Source: Tubulanus polymorphus (lineage: Eukaryota > Animalia > Nemertea). Taken from it: DNA of 64,000 nt. The translations under genes and the position numbers were made by a program. The stretch is from contig NC_134026.1 in NCBI RefSeq assembly GCF_964204645.1, positions 13,638,050 through 13,702,049 on the forward strand. The letters are read 5' to 3'. Positions 1 through 64,000 of the stretch are shown here, one piece after another. Numbering within the stretch: position 1 is the first letter of the stretch; every line of letters starts with the position of its first letter. Under the pieces are notes generated by a model, which saw nothing but the letters and a program-made list of their open reading frames with translations, was not told the DNA's origin and searched no databases.

Positions 1-818
1 CATAGCTTGGATCATGGATACAAGCAAATGACGCGTTATGGACAATTTCTTATCAGATTATCAGTTCTATATGATACAGCATTATGGGACTATATCCATG
101 ACAGTAGAGATACTTCAGATGTTGTTCTTTTAGAAGCGACAACCCCTACATGGCCTTCGACCATAAAAACAATGGGACTCATGCTTACATCTTCACTCAG
201 ACAAATCGTTGTTGCGCTCAACCTACACCGTGGCGTGTGTTGTCTAATACTGACACGGGAGAACAAGGCAATATTGCCTACGAGACTGTACTTAATGTTT
301 ATAACGTGCAGAACTCATCACAGCGCCACAGTTAACAAACTAATGCAGATAATCAGGCTCCAAAACGGATCGCCAAAGCAAATGTCCATAAATGAGTTCA
401 ATTAATGAGAGTAAAACGAGATCCAGTCATGTTAATATCACTTTCACAAAAAATTTGATGCTATCAATTTCGCCAGATATCTTGATGCAACATAACCTTA
501 TGCACAGGATTCTAAAATTTGATGAATCATTGAACACACTTCACACAATAAATCGATAACCACTTCAATTGTACCGCCATTTTATTTTACCCTTTCAGTA
601 CTTGCCATACACCCATCCACTGTACAGAGCCAGAAATCGAAATTTTTGATGATTTTACTAAAACCCCTGGTATAGAGGTGCCGCAAGTGTTAAGAAAGGG
701 GTACTGTACCTACAGAGGGCAATGCAGTGTGCAAACATTTTGGTGATAAAAAAATGTGTTTTTATACTAATCAGGTGCATCACTTAAACCTAATTAGCAT
801 AATTTATATAGTTTTTCA

Positions 819-1375
819 GAACAAGAGCCCCAAGGGGCACTATGGCCAGCCAGTCAGCTTTTCATAAATATGGCAAATGATGCATTCTGTGGGTTATATT
901 TATCAACATTCACTCCCAGCTCAGAGTCAATACCCGCTATAATTTACACAATACAATCGTGTTTTCATAAGTAGCACAGATAGCGACTGGAGCTGGCAGG
1001 AACAAATACCTCAGATTAATCTTTCCCTTGGTCTTATCGATTTGAATGCAGAATAAAATTGAATTTTCTGAAATTTGCTCGATAAAACAAAATTGAATTG
1101 GATTTAATGTTTAATTTGCTCAATAAAGTAAAATTGAATTGGATTTGATGGGTTTTTGCAGAATAAGATATGATTGAATTTGCAGTTTGAGCACATGGCT
1201 AATTAGCATATCAAGGTCATCCATCCGATTTGAGAAAAAGCTATTTTCCCAGACTTTACATAAATGTCAATGATATTTTCTGTAGTGAAAATAAAAATAT
1301 TCCTCCAAAAAATCAAGTCAACTAAAGATTTCACAGAAATCGATCTTGAAATACAATTTTTTATCTTAAAATAAA
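819..1375 (+). mobile_element. 5' part of a HINE/Helentron-like non-autonomous element (family B)
   Basis: Starts aacaagagccccaaggggcactatggccagcc. A diverged paralog of about 550 bp starts at about 25789. Confidence 0.55.
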
Positions 1376-1799
1376 ACCCAGGAGGACGGTAGACGATATG
1401 GCTGTCGCATAAGAGTCTGTCGCGTGAATAAGTCGACCCAACTTTTTGACCTCAAAATCTAAGAATTTTTCATTTACCTCGTGTAATAGTCGACCTCAAC
1501 TTTCTGGGTGATATGAACTGCAGAAACTCTAGAACAATTCTAAAACTCGGCCCCAACCCTATGCTTTATTGATGATGAAGACAGGAAAACGATCAGCCCA
1601 GATGTTTTTGCCGTATTGTTTACATTGCTACTTGCTTGATAGATGGCAGCACCTGCTGGCACGTAATTATTGTATTGCTTTGCTTCTAGATGATGATCGT
1701 AATTTCTTTTAAAGTAAAATATTTTTAAACAAATAAACTGTAGAGAAAATTTGTGTTCAAAACAAATTGTGTCTTTTCTTCAATCGTCTTTAATTAAAA

Positions 1800-2870
1800 C
1801 TGGTGTTTAATACCACGGCCTCTAGGCTATTAACGTCATTTTCATGGCGGCCCACTGGTGGCCATTATTTGAATCAAATCGACCTGATTCTAAAAAAGAT
1901 TCAGGGCCAAGTGATACCCTACTTGTGTACCAAGTTTGAAAGCAATCGGTCAACAATTGCGGCCTCTAGGCTGTTAACGTCATTTCTCATGTCGGCCCCC
2001 TGGTGGCAATAATTAGAATTGAACCAACCCAATTTTACACAAGCTTCTGTCCCAAGTGATATCCTACTTGTATACCTAGTTCGAAATGATTTGGTCAACA
2101 ATTGCGGCCTCTAGGCTGTTAACGTCATTGTTCATGTTGGCCCCCTGGCGGCCATCATTGGAATCCTTTCAACACAATTTTAAATAGGCTTCTGGCCCAA
2201 GTGATATCCTACTTGTGAACGAACTTTGAAATGATTCGGTCAACATTGCACACTTTCGGCTGTTAACGGTGGCCAGTGTACTTGTGTACCAAGTTTGAAA
2301 TGAATCAATCAACAATTGCGGCCTCTAGGCTGTTAAGGTTGTTTTTCATGTTTGCCCCCTGGTGGCAATAATTTGAATCCAATCAACCCAGTTTTGATTA
2401 GGCTTCGGGCCCAAATGATCCTACATGTGAACCAAGTTTGAAATGATTCGGTCTACAATTGCGGCCATTAGGCTGTTAACGGTGTTTTTCATGTCGGCCC
2501 CCTGGTGGCCAGAATTTGAATCGAACCAACCCAATTTTGAATAGGGTTCTGGCCCTAAAAATATCCTACTTATGTACCAAGTTTGAAATGAATCGGTCAC
2601 CAATTGGAGCCTTTAGGCTGTTAACGTCGTTTTTTTCATGTCGGCCCCCTGTTGGCCATAATTTGCATCGAACCAACCCAATTTTAAAAAGGGTTTTGGC
2701 CCAAGTGATATTCTACTTGTGTACCAAGTTTGAAAACAATTGGTCGACAATTACGGCCTCTAGGCTGTTAACATCAATCGTGGCGGCGGCAGCGGAGGCG
2801 GGGGCGCTGCGTATTCAGATCTAAATTCTATATGCCCCTCTCAACTAAAGTTGAGCTGGGGGCCATAAAA
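1800..2870 (+). mobile_element. HINE-like element (family C) with an array of ~120-bp tandem repeats
   Basis: About 8 copies of the unit tacttgtgtaccaagtttgaaatga..tcggtcaacaattgcggcctctaggctgttaacg. These are followed by a (GGC)n-like tract and a terminal hairpin gcccc.ctcaactaaagttgag.tgggggc plus an A run. A related copy lies at 27194-27748. Confidence 0.65.
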
Positions 2871-3188
2871 AGTCTGCTTGTTTGGGATCACTTTAAAAGC
2901 CATTTGTGTGATAAAGTAATTTCGAGAGTGCGCTCTCAAAATACCAATATAGCCATTATCCCAGAGGACTCACTAGTGTTCTAAAACCCCTGGATGTTTG
3001 TTTGAACAAGCCCTTCAAAGACGCAATCCCAAAGGAGTGGAATAAATTGATGATGGAGGCCAAAGTAGGCAATATGCATGCACCCTCCTTACCGGCCATG
3101 TGTAAATGGGTCGTTGATGCCTGGAACGAACTAGACATCAAAACCATTCAAAATCCGTTCAAAAAATGTGGCGTATCCAATGCATTAG
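2868..3188 (+). pseudogene. pogo/Tigger-like DDE transposase C-terminal fragment
   Basis: Translates KSLLVWDHFKSHL..IAIIP.GLTSVLKPLDVCLNKPFKD..CKWVVDAW..FKKCGVSNAL, the pogo DDE_1 signature. Pogo-like terminal motifs (gtg.a.aagtcgacc) occur near 1420-1495 and 6020-6038. Confidence 0.8.
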
Positions 3189-6044
3189 CAGAGCTGCCAA
3201 CCTTGAAAAATCCTTTCAGGGACATTAAAATTTTTTTTCTGGGACCAGACACATTTTTCAAGGACATAGTGCCAGGGACTTATCATATACACTCGCACTG
3301 GGACAAAATTTTACAGAAGAAAAAAATGAGGGACAATTTGATGACACTCAGGGACTCAACAAACAATTTGACAAACAAATGCATTTCTGAGCTTCTGAAC
3401 ACAACTCTTATTGAAAATTATTACAAGAATTGGCTAAAATAGAATGTTCCTGGTTGTTTCTAGATGGTTTTGAAAGTCTGGGGTCGATATGAACAAAATT
3501 CTGTTTACCTTCAACCTGGGCCGCCTGGGCCCCCCCGGAAATTGAATTGCTTATGTCAGCTACGATTATTGGCAACTGCAATGGCTTAGATGGTCACGTG
3601 ATAAGCATTTTGAGAATAAATTAGATTTATTCTCAAAATTATTGGGGAATATATTTCTTTTAGAAAAGTTATTTCTTTAAGATCTTTATCTTTCTGATTC
3701 TGTTTTGAGTACAATGTGCTAGCGACATCATATTAAGATGGCCGCTTACACCATAATTCTACCAATTTCGCTTCTAGATCTTCGGTCCAGTCATCTGCCA
3801 TGCTGAAGGTTTGGTTTACATTTTGAAATACATGAATTTGAAAGTTTATGACTAATTACGAATGACGAACTAGCGGTCATAATTTGTACAATGTATATGC
3901 GGTCTCTTATTGGCTGGAACCCTTGCGCTCAGTTCCGTTGCGTCGCAGATGAGCTTATTATGTCGGTTGCAATCGAAAGCAACTGTCCGCCTACCGTAGG
4001 CCGGAGTAGAACATGGGCAACTAGCCGGATACGGCTTGCGACGAGTCGGTAGGCGTCGGGTTGCCCTCGCAAGCCGGCTTATGTCGAACCGATAGAGCAG
4101 CAACTGGTGGCCTCTCATAGGCCGCTAGTTGGCGCTAATCGGCGATAAACCCAGTTGCGTCGGTAGGCGTCGCGTTGCTTGTCGACATAAGCCAGCCTTT
4201 ATATGTCCAGCACAGTGAGTCGGATGCCGCTGATAAAATTTTGTTTACATGAGCTGACCCCGATTCGCTGGGGTGTGCTGGCCTAAATTAAGATCAATTT
4301 CTATAAGAGCATAGCTGGTGAATCATCACCAAACAAAACGTCAAGTGTTGCCAAGACTACCAGGCATCGACGCGTGACCTCATTCACTTGTAGATGAAAA
4401 CATACATAGGCCTAATAGTTATGATGATGATGATGATCGTGAATTTGAAGGATTTTAGTGCACTACGAATAGAATATGTACCAGGTATTAATAGACAGAA
4501 CTGTTTATTGTGCTCATTTAGTGCTGTAGTTATTCCATGTGTGCTTTGTGTGTTTTGATAAGGAGAACAATATACCATGCCAGGCAAGTACCGGCATGGT
4601 GTGACTATGAATGCACTTAATCTGTAAACTAATCTTGTCTAATGATTGTTTACTGTTTGTCATAATAACAGCCTATTACTAATTTGATATCATGTATCAA
4701 ACAAGAAAGAAATTCTAAAAATGGGCTTGCTGACATGGTTGTACTGAAAGCTGGTTTGGTGGTAGCAGAATTAATTGAACTTTGAATTGATTACTTAATA
4801 AAGAGCTAAGAGATCGGTGTTGTCTTACATCGTTTCATGAAATGTTAATGAAATGTTACACATGTTGACTGGGAATCGGAATGGTTTTATTGTAAACGTG
4901 GACCAAGTTAGTGCAAGCTTTTTGATAGTTGTTATTTGAATATTGTAGAGTCTTAACGGATCTATCATCATGTTGATAATTGCTAGATTACTTATCGGAT
5001 TGTGTTGAAATGATTATGCATAGAAAAATTTACAGCTGAAAGAAACAATGTGACTAACTTGAGTGACTTCAGGTGAAGAGAAGCAAACACGAAAATAGAT
5101 TTTTCTTTTTAAAATAATAAAGACATTAAGCAAGAATAAGTTGCATTTCCTTCAAATGACAATCCACTACGATCATCCGATAAAGTTTATTGCCACCATA
5201 GACTACTGCCCTCTGGCTCTTTAAAGAGACAGGGAACCAGTTCATCAATTCAATTCAATTCAATTCAGAATCTATTTTACAGAAAAGCGTTCTAAGTTTT
5301 ATTAGATATTAAAACTGAAAAATATAAATGTTCATAAAGAGATTTTTCAAATGGCCACTTACGCAAGCACCCAATGAAAGTAAAAGAAACTTAAAAGAAT
5401 TTTTTTTAAACATGAAAGTAAATGTTTTGTGAAATTTTGTGTCAATAAAGAATGAATTGAATTGTTGGCAGCACTATGCCGTGCATGAATACCAATTTCA
5501 AGACTGATCACGCACGCTCAACCAAGGTTGGTATGCGCTGCTGAAATAACAAAAACGATTAAACGAAATCATAAAACAATAAAAACGACAACCGATTTAG
5601 CCAATATACGAACGGAACCTAGATTTTATTACTGCATTAAATGTGTGTAAATATCAGAGCCCAAGAAAGTTTCTAACGAAAGTTATCGACTCCCCAAGCA
5701 AGTTATCAATCCGTATGATAGCAATATGGGCTTGCAAGCATGCAAGCCCATGAAAATAAAGTTATATATAAACTAAAATGAACGAAATTGATTGAAAAAG
5801 TTTTTTTCTTTTATTTTCATTAAGTTGACTGCAACACACTTGAACACCTGTAGATGGCAGAAGCTATTGGTAGTCAATGGTTCTAGTTTTCTTCGGATCT
5901 TTGTTTTCAATTACCTAGATCTACCTTCAGACCCCATTATTAAGTCCTTGCTTCCAGTAATACATATAACAGATTGAATTGGTCGACAGCAGTGAAAATT
6001 TTTATGACTCGATGATATAACTCGTGTAAAAGTCGACCTTGAAC

Positions 6045-9000
6045 AAGAGGCCCGACTGGAGCCGACCGGAACTGACTGGAGCCGACGGGAGCCAATTAAA
6101 AACCGACTGGATGAGGCTCGAATTATCTTCGAATTGCATGATTACACATAAAGACAGTGCGCAACTTATAAGACTCTACGCAAAGAGAGGAACATTTTTC
6201 TATTTCTTTGTTCAAAAATCTCCAAAATCACATCGTCGACCGGAAGAGAGATGCCACATTTTTATTTTTTTTTTCTATCAACTTCAAAAGCTTAACACAA
6301 CTATCTATCAAAACTATAACGCTCAACTGATGGAAAATTGATGATTCCAAAAACCTCGTCGCCAGAACTCTGGGCAAAGAAAAAGGACGAACAATGCGTA
6401 TACAAAACCGGCGTATCCAATAAACGGCAAAAAATAAATGACTCTTTATATGTTTGTCATTTGATTGTTTGAAAAGCAATTTAGGTTTTGAACTCATTGT
6501 GGTCCATGGCACCAAAAATGTTTCTATTATATCAAGCGTTTAGTGGTTCATTTCACGATTTTGTCCACGATAGTAAACATCCGATTTTCAAAACGGAAAA
6601 ATGCTACTACATGTAGCAGGAAAAAACACTTGAATAATGTAAATAAACGTAACATGTTTCGAATACATATAGTAACAAAATAAATATATAAATATAGCTG
6701 CAAAGCAGCGATAACTGGTTTCTGCCATGCTGGGTTAAATGCCATACTAGGAAGGTTGCAAAACATTTCACTGAAATCGGTTCATTACGTACCACTATCT
6801 GTGAAGAAGCGCCACCTAGGGGTCAGCCTGTATCATAGGTCTGCCCATATCATGGATATGTTGACCCATGGCTCTTAAGCGCAAAGTAATAATGTACCAA
6901 GTTTAGGGAAAATAACTTCGAGAATATAGGTGATACAGTGTTCTACCATTCCCTCGTGGCAGTTGTATCGACTAATTTAGCTGGTTAGCCTAGTATACCT
7001 ATGTACATGTACTCACACCAGGTTTTGTGATATCTATAATAAAATGGCAGAATTACACGTGAAAAACGGATGATAGAATGACTTTTCAAGATAAACGCCC
7101 CCTAGTGATTAGAATAGGAACTAATTATGTGAGGTTCGTTGTATCTCATATCCAAGTACATGTGTATCAATTATTATAGAAATCCCTCGTTCCGATTAGT
7201 AGATATCAATGAAAATGCATTTCCAACAACTTGTAGATGGCGCTACTGGAGCACCATATGAGTTACCTACTTAAACCATACATCAATACAAGTGTCTTGC
7301 AAAGGGCTACTAACCACACGTTGCAACATCGATTCTATCACCAACCGTTAAGGACCTAGGGGCAAAAATCGTTGTTATTATAGAAATCCCTCGTTCCGAT
7401 TAGTAGATATCAATGAAAATGCATTTCCAACAACTTTTAGATGGCGCTACTGGAGCACCATATGAGTTACCTACTTAAACCATACATCAATACAAGTGTC
7501 TTGCAAAGGGCTACTAACCACACGTTGCAACATCGATTATATCACCAACCGTTAAGGACCTAGGGGCAAAAATCGTTGTTTTCACAGTCCCCTGGTGGCA
7601 GTTGTATGAACTTATCATGCAGGTTGGCATATTACACACATGTCTTTGTACTTATACCAAGTTTAGTGATTTTAATAATCAACAGACTGCATTACATGCA
7701 AAAATGGATGCTGAAACCGATTTTCCAAAATGTACGCCCCTAGTGGATAAAATAGGAACTAATTATGTAAGGGGTTCGTTGCATTTAGTAACCAGGTACA
7801 TGTGTATCAATTTTTATAGAAATGCATTGATACCCTTAGTCGATATAGATGAAAATGCGTTTTCCAGCATCTTATAGGTGGCGCTATTGGAGAACCATAT
7901 GAGTTACATAGTTATACCATACATCGATACAAGCGTCTTGTCAAGGGCAACTGGTCGGAACCACGATTCTATCTCCAACAGTTAAGGAGCTAAGAGCAAT
8001 ATCTCATTCAGAAATTTTCGAGCCCGTAAAGCCCAAACAGTTAATCGCAGATAGGGCATGCCATTGACTTTTTTAGCCTCGGGCCTGTCATGAACAACTT
8101 TCGTGCTTGGCTGAAGTGGAAAACTCAAAGACAAAAATTTTTCTCACACAGTAACATTTCGATGTAAGAATTTTCAAAAGTAAAACGCCCCCTGGTGGGT
8201 GAACGGGGTCCCCAATCAAAGATCCCCTCGACTTACAGGGAAGTTGCTGCAACAATGCTATTGCTTGTATGCGGCACAAACATGGCTATAAAAATTCCTC
8301 AGTTGGGTTCACTCAAGACTCACCTCATTCAGTGCGCCACATATATAGTAGCAGAGATAAAAAAAACTAAAAAACTACAGATCTAGTACATAGCTCTATC
8401 ACCGCTTATAGGGACACTGACACAAACACACGTACTGACGCGCTGTGGGAATGAAGCAGAAACCGAATGCAGAAGAAACAGAATGCGAAGGCAGCAGAAA
8501 CCCTAATAATAGAATATGATAGAAATAATGATCTGACTAATATTACATGAGAAAAATCATGTTTGATGACAGGGGCATTTTTATTATTGTCTTTTGAACT
8601 TCAAAAAATTTTTAAAAAGTTATCTCTGCAAAATATTCAGTTGCGAAACACTGTCTCTGAGTAAAGTCTGTCTCAGTCCAGTTTGCCGCGGCATATCAAA
8701 GCTTTTCAATCATAACATTGCCTGATTCTGGTGGTTACTGCATGGTAACTGCGCACTCCACAGCATGATGTCTGGCCACTGTATCCAAGAGTGCATATAC
8801 AGGTTTCTAACTGACCAGAGCCTTCATAAGCAGTCCTCAAAAAGTGACAAAAATGTTGTCATTCTATTCTTACGGATTCGTGTTTTTCATGTTTTTATTC
8901 TACATGATGCGTGCGACACCATCTGGCCTCAGTCTTATGAATTGAAAAAAAACATTCTAAAGAGCCTCAGAATATTTCGAAAGAATAAACAATAGTTTAG

Positions 9001-9540
9001 AACTATTTTCGAAGAAATTAACGGTTGAAAAGTAGATATTGAAACTGGAAAGGCGACGGGGATAAGTGAGCGATCATTCGTAATATACGGAAACAGATGA
9101 AAGACACTGGACGATTTTTACATTTTACTGATTGCCTCTACAGCTGTGTTGTATGTTCAAAATCTAACAGATTCCAGGAAATTGGTCCATCAAAACACCC
9201 CTGACAACTTCAAAACAAACCTATGAAAACTATTTATAAAAGATATGAACTCTTGGATATCTCAAGAGTTGAAAATAATTCTAAGATATATCAGAAATGC
9301 AACAAGGTTGCAAAGCAAATCTGAATTCAATCGTAACTCTTGCTCTTGTTACCACTTCAGCTGTCAGTACCAATTAAAATGTGTACATTTGATATCCTTT
9401 GCCTAACAAATGCTGTGGCAAACTGGGCTGAGACAGACTTTAGTCAGCTCCATCCAGTCGGTTTCCAGTTGGTTCCAGTGGTTTCCAGTGGTTTCCAGTC
9501 GGTTCCGGTCGGCTCCGGTCGGTTTTTAGTAGGGGCGCAC
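6045..9540. mobile_element. Non-autonomous element with inverted 10-bp microsatellite arms, hosting a nested HINE at ~6690-8510
   Basis: The left arm (ccgactggag/ccgaccggaa repeats, 6052-6110) is the reverse complement of the right arm (ccagtcggtt/ccggtcggct, 9453-9528). The nested element starts atagctgcaaagcagcgataac and ends cagaaaccctaataat. Confidence 0.5.
7171..7578 (+). repeat. Near-perfect 204-bp tandem duplication
   Basis: 7171-7374 and 7375-7578 both begin ttattatagaaatccctcgttccg; about 2 differences were seen. Confidence 0.9.
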
Positions 9541-9542
9541 GG

Positions 9543-10500
9543 CCTTATACCTTCATGACCCAGTAGAAGAAGAATGATTGAGTATTCAAAGTTTTACAGA
9601 AAGATTTACATTGTAACGATGTAACAAGTTTTAAGATAGTTAAGATGGTATAGGCTATGTGGCGATAATGTTCATTTTCTGTCAATATATCCTTACATGA
9701 AGACAAGCCCATTTTAGCTGCCCCAAAGATCACACTACATGAAAAAATGCATCAAGAATTGGTGTAGGCATCGTGCTGAAAAGAAATCCAAGATGGATGG
9801 CAACCCTAGTGGCCATACTTGAACTCAATTTTCAATAAGGGGTAGACATTTAACCTACCGAAATTCTTACACCTAGTATCATGAAAATGCATCAAGAATT
9901 GCAGGCTATTTCGTGCTTGAAATTCAAGATGGCTGACCTGGCGGCCATATTTGAAAGCCAATGACCTCCATATACAAAAGGCATGGACAGCTTATCTGCT
10001 CTGATCCTCACACCAAATTTTGTGGAAATCCATCAAGAATTGCGGGCTGCATCGTGCAAACAAGAAATTCAAGATGGCCACATAATGGCAGCCATATTTG
10101 ATCACCAATGACATTTTTTTACAAAAGGGGTGGACATCTCGCCAGACCCAATCTTCAAGCTAATTTTCAATAAGATTTATCGCAAATTACAGGCGAATTA
10201 CGGTGTCATTTCATGTGAATTCAATTCAATTCCAGAGGGCCTGGCTTAGACCTATGCAATAGGAGTCAATTTAAGATTCGACTTTTTGAAAAACGAGCAC
10301 AGATGCATATTCAAATCACATGTAATTAAAAACATATGCTTCTTAGTTTGATGTCCCTGTTTTCATCGCGCACGTGGTTAAAATTATTGTTTACATCGAA
10401 CATCTTCAACAGCTGATACAACCGCACCCGCGTCTGTCAATCATCTTAATCTATTCATATACTTATATGCTCACTACGAAAAAACAATTAACAATCCATT
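9543..10500 (+). mobile_element. HINE-like repeat family D, uninterrupted copy
   Basis: Colinear with 27915-27996 plus 36276-37130, so it provides the empty-site sequence for the KDZ insertion. Confidence 0.7.
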
Positions 10501-11237
10501 ATATAATACTTCATAACTTTGAAGAGGCGCACCGGCAGCGAACGCTCAAGCATGGTCAGTCACGTAGGCCGACGATAAGACAAAACAGACCATGGTTTAG
10601 ACCATGGTTTTCGAAACAACTGTTTGTACGAAGTAACTGAAGTACTTCAAAGATTTTGCGACAGATGGTGCATGGGTATTATGAATATTCTCTATGAAAA
10701 TGCAGGGCGACGTTGACCGTGTACAATGTAGCGAAGCTGTGGTACGAAAGTCACCGGTGATCATGCACCATGTAACGAAAGGGTCAACACTTTAACACCG
10801 AACACTCCACGAAAATTACATATGACCAAGCTTTTGATGAAATAAGGATCTTCTGACACAAATAGCATTGAATTTTCATATCATTTGGATAGTTAAAGAA
10901 GCTGCATAAAACTCGCTCAAATAAATCAAATTTTTTACCTTTTTGGGAAGGTCTACACTCACTGTACATTGAGTGTGATATACGCAATACGGGCAGTGAG
11001 AGGTCACCAGCACAGCATAGCGCAGAGTCAGCTATGGTATGAACGACTGTTTTATCAGAAAACTTGTATAAAAAGATTGAAACTTATGGTGAACTGAAGC
11101 TTATACATGTGCCATCTATTCATATTTCATACACTATAGGGCTACTGGTCCCCCAGCATTCTGTTACCAAAACAAGGTCACAGCACACACGGTGCATCTA
11201 GGACACTAAAAGGGTTTTAAGGTTTAATAATACTAAC

Positions 11238-11269
11238 CTCTTTTCCATTTATTGAAACAAATTTTGACT
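11238..11269 (-). CDS. INPP5A: INPP5A-like short exon
   Basis: 32-bp exon with ctttcgtactttcag acceptor and gttagt donor. It continues the previous exon in phase 1 and encodes (E)SKFVSINGKE, versus recalled AKKYRKVAGKE. Confidence 0.75.
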
Positions 11270-12159
11270 CTGAAAGTACGAAAGAAATTTGCATATATTT
11301 TCATGTTGTAAGTGACAAGTTCTACACTATGCAAATCCAAATCAGATCATTGTATTTCAAACTAGATGAGGTGGTACGCCTCTAACGCCCCCTCCCATTG
11401 GCTCACTTTTGCATTGAGTTGGACACCATGCCACTTGGTATGTACCATGTACAATGGGTCGTGGTTTGAAATGCTTAACAATCTATTTCAATATTTAGCG
11501 TACCCTAACATATATGACCTTGAAACTCATCTATATCATAGAATATGTCATGAGCTAGAATTTTGCAATTGCTTTAGGTAATCAAATATGCCTAGGTACC
11601 AATATAATATGAAAAGAATAAAGTTATTCCACTCATAACATCAACTCATCAACAAGATCTTTTCTTTGTCAATTTTGATGATTTCAAACAAAGAGCGCAT
11701 AATTCTTTTGGTTTTATTACCTGGAAACTACATCCCATTGCAGTTAATTTGCTAGAAAGTACTTCGCGCCAAGAGGTTAATTTCTTGGAAATTGCAACAA
11801 AAAGCAGATTTACAAAATTTCGGAATCCCCTTTTTAATTTCAAAGTGCCATTTTTATAAGTTGTGCTACCCACGACAGTGTCCCTGGATCCGCCCCTGTA
11901 GTGTATTCCTTGTATAAGTTGACCTATGTGTTCTTGACATGATTTTTGGTCACAAAACCTCGACTTATACACCGGAAAAATATAAGTTAGTTTATTTTAA
12001 TCGCAATTCTCCTAATAATACAAACAAGAAAGCCCTGCTCACGAGTAAAAATATGTGTAACTAATTTTGATTTCTTTTTTAGTGTATTAGTAACAAAAAC
12101 CAATCGTAATCAAATCATTTATGTCGGCGAATCTTCTTCTGACTCGTGTTAACTAAAAT

Positions 12160-13544
12160 ATGGTGTACCGCACTGGTGGACCCCTACTGTATACTATCTA
12201 CATTCTACCTATGGGGGATATCATTAGACAGTTCAACTTTCATTTGACTTTCATTTGTATGCTGATGATTTGCAGTTGCAGTGTTCTCCATTGTAATAAT
12301 ATTTTCTCAGGGGCGGTATGTATGCGAGAATGAGCGCTGAAGGCGCTAGCACTTATGAGGATAGGGGGGTCAAATTTTCTATTTTTAGTTGCTCAGATGC
12401 GTTGAAGCACTTGTCTGCCAGTGATTAGTAGTCTTACGTGCATAAAATAGTTTGATGTTCTTCCATTTATGTAATTTAGATATGTCAATAACGCTCAGCT
12501 AGCATTAAATTTATTTCCATTTGGTAACCTAAAAAATATTTTGGTTATCATAATAAAAGTTTATCTACGGGCATTGAAACTTGAAAAGTTGAGGCCGCTG
12601 GTTTCGTTAATTCAGCTGGTGAGGCAGCAGTGTCGGAACCTTTGCGACCATTGATTTTTTTTTATTTTTAGCATGCCGGGAAATCCCAGGGTATTCATAG
12701 GCCTACCTGAGCGGCGCCACGTGGCTTCCTGGTGAGCCGTTTCTACAATTGTTGACATATTTAATAAGTTTATATGGTGTGAAGCTTTGTCTAACTCACT
12801 CTATTTATATAATTATTGACATACGTGGTGTTTCAACTTATTGGGACAAAGTAGATCAATTTTTTTTGTAGTGGTGCTTGACTATTATAGAAGGGCGGAA
12901 AAAAATAACAGGGGCGGATTTTCACGTTTTCAAATTTTCAAAGGGCGGCCCACCCCTCAGAAACCACTTACGGAAAACATTGAGTTGTGCATCAAGATTA
13001 AACGTAAGGTTGACTTCCGAGTTTAACTTGCGCTAACAATACCCTCCAGCTTTGCTGCGCTGATCTGAAGTGATGGATGGATTTAAATTTTTTACTGACA
13101 AATGGAGACAAAACCGAGTTTTCACTTATCGTAATCCATCACAGCTCACCAAGCTCTCTGTTTTGTATTAGATCTAGACGATTCTGTTATCACCCCTGTT
13201 CATTCGGTCAGAAACCTAGGTGTCATTTTTAAGGACAGTATGACTATGTCGAAACATATCAATAAGTTATGCTCTAGAGCATATTACCACTTACAGAACA
13301 TTAGTAAAATTAGACAATTTTTGGTCCAAGTGACTGCTGAATGCCTCATTCATGCTTATGTAACCACTCGTCTAGATTACTGTAATTCTTTGCTATTTTG
13401 TCTCCCAGAAAATATTATAACTAAGCTACAGCGTGTTCAAAATTCTGCAGCTCGAGTTGTTGCTCGAAACTCAAAATTCTGTCATATATCACCAATTCTT
13501 CATGACCTTCACTGGCTCTCAATCAAATCCCATATCCAGTTTAA
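12160..13544 (+). pseudogene. L2-clade LINE reverse transcriptase relic, 5' piece (interrupted by a ~0.67 kb MITE-like insert at ~12308-12972)
   Basis: Reads GVP..GPLLYTIYILPMGDIIRQF..FHLYADDLQL, then SVRNLGVIF..HAYVTTRLDYCNSLL..KLQRVQNSAAR..LHWLSIKSHIQF. Confidence 0.85.
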
Positions 13545-14629
13545 CCCTATAACTGCCGCTCCCGAGATAGTCGGGAGCGTAATTTCACCCCAAACTGCCG
13601 CTCCCGAAATAGTCGGGAGCTGAATGAATATCACTAGGAAGTGTCTGCACCTGGCGGATATTGATAGAACTATATCGGTAGTACAGACACAAACTTAACT
13701 TCAAGGTCGTAGAGTTTTTATGGAAAAATTTTACGCATTTACTTAAAATTTACGCTTAGAAAATGACTTGATGTGTAATAATAAGTGTGCTTATTGTCTT
13801 ATGGATAATGATAGATCAACAAAGCGACTAAGGTTGGACCAATTCGTTGATATTTTTGATCAGAATGATAACACATTTGGACATTTGAGTGATGAAGCGT
13901 GAGATGAGAATTCATAATTTGGTGTTGAGGATGGTAGTTTGGATTTTGAGGAGGGTGATGATTTTGACAGTAACCATGGCAACGCTGAAAATAATTTGGA
14001 TGATCATGATTATAACAGTGATGGAATTCAGCCAGCTGGTCATTATTTTTGTGGTAACATTCCCTTGTGTCCTTATCCTTGTTTCAAAATATGGCATGCT
14101 AAAAAGAATCTGACTGAAAATTGAATGTGTGTTCGAAATCCGAGAATTTTGGTATCAGAGGAGTGACCATATTCTGGCATAAAAAAAGCAATAAAAACTG
14201 AATTACGATAGTTATCAATATGAAATAAACTTTATTAGGTAGCAATCATTACATATAAGTGTATTAGATTGAAAATAATCATATCTTTGCTTACTGTAAC
14301 ATGATATATGAGTTTGAAATTTCATTTTTCGATTGGAATGGAGTTCAGCGGCCATCTTGATGACGTCATTGGTTGACCTAGTTTATTCTGCGTCACTTTT
14401 TTTGGTGGGATAAGATAGCTTAGTACATTTACTTTCTAACCATATATAGTTTGCATGAGTTAAATTCAGAAGTAAAAGCCATGGAGCTACTTGAATATAT
14501 TGTTATTATTATTATTTATTATTATTTATTTTTCCATTTTGAATTATAATAATCGTACAAAGTAATACAAATACAAGTATAGCTGCAAAGCAGCGATAAC
14601 AGGTTTTCTGCACAGTCTTAGAATCCTGT

Positions 14630-14880
14630 TCAACGGTGGATTTCGACAATGCATTTGATAAGGCTCAACATCAGCCATTACTGAACAGGCTATTAGGAAA
14701 CAGTATCAATGATAGGTCGCCCAAATGGCACAGCAGTTATCTCTGAACGGAAACTTGTAACCGAAATCAACGGAACGCCTATTCTCGGAATGAGACGGTC
14801 TAACTAGTGGAGTCACGCAAGGTAGTATCCTAAGTCGTCTTCTGTTTAATGTCCTGACAAATGACATACACAGTAATCCA
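14630..14880 (+). pseudogene. Degenerate CR1-like reverse transcriptase fragment
   Basis: AFDKAQHQPLLNRL and TSGVTQGSILSRLLFNVLTNDI resemble RT motifs AFD..H..LL.KL and SGVPQGS.LGP.LF....ND. Confidence 0.6.
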
Positions 14881-14949
14881 AAATACACCAGACCGAGTAA
14901 ATTTCCAAAACGACCTTAACACACTGTTCGACCAAAAAACTTAATGTTC

Positions 14950-17395
14950 CGACAAAACCACGGGGACAAAAGCAAAATTATGAATTGTCGCGGGTGACAA
15001 AACCAAAATATTGAATTGTCACGGGCGACAAAACAAAAATAATGAATTGTCGCGGGCGATAAAACCAAAATAATGAATTGTCGCGGGCGATAAAACCACA
15101 ATAATGAATTGTCGCGGGCGTTAAAACCAAAATATTGAATTGTCGCGGGCGATAAAACCAAAATAATGTATTGTCGCGGGCAACAAAACCAAACTAGGGG
15201 TCCAGGGACACCATGCTCACTTGGGAAGTGGTTTCAAATGCTCAACAATCTAACAATTTCAATACATAACGCCTTCATGTGAGCAGCTATGATTTTGTAA
15301 TTGATTGTGTTAACAAAATATGCCTCGTTACCAATTTAATATGGAAATACTAAGTTATTCTACTATTTAACGCCCCCTGGTGACCATATGCAAAACCCAA
15401 TGACCCTAAAACTCACCACAATCGTAGTACATGTCATGAAATACAACTTGCAATTGATCATAGTAACAAAATATGCCTAGGTTCCAATCTAATAAGGAAA
15501 AACTAAGCTTTTCTACTATTCAATGCCCCCTGATGACTATATGGAATAACTAATGTCCTTAAAAACTCACCACAATCATAGACGATGTCATGAACTACAA
15601 CTTTGCGATGGATCATGGTAACAAACTATGCCTAGGTACCAATCTAATAAGGAAAAACTAAGCTTTTCTACTATTCAACGCCCCCTGATGACTATATGGA
15701 ATAACTAATGTCCTTAAAAACTCACCACAATCATAGGCGATGTCATTTGTAATTGATCATGGTAACAAAATATGCCTTGGTACAAATATAATATAGCAAT
15801 ACTAAGTTATTGTATTATTCAACGCCCCCTGATGGCCACATACAAAAACCAATGACCTTGAAACTCACCAAAATCATAGAACACGTTATGGGCTACAACT
15901 TTCCAATTGAATATAGTAACACAATATGCTTAGGTATCAATTTAATGTGGAAAAAATTTTTCCCACCTACGAATGAGTACTGATGACACCAAGATGGCCG
16001 CCAATTGCGTCATAATTGGCTGATCAAAAATACCTGTCCCAGGTATAAAACATCCCTCTTTAAAGAATACCCATCAGCAATTGCAATGAGAAATGGCAAA
16101 CCAGTAGGAAGCTACAGGACCTAGAATTCTGGCCAAAATTGACATTTTTGGGCACTAAAAAGGTCATAGGACGGCCATCTTGAGTCAGATCGACCCAATT
16201 TTCTTATGCTGATGGGCCTTTGGTAGATTCAAATATTAACGAAAGATCAAGGTAATTGATCAAAGCGTCTTCAAAATTTCCCACGAAAACTTCGAAAATG
16301 TTTAAAAAGTGCTGATTTTGGCAAACAACAATGGCTGCCAGTCGACCATCTTGAATCTGACAGGGGCAGTTTTTGGGCTGACGATGTATCTAGGGTTGAT
16401 ACATGTATAAACCAAATATCAAGACATTACCTTGAAGCGTGTTAAAAACATCCCAAAATAACTAAAGTCCCAAGTGGACTGAAAAAGAATTGTCGCAGGC
16501 GATAAAACAAAAATATTGAATTGTCGCGGGTGATAAAACCAAAATATTGAATTGTCGCGGGCGACACAACCAAACTAATGAATTGTCGCGGGCGATAAAA
16601 CCAAACTATGAATTGTCGCGGGCGATAAAACAAAAATATTGAATTGTCGCGGGCGATAAAACCAAAATAATGAATTGTCTCGGGCGACAAAAACAAAATA
16701 TTGAATTGTCACGTGCGACAAAACCAAAATAATGAATTGTCGCGGGCGACAAAAACAAAATAATGAATTGTTGCGGGCGATAAAACCAAAATAATGAATT
16801 GTCTCGTGCGACAAAACCAAAATAATGAATTGTCGCGGGCGACAAAACCAAAACATTGAATTGTCGCGGGCGATAAAACCAAATAATGAATTGTCGCGGG
16901 TGACAAAACCAAAATATTGAATTGTCACCGGCGACAAAACAAAAATAATGAATTGTCGCGGGCGATAAAACCAAAATAATGAATTTTCGCGGGCGATAAA
17001 ACCACAATAATAAATTGTCGCGGGCGTTAAAACCAAAATAATGAATTGTCGCGGACGGCAAAAACAAAATATTGAATTTTCGTGTGCGATAAAACCAAAC
17101 TATGAATTGTCGCGGGCGATAAAACAAAAATATTGAATTGTCGCGGGCGATAAAACCAAAATAATGAATTGTCTCGGGCGACAAAAACAAAATATTGAAT
17201 TGTCACGTGCGACAAAACAAAAATAATGAATTGTCGCGGGCGATAAAACCAAAATAATGAATTTTCGCGGACGGCAAAAACAAAATATTGAATTGTTGCG
17301 TGCGACAAAACCAAAATAATGAATTGTCACGGGCGATAAAACCAAAATATTGAATTGTCGCGTGTGACAAAACCAAAATAATTAATTGTCGCGAA
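14950..17395 (+). repeat. 31-32-bp minisatellite array, split by a HINE at 15192-16485
   Basis: Unit aaaaccaaaataatgaattgtcgcgggcgat, in arrays at ~14950-15190 and ~16487-17395. Confidence 0.9.
15192..16485 (+). mobile_element. HINE-like family A copy
   Basis: Starts aactaggggtccagggacaccatgc, has ~120-bp internal repeats (ttcaacgccccctg.tgac), and ends ctaaagtcccaagtgg.ct. Paralog of 41778-43066. Confidence 0.75.
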
Positions 17396-18703
17396 AAAAA
17401 TCATTGTTTTCTCGCGTTATTTTAGTTTTGTCGTTTTGTCGTAATGTCGCCCTCATTTGCATATTCGTGTTTTTTTATCTCATCAGCCACCATACTAAAG
17501 CCTTAAGGTCGCGTAAAACTCGATAAACACTTCAAGCGACACAGCTAACGATCTCCTTTCCCCCACAGCGAACGCTTACTCCGAATGTCAAGTGTGAGTC
17601 CAGCATACGGATAGGAGTGTGTTATATACTTGTATTTAGTAAATACCTTGTGCATTTGACAATGATCGGTATGTACTGTAGGAAATATAGAGTATTGATA
17701 AATGGTTGAAGCCCGCGGCCGAATAAAGTAATATATTCTTTTATTTTGATACCTCGTCGACATAACAGCTTTTCTCCGCCATATCTCTTCGGCCTGTTTA
17801 GTTTAGGCCTACGATTCCCCGGTACACTAAAGATTTATCTTAGTAAATACACGGTTAATTCGGTAAAGAAAAATTGGTATTGTTAAACTAACTCCTTAAA
17901 ACCCGCCGCTAAATCACTGGTAGTAATAAATTAATTTGTACTCGATTTGATTCTCATGATGAGGAGAAACTCGCAGCTCATCCCCGGAACGTCGATGTAG
18001 TAACACACGTCGATTCGTCGATGTTTACGGCTCGACAGTGCTTTTAAAATCTAAAGTAGTAAATTTCCAGTGTATCGGTAATATGATTTGATGAGGAAAA
18101 TGGGCTATTGTTAAAATCACAGTTTTAAGACCGCGACTGAATGTGAAGTCTGCGGCAATAAATTAGTTCATTTATACTTGAATTGATAATCGAAGTGACA
18201 GTCGGCCAGCGGGTTGATTTCGGGATGACGACTCGAAAAACATGTCGCCCCATTGAATGGGGCTAAATTTTCGATGTTTACGGCCCGACAGCGCTTTTGT
18301 AACGATGATTCGTGAAAAAACACGCGGGCTATTTGTAGATCTCAGTGAGCTGAACGATATTATATGGATTGTATATGAAACAGCGGTAAGGTAACAAAGC
18401 CTATGTTCTTTTGGTAAAAATAGTGTGGAAGAAAATAATAATAATAATAATCACGCGGATATCAATAGGGTTTTCTGTGAAATAACAGAAAACCCTAATA
18501 ATCACGCGGATATCAATAGGGTTTTCTGTGAAATAACAGAAAACCCTAAAAATTCAAGATGGAGGGAAACATGAAGAAACCTGTTAAGGTTTATATGATA
18601 TTCATGCCACCCTCGTACACCCAATCACACTCTCTTTCACACTACATTCACACTGAAAATATTTAAGTGCTAGATGGCAGAGACTGGCAAGGTTAACGAA
18701 ACA

Positions 18704-21616
18704 TTAATTGAGAAGATACTGTTTGAGAGCACGTTTAAAAACTGGAGGGGATACTGATCCAATGATCTTCAGTGAGTAAGGTAAGTTATTCCAAGTTAAA
18801 GGGGCTGATACTTTTAATGAAAATTTCTTTCGATTGGTTCTAAATTGTTCTACTTTGAATGCATGACGGTTTCGAGTATGATGATGGTTAAAGTCGGAAT
18901 TTAATGAAAAATAATCTGAAAACGAGTTAGGCAGTAGTGAATTCTTATATTTAAATATGAAAAAGCACAATTGAAATTTCGTCATTGCTCGAAAAGTAAG
19001 GATACCTAAGTTTTTGAAGATGGGGGCTGTATGGTCAAAGAAGGTAACCTTCGATATTACCCTGATCGCACGCTTTTGAAGTAGGATTATTGGCCTGATT
19101 CTCGATTCGTAGTTATTGCCCCATATAAAATTGCAGTATTGGAGATACGGGTAAACAAAACTATAGTATAAGGTTTTCATCACTAAAACTGGCAATCGTC
19201 TTTTAACTCTATTCAAGACACCAATACTACGAGAGATCTTTTTACAGACAAATGATATATGGTCAGACCACGTCAGTTTACTATCAATATATAAACCAAG
19301 AAATTTTGTGGAATGAACTTGCTTTATTGGGGCATTTCCAATTTTTATGGCACAAGGGGTACCCTTGAAATTTCCGAAAATCATAAAATAACATTTTTCA
19401 AGGTTAAGAGACAATTTATTAACTTGAAACCACATTCGAAGTTTGATGAGTTCATTGTTTATCAGTTGGAATATCTTCTTATGATCTTTTGAATAAGCGA
19501 AGCATGTTGTGTCATCTGCAAAAAGGGTGAAGTCAAGAATTTTTGAAGCATTGACACAATCATTTATGAATAATAGATATAGAAGAGGACCGAGAATAGA
19601 ACCTTGGGGAACTCCGATAGTTATACCCCTTCTTGACGAGTTAATACCATTAAAACAAACAATTTGACCACGATCAGACAGGTAACTTTCGAACCATTTG
19701 AGAGGTAAACCCCGAATACCATAGTGATCTAATTTACCGAGCAGAATTGTGTGGTTGACCGTGTCGAATGCCTTCTTTAGGTCTAAGAAAATGCCTATGG
19801 CTGAATATTTTTTATCAAGGTATGATGTTAGGGTGTCTGTTACTTTGGCAAGAGCAAGTGCTGTGGAATGATTTGATCGAAAACCGAATTGATTTGAAGA
19901 AATAACGTTATGTTTATTGGGAAAGGAGGATAATCTGTGTAAGACCAGCTTTTCTAAAATCTTTGAAAATACCGGAAGAATAGAGATTGGACGATAATTA
20001 TTGAAATTTTCAGAATCTCCTGATTTAAATAACGGGTAAACTTTGGCTTGTTTCATGTCAGACGGAACAATACCATTATAGAAGCTACAATTAAATATAT
20101 GCGATAAAGGAGCATTTATTAGATCTATTGTGTCTTTAAGTAAAGATGAACTAATACCATCCAACCCTGCACTTTTTTTCAGATAAAAATGTCTAACTAT
20201 AGATTCAATTTCACAAGGATTAGTAGGAAACATTAAGAAATTTTCGTTAGTACGATTTTTCAGGTAATATGTGTAGTTGTGACCAGGGAAATCAGGTATA
20301 GTCTCAGAAATTTGTGAGCCTATTTTAGAAAAGAAATCGTTAAACCCACACGCTATGCGATAGTCGCCTTTGAATTCCTGGTTATTTTGTTTAAGAACAC
20401 TAGGTAAAATAGGAGAAGATGATTTACGAAGTATCTGGTTAATAAGTTTCCATTTAAGTTTCATATCAGTACCTATATCGGTAAACTTTTGAGAATAATA
20501 ATCAGATTCAGCTTTTCTTAAGATTTTAGTAAGAATGTTTTTATAAGAATTGTAACTATTCTTGACATCCACGGATGTAGAACGAATTGATTTCTTATAA
20601 AGTCGGTTTTTGTGCTTAATGGAGTTAAATATCGCTGGAGTAATCCACGGCTTCTCGAGGCGTTGTCTATCATTTAGTTAGGTCGGGAGAAGGGGAAAAG
20701 CTTCATTAAACGCAAGATTAATTTTATTTGAAAAATTATGGTAGGACTGATCAACTTCTGAGCATGAATAAATATCATTCCAATCAGTGCTTAATAGGAG
20801 TCTACGATACTTGGATATATTTTTAGCACAGTAAGAACGCTTCATATTTTGTCTGTTATTTGAACAATTTAAAATCTTCTTGCACATTGTAAAAACAGGA
20901 TAATGATCCGATAAATCAGTACAAATAATCCCGGACGTATGATTAACATTTAAATCATTAGTAAAGATATTATCAATAACAGTGGATGTGTTCGTGGTTA
21001 CTCTGGTAGGCTTATCAATCAATGGAAAAAAAGATGATGAAACCAGAGTATCCACGAACACCTCAGTATTTCTGTGCTCATCAAATTTGGATAAATCTAT
21101 ATTATAGTCACCGATAAGGTAACACCGTTTGTTTTCGCGATTGATATTTACAAGTAGTTTTTCAAACTCTTCAACAAAGGGATCGAGCCTTCCTCCTGGG
21201 GGTCTATAAATTACTCCCATAATGATATTGGAGCGTTTTCCCATATCAATCTCGATAAAAAGAGATTCGAATTTAAGAGAACTTGGTGCGATATCGTTGC
21301 GGGTTTTATATTTCAATGAGTTCTTGATGTAAAGAGCTACTCCACCACCCTGGGTTTCGATCCTGGAATTGAATGCGCTTGAATAACCAGGGATATTATA
21401 CATTATACTATTATCATGGTCATCATTTGTCCATGTCTCTGTGAATCCTAGAACAGAAAATTTATCGGCCGAATAGTAGAGAAAATCCGTTATTTTATCA
21501 AAATTTGAATTGAAACTCCTGGCATTATGTGAAAAAAAAGATAAATTATCTCCACTTGAGAGCAATTCATTTTCGTCGTAATAACGACAGGTATTATTGC
21601 CTGATATATCAACCAT
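18704..21616 (-). CDS. LINE ORF2 (APE endonuclease plus reverse transcriptase) with one in-frame stop at 20678-20680
   Basis: Endonuclease motifs HNARS, FTETW, GGGVALY, IYRPP, GDYN, IDNIF and SDHYPV. Reading through the TAA gives KPWIT and the same frame as the RT, with NYRPIS, QFGFR, DLKKAFDTV, GVPQGSILGP and FADD. Confidence 0.93.
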
Positions 21617-21689
21617 AGAATAAATGTTCTAGTCGAGTGAACACATTAATGTCAACATTGACCCGAGTCGGGACACTCTTTCAAGAGTC

Positions 21690-23033
21690 TTATTCATCAT
21701 CGCCATCTGATTCCACATTTGGTTTTTTCGCTAATTTTTCCGCACTGGGTGGAGAGGTCACCGATCTATTCTTTCTTTTGTTATTTGATGGCGTAGACGT
21801 AATGTCAGGTTTAAGAACAGATTCAAAGTTACTGGAAAGTGCCGACTTTCCTAAATCATTAAGATGCACCCCGCGACTATCACTGACGTTGTAATACCTA
21901 TCTCGAATGTTGCCTGTAGGTTTGATGATCACATCATTATTTATATAAATCATATTTTGCTTAACACAAAACGCCTCCATATATCTATTTACGAAACCAA
22001 CCGCTGCATTATACTCTTTTACAGTAGGAGATGACCCCTTTTTAGGTATGATGCTTGATACGCAAATTTTCGATTTCGGGAAATGCTCCTGAACTTTCGC
22101 TAACCCAATGGTGAAGTTCATTTTAACACTGTCAACATCGGATCTATGACGATTAATGTCGTTAGTTCCGAGATGGACCACGACACTTTCAACAGAATCG
22201 GGATGGGCAATATTTGAGCTAACTTTCGAGAGTAGTTGGTCGATGTATTCAACAGTTGCTCCTGACTGATGAATTACTTTTCCATCGGGGTATTGAAAAT
22301 CCCGCATGTTTGAGTCTCCAAGAATGACAACTTTCGTGCCGGATGGTTGATCAATTGGCTGGTCAATTGAGTGGTCGATTTTAGTACTGTCACTCACTGC
22401 CCGATCTACTCCACCCGCAGGTGCAGAGATCGGCTGTGACATTTTACCACAATCTCGCGCTTTATGGTTTAAACTACCACACCGGTAACACTCGACTGGT
22501 TTTGATCTGAGCTGGCATTCATATGCATTATGATCACCTAGGCAAAACTGACAGCAAAAGCCCGTACCGAAAATCCTGATATTGAAACCGTTGATTTTTG
22601 TGTATGTCAGAATAACCTCAATGACGTTTTTTAACTTAAGATACCTAGTCCGAGTATATATGCTAGTACCTTTAATTCGTCCCATTTTAAATGATCCTTC
22701 AGCATATTCTCCATATTTGGAAACAAAGTTGATAATCGTTTGATCTGACATTTCTATCGGCGCGTCAACTATTTTCAACGCCATGTAGTTCTCACTTGCA
22801 TCAACCAGATTAATGACGTTATCGTTTATTGTCAGACCCAAATGTTGAATCCGATTCTTTGTCTCTAAATCCTTAGCCGTTATTATACATAGTTTTGAAG
22901 TGATCTGGATAGATAATATACAGTTACTCACATTATCTAGTATTTGAGCTAACGCCTCGAATACTTGCTGGTGCGAAGGTTTCATTCCATCTAACTCAAA
23001 TTTGAGTGATTTATCCCTATTTTATCCACTCAT
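21690..23033 (-). CDS. LINE ORF1: putative RRM-like region, CCHC knuckles and SGNH esterase domain
   Basis: 431-aa ORF from 22985; an upstream in-frame ATG at 23033 is followed by a TAA at codon 4. Knuckles are CQFCLGDHNAYEC and CYRCGSLNHKARDC. SGNH blocks are VILGDSN, HLGTND and DSRGVHLN. Confidence 0.85.
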
Positions 23034-23301
23034 TTTTTCATTCAATGATACGACTGATCAGTCCCGAAATGAATATCCGTATATAACGATGAAGAATCAA
23101 ATTGTAACGATTGAAATTACAAGTATGACTTTAACGATTGAAATTACAAGTATAACTTGGACGATCGTACGTACGTGACAGCTATTCCGCCATCTTGAAT
23201 CAAAAAAAATTGTATGTTATACCTACAAAAACCACTAATTATAAGTGGCAGGAGAGGGTAAATTAATTACAATTAATTACAAAATACTGGCAGTGAAAGG
23301 G

Positions 23302-23705
23302 TTAAAATCCTAGTCTTTACATTCAAATCCCTAAACGGTCTTGCATCACAATATCTACAGTCACTTGTGCAATATAAATCATCAGAGTTTTAAGATCTAA
23401 CAATCAATCCCTGCTAGTTATTCCCCGTGTTAGTCTTGTCTCAGCCAGGCATAGAGCCTTCGCCTACTCTGCCCTAGTACTCTGGAATAATTTACCTAGT
23501 CCGATTAAATCTAGTCGATGTTGTTAAATCTAATCTCAAAACCCATTTGTTCATCAAAGCTTTGAAATTAAACCAGTTTAGTTTTCTCTGTTTTATGTTC
23601 GCTTCTTTTATATGATGTAATGCAAATGAGCATGCATACTTTATATGGATTTCAGGCTGAACAAATTATTATGATTATTGTTTTTATATTATTATCATTA
23701 TTACA
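23302..23705 (+). pseudogene. L2-clade LINE relic, 3' piece and (TTA)n-like tail
   Basis: Removing 13545-23301 and one TTAA restores the frame ...HIQF-KILVFTFKSLNGLASQYL. The piece ends in an attatt-rich tail. Confidence 0.85.
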
Positions 23706-25041
23706 TGGCTGTGACAATAAACTACTGCTTTGTGAAGTTTCGATACCCTATATACAATGGTTTGGAAGTTAGGAGGATTCAATGAGTTAATTTCATTCAG
23801 ATGCAAATCATCTGGAACGCACAGGACTCAACATTAAAGCTGCCAGCAGGTTAAAGGTTAAAGCGTCTTCAAAATATCCCTTGAAAACTTAAAATGTGTA
23901 AAACGTGCTGATTTTGGCGAACAACAATAACTACCAGTCGGCCATCTTGAGTCTGATCAGACCAGTTTTTGGGCTGAAGATGTGTCTTGGGTAGATTCAT
24001 GTATAAACCAAATATCAAGACATTACCTTGAAGCGTCTTCACAACTACCCAAAATAACTGGACAAATGGTCGGACGACAGACGAAAAGTGAACAAAATAG
24101 CCCGCTTGGGACTTAATTAGTGGGCTAAAAATGACATTTTGTACTGGTATATGTGTGAGTTAACTATTGAATGAGATCATAATAAGCATTATGACTAATT
24201 AAGCACTACTTGATTTTTAACTCAACTAACTTGAAGTCATTCAATTTAGTAAAAAGTTGTCATCTTTCAGATTTGTCGCATGGGCCTGAAGACAATACTT
24301 GAAAAGAAACCACATTGGTACCTATGGACTAAAGGGCTATGCTTATTCGACTGAATTCCATTACGTGCCAGATTGAAACAAACTACTTTCTTATGATTAT
24401 TGTCACGATTGGAAAAGTCGCAGGAAGGGGACTATGAAAGCACCCTATCTTTGGTATCCTCAAAGCCATTTTGACTAAGCATGATACATCAGTAAGCTAA
24501 CATTTTTGGTAGTAGTATTAATAGATCCAAGTATCCAGGATACGTGTTGACCCCTTAGTTGCACTCCTTCAAAATAGTTGTATGTTATTAAATTATTATT
24601 TCGATGAAATCTTTGTACGCTTCTTCCCAGTGTGACATCTAAACCAGCAAGGCAGACCCCCATCATCGCTACTTTGCAGCTATATTCATTATTATCATCT
24701 TTTTCCCATTTCCACACCATTTTTGTTTTAAGTGCATAGGCTTTCTTGCCTGACCGCTGTTGCTGACACAATCTGTATATCCTTCAGCTCACATCAATCT
24801 ACAGGTACTCCATCAGAATTTTGAGAAGTCAACGTTATTAAAGCACTGTTAAGCCGTTAACATGGTCCCGTTCAATGATTCGCCATGTTCTGTTTTCTTC
24901 CTGACATCTCTTTCTACTTTTTCAAGAAGAGCTATTTCCCTCTCTACGCCACATTCAATTCAAAGTCAATTTTATGAATTTATCGCTCGTAATTGCTAGG
25001 GGGTCCGAAACCAAGAGTATGCGAATCTGTTCTTCTCTGAA

Positions 25042-25238
25042 TAAGCCTGGGATGCTTATACTCGGGGATCACACGGAAGCTTATGATTAATCAATCACAT
25101 GATAGTTTGGGTTTCCCCGGGGAAGTTTTAAGTAACCTGCTCTAAGAGTCGCTCACTTTAAACTTCCCTGGGGAAGCCCAAACTATAACGTGACTGATTG
25201 ATCAACTGCATCTAGGTGATTCGGGTATACCCAGGCTT
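25042..25238. mobile_element. Degenerate fold-back MITE
   Basis: Ends aagcctggg / cccaggctt, with inner inverted arms atagtttgggtttccccggggaagttt / aaacttccctggggaagcccaaactat. Confidence 0.55.
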
Positions 25239-27075
25239 ACTTGGAGGAGATAATGCAACGCATTAGTATGGCATTACATTTAGACAATTCAGTTTCAGCG
25301 AGAATAGAAACAAACAAAAAGCATCAGGTTATTATTGATGGTCTAAATGTGTTTGGTTGATTCTAACACGCAGTTGACTCAGGTAATTGGAAGGCCCTTG
25401 CCGTTGGTGCTTACCATTGCCGTTGGTGCTAGGTCCGAGACCAACACCAAAGCAATTCATAATCTATTGAATGTTCTATTGCTTAATGAGGACACCATGG
25501 GTAAGTTTGGTTACAAAGCTGAATCGCATTGCACATTTACACAGGGGTTGCATAAAAGGTTCGAATCTGTCAATGCAATACATATGTATTCAAATTTTCT
25601 ACAATTCCCATCATTCTGAACAGAATGGTGCGGGTTTGTAGAAACCTGTTACACTTATTGCTGTTTTCTGTGACATCAGATAACAACAGATAGCGGACAT
25701 AAATTCTTTTACTTTTATGTATTGTATCTTTTTGTACTCAAGAAAATCTGGAATTCTCGGCCGGAGATCTCAAATCCAGAGAAATCAAACAAGTGCCTAA
25801 AAGGGCACTATGGCCAGCCTGTCGTCTTTTCACAAATGATGAACTCTGTGGGTTATATTAGGCAAAATACATCCCCCGCTCAGAGTCAATAATTATATTT
25901 TACACAGTACATTCTATTTTCATGAATAGTATAGATGGGGAACTGGCAGGAACATATACCTCAGATCAATCTTTTCTTTTTTTGAATACAAAAAAGGATT
26001 GAAATGGATTTTCTGAAATTAGTTCAATGAAGTAAAATTGAATTGGTTTTGATAGTTTTTGCAGAATAAAATCTGATTGAATTTGCAGTTCGAGCATATG
26101 GCTAATTAGCATATCAAGGTCATCCATCCGATTCGAGAAAAAGCTATTTTCCCCACACTTTGCATAATTGTCAATGATATTTCCGTAGAGCATTTAAAAA
26201 TATTCCACTCAAAAATCAAATCAACTAAACACTTCATATATATCGATCTTGAAATACTATTTTTGCGACTGAGCCATTCATAGAGGAGTCTTTGCTTACT
26301 GACTGGCTATATAGAATTGATATTTTTGCATTCAGATTTTCCCACAAAAGCTCATGTAAAATTTAAGGACCTTTTCAAAATTCAGCTCCCTAAGATTTAC
26401 AAAATGGAAAATGCTTTGATGAATGATTTGCATGAATATATGCTCAGTTGCACAGTCAGGGCCTTAGCTGTGGAAACCATGTCATTCAAATTCGATCCAT
26501 TTGTATAGTAATAGGCTCAGCCTACAGCCGACCTAAAAAAAAGCGACTAGGAAAATATGCAATTGCCTCAATTATGACTTCCACTCAAATTTTCTGAAAA
26601 TTCCATCTAAACTTGGCACCATTTTTTTAATAATAAATTAATCATAACTTCAACTCTTTAATTTTCATTCTAGATTAATATTCTATATACAATTGGAACA
26701 ACAGCTGGTGTCATAAGTATGACTAAATATGAATTGATCTTTTGACTGTTGTATTGACGCCATTTAAAATGTATTGAGTACGATTTCTATAGAATTGTGT
26801 CAGATACTTCCAGAATTGTGAATTATACCATCATCGATGGTTCTGATGGGATAGCCAGTTCCCCATTATCAAATATCAAGACTATGAGTTAAAATTTGTA
26901 ACTTTGATAGACTCCTTCCTGTAAAAACCCTTTACCATCTACAAATCAGGACTGATGACACTAAGATGGCCATTGATTGCATGATAATTGACCTATTGGG
27001 AAACCCATCTGTAATGTTGAAGATCACTTTCCAAAGTATACCCACCAATAATTTCAATGAAAAATCAAAACCTAC

Positions 27076-27139
27076 CTATAAAATCATACATTTGTACATT
27101 CTTCACCGACTCATGAATGAAATAAAGATTTCCAAGAGC
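27076..27139 (-). CDS. INPP5A: INPP5A-like exon
   Basis: 64-bp exon with cttttcttttcag acceptor and gtaggt donor. Phase 0 start; encodes ALGNLYFIHESVKNVQMYDFI, versus recalled ALGSFYFLHESLKNIYQFDFK. Confidence 0.92.
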
Positions 27140-28510
27140 CTGAAAAGAAAAGAATTTCATATTATAGGGGAGTGTCTAATGAGAAAATCATAAGACTAGA
27201 ATGAGGCAAAGCCTCGGATACCCCCGGCCTGAAATTCACCACCATGTGAAGTTACAGGGTTTGTGGTAAATGCGTTAGAAATGTAATGGCCACAATTATT
27301 TTATAATAATGATATTGGAGAACATGTGTACCAAGTGTAAAAAATTGATCAATAGTTGCAGCCTTTAGGCTGTTTCCCCTGATGGCCATAATTTGAATCA
27401 GTCCACAATTGCGGCCTCTAGGCGGTTTAAAAAAAATGGATCAACAATTGCAGCCTTTAGGCTATAGAGTTCATTTTAAATGTCGGCCCCCTGGTGGTCA
27501 TTATTCGAATCAATCCAATCTCAAATAGGATTCGGGGCCAAGTGATACCCTACTTGTGTACCAAGTTAACAACAATTGCGGCCTCTAGGCCGTTAATGTC
27601 GTTTTTCATCTTGGCCCCCATGTGGCAATAATTTGAATTGAATCAACCCAATTTTGAGAAGGCCTCTGTCCCAAGTGATATCATACTTGTGTACCAAGTT
27701 TGAAATGATTCGGTCAACAATTGCAGCCTTTAGGCCGGGGGCATAAAAATTTGTGTAAAACAGAACTGAGTACAGTCAGTGCCTATTAATAGTACAGAAT
27801 GATGGGTTCAGTCAATGGTCCATACTTGAACTCAATTTTCAATAAGGGGTAGACATCTCACCTACCAAAATTCTTACACCTAGTATGATGAAAATGCATC
27901 AATAATTGCATTGCAGGCCTTATACCTTCATGACGCAATAGAAGAAGAATGATCCAGTATTCAAAGTTTTACAGAAAGATTTACATTGTAACGATGCAGG
28001 TATATAAACTGCCTATTTTTGTAACTTGCTCATACAGTTGCTCATGAGCATTTTTTGGGTTTTGTAAGTTGCTCACATCTACTGAGGTGAGCCAGTGTAT
28101 GGTTTTTGAAAGTTGCTCACATTTACTGAGGTGAGCCAGTGTAGGGTTTTTGAAAGTTGCTCACATCTACTGAAAGAGTTTTTCAAGTTGCTCATACATT
28201 CTTAAAATGATTAAATAGGCCTATCAAGCTACCAAATCTTAAACTTAACTACACCAACTATTCAACTATCTATAACATTGTATAGACTAATTTTACTCTA
28301 AAATACAGATGTCTCTAATTTGCTTTAGACTAATTTAGCCTACTTACTTACTCTTAAAGCTCACTCCCTAATTAGCCGTAAGTCCCTATCAAATTTCCCC
28401 TAATTGCCTTAAGACTGATGTCACCCTAAAATATAAATTTCATTAATTTGCCTCTACACTAGTATACTGACTAGTATACAGTTTACTTTAAACAATCAGG
28501 TGATAATATG

Positions 28511-28544
28511 TATAAAAGCCTTGCTTCAGTGTGGTATATCAGTC
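28511..28544 (+). promoter_or_regulatory. TATA box plus initiator upstream of the NRF1-like gene
   Basis: TATAAAA at 28511 and TCAGTC with its A at 28541, a 30-nt spacing. The ATG is at 28591. Confidence 0.6.
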
Positions 28545-28590
28545 GGAAAACTTATTTTGTCATGGACACGTATATATTTAATTATCATTG

Positions 28591-30329
28591 ATGGATACCG
28601 CTACGCAACGTGCAGTTAACCGCATTGTAAAAGGTGTAAATTCGTATGTGAAGGACACATCCATGGATGCTGGAGCTTTTTTTTTTTTACACAGATAAAA
28701 TAACCAAACAAAAAACACTAGGAATTGTTGGATCGCCATTAATGCGCGCAGCGTTCGAGGAGAACAAGGACATTATTGCGGAGTCTATTGCCAATGGATT
28801 AACTTCAGTGACGGTAATACCTCCAGGGGAATGTATAACTGCTCTAGTTGTGGAGTTTAAGTTACCTAACATAATGATCGACTATGGGAAACCACTGTCC
28901 CGATTACCACTGACAGATTTACGGGTGATAATTTCAACTGTGGTGTTAATATCCAAATTGATGGACAATCCAAATGCTGAAAAATTGCCTCGATGGGGAA
29001 ATGAGAGTAAAAGAACGCCATGGTGGCCAGCGGATTGCAAGTGGCTAAATCCGAGATGTGACAAAAGAGATGCATCAGAAAAAAAGGGAGAATCAGCAGC
29101 AAATGTGTGTCGCAGAATAATCACTGCGGCATATAGATATCATAACGTATTGAGTCTTACTGGTAAGTCTATTAAATTTTATGATTTATGATAACTAGCA
29201 GGCCATTACCATCAACAAACACAGGGAACCTCCCTGAACAGACAGGCCACCATCATCATAAAACATAATTTTAATCTTATTTCATTTCTTATTTATGCAG
29301 GTGATGAGAATGGTCTTAGCAATGAAGTCACCTCTGCTACAACCGTTGATGCTGCATATATAAACAGTACATATGCAATCCCCAGTGACCCCGCTACTCT
29401 GTTAAGTATGTAATAAAAATCATTTGCTAAAATTAAATAACATCTATTTGATAATCATATATTGCAGTATCTTGTATATTGCAACCTCTACAATTATAGT
29501 TTAATACTTTTTTGTACTTTTATACTTCAGTTGAAGACTTCCCAACCAGCACCAGTAATGAGACGTATATTTTGCCTCTTAATTCGACATCCGAAGCCAC
29601 TGAAATTGATAACTTGGATATTGGTAGTAAGTATATAAGTAATATGCATTATTAATGCTATTAGTGAATTCATGTACCCATTATTGTGTATATTTTACAT
29701 TCACAAAATAATTTAGATTGTTTCTATTTTTCCGATTCATATTTGATATTTTTGCCAGTAGGTTTTGCTTGTAGATAATTTTGTACCTATTTCCATTTTC
29801 AGATGTTTCTAAAATCATAGAGGCAGTGAATAATGCAAGTGATTTAATGAACTTGAATTTTTCATCCTTACTGGTGGAAAGTGTTGGTAAGTCTTATTTT
29901 GATTTTAAATTGATAATGAAATGTCACAAAACAGCTTCCCTTGAATGATTGTTCTATTCAGTAATTATTCTGTTATTTAAATAGAAAATAGATATAGTGA
30001 AGAGAAACAAGCTGATGGTTCGCTACATACTCCGAATACTACTATGATTTGTGACAATATTCAGAACCATGCACATTCGGACAGTATTCCTGCAGGTAAA
30101 TTGAAATTATATCCTTTTAAGAGGGATGAGATAATCAGAAAGAAAACAAGAAATTTGCAGTTTATGTGTTTGCTCATATTTTTCATTTCTTTTTCAAACA
30201 GATGTGACTAGAGATTTGTCCAACAGCACTCAGAATGTTGCACCAGTCCGCCAAAGTCGTGCCCGAAAGGTTACCAAAAGAATGGAGGAATGGAAGAAAA
30301 TGGAAGGGAAACGTCGACGAATTGTTTAA
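28591..30329 (+). CDS. Transposon-borne NRF1/P3A2/erect-wing-like DNA-binding-domain protein, 6 exons, ~365 aa, one frameshift in a T12 run
   Basis: Exons 28591-29162, 29301-29405, 29531-29626, 29803-29886, 29985-30095 and 30202-30329; all introns are GT-AG and phase 1. LPNIMID..LTDLRVII..LPRWGNESKRTPWWPADCKWLNPRCDKRDASEK..CRRIITAAYRYH aligns by eye with recalled NRF1 LPPLTID..TQAQLRAFI..KPGWGKESCKPIWWPEDIPWANVRSDVRTEEQK..LRTIVKNCYKQH. Confidence 0.85.
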
Positions 30330-30462
30330 TTCTAATTGTCAGACATGTAAATATTCAAAATTCGATGTATATGAGTATTTTAAACTTTTTGATCAATATA
30401 GTTATTGCTTGCTTACAAATGATTGCTTTCTTTCCTTATCAGCATATAAACACACACCATGG

Positions 30463-31374
30463 TAGGGTCCCTACAGATCATTCTACAATCATTCTAGAAT
30501 TCAAGGACTTTTGAAGGATAAAATTTCAAATTTGAACGAGTGTCTGCATCACTTTCATATCCAAATTACGGTCCTAAAACGGTACTGCTTATCTTGGTAA
30601 ACCAGTAATTTGGTGGTTGTAAAAGCAAATTTTTATCTTTTACCCTACTACACTTGATTTCTAACTGTCTAATTGAGTAAAAAAATCCTAGTTCCAACAG
30701 TACCGATTTAGGAATAGTGTATCTCTTCTGTTCAACTACAAACGTAAACAAAAATGTACAGAAATGAACTTAAAATTCGCTGATTGAACATTTTGCAAAA
30801 CGTTTATCATAAGTTTTCGGAAGCCAATCCTTAAGGTCTGGATCCTGAAGCCAGTTATCATTAAATGCAGTTTCCCCGTGGCATTTTGAAGAATATGATA
30901 GTGTAGATGTGTAACGAATAAAGCCTGATGTATTCGAGTGATACATAATTACTGTCTCAACTAAGAGTGAAGCAACACTTTAAACCCTTGAAAATACTGA
31001 TTGATTAAAATAACAGACCCGCTAATCAGTACTAATTTCCCAACCAGGCAGTCTTAATTAAATAATGCTGAACAATTCTGAACATAGTTCTTTTGTCCAA
31101 GAGATACAATGAGAACCACAGCAGACACTATGTATTAATCATACTACAATTAGCTGGTGAAAGACTGTGTGTATGGGGCCTATGACTACTAACTAGGCCT
31201 AATCTTGGAAAACACTTGTAACCTAAACATTTTCTCATTGCCAATTTCTCAAAATTCAAGGAGTTTTCAAGGACTTTAGGGCATTTTGCTCCAATTAAAG
31301 GATATTCAAGGACCTTGAAAAACATTTTTGGTTTAGAGGAGTTTTCAAGGAATCAAGGACCTGTAGGGACCCTG
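30463..31374 (-). mobile_element. Non-autonomous hAT-like element nested between the two KDZ genes
   Basis: TIR agggtccctacag / ctgtagggaccctg with flanking CATGG(T) duplication. A minus-strand relic FNDNWLQDPDLKDWL..AKC resembles a hAT BED-finger N-terminus. Confidence 0.7.
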
Positions 31375-31913
31375 CATGGTGTAATCAGTGTAGAATATAA
31401 CACTGTAGAACAATACTTGGTCCGTGGACAAATATGCATCAAGTGATAACATAGAGACATAATCTTGAAGAAACACTCTACGGTATTCATGTTGCAGCGA
31501 CAATTCATAAAAAAAATATTGCTTGTGTTTGATCAGTTTCATTTTCTGAGCGTGTCAAAAAAAGTTTGTCAGTAAAAAATTAAAATGCGCATCCCGCATG
31601 CAGAAATGTTTTCGTTTTTTTTCACTATTTGAATTTGGATTAAGGCTTGTCACTTTTCCAAAAAGGGCTGATGAGAAACAACGGTATTTCTTCATATGGC
31701 CTAATCCCACAATAATGATTAAGAATAAGTCAGAAATGTTTCCTTTGAGCTAATGTCTTATTCGATTTCAAGTTTACAAAAATATTCCATGTTTAATTAA
31801 TTATATTATTTACAGAAAGAAATTTGTGGCAAAATACAGAACAATTCAGGTAGGCATAGTGAAACCTGGTAAATGTGTTATGATACAATACATATTTCAG
31901 ATTCAATTTTTTT

Positions 31914-34900
31914 TTACAACTTTACATTTTTATCCTGATTTTTAAGGACCAGAAATAGTGCTACATGCCGAACAAAGTTTTCTGGCTTCATGTAAGCAAG
32001 TTGACTTTTCAGGCGAATAAGTCCCGAATTAGCTTTTTCATTCAGTTGTGAATTAATATTGGAAAGATCCACATTGCTGCAGTAAGTGTCTAGTTTATAG
32101 CCAGCACAACACCTACAAAATGGAAAAAAATTTGATACATATATACATGACGAGTAGATGAGGTGATGAAAGATATAATTCACGAGATAATACATACCCT
32201 GTATGATTTACCCAATGCATTCTGTCCACACAAAATATAGTGTTCTTGAAAAATTCTGGTTCTCTGTAATTAGAATAATTAATGGACTTACTTCAATAAC
32301 AATCAACCTCGGTTAATCGCTATCACTTGGGACTGAGCTCTTTAGTATCGATAACAGGTAATCCGTTATCTATGAATTACTTAATATTTCTATGATCAAA
32401 TATAAGTGCACGGGCCAATTGCCTAAATGCTTACCTATTAAGAGCATATTGATGCAGCTTGCATGCATTATCATGCACGATCATAGACGGTGGCCTGGTG
32501 AATCTTGTCTTAAATATTGAAAATGGAAATCGTGGCGATTCATGAGACTCCATGGCCTATAATACAATATACAAACGAATTAACAGATACAGGGTAAGAG
32601 GTAATTGCTTTTAAAAAGAATAATTCGATTGAATGAGTATATTCACCTGAAATCCATAGCAGATTCCATGCGGACAAAACACAGTAAAAATCCCTGGTGT
32701 AAGAACCCTGTGGCGTTTTGACATCTTATTACAGGCATCATCCCGGCACATGTCATTATCCTTCTTATCATCCATTACATATGCTGCATCACTAAAAAAA
32801 CATATCTGCCCTTATATATCACATTGACAAATGAAAAACATGTTGAACTGAAATTACATTAATAATACCATTACTTTATCAATAAATCTTCCTAATCACA
32901 GAAAGTATTCATTACCTGTGGTGTTTAGGTAAACTCGGGAAAAATGACAAACTCTTGAAAAGATTTTCGTATGGAGCTGGTGTGTATATATAATCCTTGT
33001 TGCACTGCAATCAAAAGTAAATCAGACCATAAGCTCATCAGGCATTATCTAAAATATGTATTTACGATGTAACGAAAACTTCTCACATTTTCTCTAAATT
33101 ATCATCCATTAAAAATTCATTACCTTAAAACAAGCTTGTATTTTCTTCAGAAGTTCTCTTATCAAATCAATGTAGTCATTATACAGGTTACCATCTGATA
33201 AACTCTGACTGATAAACTCAATCAGTATAGGTGCATCTATCAGTAGCTGATTAAGTATCTCTGAATTCTTACTATCAAATGTTTCAGTTATCTCGGACAG
33301 CGCGTGATCCAACATATCTATGACGCGATCCAAATCATTGGTCTGTAGAAGAGCACATGCTGGACCGTTGGCACTGATTGCTTGAAGGAATTTTGTCTCG
33401 GATGATTTACAATTTAATGAGTTTGAAGCGGACACTATATTTTTGAGCGGGTTAAGGTGTTCATATTTGCTGATTTGCAGAATTAAATCCTGCTTTTCTT
33501 CTGGTGTCAGTGGTAAAGGAGATCTTGGTTCTACGTGAGTTTTCGACGAAACCTTCGGCCCCCAGGCATATTGTGAAAGTAATTTTCTCGCTTTGTTGTC
33601 TGGTACAAACACTCTATCTTGTGTGCCTGAAATCCTCGTGCCTGCGTTATGAAAATTCATCAACTGTATCGACTTGAGAAAATCTTTTCTAAAACCCAAA
33701 TCAACACCGTCGCAAACAATAACCTAGAAAAGAAAACCTTTATTACATATATTTCCAGGAACCCTACTGTCAAGTTGGTATTTTCAATCAGTCAATAATT
33801 TACCTGAGGATGTTTTCCACACCAAACGCATAGGAATTTTCTAGCCCAATCAAAATCTAGCAGATGCATCAGACCATTCCATGCACGCTGAAGCGTATGG
33901 AGAGGAATAATAGGAATCTTGGAAAGCGTTCGTGATGATCTTGTCAAAGCTCTTAAAAATAAATTCAAATTAGACTAATCCCTAAATTAGAAATCATTGA
34001 GTTGTAGTATAAAGTATCTAAAACAGCAAACCTGTGGAATGTTGAGAGGGCACCTTCCATCTACCATCAAATGCATGTATTTAAACAGCATGCAGTAATC
34101 TACAAGGTCTTTGTTGTTGATATTCAGGATACCATCTGTATTTCCATCGTAGAATTGTTTACATTGACAAACTTTTTCTTTGGTCGGACGGAAATATACT
34201 AGAAAAAATTGAAATGGTTAAAGTTAATCACTTACAAGTAGAAGAGATTAAAACACGTTTCTATAATAGAAAATTCATACTTGAAAACTTGGTGAAAACT
34301 CCATTTAGAAACTGTCCATCAAGTGACCCGAGCTCAGTGTGAATGGTACATGTACCACTTTCCAATTCATTAAAACAGGATCACGTTCATCCCAAACATT
34401 TCCATGCTCACATGTACCACCAGTCTTTGTCGGAATAAGATTCGATGGAAATGGCATTCCCCTGCTGCGTTGACCAAGAACAGTTGCAATTTGATCACTA
34501 CAGGGATATGACACATTTTCTGTTATTAATTTACGAGTGATTACTTCTGATTCATTAGTGAAGTCCTCTATTTGAGTTTCTGGATATGGAATAGATTCAC
34601 TGTGACACCAATCACGATAGCGAGAAATGTGATCGCAATGACTATTAAATCTGCATTCCTCGCATATTAATTTCTTCAAACGTGGTTGCCAACGGATAAC
34701 ACTTGTCTTATCATCCAGAGTCACACTGACAACTAGAGGAGAAACTGACAACTGATTAACAATGCAAACATCCACGGGATCACTGATATTCTGCACATCA
34801 TAAAGCTTATTAACGGCATACGCATGAATGCAATACTGATTTTCTTCGCGTTTCATGAAAGTCGATACAGTTTCACCCTCGACTGCCCTTTTAAGAGAAA

Positions 34901-35719
34901 GAAGTCGATTTCTGCTGAGGTGTGCATTCTTACAGCTACATGTTAACACTTTAAATCCCTCTCCAACACAGAAAAACTGTAAACTATACAAAACAACATG
35001 CACATCTTTCAGAATAGTTCCTTGATCATTGCTATCGGCTACAATATACGTTTGGCCGTTTATGTTCCAATGGCGATGAGTCTTCTTCAGTTCACCTACA
35101 TAATACACGTGCAGACCCAATTCCAAGTCAACTGCAAGAACGGTGTCAATATGCCTATAAGAAAATATAGAACGGATATGAGAAATATATTCATTTTTCA
35201 ATAGATGTGAAACCTTTCATTTAATCACAAACATATTATTTTAAAGGAAATTTTTTCATTATAGACAAGTAAGAAGTATTTTTTATCTTTAGGGTAGACA
35301 CTGAGCAACTTTCATGAGCAGCTCCCATAAAATTAAAATACCTGAGCAAGTAAATGAGCGGCGTGCATAAATGGCCTACCCACCTGACCTGAGCAAGTAT
35401 ACATGAAAAGCAACTAGTTTCTAGTGTAATTAAGGCCATTACGGCATTAGGCCTATATATAAAATGCTGTGCTTAGAGGCTCATTTAGCTACATAGCAGG
35501 CAAGGATTCACAACGAAAAATAACTTACTGGAGAGATGTCGCAATAATTACGTCGCTGCTTGACGACGACGGTGTGTTTGTCGTTCGTTGACGTTGTTGT
35601 TGCCGACCATTTTTTTTGAGAACTGCGACTGTGGTTCTACGTTTTTTTGGTTTTGGATTACCAGCACTATCTCCGACTCCGGTGCCAGCGATCATATCAT
35701 TGTATGATCGCCGAGGCAT
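31914..35719 (-). pseudogene. KDZ transposase, 10 exons, about 2 apparent frameshifts
   Basis: Exons 35719-35529, 35154-34281, 34198-34032, 33951-33804, 33723-33124, 33004-32916, 32791-32647, 32556-32435, 32263-32198 and 32112-31914. Motifs include SWIM-like CSC..CIH, FLCVWCGKHPQVIVCDG, TPGIFTVFCPHGICYGF, ESPRFPF, MIVHDNACKLHQYALNREP, DRMHWVNH and NSQLNEKANS. Confidence 0.88.
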
Positions 35720-37639
35720 TCTAAGAAAATCTATCTATGGATATAACCTTTCTGCGTGAGTAGTAGTGCAACGACTTCGAACTTTCTGCTCGGATATTGT
35801 CTGATTAAACGTAAGCCGGCAGCGCCCAGTGACACAATTCAATTCAATAAAGATTTATTGCAACCAGGTTACGGAAATAGGTTTGAATCCCGCATGCAAC
35901 AAATATTTTTCCTGCAACGTGCGCGTAGCGTATGATTGTAAAAATCATAATCATACAATAAAACTTTATTTATCAGATTAATTTTGCAATAAAACTTTCG
36001 AGTAAAAGTCAATGAAGTACAGGCTCGCACAAACTGATACCGTCTACGCCTACGGCACGTCTTTCGCGAATTGCTTTCTACTCGATGATGAGCAGTGTTG
36101 ACTGCTCACCCAATGAGCAGTGTTGACTGCTCACCCAGGTCCGCGAGCCGAGCGATCTGCCGTGCCTGAGCAGTTTACAGTGCTCAGCATGAGCAGAAAG
36201 CAATTCTTAGAAATGCTCATGCGCAACTCATGTGAGCAACTTACAAAAAGCACTGAATTTTATAGCTCAACGATGTAACAAGTTTTAAAATAGTTAACAT
36301 GGCTATGTGGCGATAATGTTTATTTTCTGTTAATATATCCTTACATGAAAAGACAAGTCCATTTTAGCTGCCCCATAGATCACACTACATGAAAAAATGC
36401 ATTAAGAATTGGTGTAGGTATCAAGCTGGAAAGAAATCTAAGATGGATAGCAACCCTGGCAGCCATACTTGAACTCAATTTTCAATAAGGGGTAGACATC
36501 TCACAAATTTCTTACACGTAGTATCTTGAAAATGCATCAATAATTGCAGGCCGTTTCGTGCTAGAAATTCAAGATGGCTGACCTGACGGCCATCTTTAAA
36601 AGCCGATGACCTCTATATACAATAGGCATGGACAGCTTACCTACCCTGATCCTCACACCAAATTTTGCGGAAATCCATCAAGAATTGTGGGCTTCATTGT
36701 GCAAACAAAAAATTCAAGATGGCCACCACAATGGCAGCCATATTTGATCACCAATGCCTTTTTTCACAATTGGGGTGGACATCTCGCCAGACCCAATCTT
36801 CAAGCTAATTTTCAAAAAGATTCATCGCAAATTACAGGCGAATAACTGTGTCGAATTCAATTCAATTCCAGAGGTCCTGGCTTAGGCCTATGCAATAGGA
36901 GTCAATTAAGATTCGACTTTTTGAAGAACCAGCACAGATACCTATTCAAATCACATGTAATTCAAAAATTCAGTGCTTCTTAGTTTGATGTCCCTGTTTT
37001 CATCGCGCACATGGTTTATATTATTGATTATTGTTTACAGTGAATGTCTTCAACAGCTGATACAACCGCACCACCATCCGTCAATCATCTTAATTGATTC
37101 ATATACTAAAATGCTCACTATAAAAAAACTATGCGGTGAATCAATCCAGAATTTTTCAGTAGAATGTCAGTTACTAGGTACCTTTCTTTAAAGGTTTATT
37201 TGTTGTATGTCATTAACAATCAGTTATATAATACTTTATTCATATACTCAAGCAAGATCAGTCAAATAAGCCAGCGATAACACAAAACAGACCATGGTTT
37301 TCCCAGTTAAGAGCGTCTCTCCACATAAATTAGAGGGACTATAATGGACCATTTGTTGACAAACGTGAAACTAATATGGCTACAGTCGAAATTAAAACTA
37401 GTTACTGACGAAAATATGGAAATAAACAACTATATCATGGAATAGGCCTATGTTAAGTGCTATTTCAAAAATGTATGTGTGGCACTATTTTAAGCGCGGA
37501 CTAATACTGTTTTACTTCTAGACAGGGGTGGCGCTAATTAAAAGTTTCAATTTTTTTATTTCAGCAATATCTAATTAACCAAATAACAAAAATTCACCAT
37601 ATATGAACTCAACCTTCTATGTTTCATATTTAAACGACT

Positions 37640-40495
37640 GTGAAAGTTACAGACACGTACATGGCGTAAAACGGACGTAATCGTTTGACGTGACGGATTT
37701 CACGATAACAATAGGACGAGGTGTTCTACGTACCGTTGTCCTAAAAAGATTCGGATTTGCCCCTGTCTCATACACATTGCACCACCATGCGTCCACCCTA
37801 TCGCATTTTGGATCATAAGGTATCTTAGAAACAGCCGGATCAGAGTGGAATTTTCTCACCTCTTTTTCATAACATTAAAATTTCTTCTGGCTGAAGAATA
37901 GTTGTCAATACTTTCTACGGGATTTGAAGCATGTATTTAAGCGCATTAGTATAGCCACGACAAGCAGGGTCTACACTAGAAAAATACAAGAGGGCCATAT
38001 TCTCAAGGGCATTTTCATAATGAAGTATTTTCCACAATCAACATACGCTGTAGAAATCATGTTCAAAAACTTAACACGGAGGGAGTCGTCTTTCCTAAGT
38101 CCCTCTAACAGTCCCTCAGCTGCCTATAAACAACTCTCTGTCACGCATTTTGGCTTCATGACCTCGGGAGTCATGCAGACAAACCAGTTTCTGACCAGAT
38201 GCTGCTTTACAGATAATCTCTGGTTTAACAATACAGGAGAGAAAGTTCCTAACTAAGTCAGTTATCATGTCATATAAAACGTGTATCATTGGCTTATTCA
38301 TTTCCAGCGTCATTACATATTTCTTTAGAAATGGGAGTACAGACTCATAGAAATATGCGTACAAGACCGTTTCCTTAGACTTAATTACGATCTTCTCGTA
38401 AATTCATTGCTTGCGGTTTTTACCAGCCTCTGTTAATCCTTTAGATGACAGTTTCAGCAAGATGCTTTTGATGTGATCTCGAGCCTCAGTAGACACACCA
38501 TGATCCTTATAAATCTCATCAATGATGATAGATAAAGCACTTTGTCATTCTTGTACAAAAAAGAGTAATAAAACACGGTATAAGCATCCTTCAAGTGCAA
38601 AAACGAAAGTGTAGCATCATAGGCAGAAAGGCATCGATGGTCAACGAATCTGTGTGGCATCTGAAATGTAATACCAAGCGAGTTACATATCTCTTCGAGT
38701 GCGACTACGAGATCAGTTGAGAAGTTGAAATCATTGTACAGGTCATTGTATAAGTTTTCCAGATACCTTTCAAATGGTTTACACAGTTTGTGACTTGCAT
38801 TATGAGCATGATGACAAGTGTCGCCATCAATATCAATTAAATGTGGAGCCATGTTGCTGCGAATTCTCTTTTCCACACCGGTTTTGGAACCACGCATAAC
38901 ACTACAACTGTCCATCAATATGGAAATAACATAACACCAGGGAAGTTCACGTTTCACAAATGCATTCGTAATACAGTCATAAACAGTCTGGGAATTGACG
39001 GTCGACATTGAAATGAATTCAAGATGTTCCACGAGAACTTGCTTTCTCTCTAGCGAAAGGTAGGCCACAAGTAAAGCCAGTACACAAGAATGATTGGAGC
39101 TGATGGCTTCATCAATGTTTAAGGAAAACGGCACTACAGCTAGCTTATCTTTTAACTGGTTTTCAAAAGTTTTCGCAATACCATACTTCATCTTATAAGA
39201 TGAACTTGTTCGATCAACTGACAATGATGATAATGCAGTCTTGTCAGCTGCCATGCCTTTAGACAGTTCTATTAAAGCAGGTGATGCTGTGAACGGCAGT
39301 GAATGTTCAGCCATAAACCCGAGTAACATGGATTCCATGTTACTAACCCTGTCTTCTACTGGTACATTTCGTTTTGGTGGGTCTCGCAAGACAGTCTGTT
39401 GCTTGCCAAACATCTGATGAAGACCATAAGTAGTTTTATCAGACTGGCCACTGGAAGTCCCTGAAAAGTTAAAATCTAATATTTTTAGACTTACTTTAAA
39501 AACCTGGATATATTAGGCTGAGGGATTCAATGTACGCTATAGGACTGCACCTGCCCAGTAAAACAGTATCCAACTTAAAGTTGGAACTAAAAAAAAATTG
39601 GGCATAGGCTCCGGCGCGCCCACGCCATTTTCATTCATCCCCCTTTCCCCCATGCACGCCTACCGCAATTGCTGAAATAACGTGCCCCAACCCAAAATTG
39701 AAAATGCATGCAAAAAAGAAAAAAATCCACTCACCTTCACATGGTGCAGCAAAAAATAATTATTAGGCCCAAACCTTTAGGCCTCCCATAAGCTTCTACT
39801 ACAGAAAAAATAATAGCAAAAAGATTTACAAACCTGGGAGAACGTAATTAGACGAAATATCTTTGACGTTTTTCCGATGTTTATTCGACGCGACGTGGTC
39901 TGTCAGTGCAGGTTTTCCCCTGGTATCATACTTTAACACAGCATCACAGGCCGTGCAATACACTTTCCCCGGAGCTTGAATTTTTCTTATGTATTTAACG
40001 AGAAACTCTCCACCTACGTCAGCCTGCAGACAGGCCCACCTCCAGCCATTCGCGAGTGATTTTTCGGATTCAAGCCTGTCACTCGTGCCGGCACGGCGAA
40101 TGAGAATGTCACCTCACATTTTACTACTAGCGTATTGTTATTTCAATTTACCAATCGAAGACGGAAGGCATGCTTGGCACGCTTATTCTTCAAGCGCTCT
40201 CATTCATGAGATGAGCGATATCATTGGCTGACAACCATGAGCTTTAGGCCAATCACAATAACTGTTTCGAATAGACACAGCTTGGACAGCGGAACGACGA
40301 ATTTAAAGGGGAGGAAGCACGTCGTTCGCGTTCATTATCTGTGAGGGGATATAGGTTCATCGATATTCCATCAACCAACCACCCCCCCATGTTTTCTCAT
40401 CGGATTTGGACGAATTGCAAAACTGATATTTTTTGAAGAGGAGAAACGCAGAAAAAATCCGCAGATCCGCGGACCTCTCACATGTAGGCCTATGC
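37640..40495 (-). mobile_element. Degenerate hAT transposon with transposase pseudogene
   Basis: BED-finger exon at ~40075-39834 (WRW..KVYCTACD..DHVASNKH). The ORF at 38454-39413 has FSLNIDE, ILMDSCSVMRG and DTCHHAHNA. A candidate terminus ccgcggacctctcacatgt lies at ~40468-40486; the other end was not resolved. Confidence 0.82.
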
Positions 40496-40531
40496 AAATT
40501 AACAAATTGATTTGCATTAACCTGGCAACCT

Positions 40532-40760
40532 GTAGCTCGTACGTCTTTCTTTCAAGACATCTTGGTGTTTCTTGCTTGAAACATGCTTGTCAAGTGCAAA
40601 TCGCCCTCTTCCACCATGGTTTATTTCGGATTGACACCATAAAAAAAGGCTTTACCTAATGTATCAAGTTACCGAATGAATTGAACAAAAGGGACATTGT
40701 CAACAATTTTCTCCAACCAGTCCCATCTCCAGGGGTTTTTAATTCCCCTGTCTACTGTAG
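40532..40760 (-). pseudogene. Second, paralogous hAT BED-finger exon fragment
   Basis: Reads VDRGIKNPWRWDWLEK..WCQSEINHGGRGRFALDKHVSSKKH..SYRLP, followed by a GT donor. Same layout as the exon at 39834-40075. Confidence 0.7.
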
Positions 40761-41068
40761 GCCTATGTGGGTCCCCGCCGTATTGTTCCCCAGGATAAGC
40801 AGTTTCAAAACCATCCACTTATTTTCATGAAAATCAATGTAAAATTATATAAGCTGTATTGCACTAACGGAGCATCTCAAAATTTCAATAATTGCGTCAA
40901 TTGGAATAACTGTCTAATTCTTTCTCAACCCCCCCCCATCCCCCCTTTGGTTAGACACATGCCAAAGTTGGAACTATTGATTTTCTAATAAGAGACAACA
41001 GACTAAGATAAGACATTCTCACCAGTGTATTTCAATCAAAACTTTTAGTTGAAAAATAAAATAGCTAA

Positions 41069-41242
41069 TAAAATAAAAACCCACTATCTACAGTTTAAAA
41101 GAATTTAAAAACAAGAATTTATTTATTTAATCTAAAATATATAGAATACACGGCGTTTCGATCTCACCCTAGAGATCATCGTCAGGTGTGAGATTTTTTA
41201 TCTTATTATCCGTTCACCACATTTGAGTGTGGTTATCGTTCT
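41069..41242 (-). mobile_element. 174-bp retro-insertion with a hammerhead-like motif (Penelope pLTR or retrozyme-like)
   Basis: 13-bp TSD ataaaatagctaa (41056-41068, 41243-41255). The minus strand reads acac-CTGACGA-t-gatctc-tagggt-gagatc-GAAA-cgcc-gtgt. Confidence 0.7.
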
Positions 41243-41278
41243 ATAAAATAGCTAAATTACAGTTGAAAAACCTATTAA

Positions 41279-41752
41279 CCCATAAGCACTCAGGAATTGC
41301 ACTATGTAATGTGTCAATTACTCCTCAGAAAATTCAAGGTAAAATCGAAGTTCATCGCGATACCGAATAGCTCCTTTGCTGTTCATTTCCATGCATCACA
41401 AGTTCGTGTTATTTTGTAGTAAATAGTCAAGGCTTTCACATGATGTAGGATTTGATGAGGCGGGCCACAAAAATCGTGTCCTCTTGGCCCCCCCGAAATT
41501 CATCCCAGCTTACTTGGATTTAAAGTGAGCGCTCAGATGTGTCATGTTCGAAATACTCGAGAAAATGAAATAGGAGGATGTTGATTCCTGTTTGGTATTT
41601 TGAGGACTAAGGTGTGTAGTTTATCGTAAGCTATTGGGTTCGAATCCCACTATAACCGTTTTCGCACAGCATACAAAAAAGTGCCAGGGTGGATTCCGGC
41701 AGCTTGAGGAGTAATAGGCAGGGCGGATATGGGCGGCTTGAGTGCTAATGGG
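41279..41752. mobile_element. piggyBac-like MITE
   Basis: TTAA TSD on both sides; TIR cccataagcactca / tgagtgctaatggg (13/14). Confidence 0.85.
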
Positions 41753-41777
41753 TTAAAATCTAATGGACTTTATAAAA

Positions 41778-43066
41778 ACTAGGGGTCCAGGGACACCATG
41801 CCCACTTGGGAAGTGGTTCCAAATGCTCAACATTCTAACAATTTCAATATTCAACGCCCCCTGGTGACCATATACAGAATCCAATGACCTTGAAACTCAC
41901 CACAATCATAGAACATGTCAGCAGCTACAACTTTGTAATTGATTGTGATAACAAAATATGCCTCGTTACCACTTGAATATGGAAATACTAAGTTATTCTA
42001 CTATTCAACGCCCCCTGGTGACCATATTCAAAACCCAATGACCTTGAAACTCACCACAATCATAGAACATGTCACGAACTATAACTTTGTAATTGATCAT
42101 GGTAACAAAATATGCCTAGGTACCAATATAATAAGGAAATACTAAGTTATTCTACTATTCAACGCCCCCTGGTGACCATATAGAATAACTAATGGCCTTA
42201 AAACTTGCCACAATCATAGATGATGTCATGAGCTACAACTTTGCAATTGATTGTGGTTACAAAATATGCATTGATACGAATATAATATAGAAATACTAAG
42301 ATATTGCATTATTCAACGCCCCCTGGTGGCCGTATACAGAAACCAATGACCATGAAACTCACCACAATCATAGAACACGTTATGAGCTACAACTTTCTAA
42401 ATGATTGTGGTAACAAAATACGCTTAGGTATCAATATAATGTGGAAAAACTTTTTCCCACTTACAAATGAGTACTGCTGACACCAAGATGGCCGCCAATT
42501 GCGTCATAATTGGCTGATGAAAAATACCTGGCTCAGGTATAAAACATCCCTTTCCAAAGAATACCCATCACAAATTGCAATGAGAAATGATAAACCAGTA
42601 GGAAACTACAGGACTCAGAATTTGGGCCAAAATTAACATTTTTGGGCTCTAAAAAGGTCATAGGGCGACCATCTTGAGTCCGATCGACCCACTTTTTGTT
42701 ATGCTGATGGGCCCTGGGGGAATTCACATATATCCGAAAGATCAAGGTAATTGATCAAAGCGTCTTCAAAATTTCCCTCAAAATGTTCAAAAATGTGTAA
42801 AAAGTGCTGATTTTGGCGAACAACAATGGCTGCCAGTCGGCTATCTTGAATCTGACAGGGCCAGTTTTTGGGCTGAAGATGTGTCTAGGGTAGATACATG
42901 TGTAACCCAAATATCAACACATTACCTTGAAGCGTCTTCAAAACTTCCCAAAATAACTGGATTCCGTCTACGGACGGACGGACGGACGGACGGACGAACG
43001 GACGGACGACGGACGAAAAGTGAACACGATAGCCCGCTGGGACTAAAGTCCCAAGTGGGCTAAAAA
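41778..43066 (+). mobile_element. Full-length HINE-like family A element
   Basis: 5' aactaggggtcc, about five ~122-bp tandem units, a (GGAC)n microsatellite, and a 3' hairpin agccc..tgggactaaagtccca..gggct plus an A run. Further pieces lie at 23860-24130, 51485-52100 (minus) and 52110-52735. Confidence 0.8.
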
Positions 43067-43309
43067 TAAAATATATCTAAAATACCAACAGCATCTAAAA
43101 GAGAGAATGTTAAATCTACTGCTTGTAATATATATATTTGAAACTGCAATTCAATCTAATGTTATCTTTATTGCCCCGCAATAGATCGATAATTTCGATG
43201 AATCCGCGTGGGGCCTTTACCCCCCATCCCCTTCCGCAAGTTATTCTAATTGAAGTAACCATCAAAATTTTGAGATGCTCCCCAACAAAAAATTCAAGAG
43301 GACTGCCCT

Positions 43310-44202
43310 CAGTGTTGCCAGCACCTAGCTTTGCTATATCCGGAAGTATTTATTGACATACACAAACTTGCGAGCGCCGAAGGCGCGAAGCCATTTCGGG
43401 GGGTTTGAGGTTCCCCCCCAAGAAAATTTCAGAAATTAGAAGCGTTTTCCGAGCACTTAGAGCGATCGTGAACCCATGAACAACTTATTATATTCTGGAA
43501 GGTAATGGCTATTTCCAATGTGGCACATCCTCATTCGTTGACGATCAGCATCTTCTCACGCATTACGGGTCGAGTCCTGAATTATTGCAGTTCAAATGCG
43601 CCGATGAACGCTCACAAATTCAAGATCGTAGCGCTTGAGCGCTTAGTTGGCAAGGAAATATTCAAAATTTCATTAATAATCAATTTATCCGTGAATATTA
43701 TGCAACTCATTTTCCGGGGAACTATCGCATACGGGCCTATTGAAAATAAAAAAAATGGAACATTCAAAAAAGGACGGATCATAGATAGTTTAGGCCTAAG
43801 CCTATATAGATGATCATAGATGTGTAACCTGAAGGGACGTACCTATGAATGCTCTGATAAAGATGATCTAATACAAGCGCGGCGTATCAGCAAGTCAAGT
43901 CATGGTTACAGTACAGAAGTTTATTGAACTCCAAAATTTTACAATACACATTCGAATATAAAATCAATAAAGTTATAAGCACTACTCTGTATACTTACAC
44001 AAAAGCGGCTCGACCGCAGAGCTGCGCGCCGTCATCATGACGATTGGTGGTGGTGCAATCATCACAGCGAATGCGTATGGGTGGCCGTTCTAATAAAAAT
44101 TAACGGCATTTTCGCGCAGTACGGAGAAGAAAATTTCCGGATTTTTTTTTGAAAGTTTCGATTTCCGGAACTCCGGAAATTTCCGGAAGTCTGGCAACAC
44201 TG
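43310..44202. mobile_element. hAT-like MITE with a 6-bp TSD
   Basis: Perfect 12-bp TIR cagtgttgccag / ctggcaacactg, with TGCCCT at 43304-43309 and 44203-44208. Confidence 0.85.
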
Positions 44203-44909
44203 TGCCCTAGCAGCCATATTTACTGGCCTTAATTCTCTATTTTAATAGGGTTCAATATCTCACCTACCCCGATCCAAAAAAATATTCATCGAAACCTCTC
44301 AAGAATTGTGGGCTGGATTTGCTAACAAGAAATACAAAATGGCTGCCATGGCGGGGTGGATATCTCACCTACCCAAAGCCTCACAGTGACTCACAGTGAG
44401 TTTCATGAAGATCCATAAATAATTGAAGGTCGCAAATTCAAGATGGCCACCCTGGCAGCCATGTTCGATTGCCAATGACATCCATTTTCATTAGATGGCT
44501 GTCTTGGCGATAACCTCCATTTTCAATAGGGGTGGACATCTCACCTCCCCCTATCCTCATACTTAGTTTAAAGAACAATCCATCAAGAGTTGCAGTCCGT
44601 ATTGTGCTAATGAGATGTCAGAGTATGGCAGACGCAGATGGCGCACCCAACATGCGCATACAGGGCGGCGCACAAAACGTGAAATATGATGTTTCCCCAT
44701 ACTGGAGAGACAAAATTATCTCACAGTAAAAACAAAATATGATTTATGGGGTTCCTCTGGCATGGGAAAAGTTTCCCTAATATTTTTTGCATGAAGTGTA
44801 TAGGGTATTTATTGGCTAGGTAAGTAAATAATTTGGAATTGGCAGTGAACGTATCAAGAGATCATTTGAACACCCGATCATCCATTTAAAAACAAATTCA
44901 ATGATTCAC

Positions 44910-44997
44910 CGTGAATTTATCAGCTGCAGTGAAGTCTTCATCAAGAAATACCCGTGTTTTGTCATAACAATCTAAGGCATCATTTGACAGAATAGCC
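44910..44997 (-). CDS. INPP5A: INPP5A-like exon
   Basis: 88-bp exon with ttttcag acceptor and gtgaat donor. It joins the previous exon in phase 2 and encodes (K)AILSNDALDCYDKTRVFLDEDFTAADKFT, versus recalled ELLSSDAMKEYNRARVYLDENYKSQEHFT. Confidence 0.92.
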
Positions 44998-45301
44998 CTG
45001 AAAAAAGAATTTAAAAATCAAACATTTTTCATCACTCTTTAATGAGTTAACATTACATATTATCTATATATTAATACGAAACTATGTACCAAATAGCGTC
45101 GCCGTGGAGAAGAATTGGGACTAGAAATTTTGTGTGGTAGTCAATCATTGTATAAACTAATGCAACGGGTATAAACTGGTGTGAAAATATTTATAGGGGG
45201 CCAAACGGTGGCAGACAAAATTTCAGCCAATCAGTAAGCAGGAATTCTAATTATAGACTCTTACTGCACCAAAGCAATTCTACAGTACTGTATCACTATG
45301 C

Positions 45302-45370
45302 AGTCACAATGGCCCACTTAGTAGAGCACAAGACTTGCACCTGATTGGCAGAAGTTCGAGTCCCGCGTAC
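45302..45370 (+). mobile_element. Degenerate tRNA-derived SINE head
   Basis: A-box-like tggcccacttagtagagca and B-box gttcgagtccc at tRNA-like spacing; no complete cloverleaf. Confidence 0.45.
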
Positions 45371-47599
45371 CTCGGTCATATTTTGTTTACCACCGATTTA
45401 ATTTCATTGCGAATAAATTGAACAGTTTGAAGTTCTGGCCAAAGGAAATCACCCGTGGTTTCCACGGGTATTACTCAAGTATTGATTTAATGCCAGTCAT
45501 TCTTTTTGTACTTTCATCTTTTCCATGTAAAAGAAATGCATGTATATTGATGACACATTGCCTCATCATCCATCGAAAATTAGTAACATAATCCATGGAA
45601 ATTAACCTCAAACATTTGGATCAAAGCAATAGTTGAAAATTTGAGGCCACCAGGGTTGGGGCAATATGGCAAATATCTAACTTCATTCTACACACTTAAA
45701 ATTACATACCATTTCTGATATGTATAATGGGGTAGGTCCATCGATGAAACCTATTGAAAATCAGCTTTCTCGTTCTTCCAATTTGGCCGCTATGGCAGAC
45801 GTCTTGAATTTCTTGCCAGGGCTCTCCACACATCAAATAACATGCAATTTCTTTTAAACTTAGTATGTGCAATGAGGTAAGTCCATGGATGTAACCTATC
45901 GAAAATTGGCTTGCTCGCTCTTCCAACATGGCATTCCGGACAATTTTCCTAGATCAGCCCCTGATTAGATGTGTCATTGATTGCTTCTGTGCAATTTCTT
46001 GTAAAAATTTCTTCATGAAAAATAGCAGTTCTTGCTCCTTAATATAGACTTAACGTTTAGCATACCACCAGGGTAACATGTGTGGCATTATGCCACTTTC
46101 TAGTTGATTAGAAGTTTTTAGCCCCTGGTGACCACATACAACAACTGATGATCTGAAATCTCTTCACAATCATAAAACTTGTCACAACCTACCATTTTGC
46201 AATGTTTGTAGTATCAAAATATACGTAGTTACCAATGAAATATGAAAATACTAACTTATTCAGCTATTCACACTTCCTGGTAACCATATAGTGGGTGGGT
46301 TAAGAGCAAAATGGGGTGTTGACTTCAAGTCATGCTACAAAAGTCTCCTTTTGCACAGAGTAACCATAGGGTGATAGGAAGATTATTATCCAAAGACACA
46401 AGCGAGATCACCCCTTACATTTAGAATACAGCATTTTTAAAAGTGGCCGCCACCACCACTACTGAAAGTCTTATTTTCAACCATAACTTTGCAACCAAGT
46501 GACCTACACTAGTAAAATCCCTGTCTTTGCCCAATAAATCATGCTCAACCAATCAGATGACTTCAGGCTCATTCCATTTTGACCAATGATTAGGCCAAAA
46601 TGGCTGCCGCCGCTATTATCAGAAATCACATTTTTTATTATAAATTTGGAAACAACTGACCTACACTAGTCAAATTGATGTGTTTACCCACTAAATCATG
46701 GTCAACCAATCAGATTACATTATGCTTATTCCATTTTGACCAATGATTTGGCCGTTTTCCAATATGGCTGCCGCCGCCATTATCAGAATTAACATTATCA
46801 CATCATCAATCGTTACTTGGGATCCACTTTTTCGAGAGTCTAGTGCAATCAAAATCCTCACCCACCTCAGCATAGTCCTACAACTGTAATAGGTCTATAT
46901 TTCCATCAGTTCTATGGATCCATGAATTGATATATCCATAGAAACAGTAACAATGGTTATCAGTTAGCTCAAAATCCAATACCATGGTAATCACAGTGAA
47001 AGTATGTGACATGTTTTGCTAGCAATCACAAAAACATATGAAAATGGAAATAACAAGAATGAGACTTAATGGACAGCTGACACATGCAAGTAAATTTATT
47101 TTACATCTTAATTTGTGGAAATCTTTCTAGCTCCATAGATCTTAAAAGTAGAAAGTTCCTCCGTCCATAAATTCATAGCTGCTTGGTCAATGCAACACAA
47201 TATATTTTAGGCCTACATTGAAAGGGACCCCCGGTTGGCAACCATGAAAGTTGGCAATTATTAACTGGGCTATACCAGGCACTTATCTCACCCCTAAGGC
47301 CAAAATAAGAAGATGCCTTGATTTTCATCACCGCAACATGAAGATATCATATTAGTCAGCCTGCCAATGGGTAAAAGACCTCTAGAAAAAAATATCACAT
47401 CATTTTTTGTTAATGGTTGGCAACATACATCAATCGATAGATATATAATAAGGCCCAATACAAAAACCAATGACCTTGAAACTCAAAGACAATCATACAA
47501 CATCATGTCATAAGCGGTTCAAGTCCAGTATAGCGTGGAATAGTTCCCCGCTCAAAGATACATTTTAAGAAAAGGAGTAATTCCGCTGCATACTTTTCA

Positions 47600-48325
47600 A
47601 GACAAACCGACAAACCGACATACCGACAAACCGACGAACCGACATACCGACGAACCGACATACTGACATACCGACAAACCGACATACCGACAAACCAACA
47701 TACTTGTAGTCCCTCAATCCAGCCACGGGTAATCCACGGATCCTAGCCACATTATATAAGGGTAATCCACGCAACCACGCAGCTCCTCCATCCCAGCCAC
47801 ATTATATAAGGGTAATCCACGCAACCACGCAGCCCCTCGATCCGAGCCACATTATATAAGGGTAATCCACGCCCACACGCAGCCCCTAGATCCTAGCCAC
47901 TTTATATGAGGGTAATCGGCGGGTAATCCACGCATATACCCAGCCCGTCGATCCCAGCCACTTTATATAAGGATAATTTAATGCACCACACAGCCCCTCG
48001 ATCCGAGCCAATTTATACAAGGGTAATCCAGGTACATACCCAGCCCCTCGATCCCGCCACTTTTTTTAAGGGTAATCCACGCACCACACAGCCCCTCGAT
48101 CCCGGCCATTTTGTATACTTGGGTAATCCAGGTACATACCCAGCCCCTCGATCCCAGCCACTTTATATAAGGGTAATCCACGCAAACACGCAGCCCCTCC
48201 CTTCCAGCCACTTTATATAAGGGTAATCCACGCACGGATTTGTCGGTTCGTCAGTTCGTTGGTATGTCGGTTTGTCGGTTCATCGGTTTGGTCGGTTCGT
48301 CGGTATGTCGGTTTGTTCGCACGTC
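47600..48325. repeat. ~50-bp minisatellite flanked by inverted 8-bp microsatellite arms
   Basis: (aaaccgac/ataccgac)n at 47604-47700 and (gtcggttt/gtcggtat)n at 48240-48318. The core unit is cccagccac.ttatataagggtaatccacgca..acgcagcccctcgat. Confidence 0.85.
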
Positions 48326-49560
48326 CCTATGGTGTAATGTCGTAAGATTCAATCAGTCCAATATTGGCGGATTAATTCAAAATACCTGTCCAATGTGATA
48401 AGTCTCTGCTGGAACCATATAATGCTATAATGGACTTGAGCCGTCATAAGCTACAACTTGTTGATTGATATTGGTAACAAAAGGTCTTAGGTACGGGAAA
48501 ATTGTATATAATTCAATATTCAACTCCCTCTGGAGGCAAGAACAAAAACCTGGGTAACCCCAATTCTACATAAGAAGAAGGATACTATGACTGTGACACT
48601 ATATTTCAAATATCAAGAGACTATAAGATAAAACTTGTCACTATTTTCCTGAAAAAACCTTTTTCTATCTTGTAATGAGGACTGATGACACTAAGATGGC
48701 TGCCGATCGGGTAATGCTAGACATCACAGAAGGTCTGATATGTTTAAGAGCCCTTCTCAATGTATAACCAGGACAAATTTCGATGAAAAATAGCAAACCT
48801 TACGGAAGCCAGAGTGTAATGTGTGTATAGTTTAGTTATTTCAGTTCTGATCTGAATTTTAAGTTTACTCTTCTTGTATACATATTTAGAAATTCTGAGA
48901 AATGTATTTTCACGCTTTGTGAGTTTAAAGCTTAGTTGAGGTACAAAAGTCGAAATGCACGCTTATTGGGTGTCAGTCCATTCTGTAAGTCGGCAGAACG
49001 AGTATCGTTCGCTCTGGAATAAATCTTTGCAGGAATAATGTGTTGCAAGTACATGTACTATCAATTTTGTAATGTATCTAGACGTTTGTCGACTTTTTGT
49101 GTAAATTTCTGTCAAAATTCAAGGATTTGAAAGCTTGTAGTTTACATTTTTGCAGCCAATTTCAGGATAAGTTTCGACTTATATCTCTTTATAATTTGTC
49201 AAAATTTATTTGCTGTAAGAGCGCTTAAATTTATCGTCTTTTCCTCATATTTCATAAACTTGAAACTTGTTCATTTATATATGAATTTCGTAGCTAGTTT
49301 GCATATTAATTAAACATGTTAATTATGGCTTGTAAGCCCAGGAGTATTTGCGTAAACTTAGTATGTTTACAATTTGTATTTTGTAGAAACCGTGTCTTTT
49401 CGTCGACTTAAAACTGAATATATCTAAACAAGCGTTTACTGTTCCTGACGTCTCGTTTCGACCATCCAATAAACAGATGTCTCAGGATTCAGGGCAAAAA
49501 TTACCTTTTTGGCACAAAAAGATCACACAAAGGCCATCGTGTGTCCGATTGACCCAATTT

Positions 49561-50098
49561 ACTCATGCGGATGCCCCAATACATGTTTAAACCAAAGATC
49601 AAGACAATCTTTTGAAGCATCTTCCATAACCGGATTCCATCTATGGATAGATAGAAGGACAGACCAACGGACGACTGAAGAAAAGTGAATGCAGTAGTCT
49701 GCTGGGACATAAGTCCGAAGTGGGCTAAAACTGTACACCAGGCAACCACCGCCTTTTACCTTCATCGGCCTATGACTTTTGCATTACCAGGTATATGGCA
49801 GATTGCACAATAATGGGTTCCAAAAACTAACTCATGCGGATGCCCCAATACATGTTTAAACCAAAGATCAAGACAATCTTTTGAAGCATCTTCCATAACC
49901 GGATTCCATCTATGGATAGATAGAAGGACAGACCAACGGACGACTGAAGAAAAGTGAATGCAGTAGTCTGCTGGGACATAAGTCCGAAGTGGGCTAAAAC
50001 TGTACACCAGGCAACCACCGCCTTTTACCTTCATCGGCCTATGACTTTTGCATTACCAGGTATATGGCAGATTGCACAATAATGGGTTCCAAAAACTA
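49561..50098 (+). repeat. Apparently exact 269-bp tandem duplication
   Basis: 49561-49829 and 49830-50098; the ORF track shows identical peptides offset by 269. Confidence 0.92.
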
Positions 50099-53000
50099 AC
50101 TTTTTTGGTCAATTTTGAATTTTTCTAGAAACACTTTTTAATGATGATATTTTCAAACATAACTTTATCAGGTCTAGAATTACAGTTGAGGATAAAAAAA
50201 ATTAAAAAATCAAATAGTCATATAAAGATGGCACTACATTCTGTCACGAAATGATAATGCATGTTTGACATGGTATAACATAAAAACAATTGCGACGGGA
50301 AATAATCAAATTACATTACAGAGAAGCAAATTACCAAGCGCTTCATGGCAGAACACTTAAAACACCTTTATTCATTTGATATTAGATAAAAGCTCTGAAT
50401 CTAAAGGGTTAAATTTGACGAAAATTTATTGAAAATGTCAGTTAGATTTTCCGCACGCAAGAATATATGTGATTGCCTAATATATTAAGCTTCATCACGA
50501 TACTCGCTTAAAGATAAATGCCTGAAGTTGTCATTATAACAGTTCTTTCATTTTCTTGATTGTCGGGTCCCAACACAGCGATGTCACACTTTGCTAGTAA
50601 CAACCAGCCTCCTCCACCATAGTCAGTTAATATTCCAGATATTGTGCAAGTTGACTTATCAGCAGATCATGGTTATTGTTGCAAAACTAGGTCAAAATTC
50701 ATTGATATAGACAGCGTGATAATTCCCGCGACTATAAATAGAACGCAAGTCAGAGCACAACACATATGAACTGTTGATATGCAGTATTCACGCATGGTAG
50801 TAGATTGCGGTGAAATATAGAAGTCATGACTGACTTGCCAGGCAAGTTAAGACAAATTGTGCATAAAATATTTCCATAAACGAAATGCCGCTGCAACTTG
50901 ACTCAAAGCTTTGGATGGATTTTGTTTTTTAACAGTGAATTGAAATGGGAAAATCTTTTTTCCAGTGACAAAATCAGCTCCGAGGGGGAGTCTTACTACA
51001 GTTTACTAATTTTCATTTTGAATCGATGCCTTTACACAGCTGCTGGGCTTCCATATATCACTTTGTAACATGTTGACATCATTTCTATGAAGAATGATGT
51101 TTTACTTTTTTACATGTATAACTTAATTATAACTGTGTACTTGTTTCGAGAAAAATCGATCGCATTCTTCTATAAGTATTTTTGACTATTCTACGATAGT
51201 CTTTAGTTGTAATCTAAACTGAGTTTATAAAAAATAGAATTCTTCATCTTCAACCCAAATTTAACATTCTATTTCATATGAACTTATAACAGTATTCCGA
51301 ACAGTTACTACATTAATTCAAGCAAACTTTTCAACTGTTTATAATCATCCTCAACTTGTTTCAATTTGGCAATTTTGAATGGCCCGTGGCCTTCAAGCAA
51401 CAACTGCCCGTAACTGCCTGTTGACCATTTCTTCGTCGTTCCGTCATCGAAAGTATCAGTACCTATCATCATATCAATTATCATATTGGTACCTATGCCT
51501 ATTTTGTCACCATGATCAATTGCAAAGTTGTAACTCATGACATGTTCTGTGATTGTGGTGAGTTTCAAAGTCATCAGGTTTTGCATATGGTCACTAGGGG
51601 GTGTTGAATAGTAGAAAACTTAGTGTTACCATATTTAATTGGTAACGAGGCATATTTTGTTGTCACAATCAATTACAAAATCGTAGCTGCTGACATGTTC
51701 TATGATTGTGGTGAGTTTCAAGGTCATTGGTTTTTGTATATGGTCACTAGGGGGCGTTGAATATTGAAATTGTTAGATAGTTGAGCATTTGAAACCACTT
51801 CCCAAGTAGGCATGGCGTCCCTGGACCCCTAGTTATTCCACTTGGATCATTCGTCCCACTGGGCTATTGCGTTCATTTTTCGTCCATTGCCTGTCCGTCC
51901 GACACAGAATCCAGTAATTATGGGAAGTTTTAAAAACTCATCTATGCTATGGATTGTCTTGACATTTGGTTAATACATACAAGAATCTAACCAAGACACA
52001 TCTTCAGCCCAAAAATTGGCCTGATCAGAATAAAGATAGTAAGACTTGCAGCCATTGTTGTTCGACAGAATAAGCACCTTTTACACATTTTTGAAGTTAT
52101 CGATTACGAATCAATATAATGTGGAGATACTTTTTTGCACCTACGAATGAGTACTGATGACACCAAGATGGCCGCCAATTGCCTCATAATTGGCTGATCA
52201 AAAATACCTGCCTCAGGTATAAAAGATATCTTTTCAAAGAATACCCATCATAAATTGCAATGAAAAATGGCAAACCATAAGGAGGTTACAGGACTCGGAA
52301 TTCAAGCCAAAATTGATATTTTTGGGCACAAAACAGGTCACAGGACGGCCATCTTGAGTCCGATCGACCCAACTTTTCTCATGCTGATGGGCCCTTTGGG
52401 GATACAAATATATCTGAAAGATCAAGGTAATTGATAAAAGCATCTTCAAAATTTCCCTCGAAAACTTCAAAAATGTGTAAAAAGTGCTGAATTTGGCAAA
52501 CAACAATGGCTGCCAGTCGGCCATCTTGGATCTGAGAGGGCCAGTTTTTGGGCTGAAGATGTGTCTATGGTAGATACATGTATAAACCAAATATCAAGAC
52601 ATTACCTTGAAGCGTCTTCTAAACTTCCCAAAATAACTGGATTTCGTATACGGACAGCGGAACGGACGGAGGGACGACGGACGGAAAGTGAACGCAATAG
52701 CCCGCTGGGACTTAAGTCCCAAGTGAGCTAAAAAGAATGAAAAATGGATTGGATTGAATTCCAATGAGGAGAAATCTTAATTTTTTCAAATGATCATTAA
52801 TAGATTATAATTCATGATGGAAATATCAGGGAAAACCAGGCCACGAGTGTTGACGCATGTTTTTTTCTCATAGATACGATCTAACTCTCAACTTTTCCCC
52901 AAGACCCTAGCCCCCCATCATTTTTCTCAATGGATCTACATCAATCTCAAGAATTAAAAAATGGACCTCCAACGGCAGAAATCCGCTTTTCCGCGGAAGA

Positions 53001-53774
53001 TTTTCATCCCTGAATAAACAGACCTATAGACTACCAACAGGTGTTTGTTCATGTTTAAACTACATGATCAATCATTACGTACGTAAGGTAAGTCATCTTA
53101 CGATGTAGTTCGATGTGCGTACACAATATAGTATGATGAGCGTACACAAGGTTGGACCTTGAAAAAAGGTTCTCTTTTTGAGTACGTACTTAATGAACGG
53201 TCCCTTACCTATTTCGCTCTTGAGCAAAGTCAATCTATATTTTTCTCTAGCTCCTTTTGCATTAACTTTATGGCTAGGCTTTTGCTTATGCAATTCTGTT
53301 TTATTTTTTTCTCTACGTTGGCGAGCTGCTACTTTTTGTTGTTCTAGATATAATGCGTATATTTTTTCAGAGTCATTTTTCTTCATCAAATTATGAAAAT
53401 AGCTGGTGCGAGAAGACATAGGTATTATTGAAACAAATGCAAAACCCAGAACGCAACAAAGGAATTTGGGGACATATACAATGATAATTTGAACTATAGA
53501 GCATTGATTCCGAAAGTTTCACGCAAACATTCCTCCGAACTAATACGCTCAGAACTGATTTCCGTCGCAAAAAATATTTTAGATAATATTTTCCAACAAA
53601 ACATTGAATAAGCGATAAGCATGATCTGCGTGACCTTCATGACTTGACCGATAAAAGCGAGCCTTTTTTTGCAAAATCAAGGCCACTATTTTATTTAACA
53701 CTGATTTCGTGACAAACGGTCAAAACGGTCATTAACCAAAATGTTTTCTGATTTCAATAGTTCCCGACAAATAA

Positions 53775-54239
53775 GGGAGCATCTCAAAATTTCGATAGTT
53801 GCATCAATTAGAATAACTGTCTAATTCATTCTAACCCCCGACCCTCTCCCCTTTGATTAGACACATGCCAAAGTTGGAACTATTGATTTACTAATAAGAC
53901 ACCACAGACAAAGATAAGACATTCACACGAGTGTATTTCAATCAACTTTTGATTGAAAAACAAAATAGCAAAATTACAAGTGAAAAACCTATTAAACTCT
54001 AATATACTTTTCAAACAAATGATATATATATCTAAGATACCAACAGCATCTAAAGGAGGGACGGTTAAATCTACTGCTTGTAATATATATATTTGAAACT
54101 GCAATTCAATTCAATATTATTTTCATTGCACCGCAATAAATCCATAGTTCGGCAGTCGTTATGAATCTGCGGGAGGCCTCCACCCCCTTCCGATAGTTAC
54201 TTCTAATTGAAGTAACTATTGAAATTTTGAGATGCTCCC
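53775..54239. mobile_element. Intact PIF/Harbinger-like MITE
   Basis: TIR gggagcatctcaaaatttc / gaaattttgagatgctccc with a TAA TSD on both sides. Confidence 0.88.
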
Positions 54240-55506
54240 TAAGTCGCGAATGTTATGCAGTTTGAAGGAATAGTATAAACATCTCAGCTCAAAAAAATGT
54301 TACCTACAGAGAAAATCTGTGACTGGGGTTCAAAATGCCAGGTCAGAACGGAACTAATGGGCATTTGAAAGGGGCGTTAAACATGTGGTCATGCGTTTAT
54401 TTCAGTCCCGAACATATTTCAAGTTTTTGAAGGAACAACTGTGGGCCATACGTTCGGTGATTCAATATTGACTTTTTCCCAGCAGCGTGGCGATGAACTG
54501 CTTCGAGTATGTTTGATAACATTGTACATGCGTGGAGCGTCTATGTGCAGCCGAAGAATATAAAATGAGGCTCTGTGTAAGACTCTGCAATGCACTACGA
54601 TAATTGCACGCGTATTTTGATGGATAGTACGATGAGTTCTCACTATAACAAATGATGTTGCGTTATTTAGATTAGTGTCGTCTTAGTGCTATTTAAAGCC
54701 AATGCATTGATTACTAGAACCATCGCTATGTATTGATGAAATTCGTGGCATGTTTGCTTATAAATAGGTACTTTAACTCTTAATGGTAGCTGCTTTAATG
54801 TTAAGTCCTGTGTGTGCCAGATGATTTGCATGTGAATGCACTGGGTGGGGTAAATTTTGGGGGTCCAGCGCAAAAAGAAACCCCTTGACCCCTAGAAAGT
54901 CAGAATACTGCATTTTTGTGTCACATGGTCGATATTCATAAATAAAGACATACTAAATAACTATATCCAGCGTTTAAACCTTTATAAAGCTTCTTATTAC
55001 AGTGTAAATGTTTGAATTTTCATAAAAATCCCAAAATATTAAATTTACGAGGCATTTTTGAGGTCAAAATTCTTCAAACTACGAACTACGGCTCAATGTG
55101 CTGTGAGGCGCTTATGACATAAAAACAAACTTTAATGCGATACAGGTAGGGCGGTCAACTACAGACGCCTACTGAAGTTCCCCAGTGTGTCGACTACAGT
55201 CGCCTGTGGCAAGTTAAGGGTTATGGTAACTTATTTCATCTTAGCTTCTACGTTCTTTAAATTCCGTCCATAGAAATACGTTCGGGATACGTTATTTTTC
55301 AGATTTTACAACAAAATAAATACCATTCACTCAAATCTTTCTTATTTATTTCACAATGATACATTCATGAATATAAACTGAAAGATAAAAGCATTTATAA
55401 AAAGCAAATTTAAAACAATTATACCCTTATAACTATATTGACGGAGTTTGGTACCCAATATTGTGCAATCTGCCATATAGGCCTTAATGATCCAATGCTT
55501 ACTCAC

Positions 55507-55607
55507 TTGATGAAATCATTTACATAATGCATTGACTCTTCATAGTTTTTCCCACCAACTTCTTGACAGTGAACAGCGAGGAAATCTGGTTGGCAACTGT
55601 GAACTTG
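55507..55607 (-). CDS. INPP5A: INPP5A-like inositol polyphosphate 5-phosphatase, internal exon (most 5' exon found in the window)
   Basis: 101-bp exon with tttcag acceptor and gtgagt donor. It encodes QVHSCQPDFLAVHCQEVGGKNYEESMHYVNDFI(K), matching the recalled vertebrate INPP5A segment VVHTHKPHFMALHCQEFGGKNYEASMSHVDKFVK. Confidence 0.93.
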
Positions 55608-55843
55608 CTGAAATTTGACAAAAAAATGATTGACATTGACGGTTGTTAAACCTTTATGCTCCAGATAATTTTTTTCATTAATGTGTACATGATCCTCTTT
55701 ATAACAAGATGCAAATGCATACCACATGTGTTAATCAGTCAATCAACTACTCTAGCACACCCACGCATGAAGTCATAGGCCTAATACATCATCAATCCCT
55801 ACAATGCATTTTCAAAAGCATTTTATCCCTGTGATAACAGTCA

Positions 55844-55959
55844 CCGGGGCCTGGTTTTATAGACTGGTATTGCCTTTAACCCGGGGGCTAACTCAATGGA
55901 TAACGAATTGAGTTAGCCCCCGGGTTAAAGGAAATACCAGTCTATAAAACCGGTCCTGG
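55844..55959. repeat. 116-bp near-perfect palindrome (miniature fold-back element)
   Basis: ggttttatagactggtattgcctttaacccgggggctaactcaat pairs with attgagttagcccccgggttaaaggaaataccagtctataaaacc around an 8-9 nt loop. Confidence 0.9.
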
Positions 55960-56807
55960 GATAAGAGCATTTACCCCGGTGATAACAATAGGAAAATGGC
56001 TGACATTTCGGCCTAATTTCTCACTTCAAAAACTAACTTCTTGACTCAAAAGATTCCAATGCAAATAGAAATAAAGGTCCAATGGCCCTGTGGCTCACCA
56101 TTAAATCATTGAGCGCATATATTGTCAAAAATATTATACTTAATATAAATCAATTTGGATTGAAGATGTATGGGGCTGACAATATATGCGCCTGCGGATG
56201 TGTGAGAGAGCTGTATATACTATCATTGCCGAGTCACTGTGCTAGACTCACTCAGGTGATTACTAACACACACAGCCATATACTGTAAGCTATATTCACA
56301 CACACGCGGCTGACTGCTGACGTGGGTATATACAAATGTAATAGCGACACAGGAATAGATTGACCGCAATTTCACAAGTCAGAATACATCCATCCACAAA
56401 ATGTCATAAAAATACAAACATATACAGACTTCTTTTCTAGAAATCAAAACAAATACCGGCTATGATTTTTTTCTTAAATATACGGATCAATACCGACTTG
56501 GAAGACCCACTATGAACCCTGCCATTGGTATCGTCATACTTGCTAGTTCAGATACTGAATTATATAGCCTACTCCCTTATATTCGTGACAACAAACAAAT
56601 TATGAGCAAACGTACGCTACCTAGTCGAATAAAATGCTCGCCATTTTGTTTTGGGTTTGACATTAGCCTTTCCCAATGGGCTTCCCCAATTACATCAAAA
56701 ACGCCGAAATTCCCGGTATTTCCCGTATATCCGACAAACAGCCAATCACATTCATTGTAGCTCAGGTTACAAGGTCAACTCAAATAAATAGAAGCGAGGA
56801 AATTTAG

Positions 56808-56975
56808 TGTGAAGTATTTCTGTGATAGATTAGTTATAATCGTTCATATGTGTCATTTTACAGATATGGCTGGTATATCGGTATATGATATGAGTTGGTT
56901 TTTGGTGTGTGTACTGGGACAGGTACACACGTGTTTCAGGAGAAGTCCTGCTGGTCGGTTGAAGTGTAGATGTAG

Positions 56976-57008
<33 letters not shown>

Positions 57009-57349
57009 TATATATATATGTATATATATATATATACGTATGTATTAAAGTAACCGTTGGTCGGTAATTCGTAGAATTGAAGAAAATTCCAATCGTGTAA
57101 TGAACGGGTTTTTGGGACGTAAATATTTGTAAAACAAATGTTTAGATACTAAGTATATTTTATTCAATACATAACCTATGATTTATTGTGGTATATATTT
57201 TGCAGCTTTAGATCAGGAATTGTATAATAGAATGTGTTCGAGATATTAAAGAAAGACAATTGTACATAGTGTAAATAAATTGTTCGTGAAGTTGAAATTA
57301 CGAATCATATTTATTTGATGGATTGATGGCTCTACAGAAATTCGTGACA
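56808..57349 (+). mobile_element. Putative 5' LTR of the Gypsy element
   Basis: TGT...ACA ends with a 13/16 inverted match (tgtgaagtatttctgt / acagaaattcgtgaca). Contains (TA)n and AATAAA and is followed immediately by the primer-binding site. The start is unconfirmed because the 3' LTR is outside the window. Confidence 0.65.
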
Positions 57350-57350
57350 T

Positions 57351-57368
57351 TGGGGGCTTGTCTGGGAG
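57351..57368 (+). promoter_or_regulatory. Primer-binding site, tRNA-Pro type
   Basis: tgggggcttgtctgggag versus the canonical Pro PBS TGGGGGCTCGTCCGGGAT (15/18; two differences are CpG transitions). Confidence 0.8.
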
Positions 57369-57674
57369 AGTCATCTTCCCTGTATGTGGTATGCTGAAAC
57401 ATACCAAACTGAAGACAGTTTAGTATCAGTCGAAACGAAATATTTAATACACTGTCGGAACGAAACATCGGAGACATCGTTACCTTGTCGTTTTTTTTTT
57501 CGTATAGGTTTTCGATCATATGTAGTGGTGTTGTGATGTTAGCACTCGACGGTTACACCCTTGCAGTGAGCTGGTCGCTGGTATAACAGTATTACAGTCA
57601 TAGTGTGACTTCGTGGTTACATTATAAATAAAGGTATGTTCATTATCTATTTTCGCTTTCACAATTAACTTAAC

Positions 57675-59053
57675 ATGGCTACAAAAGAAATAGATGATTT
57701 GATTTCTTTGGGGAAGTCGATGGGCTTCGACGGAAAAGACCTGTCCGATTTTGTTCTAGAAGAAAGGCTCCGCATCAGGGAGGAAAATAAATTATTGAGG
57801 GAACAAGAGGAACAGGAAAGAGAACGGCAACATGAGTTAGAACTAGCCCGTATGAATTATCAGGGAAGTTCAGGTCAGTCAGTTAAGGTAAAATATCCAA
57901 ATTTACCTCCTTTCGATGAGCGTAACGAGGATATGGATGCATATCTTTTTCATTTTGAAAAGTATGCCGAGTCGAGAGGTTGTCCTCGTGAAGATTGGGT
58001 TGCATGTTTAATTGGTTGTTAAAGGGGGAAGCCCTAAATGTTTATAGGTGTATGTCCCAGGAAGAAGCTAATAGATATGATTCTCTGAAAGAGGCATTGT
58101 TAAAAAGATAACAATCGACTCGGCAGGGTTTCCATGATAAATTTAGGGATGAGTTTCCTAAAAAGGGCGACTCATTCGATCAATTCGCAGTAAGACTGCA
58201 GGGGTATTTTGAAAGGTGGATTGAATTGAGTGAAATTGAGAAATCCTATGGATCTTTATTCGATTTGATTATGCAAGAACAAATTTTGATAGTTTGTTCT
58301 GGTCCTGAAAGAAATGATTAAAATTGCCATTAGTTATTTAGATGCACATATGTCGAGTACTTATGAAACTCGAGTATATCTCATAAGTAATATCTATATG
58401 TCGAGTACTTATGGCGGTAATGAATAAAGGTAAAAAGTTACCAAGTAGGAAACCGTAAGAAGAGAGTAGGGGAAAACAAGAAAGAGTTTGTTTTCAATGT
58501 AATAAACCAGGACATATAGCAAGGGATTGTAAGAAAGTGGAGGAACGGAGGAAAGGTTGTAATTTGCGAATGTGTTTCATTTGTGATAAAGTTGGTCATT
58601 ATGCTAAGGATTGTCCTAATAATTCAAATTAGGTAAAAGGTATGTTCTTTTCTGAAAGTCCCAATGACAATACAGAGTTTATAACATTTGAGAGTGGATG
58701 GAAAGCCCCATTGAGTTGTGAAAATGGTGTTAAATTCATTAAGACGTTGGATGGTCAAAAATTACATTATGGTTCACTAGGGGTTTCTGAACAATTCAAT
58801 CAGACATCGAATAATCCGGTGAAAGAAGGGTTCGTTCAAGGTAGGAAAGTTTCAGTCCTCAGAGATACAGGTTGTTCTTTGGCTGTAGTACATGAGAAAT
58901 TGGTAAATCTATATATGTATACAGGAAAGGTTAAAATCTGTATCTTAAGAACGGACAAGTTGTGCAGGCTCCGATAGTCAAGCTTGATATACAGACACCA
59001 TATTATGTGGGTGAGTTACAAGCTATGTGTATGAAGGCATCTGTTTATGATAT
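57675..59053 (+). pseudogene. Gypsy gag and protease, degenerate
   Basis: LPPFDERNEDMDAYL..FEKYA, knuckles CFQCNKPGHIARDC and CFICDKVGHYAKDC, and protease LRDTGCS. Several stops and frameshifts. Confidence 0.88.
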
Positions 59054-62000
59054 GTCCCTGTGCTGTGACTTTTAGGCGCAAGTCGCTGGCTAACGTTTCT
59101 AGTAATAAGCGATAATGCAATGAAAATCGTCATCGGGTCGAAATTGAGATATCGATGCATTCGCCATCTCGTGGATATTCTGTACACTATATAAAAAAAT
59201 TATATTAAAAAAATATCTGTAAGGTACCGAAATTAAGGTTTTAGAATTTTTGTCAAGCCCCTTTATCCAAGAAATATCACGTAGAATTAATAAATTTTGT
59301 GTTGAAAATGAAAAACCCTCGAAAAAAATGTACCCCCTCATGTCGCATATCGTAGGATTCGAAACTAAACGGAGAATACACCGATTATAATGCGCATGCA
59401 CTTCTCCTGCCCTGAAACTAGTGCGCAGCCAAAGTCTCAATCATTTCCTGGTTGTAAGTTCGTCACAAAAAAGGACCGAATTTTCCGTTTCTGAAGATGG
59501 AATCAGCACTGCAAGAAGTCGAAATGTGTACAAAAACAATTTAGATATACTGCAAATTTAGTATTTCCATGTTGAAAGTCATAATTATCGGATTGGACGC
59601 ATTTATTTTGACAGACTTAAAAACTAATTTCCGCCGAATTTCCAAACAGCCGTGAATCCAAGATGGCGGCGCCCATGGACGATATTGAATGTGACATTAG
59701 TAAACAAAAAAAAGTTGCAAAGTGTATTAATGAACTAATGTCTCTTAACATGAACACAGAAAATGACAAAGACAATTGGCAGAGTGTAATTTGTGATTAT
59801 TTTGGTGATGATTCTGAAGATGACCAGATTAGCAGCAGCAGCAGCAGTGACGACAGTAGTAGTGATGCGGATTTAAGTGATGACCGTGATGTTCTTGTCG
59901 ACAGTACTGTGCACACTCCACCTCAAAATGCTCAACATTTGATCCAGAATACCAACACAGAGGTTGAAATTCAGCAAAATGAACAGTTTACAGAGGAAGA
60001 AATTCAAATAGGTAAGACTTATTTCGTACAACATGTTTTGTATGGTCCACTTGACTAATACTGAAATTCCCATTACTGTCGGCTATGAATGTATGTGTGT
60101 GATAGGCCTAACTTTATGGTCCATACACATAACCATGTGGCTGTTTTAGCAATACCAGAATTCTAACTGTCGGCTATGAATGTATGTGGTGATAGGCCTA
60201 ACTTTATATGCCAAAATTATTAGTCTGGAGTCGTTGAGATGTTTGTGATCGCTACGGTATCCGGTGAAACGAAGGTAATTGACGAGGTATGTAGAGAATT
60301 GCCTATGGTTACATATCAATAAAGATGCTTAATTTTTATTTTTCAGAACCACCCATAATCAATATCAGAGAGGCTGAACAAATTGCTACACAGAATGGAC
60401 GTGACCCATCCACATAACCTACTGATGACAAACGGAAGAGGAAGTCAAATCTGCCGAGTGTAAAAAAATCGATTTGTCGCAAATCTGTAAGCGCTGTAAG
60501 CATAATAACGGTAAACCATGTCAAACGCGCTACAGTCCAGAGTATTTGAATAACCTTAGACTCTGTACTGCAGAATTATCCAATGAAGAAAAAGACATTG
60601 CTATCTTGGCAAAAATTGCATGTTCAATGCATATGTCAGATCAGACTATGAACACGAAACGTCGCAAGCAAAAGGAACGAGAGGGAAGACGTTCGACGTT
60701 TTTTCACCACGGTGAACAAGTTTGTAGAGACATGTTTTGTTATATCAATTCTATAAGCAGAGGTACATTAGCTACTTTACATGAACATTACAGACAAAAT
60801 GAGGGGTTCTTAGTACCCAGAATCCATGGTAATAGGAAACGGCTTCCAAAGCACACAATCTCAATTGATGACCGAAAGTGCATTGTTACATTTATTTTGA
60901 ATTACGTTGAGGTACACGGCATATATCTGCCTGGAAGAATTCCTGGCTATAAAAGAGATGATTTGAAACTTCTGCCTACTGATTGTACCAAGAAGAAAGT
61001 TTACTGTGAGTATGAAAGAGCATGTAAATTGGTTGAAAGAAATGTTGTATCTTATGCTTCCTTCCGCCGTACATAGCGTGATATCACTCCATTTGTAGTT
61101 TCTATGAAGCCAGCAACAGATCTGTGCTGGCAATGCCAGAAAAATTCTAATCTGATTATGAGAAATGCCAACAAATCTGAGTCAGCAAAGTCCGAGACTC
61201 TTAAAAAGGCTGAGATGCATTTGTCATTAGCCAAGTCCGAACGGGAGCTTTATAAGTCACAGTGTCAAGATTCCAGAATTGGTCTCCCCAATGACTTAGC
61301 TCTTGGCAACCATGAACCATGTTCCCTTGCCACCCAGCATCCAGTGCATTATTCAATGGATTTTGCACAACAAGTGCACTTTCCTTGTAATCCATTACAA
61401 CCTGGCCCAATCTACTTCAAAACTCCGAGGAAATGTGCTATCTTCGGCGTACATTGTGAGACACTCTCACGCCAAGTTAATTTTCTCATCGACGAAGGTA
61501 TGCTGGTTGGCAAGGGAAGTAATACTGTTATTAGCCTGTTAGATTATTTCTTCTCAAACTATGGTTTAGGAGAAGAGCATGTAAGCTTGCATGCCAACAA
61601 CTGTTCAGGCCAAAACAAGAATAATATGCTATTGTGGTATTTTCTCTGGCGCTGCATCACAGGGCGCAACAAAAGCATAGTGTATAACTTCTTGATTGTT
61701 GGCCATACTAAATTTAGTGTAGACTGGGCCTTTGGGCTCTTTAAACAGAAGTTCAGACACACCAAGGTGAACACACTTAGTGATATTTGTAATGCAGTTG
61801 TCCAGAGCAGTAATTGTGGTTTAAACATTCCGCAGCTTTGTGAGGATGAATCCGGCCAATGCTTTGTACCAACCGATGATTGGTCCACCTTTCTCGGCCA
61901 ATACTTTCGTAAGTTTGAGGGCATAAAGAAATGCCACCACCTTAGTTTTGAGAAAGGTAGCACAGTCATGACTGTCTAACAGTATTGTAACAGTGACGAA

Positions 62001-62455
62001 ATCAAATTTGACCTTCAGAAGCGAAACACTGCACTACCAGACGCACGACTGAAGCCGCCAGTACTGCCGCCACCTGGTCTTCCGATAGAAAGGCAGTGGT
62101 ATTTACATGATGAAATAAGAGAATTTGTAGATGACAACTTCAGAGATATTGTCTGTCCTGTTCCTCAATGTCCAAAGCCAAGTAAAGCTAAGTAAAACAA
62201 AGTTGTAGATTTGTGTTGATATGTTTATTCATAACAATAAACTATAAAATTATAGTCGTAAACTTTAATCACCTTTTTCTCAAAACTATGGTTTCGCTAA
62301 TTCCAAACTTCAATTTCTCATATCTGAGAATCTAGAAGAGCTAAGATGCTGATCTATGGCTTGTTGGAAAGCTTTTTTAGTAAAGAATCCATTTCTGAAA
62401 TAATCTCATTTATTTCCCCTGGACCCCCGAGCCTAAAAATCACAGCACAGGTCAC
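59054..62455 (+). mobile_element. Sola-type (Sola1-like) DNA transposon inserted in the Gypsy pol
   Basis: ATAT TSD (59050-59053, 62456-62459). TIR gtccctgtgctgtgacttttaggc / gcctaaaaatcacagcacaggtcac. Excision restores VYDIVIGNI. Confidence 0.85.
59663..62195 (+). pseudogene. Sola-type DDE/D transposase pseudogene, 2 exons (intron 60012-60346)
   Basis: HGNRKRLP, DLCWQC, SMDFAQQVHFP, HANNCSGQNKN (expected catalytic D is N), GHTKFSVDWAFG and PPGL..ERQWYL..EIREF. Stops at ~60415, 61074 and 61977. Confidence 0.82.
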
Positions 62456-62459
62456 ATAT

Positions 62460-63860
62460 TGTAATTGGTAATATTTCGGAGGCTAGAGATGCTAATGATC
62501 CTATCGGGTTGGAAGAGATGCAAGCTGTAGTTACTAGGGCTCAAGGTGTAAAAAGAACGGGTAGATTACTGCGACCATTGAAAATAGCAGATACTGGAGT
62601 TTTAAATGTCGACCGAGGGGAGTTACAAAGATTACAGTTGAATGATAGATCGTTAAATCAGTGTAGACAATTGGCGGGTTAAGTTGGGAAACAGTACAAG
62701 AGTGGAAAGTCAGTAGCTTTTATGATGGATAAAGCCATATTGTTTAGAATATTCACGAGTAAAAAATTGAAAACGACTAATCAGGTGGTATTACCCGAGA
62801 AATTACGCAATGGAGTCATAGAAGTGGCTCATGATTCTGTTTTAGCTGGTCACATGCGAGCAGCAAAATCATTAGATAGTGTTATGAATCAATTTTATTG
62901 GCCTGGGGTAACTGGGGACGTTAAGCGTTATTGTAAGTCGTGCGACTCGTGTCAAAAAACGATGCAGAAAGGTAAAATTAAACCGGTGCTGTCGACACGC
63001 CTATAATAACCGAACCATTTTCTAGGGTAGCGATAGATTTAGTTGGCCCATTACCAATTACGGAAAGTGGTAATAGGTATATATCAATATTAATTGATTT
63101 CGCAACGCGTTATCCCGAGGCAAAAGCTTCAAAGAGTGAAGTTCAAAAAGTGAAACTTCAGATGTAGCGGAAGCGTTATTGGAAATGTATTCAAGATTAG
63201 GGGTTCCGAGAAAGGTGATGTCAGACAGAGGTCCTCAGTTTATTTCAGAGGTTTGTAAAGAGGTTTATAGGTTAATGTCTACAAAGGAAATACTGAACTC
63301 TCCATATCATCCAATGGTCTTTGTGAGAATTTTAACGGAGTTTTTAAACGATTGTTACAAAGAATGAGCGGGGAAAGACCTAAGGACTGGGATCGCTATT
63401 TACCTAGTTTACTTTTCGCGTACAGAGAAGTGCCTCAAGAGTCTTTGAAATTCTCTCCTTCTGAATTACTCTAGGGTAGAACAGTACGAGGGCCGTTATC
63501 TATCCTTAAAGAATTGTGGGTTAGCGAGAAAGAAGAACCGGAAGTAAGATCTGCATATCAGTACGTATTTGAACTAAGACAACGCATGGAAGAAACATGT
63601 AGAATAGCTCATGAAGAATTAAGAAAAGCCAAGGTCAAGCAGAGCAAGTATTATAACAAAAGGGTGAAAGGTCAAATTTAAAGTTAGGCGATAAGGTACT
63701 ATTATTGTTGCCAACCGATAGTAATAAGTTAACTATGCAGTGGAAAGGTCTTTTCAGGGTTACGGGTACGGTACCGGGGTATGAAAATGATTATAAGATA
63801 GACGCTAATGGGAAAGTGAAAACATTTCATGTGAATATGCTTAAAAAGTATTTGATAGAG
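62460..63860 (+). pseudogene. Gypsy integrase, degenerate, directly after the protease
   Basis: AHDSVLAGH..FYWPG..YCKSCDSCQK (H2C2), PFSRVAIDLVGPLP, IDFATRYPEA, SDRGPQF, LLFAYREVPQES and a GPY/F-like region QWKG.F..FHVNMLKKY. Confidence 0.9.
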
Positions 63861-64000
63861 AGAAGACATTAAGTTGTACAGATCCAGGAAGAAAGACACT
63901 AAATATTTGGATGGATATATGAAAGCTGTGGGTACTGGAGTGTGTAATGGGTAGGGTAGTGTGATCTGTGTGCATTTGTGGCCAGCACACAGATCACATT

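Follow-up and report, generated by a model that had tools for sequence, protein, structure and literature searches.

Structure of the element and its transposase gene

The window (the whole 64,000-nucleotide stretch of the nemertean Tubulanus polymorphus analyzed here) holds a transposon of 8272 bp at 27997..36268, boundaries that a sequence-only reading had proposed and that are borne out by comparing both junctions with an empty paralogous site. The heptamer AACGATG flanks the transposon on both sides (27990..27996 and 36269..36275, plus strand), whereas a host-repeat copy carries it once (9615..9621, plus strand), within the interval of about 9601-9640 where an empty site had been noted. 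The flanks of this empty copy align to both flanks of the element, at 93% identity over ~700 aligned columns on the right, with a match to the terminal ~80 bases on the left as well, and its single AACGATG establishes the target site duplication (TSD). The length of the TSD had been left at 7-8 bp; we assign 7 bp because the two ends pair gap-free over 38 bases only if 36268 is the final base. This alignment also led us to dismiss an 8-bp TSD that would include one mismatch. The termini read CAG at one end and GAG at the other. The inverted ends are imperfect and about 54 bp long, with identities of 8/19, 17/19, and 14/16 in three blocks. The left terminal inverted repeat (TIR; 27997..28050, plus strand) is terminated by the perfect palindrome TGCTCATGAGCA (28039-28050), and the right TIR (36214..36268, minus strand) includes the near-palindrome TGCTCATGCGCA (36214-36225).

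Between the ends lie the two convergent spliced genes of the earlier reading, one of 10 exons on the minus strand and one of six exons on the plus strand, with GT-AG at all 9 and all 5 introns, respectively, and 1.6 kb of non-coding DNA between their stop codons. The minus-strand gene encodes a transposase model of 867 aa. Exon 1 (35529..35719) is basic and NLS-like, and the model is least certain at the start codon. Exons 2-3 (35154-34281 and 34198-34032), placed by homolog alignment, encode CxC...CxH, CxxC...CxH, and CxC4-like clusters, and C136-x-C138...C172-x-H174 is retained in 13-14 of 14 homologs. Exons 4-10 (33951-33804, 33723-33124, 33004-32916, 32791-32647, 32556-32435, 32263-32198, and 32112-31914) encode an RNase H-type KDZ core, identified by fold search and by a RefSeq protein (P0098) that equals residues 408-867 of the model (100% identity over 460 aa).

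The profile hits expected for this gene were KDZ and CxC. The KDZ profile of Pfam (PF18758) was recovered through P0098 (27.3 bits, cut-off 26.6, E 3.4e-6), with no match when the window transposase was searched exon by exon or as an unspliced frame. In the window exon, CxC4 (PF18717) did not reach its cut-off (E 0.013), but the match exceeded it in 3 of 14 scanned homologs (P0065, P0084, P0099), which align across the region. The candidate catalytic residues D466, D768, and E827 are kept in 27/27, 28/29, and 26/27 homologs. With the transposase model (pLDDT 85), the first 29 fold rows are all DDE transposases or integrases, led by ISCth4 (Z 9.5, rmsd 4.0, 205 aligned); Foldseek gave no row at E<=0.001. 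A homolog search with exon 2 found none among 913 candidates, and there were no transposase relatives among 46 pattern matches in viral contigs.

The element is a member of the KDZ (Kyakuja-Dileera-Zisupton) group, of CxC4 type. Its initial description as KDZ/Zisupton-type holds for the KDZ domain, the DDE core, and the CxC cluster; it is not a Zisupton in the strict sense, since its TSD is 7 bp and that of Zisupton is 8 bp (PMC12730594). The Zisupton layout is given as KDZ, CxC4, and SWIM (PMC11588098), and Pfam SWIM had no match in the transposase exons or scanned homologs. Cryptococcus KDZx1, the closest element described (PMC11588098), shares the KDZ core with CxC4, spliced genes, and possibly a SWIM-like motif, and it likewise holds a second ORF, CNA07680, of unknown function. 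The element differs from KDZx1 in its imperfect TIRs (none were found in KDZx1), its 7-bp rather than 8-bp TSD, the NRF1-type domain in its second gene, and its animal host. Kyakuja, as described in PMC12730594, shares the 7-bp TSD and CA at one end; however, it has CA..TG termini, no TIRs, and TET/JBP as its described cargo, whereas the element has GA at its other end, TIRs, and an NRF1-type gene. In the published papers searched, no description of a KDZ transposon with an NRF1-type second gene was found. As assembled, the copy contains three frameshifts, two in the transposase (at about 34361 and 34046) and one in the NRF1-like gene, and for this reason it is probably dead.

The NRF1-like gene and its relation to host NRF1

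Exon 1 of the plus-strand gene (28591..29162) encodes a dimerization and DNA-binding domain in a single exon. Exons 2-6 (29301-29405, 29531-29626, 29803-29886, 29985-30095, and 30202-30329, the last with the stop), joined by in-frame introns, encode an S/T/N/acidic linker followed by a basic tail. The composition of the 145-residue middle region (13% S, 10% T, 12% N, 16% D+E) agrees with the low-complexity stretch and basic C-terminus noted before. The RefSeq model P0001, from a second Tubulanus copy, has an identical exon chain and is 89.5% identical over 306 aa. The frameshift lies within a run of 12 T (28677-28688), and in view of it translation probably begins with the ATG at 28591; a further in-frame ATG occurs downstream at 28742. 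The 34-residue upstream frame gives hhalign E 0.098 by itself, and in the homolog HMM it adds 13 bits and aligns to helix 3. Programmed frameshifting at the T run was ruled out, as P0002, P0025, P0027, and P0029 keep one frame across the region.

The assignment of exon 1 to the NRF1 family holds at both the profile and the fold level. It matches Pfam Nrf1_DNA-bind (PF10491) at 51.6 bits (cut-off 23.5, E 1.3e-13) and the human NRF1 chains 8k3d and 8k4l in the PDB at E 2.6e-8 and 9.3e-8, in addition to the homolog HMM. The AlphaFold model of the domain (pLDDT 90), built from an alignment that included host NRF1 rows, superposes on the NRF1 DNA-binding domain (DBD) of 8k4l with Z 15.1 and rmsd 1.9 A over 97 residues, the next unrelated row having Z 5.4; Foldseek returned only 3 NRF1 chains at E<=0.001.

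The identity of the window DBD to the 46 host-type proteins does not exceed 38%, and the protein falls outside the host NRF1 clade, with the N-terminal part missing. We observe eight element-type domains with a median identity of just 35%. Common to them are a one-exon-like layout that ends in Y..LTG, a strictly conserved N-P, and a W/P/N/Y core; in these proteins the domain is conserved and the linkers are variable. Element-type domains form one branch (96/79) apart from the 46 host proteins (host branch 100/95) in a tree that is unrooted and carries a long-branch warning, the element-type branches being very long. Human NRF1 reads bases through R206, N242, and R244 (PMC10810270). All three are present in the window protein (R, N, R), the codons equivalent to R206 and N242 lying at 28922 and 29048, and among the eight element-type rows R206 is kept in 6 of the 7 aligned, N242 in 8/8, and R or K at position 244 in 7/8. 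With host NRF1/Erect wing/P3A2 (PF10491; 8k3d, 8k4l) the element protein thus shares the DBD fold and these three residues, together with the second half of the dimerization domain (helix 3, two strands, helix 4). Unlike host NRF1, it is without the N-terminal helices, the KKRKR signal, and the long C-terminal region, and position 243, beside R244, is changed from V to P in all element-type proteins.

Probable pairing of the two genes at other loci

As far as accession order shows, the other copies examined for the plus-strand gene carry both genes. In the second Tubulanus copy the two are encoded on the same contig under consecutive RefSeq accessions (XP_074659467/XP_074659468), and so are those of the hemichordate Ptychodera (XP_070541358/XP_070541359); for both, accession order points to the pairing. 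A transposase at the consecutive accession was retrieved for just 2 of the 4 named proteins of element type. The Ptychodera transposase family shows just 34% identity to the window transposase, and the two genes are likely neighbors in this acorn worm too, which would make the two-gene design old. Complex prediction for the Ptychodera transposase and its NRF1-like neighbor, run without alignments, scored 0.00 and gives no evidence either way.

A weaker third case is the metagenome locus L049, where a spliced KDZ transposase is followed, 1.5 kb beyond its stop, by an opposite-strand exon with a WG..P.WWP core. This exon scores 17.3 bits versus at most 8.4 in 5 shuffles, with an hhalign probability of 88%; its sole Pfam match is YDR124W-like (E 0.21), and the ends of the L049 element were looked for and not located. 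An NRF1-like exon was thus seen in 1 of 80 related metagenome loci, only 8 of which have at least 3 kb of downstream sequence. The pairing does not hold generally, and other related loci carry different convergent ORFs, such as a PHD finger in L036.

End motifs and the probable role of the second gene

Each end of the element has a single 12-bp NRF1-like palindrome, 42 and 43 bases inside, that differs from the NRF1 site by one or two bases. These are the only two in the 64-kb window, where 0.02 are expected, and the NRF1-type 12-mer is absent from all 80 related metagenome loci. The hexamer TGCTCA is the most enriched in the two 220-bp ends (16 observed vs 0.17 expected). It forms a left subterminal array of 7 half-sites, some in 44-bp repeats (28027..28194), and a right array of 9, some in 25-bp repeats, upstream of the transposase gene (36089..36238); four additional half-sites lie in transposase intron 1 (35302..35395, minus strand). 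The candidate site shares the palindrome geometry of the host NRF1 site (PMC10810270), with one base of the half-site changed from TGCGC to TGCTC. Human NRF1 reads the changed base only via the R244 main-chain carbonyl (PMC10810270). The change also removes the CpG found in the host site, so that binding would probably escape CpG methylation. Host NRF1 binding is sensitive to methylation. Table 2 of PMC10810270 lists, for human NRF1, a Kd of 2.23 uM on the right-end-type site and "weak binding" on the left-end type, compared with 0.31 uM; with both variants bound poorly, a shift in specificity must be assumed for the element protein.

We consider it reasonably probable that the window holds a broken cut-and-paste transposon of the KDZ group (CxC4-type) and that the second gene of this transposon specifies a compact protein of NRF1 type, likely to dimerize and likely to bind the TGCTCA palindromes at the transposon's own ends. 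Profile, fold, accession-order pairing, and end palindromes all support the two-component transposon that had been suggested earlier. In CACTA/En-Spm, TnpA is the separate DNA-binding protein of a two-protein transposon, and the Harbinger Myb-SANT protein binds transposon ends. NRF1-type palindromes at both ends put this analogy on a concrete footing, and from the likeness in structure and motif we infer that the NRF1-like protein binds the ends of its element as TnpA does. By the same analogy its task would be to mark the ends and bring them together for the DDE transposase; it may also control the transposase promoter, as the TGCTCA sites upstream of the transposase gene and in intron 1 suggest. 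Shared with both systems are a separate DNA-binding-protein gene next to a DDE transposase, a two-protein layout described for Harbinger/Nuwa with a Myb-SANT protein (PMC12730594), and short motifs that recur in the subterminal regions of both ends; the transposase superfamily and the DNA-binding fold are unrelated, and the end binding is here a prediction.

Arrays of subterminal motifs often serve as binding sites for the transposase. It is conceivable, although we judge it unlikely, that the gene is a genuine and long-kept part of the element but that the zinc clusters of the transposase read the end motifs. The NRF1-like protein would then work elsewhere, at host promoters, in targeting, or by competing with host NRF1. 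The three conserved cysteine/histidine clusters of the transposase fit this alternative, as does the weak binding of TGCTC-type sites by human NRF1 (PMC10810270 Table 2); CxC clusters have been proposed as DNA or chromatin readers (PMC12062965, citing Iyer 2014), and related KDZ loci without an NRF1-like gene presumably still recognize their own ends. However, the end motif is unlikely to resemble the NRF1 site by chance in its sequence, its central AT, and the geometry of its palindrome, with only 10 of 2080 6-mer classes within one mismatch of TGCGCA (a figure picked post hoc), and the element protein is without the N-terminal helices and long C-terminal region of NRF1.

That the second gene is neutral cargo, NRF1 fragments acquired by KDZ elements, perhaps repeatedly, and now decaying, seems to us quite improbable. 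Both observed Tubulanus copies are indeed damaged (a frameshift here; in P0001, loss of R206 and a frameshifted tail), gene capture by KDZ elements is documented (PMC12730594), and the element-type tree branches are very long, but the eight element-type domains retain their layout, N-P, and core residues at 35% median identity, they share one branch apart from host proteins, and the pairing extends from a nemertean to a hemichordate. That the gene is a host gene or a separate nested element inserted in this one copy is very improbable indeed: although the 1.6 kb between the stops might conceal an old junction, no coherent inverted ends or duplication flank the gene alone within the element, and the same neighbor pair, by accession, is found at two other loci.

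Among eukaryotic DDE transposons this group is the least studied, and an end-binding NRF1-type protein would widen its range of second-gene designs and would offer a testable candidate code for end recognition, one small domain and one 12-bp palindrome. The NRF1 domain, usually viewed as one conserved host factor, appears as a diverse family in transposons from two or more animal phyla, and some invertebrate genes called "Ewg-like" or "NRF1-like" are therefore probably transposon genes. Natural element-type variants would reveal how NRF1 specificity and methylation sensitivity are retuned. The origin of NRF1, by transposon capture or by domestication, also becomes testable with public genomes. 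We regard as rather doubtful the more far-reaching idea that NRF1/Erect wing/P3A2 is a domesticated KDZ end-binding protein, in which a varied and rapidly evolving set of mobile domains, each tuned to the ends of its element, would persist in invertebrate transposons, and one lineage would have been fixed on the CpG site and become a host regulator. Beyond the NRF1 family, the fold search with the domain returned GTF2I at Z 5.4 and EIN3 at Z 4.7, both weak, and the atlas rows below 0.9 comprise YDR124W-like, GTF2I, and a cluster of 101 unnamed mollusc proteins; all of these are leads only.

A KDZ element with two convergent genes

The element at 27997-36268 is a KDZ transposon bounded by a target-site duplication (TSD), carrying two convergent genes, an NRF1-type domain in one of them, and NRF1-like sites at both ends. 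It splits a host repeat that is also present, unsplit, near 9543-10350; the right flank shares 93% identity with this uninterrupted copy, and the final ~80 bases of the left flank also align with it. Since AACGATG flanks the element on both sides and occurs only once in the empty copy (9615-9621, inside the empty site that the sequence-only reading had placed at ~9601-9640), the duplication of 7-8 bp proposed there is real and is 7 bp long. The terminal inverted repeats it described are present over ~54 bp and imperfect, with identities of 8/19, 17/19 and 14/16 in three blocks. The TSD length excludes the element from Zisupton in the strict sense and the termini exclude it from Kyakuja, leaving KDZ from the earlier label "KDZ/Zisupton-type".

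No further pieces of the element were found elsewhere in the 64-kb window. The window contains several interspersed repeat families made of 140-154-bp units, one of them the target of the insertion, and a 31-bp tandem array (14856-17370). Other mobile sequences include a minus-strand non-LTR retrotransposon (18707-23021), in which an ORF matching zinc knuckle and GDSL esterase profiles comes before endonuclease-like and RVT_1 ORFs, and plus-strand transposase-like ORFs with a DUF7869 match (59621-61976, E 6.7e-16). Fragments at 2915-3439, 13135-13620, 38457-39512 and 57669-58974 comprise DDE_1 and putative RT-like, hAT-like and gag/protease-like sequences, the last three labelled by their motifs.

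The transposase and the NRF1-like protein

The transposase gene has the 10 minus-strand exons expected from the sequence-only reading, with GT-AG borders at 9/9 introns. Its model of 867 residues, with two frameshifts (about 34361 and 34046) read as X, aligns nearly full length with homologs at 30-36% identity. A search with the catalytic exons retained 33 proteins out of 641 candidates, and homologs were found in Tubulanus, Ptychodera, Amphiura, Saccostrea, Crassostrea and Branchiostoma, among others. The RefSeq protein P0098 (LOC141900820, Tubulanus polymorphus) is 100% identical over 460 residues and is therefore probably a partial model of this very locus; at 27.3 bits it exceeds the Pfam KDZ cut-off of 26.6, in agreement with the KDZ assignment. 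CxC4 is weak in the window transposase (Pfam, E 0.013); of 14 homologs scanned for it, 3 exceed the cut-off. With the predicted structure (pLDDT 85), Foldseek gave no match at E<=0.001; the top 29 rows of a wide structure search were all DDE enzymes, either transposases or integrases, the best of them at Z 9.5. D466, D768 and E827 are nearly invariant across homologs. Two conserved sites are privately altered in the window protein (H767 instead of Y, K828 instead of Q), and the copy is probably dead. Three other KDZ/CxC4 transposases, P0068, P0079 and P0093, have a single ORF each; clustering at 90% identity gives them 25, 22 and 12 members, and they may represent young families.

The second gene consists of 6 plus-strand exons, as had been proposed, with GT-AG at 5/5 introns and an exon chain matching that of the RefSeq model P0001 (LOC141912150; 92% identity in exon 1, 89.5% over 306 aa). 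The NRF1-family domain recognized by eye in exon 1 is borne out by Pfam Nrf1_DNA-bind (E 1.3e-13), and the only PDB sequence matches of this exon are the two NRF1 sequences. A structure model built from 44 alignment rows, host NRF1 among them (pLDDT 90), superposes on the NRF1 DNA-binding domain (8k4l) at Z 15.1 and rmsd 1.9 A. The reading frame is broken at a 12-T run (28677-28688); the frame upstream of it starts at ATG 28591, aligns with dimerisation-domain helix 3 and raises the score by 13 bits, though by itself this frame matches only weakly. Translation from the downstream ATG would yield 314 residues that keep the DNA-binding domain and little of the dimerisation domain. In P0001, which comes from a second Tubulanus copy, residues 328-379 are a piece of a Harbinger-type DDE protein, a fusion probably due to an error in the gene model.

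Relation to host NRF1 and probable pairing at other loci

A representative search for the NRF1-like domain returned 63 proteins, 61 with PF10491 and 2 matching only the Harbinger fragment fused to P0001. The window protein, P0001, P0002, P0003, P0025, P0027, P0029 and P0061 form a divergent set, with median identities of 35% among these element-type proteins, 31% between element-type and host-type, and 64% among host-type. A careful tree of 57 rows, which excluded 5 short fragments and the 2 proteins matching Harbinger only, separates 46 host rows by one branch (100/95), the element-type set of 8 rows by another (96/79) and 3 gastropod proteins as a third group; the tree carries long-branch warnings. 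These gastropod proteins (P0035, P0048 and P0058; 911-982 aa) have a third class of NRF1-like domain, without R206. The tree argues against the idea that the domain was captured recently from the host NRF1 of the worm itself. The comparison of element-borne and host domains suggested earlier yields separate branches; the tree, having no outgroup, says nothing about the direction of transfer.

The two genes probably recur together outside the window. P0001 (XP_074659467) and P0097 (XP_074659468), a transposase 95% identical to that of the window, have consecutive accessions on one contig of 14,301,023 bp, as do a CxC4 transposase (XP_070541358, P0065) and an "Ewg-like" protein (XP_070541359, P0027) on a 39,134,633-bp contig of Ptychodera flava; from the numbering we take both pairs to be neighbouring genes. 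The Ptychodera transposase has a second copy at 99.8% identity. Among proteins with names, pairing by accession holds for 2 of the 4 that are element-type and for 2 of the 5 Tubulanus or Ptychodera transposases, a third one of the five being the window locus. The 80 metagenome KDZ loci, 8 of them with at least 3 kb of downstream sequence, include L049, where a WG..P.WWP core occurs in a convergent exon 1.5 kb beyond the transposase stop. This exon scores 17.3 bits versus <=8.4 in 5 shuffles (hhalign 88%), and it is the only such exon among the 80 loci; its PxWWP is the sole occurrence in 431,673 residues.

Pairing in other copies is likely, by accession order, for Tubulanus and Ptychodera, with L049 as a weaker third case, and does not extend to all KDZ loci. 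A tree of 31 rows, built by a quick method, places the four transposases with an NRF1-like neighbour in one 9-row branch (support 88, unstarred); on this tree the label is not significantly clustered (67/500 shuffles equally low). Because other KDZ loci carry different convergent ORFs, the NRF1-like partner is a feature of one KDZ sub-lineage at most. A convergent downstream ORF is present in L012 (1263-2756; 498 aa, no Pfam match), L020 (6973-10911; 1313 aa, weak Forkhead match) and L036 (2145-2699; PHD finger). Carrying a second gene tail to tail may therefore be a general KDZ layout. The NRF1-like gene is very probably a genuine part of its element family.

KDZ elements with extra genes are already known. 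TET/JBP genes occur in fungal elements (PMC12730594), Cryptococcus KDZ1 and KDZx1 carry additional ORFs without known function (PMC11588098), and Zisupton-like genes occur in animals (PMC9297572, PMC12062965), the main texts of these last two containing no mention of NRF. We found no description in the literature of an NRF1-type partner of a transposon, although Repbase, Dfam or supplements could hold one. The window element is real, a probably dead copy from a two-gene KDZ lineage that is likely old and combines the NRF1-type partner with matching end motifs.

End motifs and a proposed role for the second protein

Both ends are rich in TGCTCA, with 7 copies on the left and 9 on the right, and transposase intron 1 holds another 4; beyond the element its density is 0.38 per kb. 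A single 12-bp palindrome lies in each end, TGCTCATGAGCA and TGCTCATGCGCA, set back from the terminus by 42 and 43 bases; these are the only such palindromes in the window, and 1 of 100 shuffles equalled the match count at one mismatch. The human NRF1 dimer binds TGCGCATGCGCA through R206, N242 and R244 (PMC10810270), and the window protein retains all three. The base that differs from the human site is contacted only by the main-chain carbonyl of R244, and the residue preceding 244 is P in 8/8 element-type and the 3 gastropod rows, versus V or I in 46/46 host rows. Since human NRF1 binds both end-type variants 7-fold worse or weakly (PMC10810270), a shift in specificity of the element protein must be assumed.

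By analogy, we consider it somewhat likely that the NRF1-like protein dimerises and that the dimer coats the subterminal TGCTCA arrays, which would help the transposase engage the element ends; it may also regulate the transposase promoter. TnpA of En/Spm is a parallel for both end coating and promoter regulation. The candidate site is CpG-free, which would suit binding of the factor in methylated DNA.

Follow-up and report, generated by a model that had tools for sequence, protein, structure and literature searches.

A KDZ transposon of Tubulanus polymorphus encodes an NRF1-like protein and carries NRF1-variant sites at both ends: a candidate end binder

The window analyzed here (the whole stretch of 64,000 nt of Tubulanus polymorphus DNA) contains a KDZ (Zisupton-like) transposon of 8272 bp, located at 27997-36268, with two convergent genes. 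One encodes the transposase, while the second is by its sequence an NRF1 homolog, which speaks for an end binder; no third gene was found. Since an NRF1-like gene coincides with NRF1-variant sites packed at both ends, the element likely brings its own end-recognizing protein. It is probable that the NRF1-like protein binds the ends of the element, and the chances are about even that it acts there in end recognition, as part of a two-protein system resembling that of Harbinger transposons. The element and its limits are as follows:

27997..36268, no strand: KDZ (Zisupton-like) transposon (empty paralog, read joint, loose read ends)
27990..27996, no strand: left target-site duplication AACGATG (7 bp), a single copy in the empty paralog (9615-9621)
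36269..36275, no strand: right target-site duplication AACGATG (empty paralog, read joint)
27997..28053, + strand: left imperfect terminal inverted repeat (TIR), outer ~19 bp poor, inner ~38 bp a close match to the right end
36211..36268, - strand: right imperfect TIR (end-to-end comparison)
30463..31374, no strand: nested high-copy non-coding insertion, TAGGG/CAGGG..CCCTG ends, CATGG on both sides

Evidence for these limits comes from an empty paralogous site together with 236 reads; the read joint is 27989->36269, with 7 letters that fit on either side, and loose read ends of mixed sequence at 27997 further back the left end. The original prediction had placed the element at 28027-36238, and both the empty paralog and the reads move its termini outwards. 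The termini are CA..TC, with imperfect TIRs. A duplication of 8 bp was dismissed because the empty site (TAACGATG) and the right junction (CAACGATG) differ. The 7-bp duplication, known from this one insertion, differs from the 8 bp of Zisupton and agrees with Kyakuja, whereas the CA..TC ends and imperfect TIRs disagree with the latter: target duplications are 8 bp in Zisupton and Dileera, and 7 bp in Kyakuja, which has CA..TG ends and no TIRs (PMC12730594). The element is mobile and present in several copies, as seen from mixed left flanks in the reads and gene models on three contigs; in a second copy both genes lie on one contig with consecutive locus ids (P0001/P0080). Judging from the reading frames, the window copy looks like a damaged member of the family, as both its genes look frameshifted. 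The nested insertion, where read depth peaks and loose read ends occur at 31374, is separate from the parent KDZ element.

31914..35719, - strand: KDZ transposase gene, about ten exons; its 3' part, once spliced, equals RefSeq model P0081

The transposase has a SWIM-like CxC..CxH motif in exon 2, a CxC4-like domain in exon 3 and the catalytic core in exons 5-10. The KDZ domain (PF18758, cut-off 26.6 bits) was matched by P0081 with 27.3 and by P0079 with 27.7 bits, and a Pfam search of P0080 gave no KDZ match. Exon 3 alone matches CxC4 with E 0.0048 and 17.2 bits, below the cut-off of 26.9, the domain being split by an intron. The motif in exon 2 was spotted by eye, with no Pfam SWIM match; Atlas leads for a SWIM architecture were a first match of 0.90 without a name and a SWIM cluster at 0.82, and a search with this exon found no match among 1030 candidates. 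The gene is probably frameshifted in exon 3, and the exon 2/3 junction is unsure. Viral contigs searched for KDZ relatives yielded none, and a metagenome scan yielded eight distant KDZ loci, none of which has a match to the NRF1 HMM at a useful E-value.

28591..30329, + strand: NRF1-family gene, six exons at 28591-29162, 29301-29405, 29531-29626, 29803-29886, 29985-30095 and 30202-30329 (Pfam PF10491, predicted fold, exon model against P0001)

That the element encodes an NRF1-like protein, as had been proposed, is borne out by the PF10491 match of the second gene (E 1.3e-13, 51.6 bits, cut-off 23.5) and by its predicted fold, which has a Z of 14.9 to 8k4l and 14.2 to the other NRF1 structure, the next match being 5.5, with an rmsd of 1.9 A over 96 residues. 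The gene is laid out as a dimerization domain, a DNA-binding domain, a low-complexity acidic middle and a basic tail. Its exon model is 89.5% identical to P0001, and three of its introns are missing from one contig of run X4, a run of unrecorded type. The frame is broken in a run of twelve T at 28677-28688; the upstream (dimerization) frame fits the family HMM, with 2 of 500 shuffles scoring as high. Four of 25 reads have a T-run length that gives one open frame, and the frame break is not confined to the window copy.

Equivalents of the base-reading residues of human NRF1, R206, N242 and R244, are kept in the window copy according to multiple and HMM alignments; the pairwise phmmer alignment did not place R206 against an Arg, and this position is Leu in P0001 and in 6 of 22 reads. 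Among the backbone-contacting residues listed in PMC10810270, five of twelve are identical by our reading of the alignment. The canonical NRF1 DNA-binding domain hardly varies among animals, and a V-to-P change beside R244 marks a divergent subfamily of 11 members: Pro at 243 is present in all 11 divergent proteins and in none of 51 canonical ones. In a quick tree of 106 columns, with the 51 canonical proteins as comparison and subject to a long-branch warning, the divergent proteins form a separate N-P-[RK] group (SH-aLRT 98) on long branches, which sets the NRF1-like protein apart as not orthologous to host NRF1. Genes of the N-P type include LOC141915157 (P0003, N-P-K) and, in Ptychodera, XP_070541359.1 (N-P-K) and XP_070532876.1 (N-P-S), which differ at residue 244. 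The base that differs in the motif at the ends of the element is the one contacted by the main-chain carbonyl of R244 in NRF1 (PMC10810270).

28027..28194, + strand: left array, seven TGCTCA/TGAGCA including three 44-bp units (exact count, shuffles)
36089..36238, no strand: right array, nine sites, two 25-bp units and three TGAGCA-N8-TGCTCA pairs (exact count, shuffles)
35302..35395, - strand: third cluster, four TGCTCA sites in transposase intron 1 (exact count, shuffles)
28039..28050, no strand: palindrome TGCTCATGAGCA, 42 bases from the left end
36214..36225, no strand: TGCTCATGCGCA, 43 bases from the right end

Both 12-mers named in the original prediction were found on the sequence at these places, matching the NRF1 consensus at 11 of 12 bases on the right and 10 of 12 on the left, and no other 12-mer of the window comes within one mismatch of the left palindrome. 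The predicted seven sites of the left array, with those at 28070, 28114 and 28158 spaced by 44 bp, were found too; on the right the nine sites and the N8 pairs 36089/36103 and 36114/36128 stood, and a third pair, 36167/36181, had been missed. TGCTCA/TGAGCA is the top 6-mer common to both ends. The suggested enrichment at the termini holds, as none of 5000 dinucleotide shuffles reached the left or the right count, nor the four sites of intron 1, and the background, taken from the remainder of the window, is sparse (21 sites over the 55,729 bases that flank the element, which gives an expectation of 0.09 for 250 bp); the site counts are not independent because the 44-bp and 25-bp units are duplicated. 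The perfect left palindrome varies among copies, three reads and one contig having a 4-base spacer between the halves. The full dyads have the 2-bp AT center preferred by NRF1 and occupy matching places in both TIRs (PMC10810270). The three N8 pairs are oriented opposite to the NRF1 dyad, and many of the sites consist of one half only.

DNA transposons commonly have subterminal repeats, and the arrays could be ordinary transposase-binding repeats whose likeness to NRF1 sites is due to chance, with the NRF1-like gene as cargo serving another role. The repeated unit is often longer than the NRF1 half-site (TTTTGWAASTTGCTCA), and several units have a common A/T-rich flank that exceeds what NRF1 reads. 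KDZ elements are known to hold varied extra genes (PMC12730594, PMC11343200), and others move without a known NRF1-like partner (PMC11343200). The transposase remains a candidate for the motif binder because of its putative SWIM/CxC zinc domains and a unit longer than the half-site. We nevertheless regard this explanation as improbable, since it requires that a motif within one base of TGCGCA, which holds for 10 of 2080 canonical 6-mers (0.5%, or 0.2% weighted by window frequency, calculated after the motif was seen), arose by coincidence together with an NRF1-like dyad spacing, all beside an NRF1 homolog. The eight distant KDZ loci without an NRF1-like match carry no such array, which is a weak control because their ends are undefined and seven of the eight belong to one family. 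A cluster of four TGCTCA sites at locus L005 (11652-11843) was considered as a counter-case and rejected; it lies ~1.3 kb past the common sequence of the family, in what looks like another gene, and the surrounding DNA has 2.2 sites per kb.

A change from G to T is not a product of methyl-CpG decay, so the sites of the element are not simply decayed sites of the host factor. The T is found in 20 sites, counting both ends and intron 1, and only one TGCGCA is present in the arrays. Human NRF1 binds its consensus with a Kd of 0.31 uM and the right-end variant with 2.23 uM, 7-fold worse, and binds the left-end palindrome, the double variant, weakly (PMC10810270), which fits avoidance of the host factor. 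It is thus very unlikely that these are weak or decayed sites of the worm's own NRF1 serving expression of the element, even if the right site has one perfect half that is still bound and the canonical domain would scarcely differ in this animal. There is also little support, from base composition, for methylation escape as the purpose of the shift to GCTC, because the CpG o/e of the window is 0.82 and the right TIR retains one TGCGCA, CpG included.

NRF1 is a promoter factor, and a promoter role fits the arrays equally well because each is found upstream of one of the start codons: the left one ~400 bp from the ATG of the NRF1-like gene and the right one ~370 bp from that of the transposase, with a CpG o/e of 1.53 at 35497-35996. 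The intron 1 cluster is ~900 bp from the end of the element, and the NRF1-like protein ends in a long acidic tail of low complexity. The protein could thus bind the same sites and autoregulate transcription of both genes, outside the cutting complex. As the sole function we find this unlikely, in view of the full dyads within the TIRs, at a matching 42 and 43 bases from the cut sites, where end-binding factors act; it is compatible with a role in end recognition and both can coexist.

If the NRF1-like protein is the end binder, its intact form would dimerize and bind the N0 palindrome of each TIR together with further half-sites. V243P beside R244 would move the base read through the backbone from C to A, and this shift would keep the sites of the element apart from host NRF1. 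The protein may then recruit the transposase and help to recognize and pair the ends, in the manner of the Myb-like protein of Harbinger. It would be expected to bind TGCTCATGAGCA without preferring TGCGCATGCGCA, and to prefer the T/A site ATGCTCATGAGCAT over ATGCGCATGCGCAT. Modeling a complex between the transposase core and the NRF1-like domain, without alignments, scored 0.00 and gave no answer. More speculatively, and less likely than not, a KDZ lineage across marine animals might carry its own NRF1-family end binder, each family retuning residues 242-244 and the terminal motif and so avoiding overlap with host NRF1. Such elements would then be the ancestors of stray hemichordate and gastropod N-P genes, and perhaps of NRF1/Ewg itself.

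Among the papers listed by our literature search, as judged largely from titles and abstracts, we found none joining NRF1 or PF10491 to a transposon or to Zisupton, a pair that Repbase and published transposon surveys may record; nor did our searches reach a demonstration of end recognition in the KDZ superfamily. If true, the proposed system would be a second, independent design of the Harbinger type, a transposase with a transcription factor-like end binder, in a poorly understood superfamily. It would also provide a naturally occurring NRF1 variant, predicted to be shifted in specificity by one base, with its target sites beside the gene, and would suggest a transposon origin for orphan NRF1-like genes in invertebrates.

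With NRF1, Erect wing and P3A2 (PF10491; PDB 8K3D, 8K4L) the protein of the element shares the probable layout of dimerization and DNA-binding domains, the predicted fold and the equivalents of R206, N242 and R244 (PMC10810270). It differs from them in being ~25-30% identical and in its separate N-P-[RK] group, and from NRF1 in most backbone contacts, in lacking a match to the first ~50 residues of the Pfam model, in being encoded in a transposon and in an apparent site of TGAGC instead of TGCGC. Zisupton-type KDZ elements (PF18758, PF18717) have in common with ours a KDZ domain above the Pfam cut-off, preceded in ours by putative CxC4-like and SWIM-like domains, a target duplication and, as in KDZx1 of Cryptococcus deneoformans, a second ORF inside the element (PMC11343200). 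Here, however, that gene is of the NRF1 family and not TET/JBP or an unknown ORF, and the duplication is 7 bp compared with 8 bp in Zisupton (PMC12730594). PIF/Harbinger elements, with the Harbinger3_DR transposase and a Myb-like/MADF protein, have an unrelated transposase and an unrelated DNA-binding fold; the likeness is in the proposed working, that is, a transcription factor-like partner acting on subterminal motifs, the Myb-like protein of Harbinger3_DR binding a subterminal motif of 9 bp (PMC9710019). Partnership with the transposase has been shown for Harbinger, whereas for the KDZ element we infer it.

Comparison of the window with itself revealed an uninterrupted paralog of the element's flanks at 9541-10488, in which AACGATG is present in a single copy versus one on each side of the element, and in an Illumina DNA run the jump from 27989 to 36269 is spanned by 236 reads, 7 letters being assignable to either side. 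These results place the element at 27997-36268 (8272 bp) with a 7-bp duplication; the original prediction was right about the transposon but set its termini too far inside, at 28027 and 36238. Since the flanking DNA is repeated in high copy (depth ~350-920 versus ~8-30 across most of the interior), the joining reads represent empty paralogs and not necessarily an empty allele. Ten reads and five contigs depart from the sequence exactly at 27997, and the low agreement of their loose ends (0.63 and 0.55) indicates other insertion sites for the element. The TIRs are imperfect in their outer ~19 bp and close in the inner part. The element is inserted in a repeat that is itself dispersed in high copy and contains ~140-bp units (9541-10488; 27916-27996 / 36269-37132).

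Main features of the element
28039-28050, left NRF1-site-like dyad
28591-30329, plus strand, NRF1-family gene
35719 to 31914, minus strand, transposase gene of ~10 exons
35302-35395, third cluster of TGCTCA/TGAGCA, 4 sites
36214-36225, right NRF1-site-like dyad

The spliced 3' part of the transposase is identical to the T. polymorphus RefSeq model P0081, which scores just above the Pfam KDZ cut-off (27.3 versus 26.6). Exon 3 weakly matches CxC4 (E 0.0048), while a SWIM-like CxC..CxH motif was recognized in exon 2 by eye only, a Pfam search of that exon giving no match. If the strongest splice sites are used, exon 3 is not open along its whole length, so this copy of the transposase is probably broken; two other contigs carry related models, ~95% identical. 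The element is a genuine KDZ transposon with well-defined limits, present here as a damaged copy. Other apparent mobile-element ORFs in the window resemble a LINE reverse transcriptase/endonuclease set (18704-23021, minus), part of a hAT element (38454-39512, plus) and a further DDE transposase interrupted by stops (59621-61979, plus).

The second gene is convergent with the transposase gene. Its ORF 28652-29191 matches PF10491 (E 1.3e-13) and, by sequence, both human NRF1 structures; a structure predicted from 12 sequences, canonical NRF1 among them (pLDDT 83.8), fits 8k4l with Z 14.9 and rmsd 1.9 A over 96 residues, the next unrelated fold reaching 5.5. With five more GT-AG exons added, the open frame reaches 332 residues, and its product has 89.5% identity with the NRF1-like protein model P0001 (LOC141912150). 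Three introns are absent from one contig of sequencing run X4, which suggests, but does not prove, a transcript of this gene; the DNA run has no such joints. When the frame from ATG 28591 is included, the match reaches the dimerisation domain and its score rises from 104.8 to 113.3 bits, a level attained in 2 of 500 shuffles. This frame is broken at a T12 run, where 4 of 25 reads are one base shorter, and so in frame, and 10 are two shorter; by these lengths, most copies are apparently broken as well. The consecutive identifiers of P0001 and the transposase fragment P0080 (LOC141912151), on the same contig, suggest a second copy that carries the gene pair. The tail of P0001 (residues 328-379) matches Harbinger-type DDE_Tnp_4 proteins, so that gene model probably runs into another transposon. 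Between the two genes of the element a high-copy non-coding insertion is nested (30463-31374, ends (C/T)AGGG..CCCTG), flanked on both sides by CATGG, a possible 5-bp duplication, with read-depth peaks at its ends.

A search of representatives gave 63 matches, 61 with PF10491; the two others, aligned to the P0001 tail only, were dropped as relatives. Eleven proteins, the window protein included (three from Tubulanus, two from Ptychodera, three from gastropods, three unnamed), form a divergent group, delimited by low Pfam scores ahead of tree building and separate from 51 canonical NRF1/Ewg proteins in a quick tree (SH-aLRT 98, 106 columns, long-branch warning). The gene therefore does not derive by recent capture from the NRF1 of the host. 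The gastropod models P0035, P0048 and P0058 (Elysia, Physella, Bradybaena) have in common a protein of 900-980 aa, possibly a domesticated member, whose N-terminal NRF1-like domain is of N-P type without an R206 equivalent. P0003 (LOC141915157), a second NRF1-like gene of T. polymorphus on a different contig (47% identical, N-P-K), is a candidate second transposon family. No published report of an NRF1-family gene inside a transposon was found in our search, which did not extend to Iyer 2014, Bohne 2012, Repbase and the Kojima supplements.

Recounting gave exactly the predicted 12-mers and hexamer numbers, seven TGCTCA/TGAGCA at the left end and nine at the right. Outside the element there are 21 in 55,729 bases (0.09 expected per 250 bp), and none of 5000 dinucleotide shuffles reached the count at either end; since some of the sites belong to duplicated units of 44 bp and 25 bp, such P-values overstate independence. 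The hexamer is the highest-ranking 6-mer common to both ends. The two tandem N8 inverted pairs predicted at the right end are present, and a third (36167/36181) had been overlooked, as had the cluster at 35302-35395, matched by 0 of 5000 shuffles; the remaining 6.9 kb of interior holds two sites, in line with background.

These arrays are probably bound by the element's own NRF1-like protein, judging from the fit between its sequence and the sites. In NRF1, TpG is read by R206 and the outer G and C by N242 and the R244 side chain, while the R244 main-chain carbonyl contacts the middle base of TGCGC (PMC10810270), the sole base at which the element's half-site, TGAGC, differs. R, N and R are all conserved at these positions of the window protein in multiple and HMM alignments, though pairwise alignment puts R206 elsewhere. 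Between N242 and R244, proline replaces valine in all 11 divergent proteins and in none of the 51 canonical ones; it may retune the backbone contact, an idea weakened by the same proline in divergent members without known sites. Against binding by the NRF1-like protein speak five observations: of 12 residues that contact the backbone in NRF1 only 5 are the same here, leucine stands at the R206 position in P0001 and in 6 of 22 reads, the left dyad has a 4-base spacer in three reads and one contig, the N8 pairs are oriented away from NRF1's geometry, and several repeat units have in common an A/T flank that reaches beyond what NRF1 reads. According to PMC10810270, NRF1 binds 3-14 fold less well across spacers of 3-7 bp, and half-sites are bound by its DNA-binding domain on its own.

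The transposase might instead bind the arrays, with a likeness to the NRF1 site arising by chance, which we consider unlikely. Within one base of TGCGCA lie 10 of 2080 canonical 6-mers (0.5%; 0.2% by window frequency), a post hoc figure, though tied to the sole cargo gene. Eight distant metagenomic KDZ loci (35-61% identity in the best segment) gave no NRF1-like match and have at most 1-4 hexamers per 250 bp, with background rates of 0.9-2.8 per kb. With their ends undefined and seven of the eight forming one family, they are a weak control for whether KDZ relatives lacking the NRF1-like gene bear the same terminal motifs. In this one family (L001-L003 and L005-L008) the 3' side of the transposase carries different ~140-bp repeats, in tandem and with a CATGCATG core (e.g. 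L005:10001-10374).

Binding by host NRF1 seems very improbable. For human NRF1 the measured affinity is 0.31 uM for the consensus and 2.23 uM for the right-end-type variant, and binding to the left palindrome is weak (PMC10810270). NRF1 is methylation-sensitive in mouse ES cells (PMC6923324), and escape from this had been predicted for the altered motif. The altered motif does lose CpGs, and in a way that deamination would not produce, but the window data do not show escape to be its purpose, which is doubtful. The right dyad still has a CpG, and CpG o/e is 0.82 in the window, 0.07 over the element's first 500 bp (27997-28496) and 1.53 in the transposase 5' region (35497-35996).

The dyads lie 42 (left) and 43 (right) bases from the termini. 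The NRF1-like protein could bind the arrays as an end-recognition helper of transposition, a role modelled on that of the Harbinger Myb-like protein (PMC9710019) and one to which we give about even chances; that it acts there purely as a transcription regulator is a weaker prospect. End binding by this protein is a specific and cheaply testable hypothesis.

We file the element under KDZ and not under any one of its clades. Its apparent SWIM-like/CxC4-like/KDZ layout would be Zisupton-type according to PMC11343200, and PMC12730594 gives target duplications of 8 bp for Zisupton and Dileera and of 7 bp for the TIR-less Kyakuja. The 7-bp duplication, seen at this one insertion, differs from the 8 bp of both Zisupton and Dileera; this duplication is common to the element and Kyakuja, but the element possesses TIRs and Kyakuja does not.
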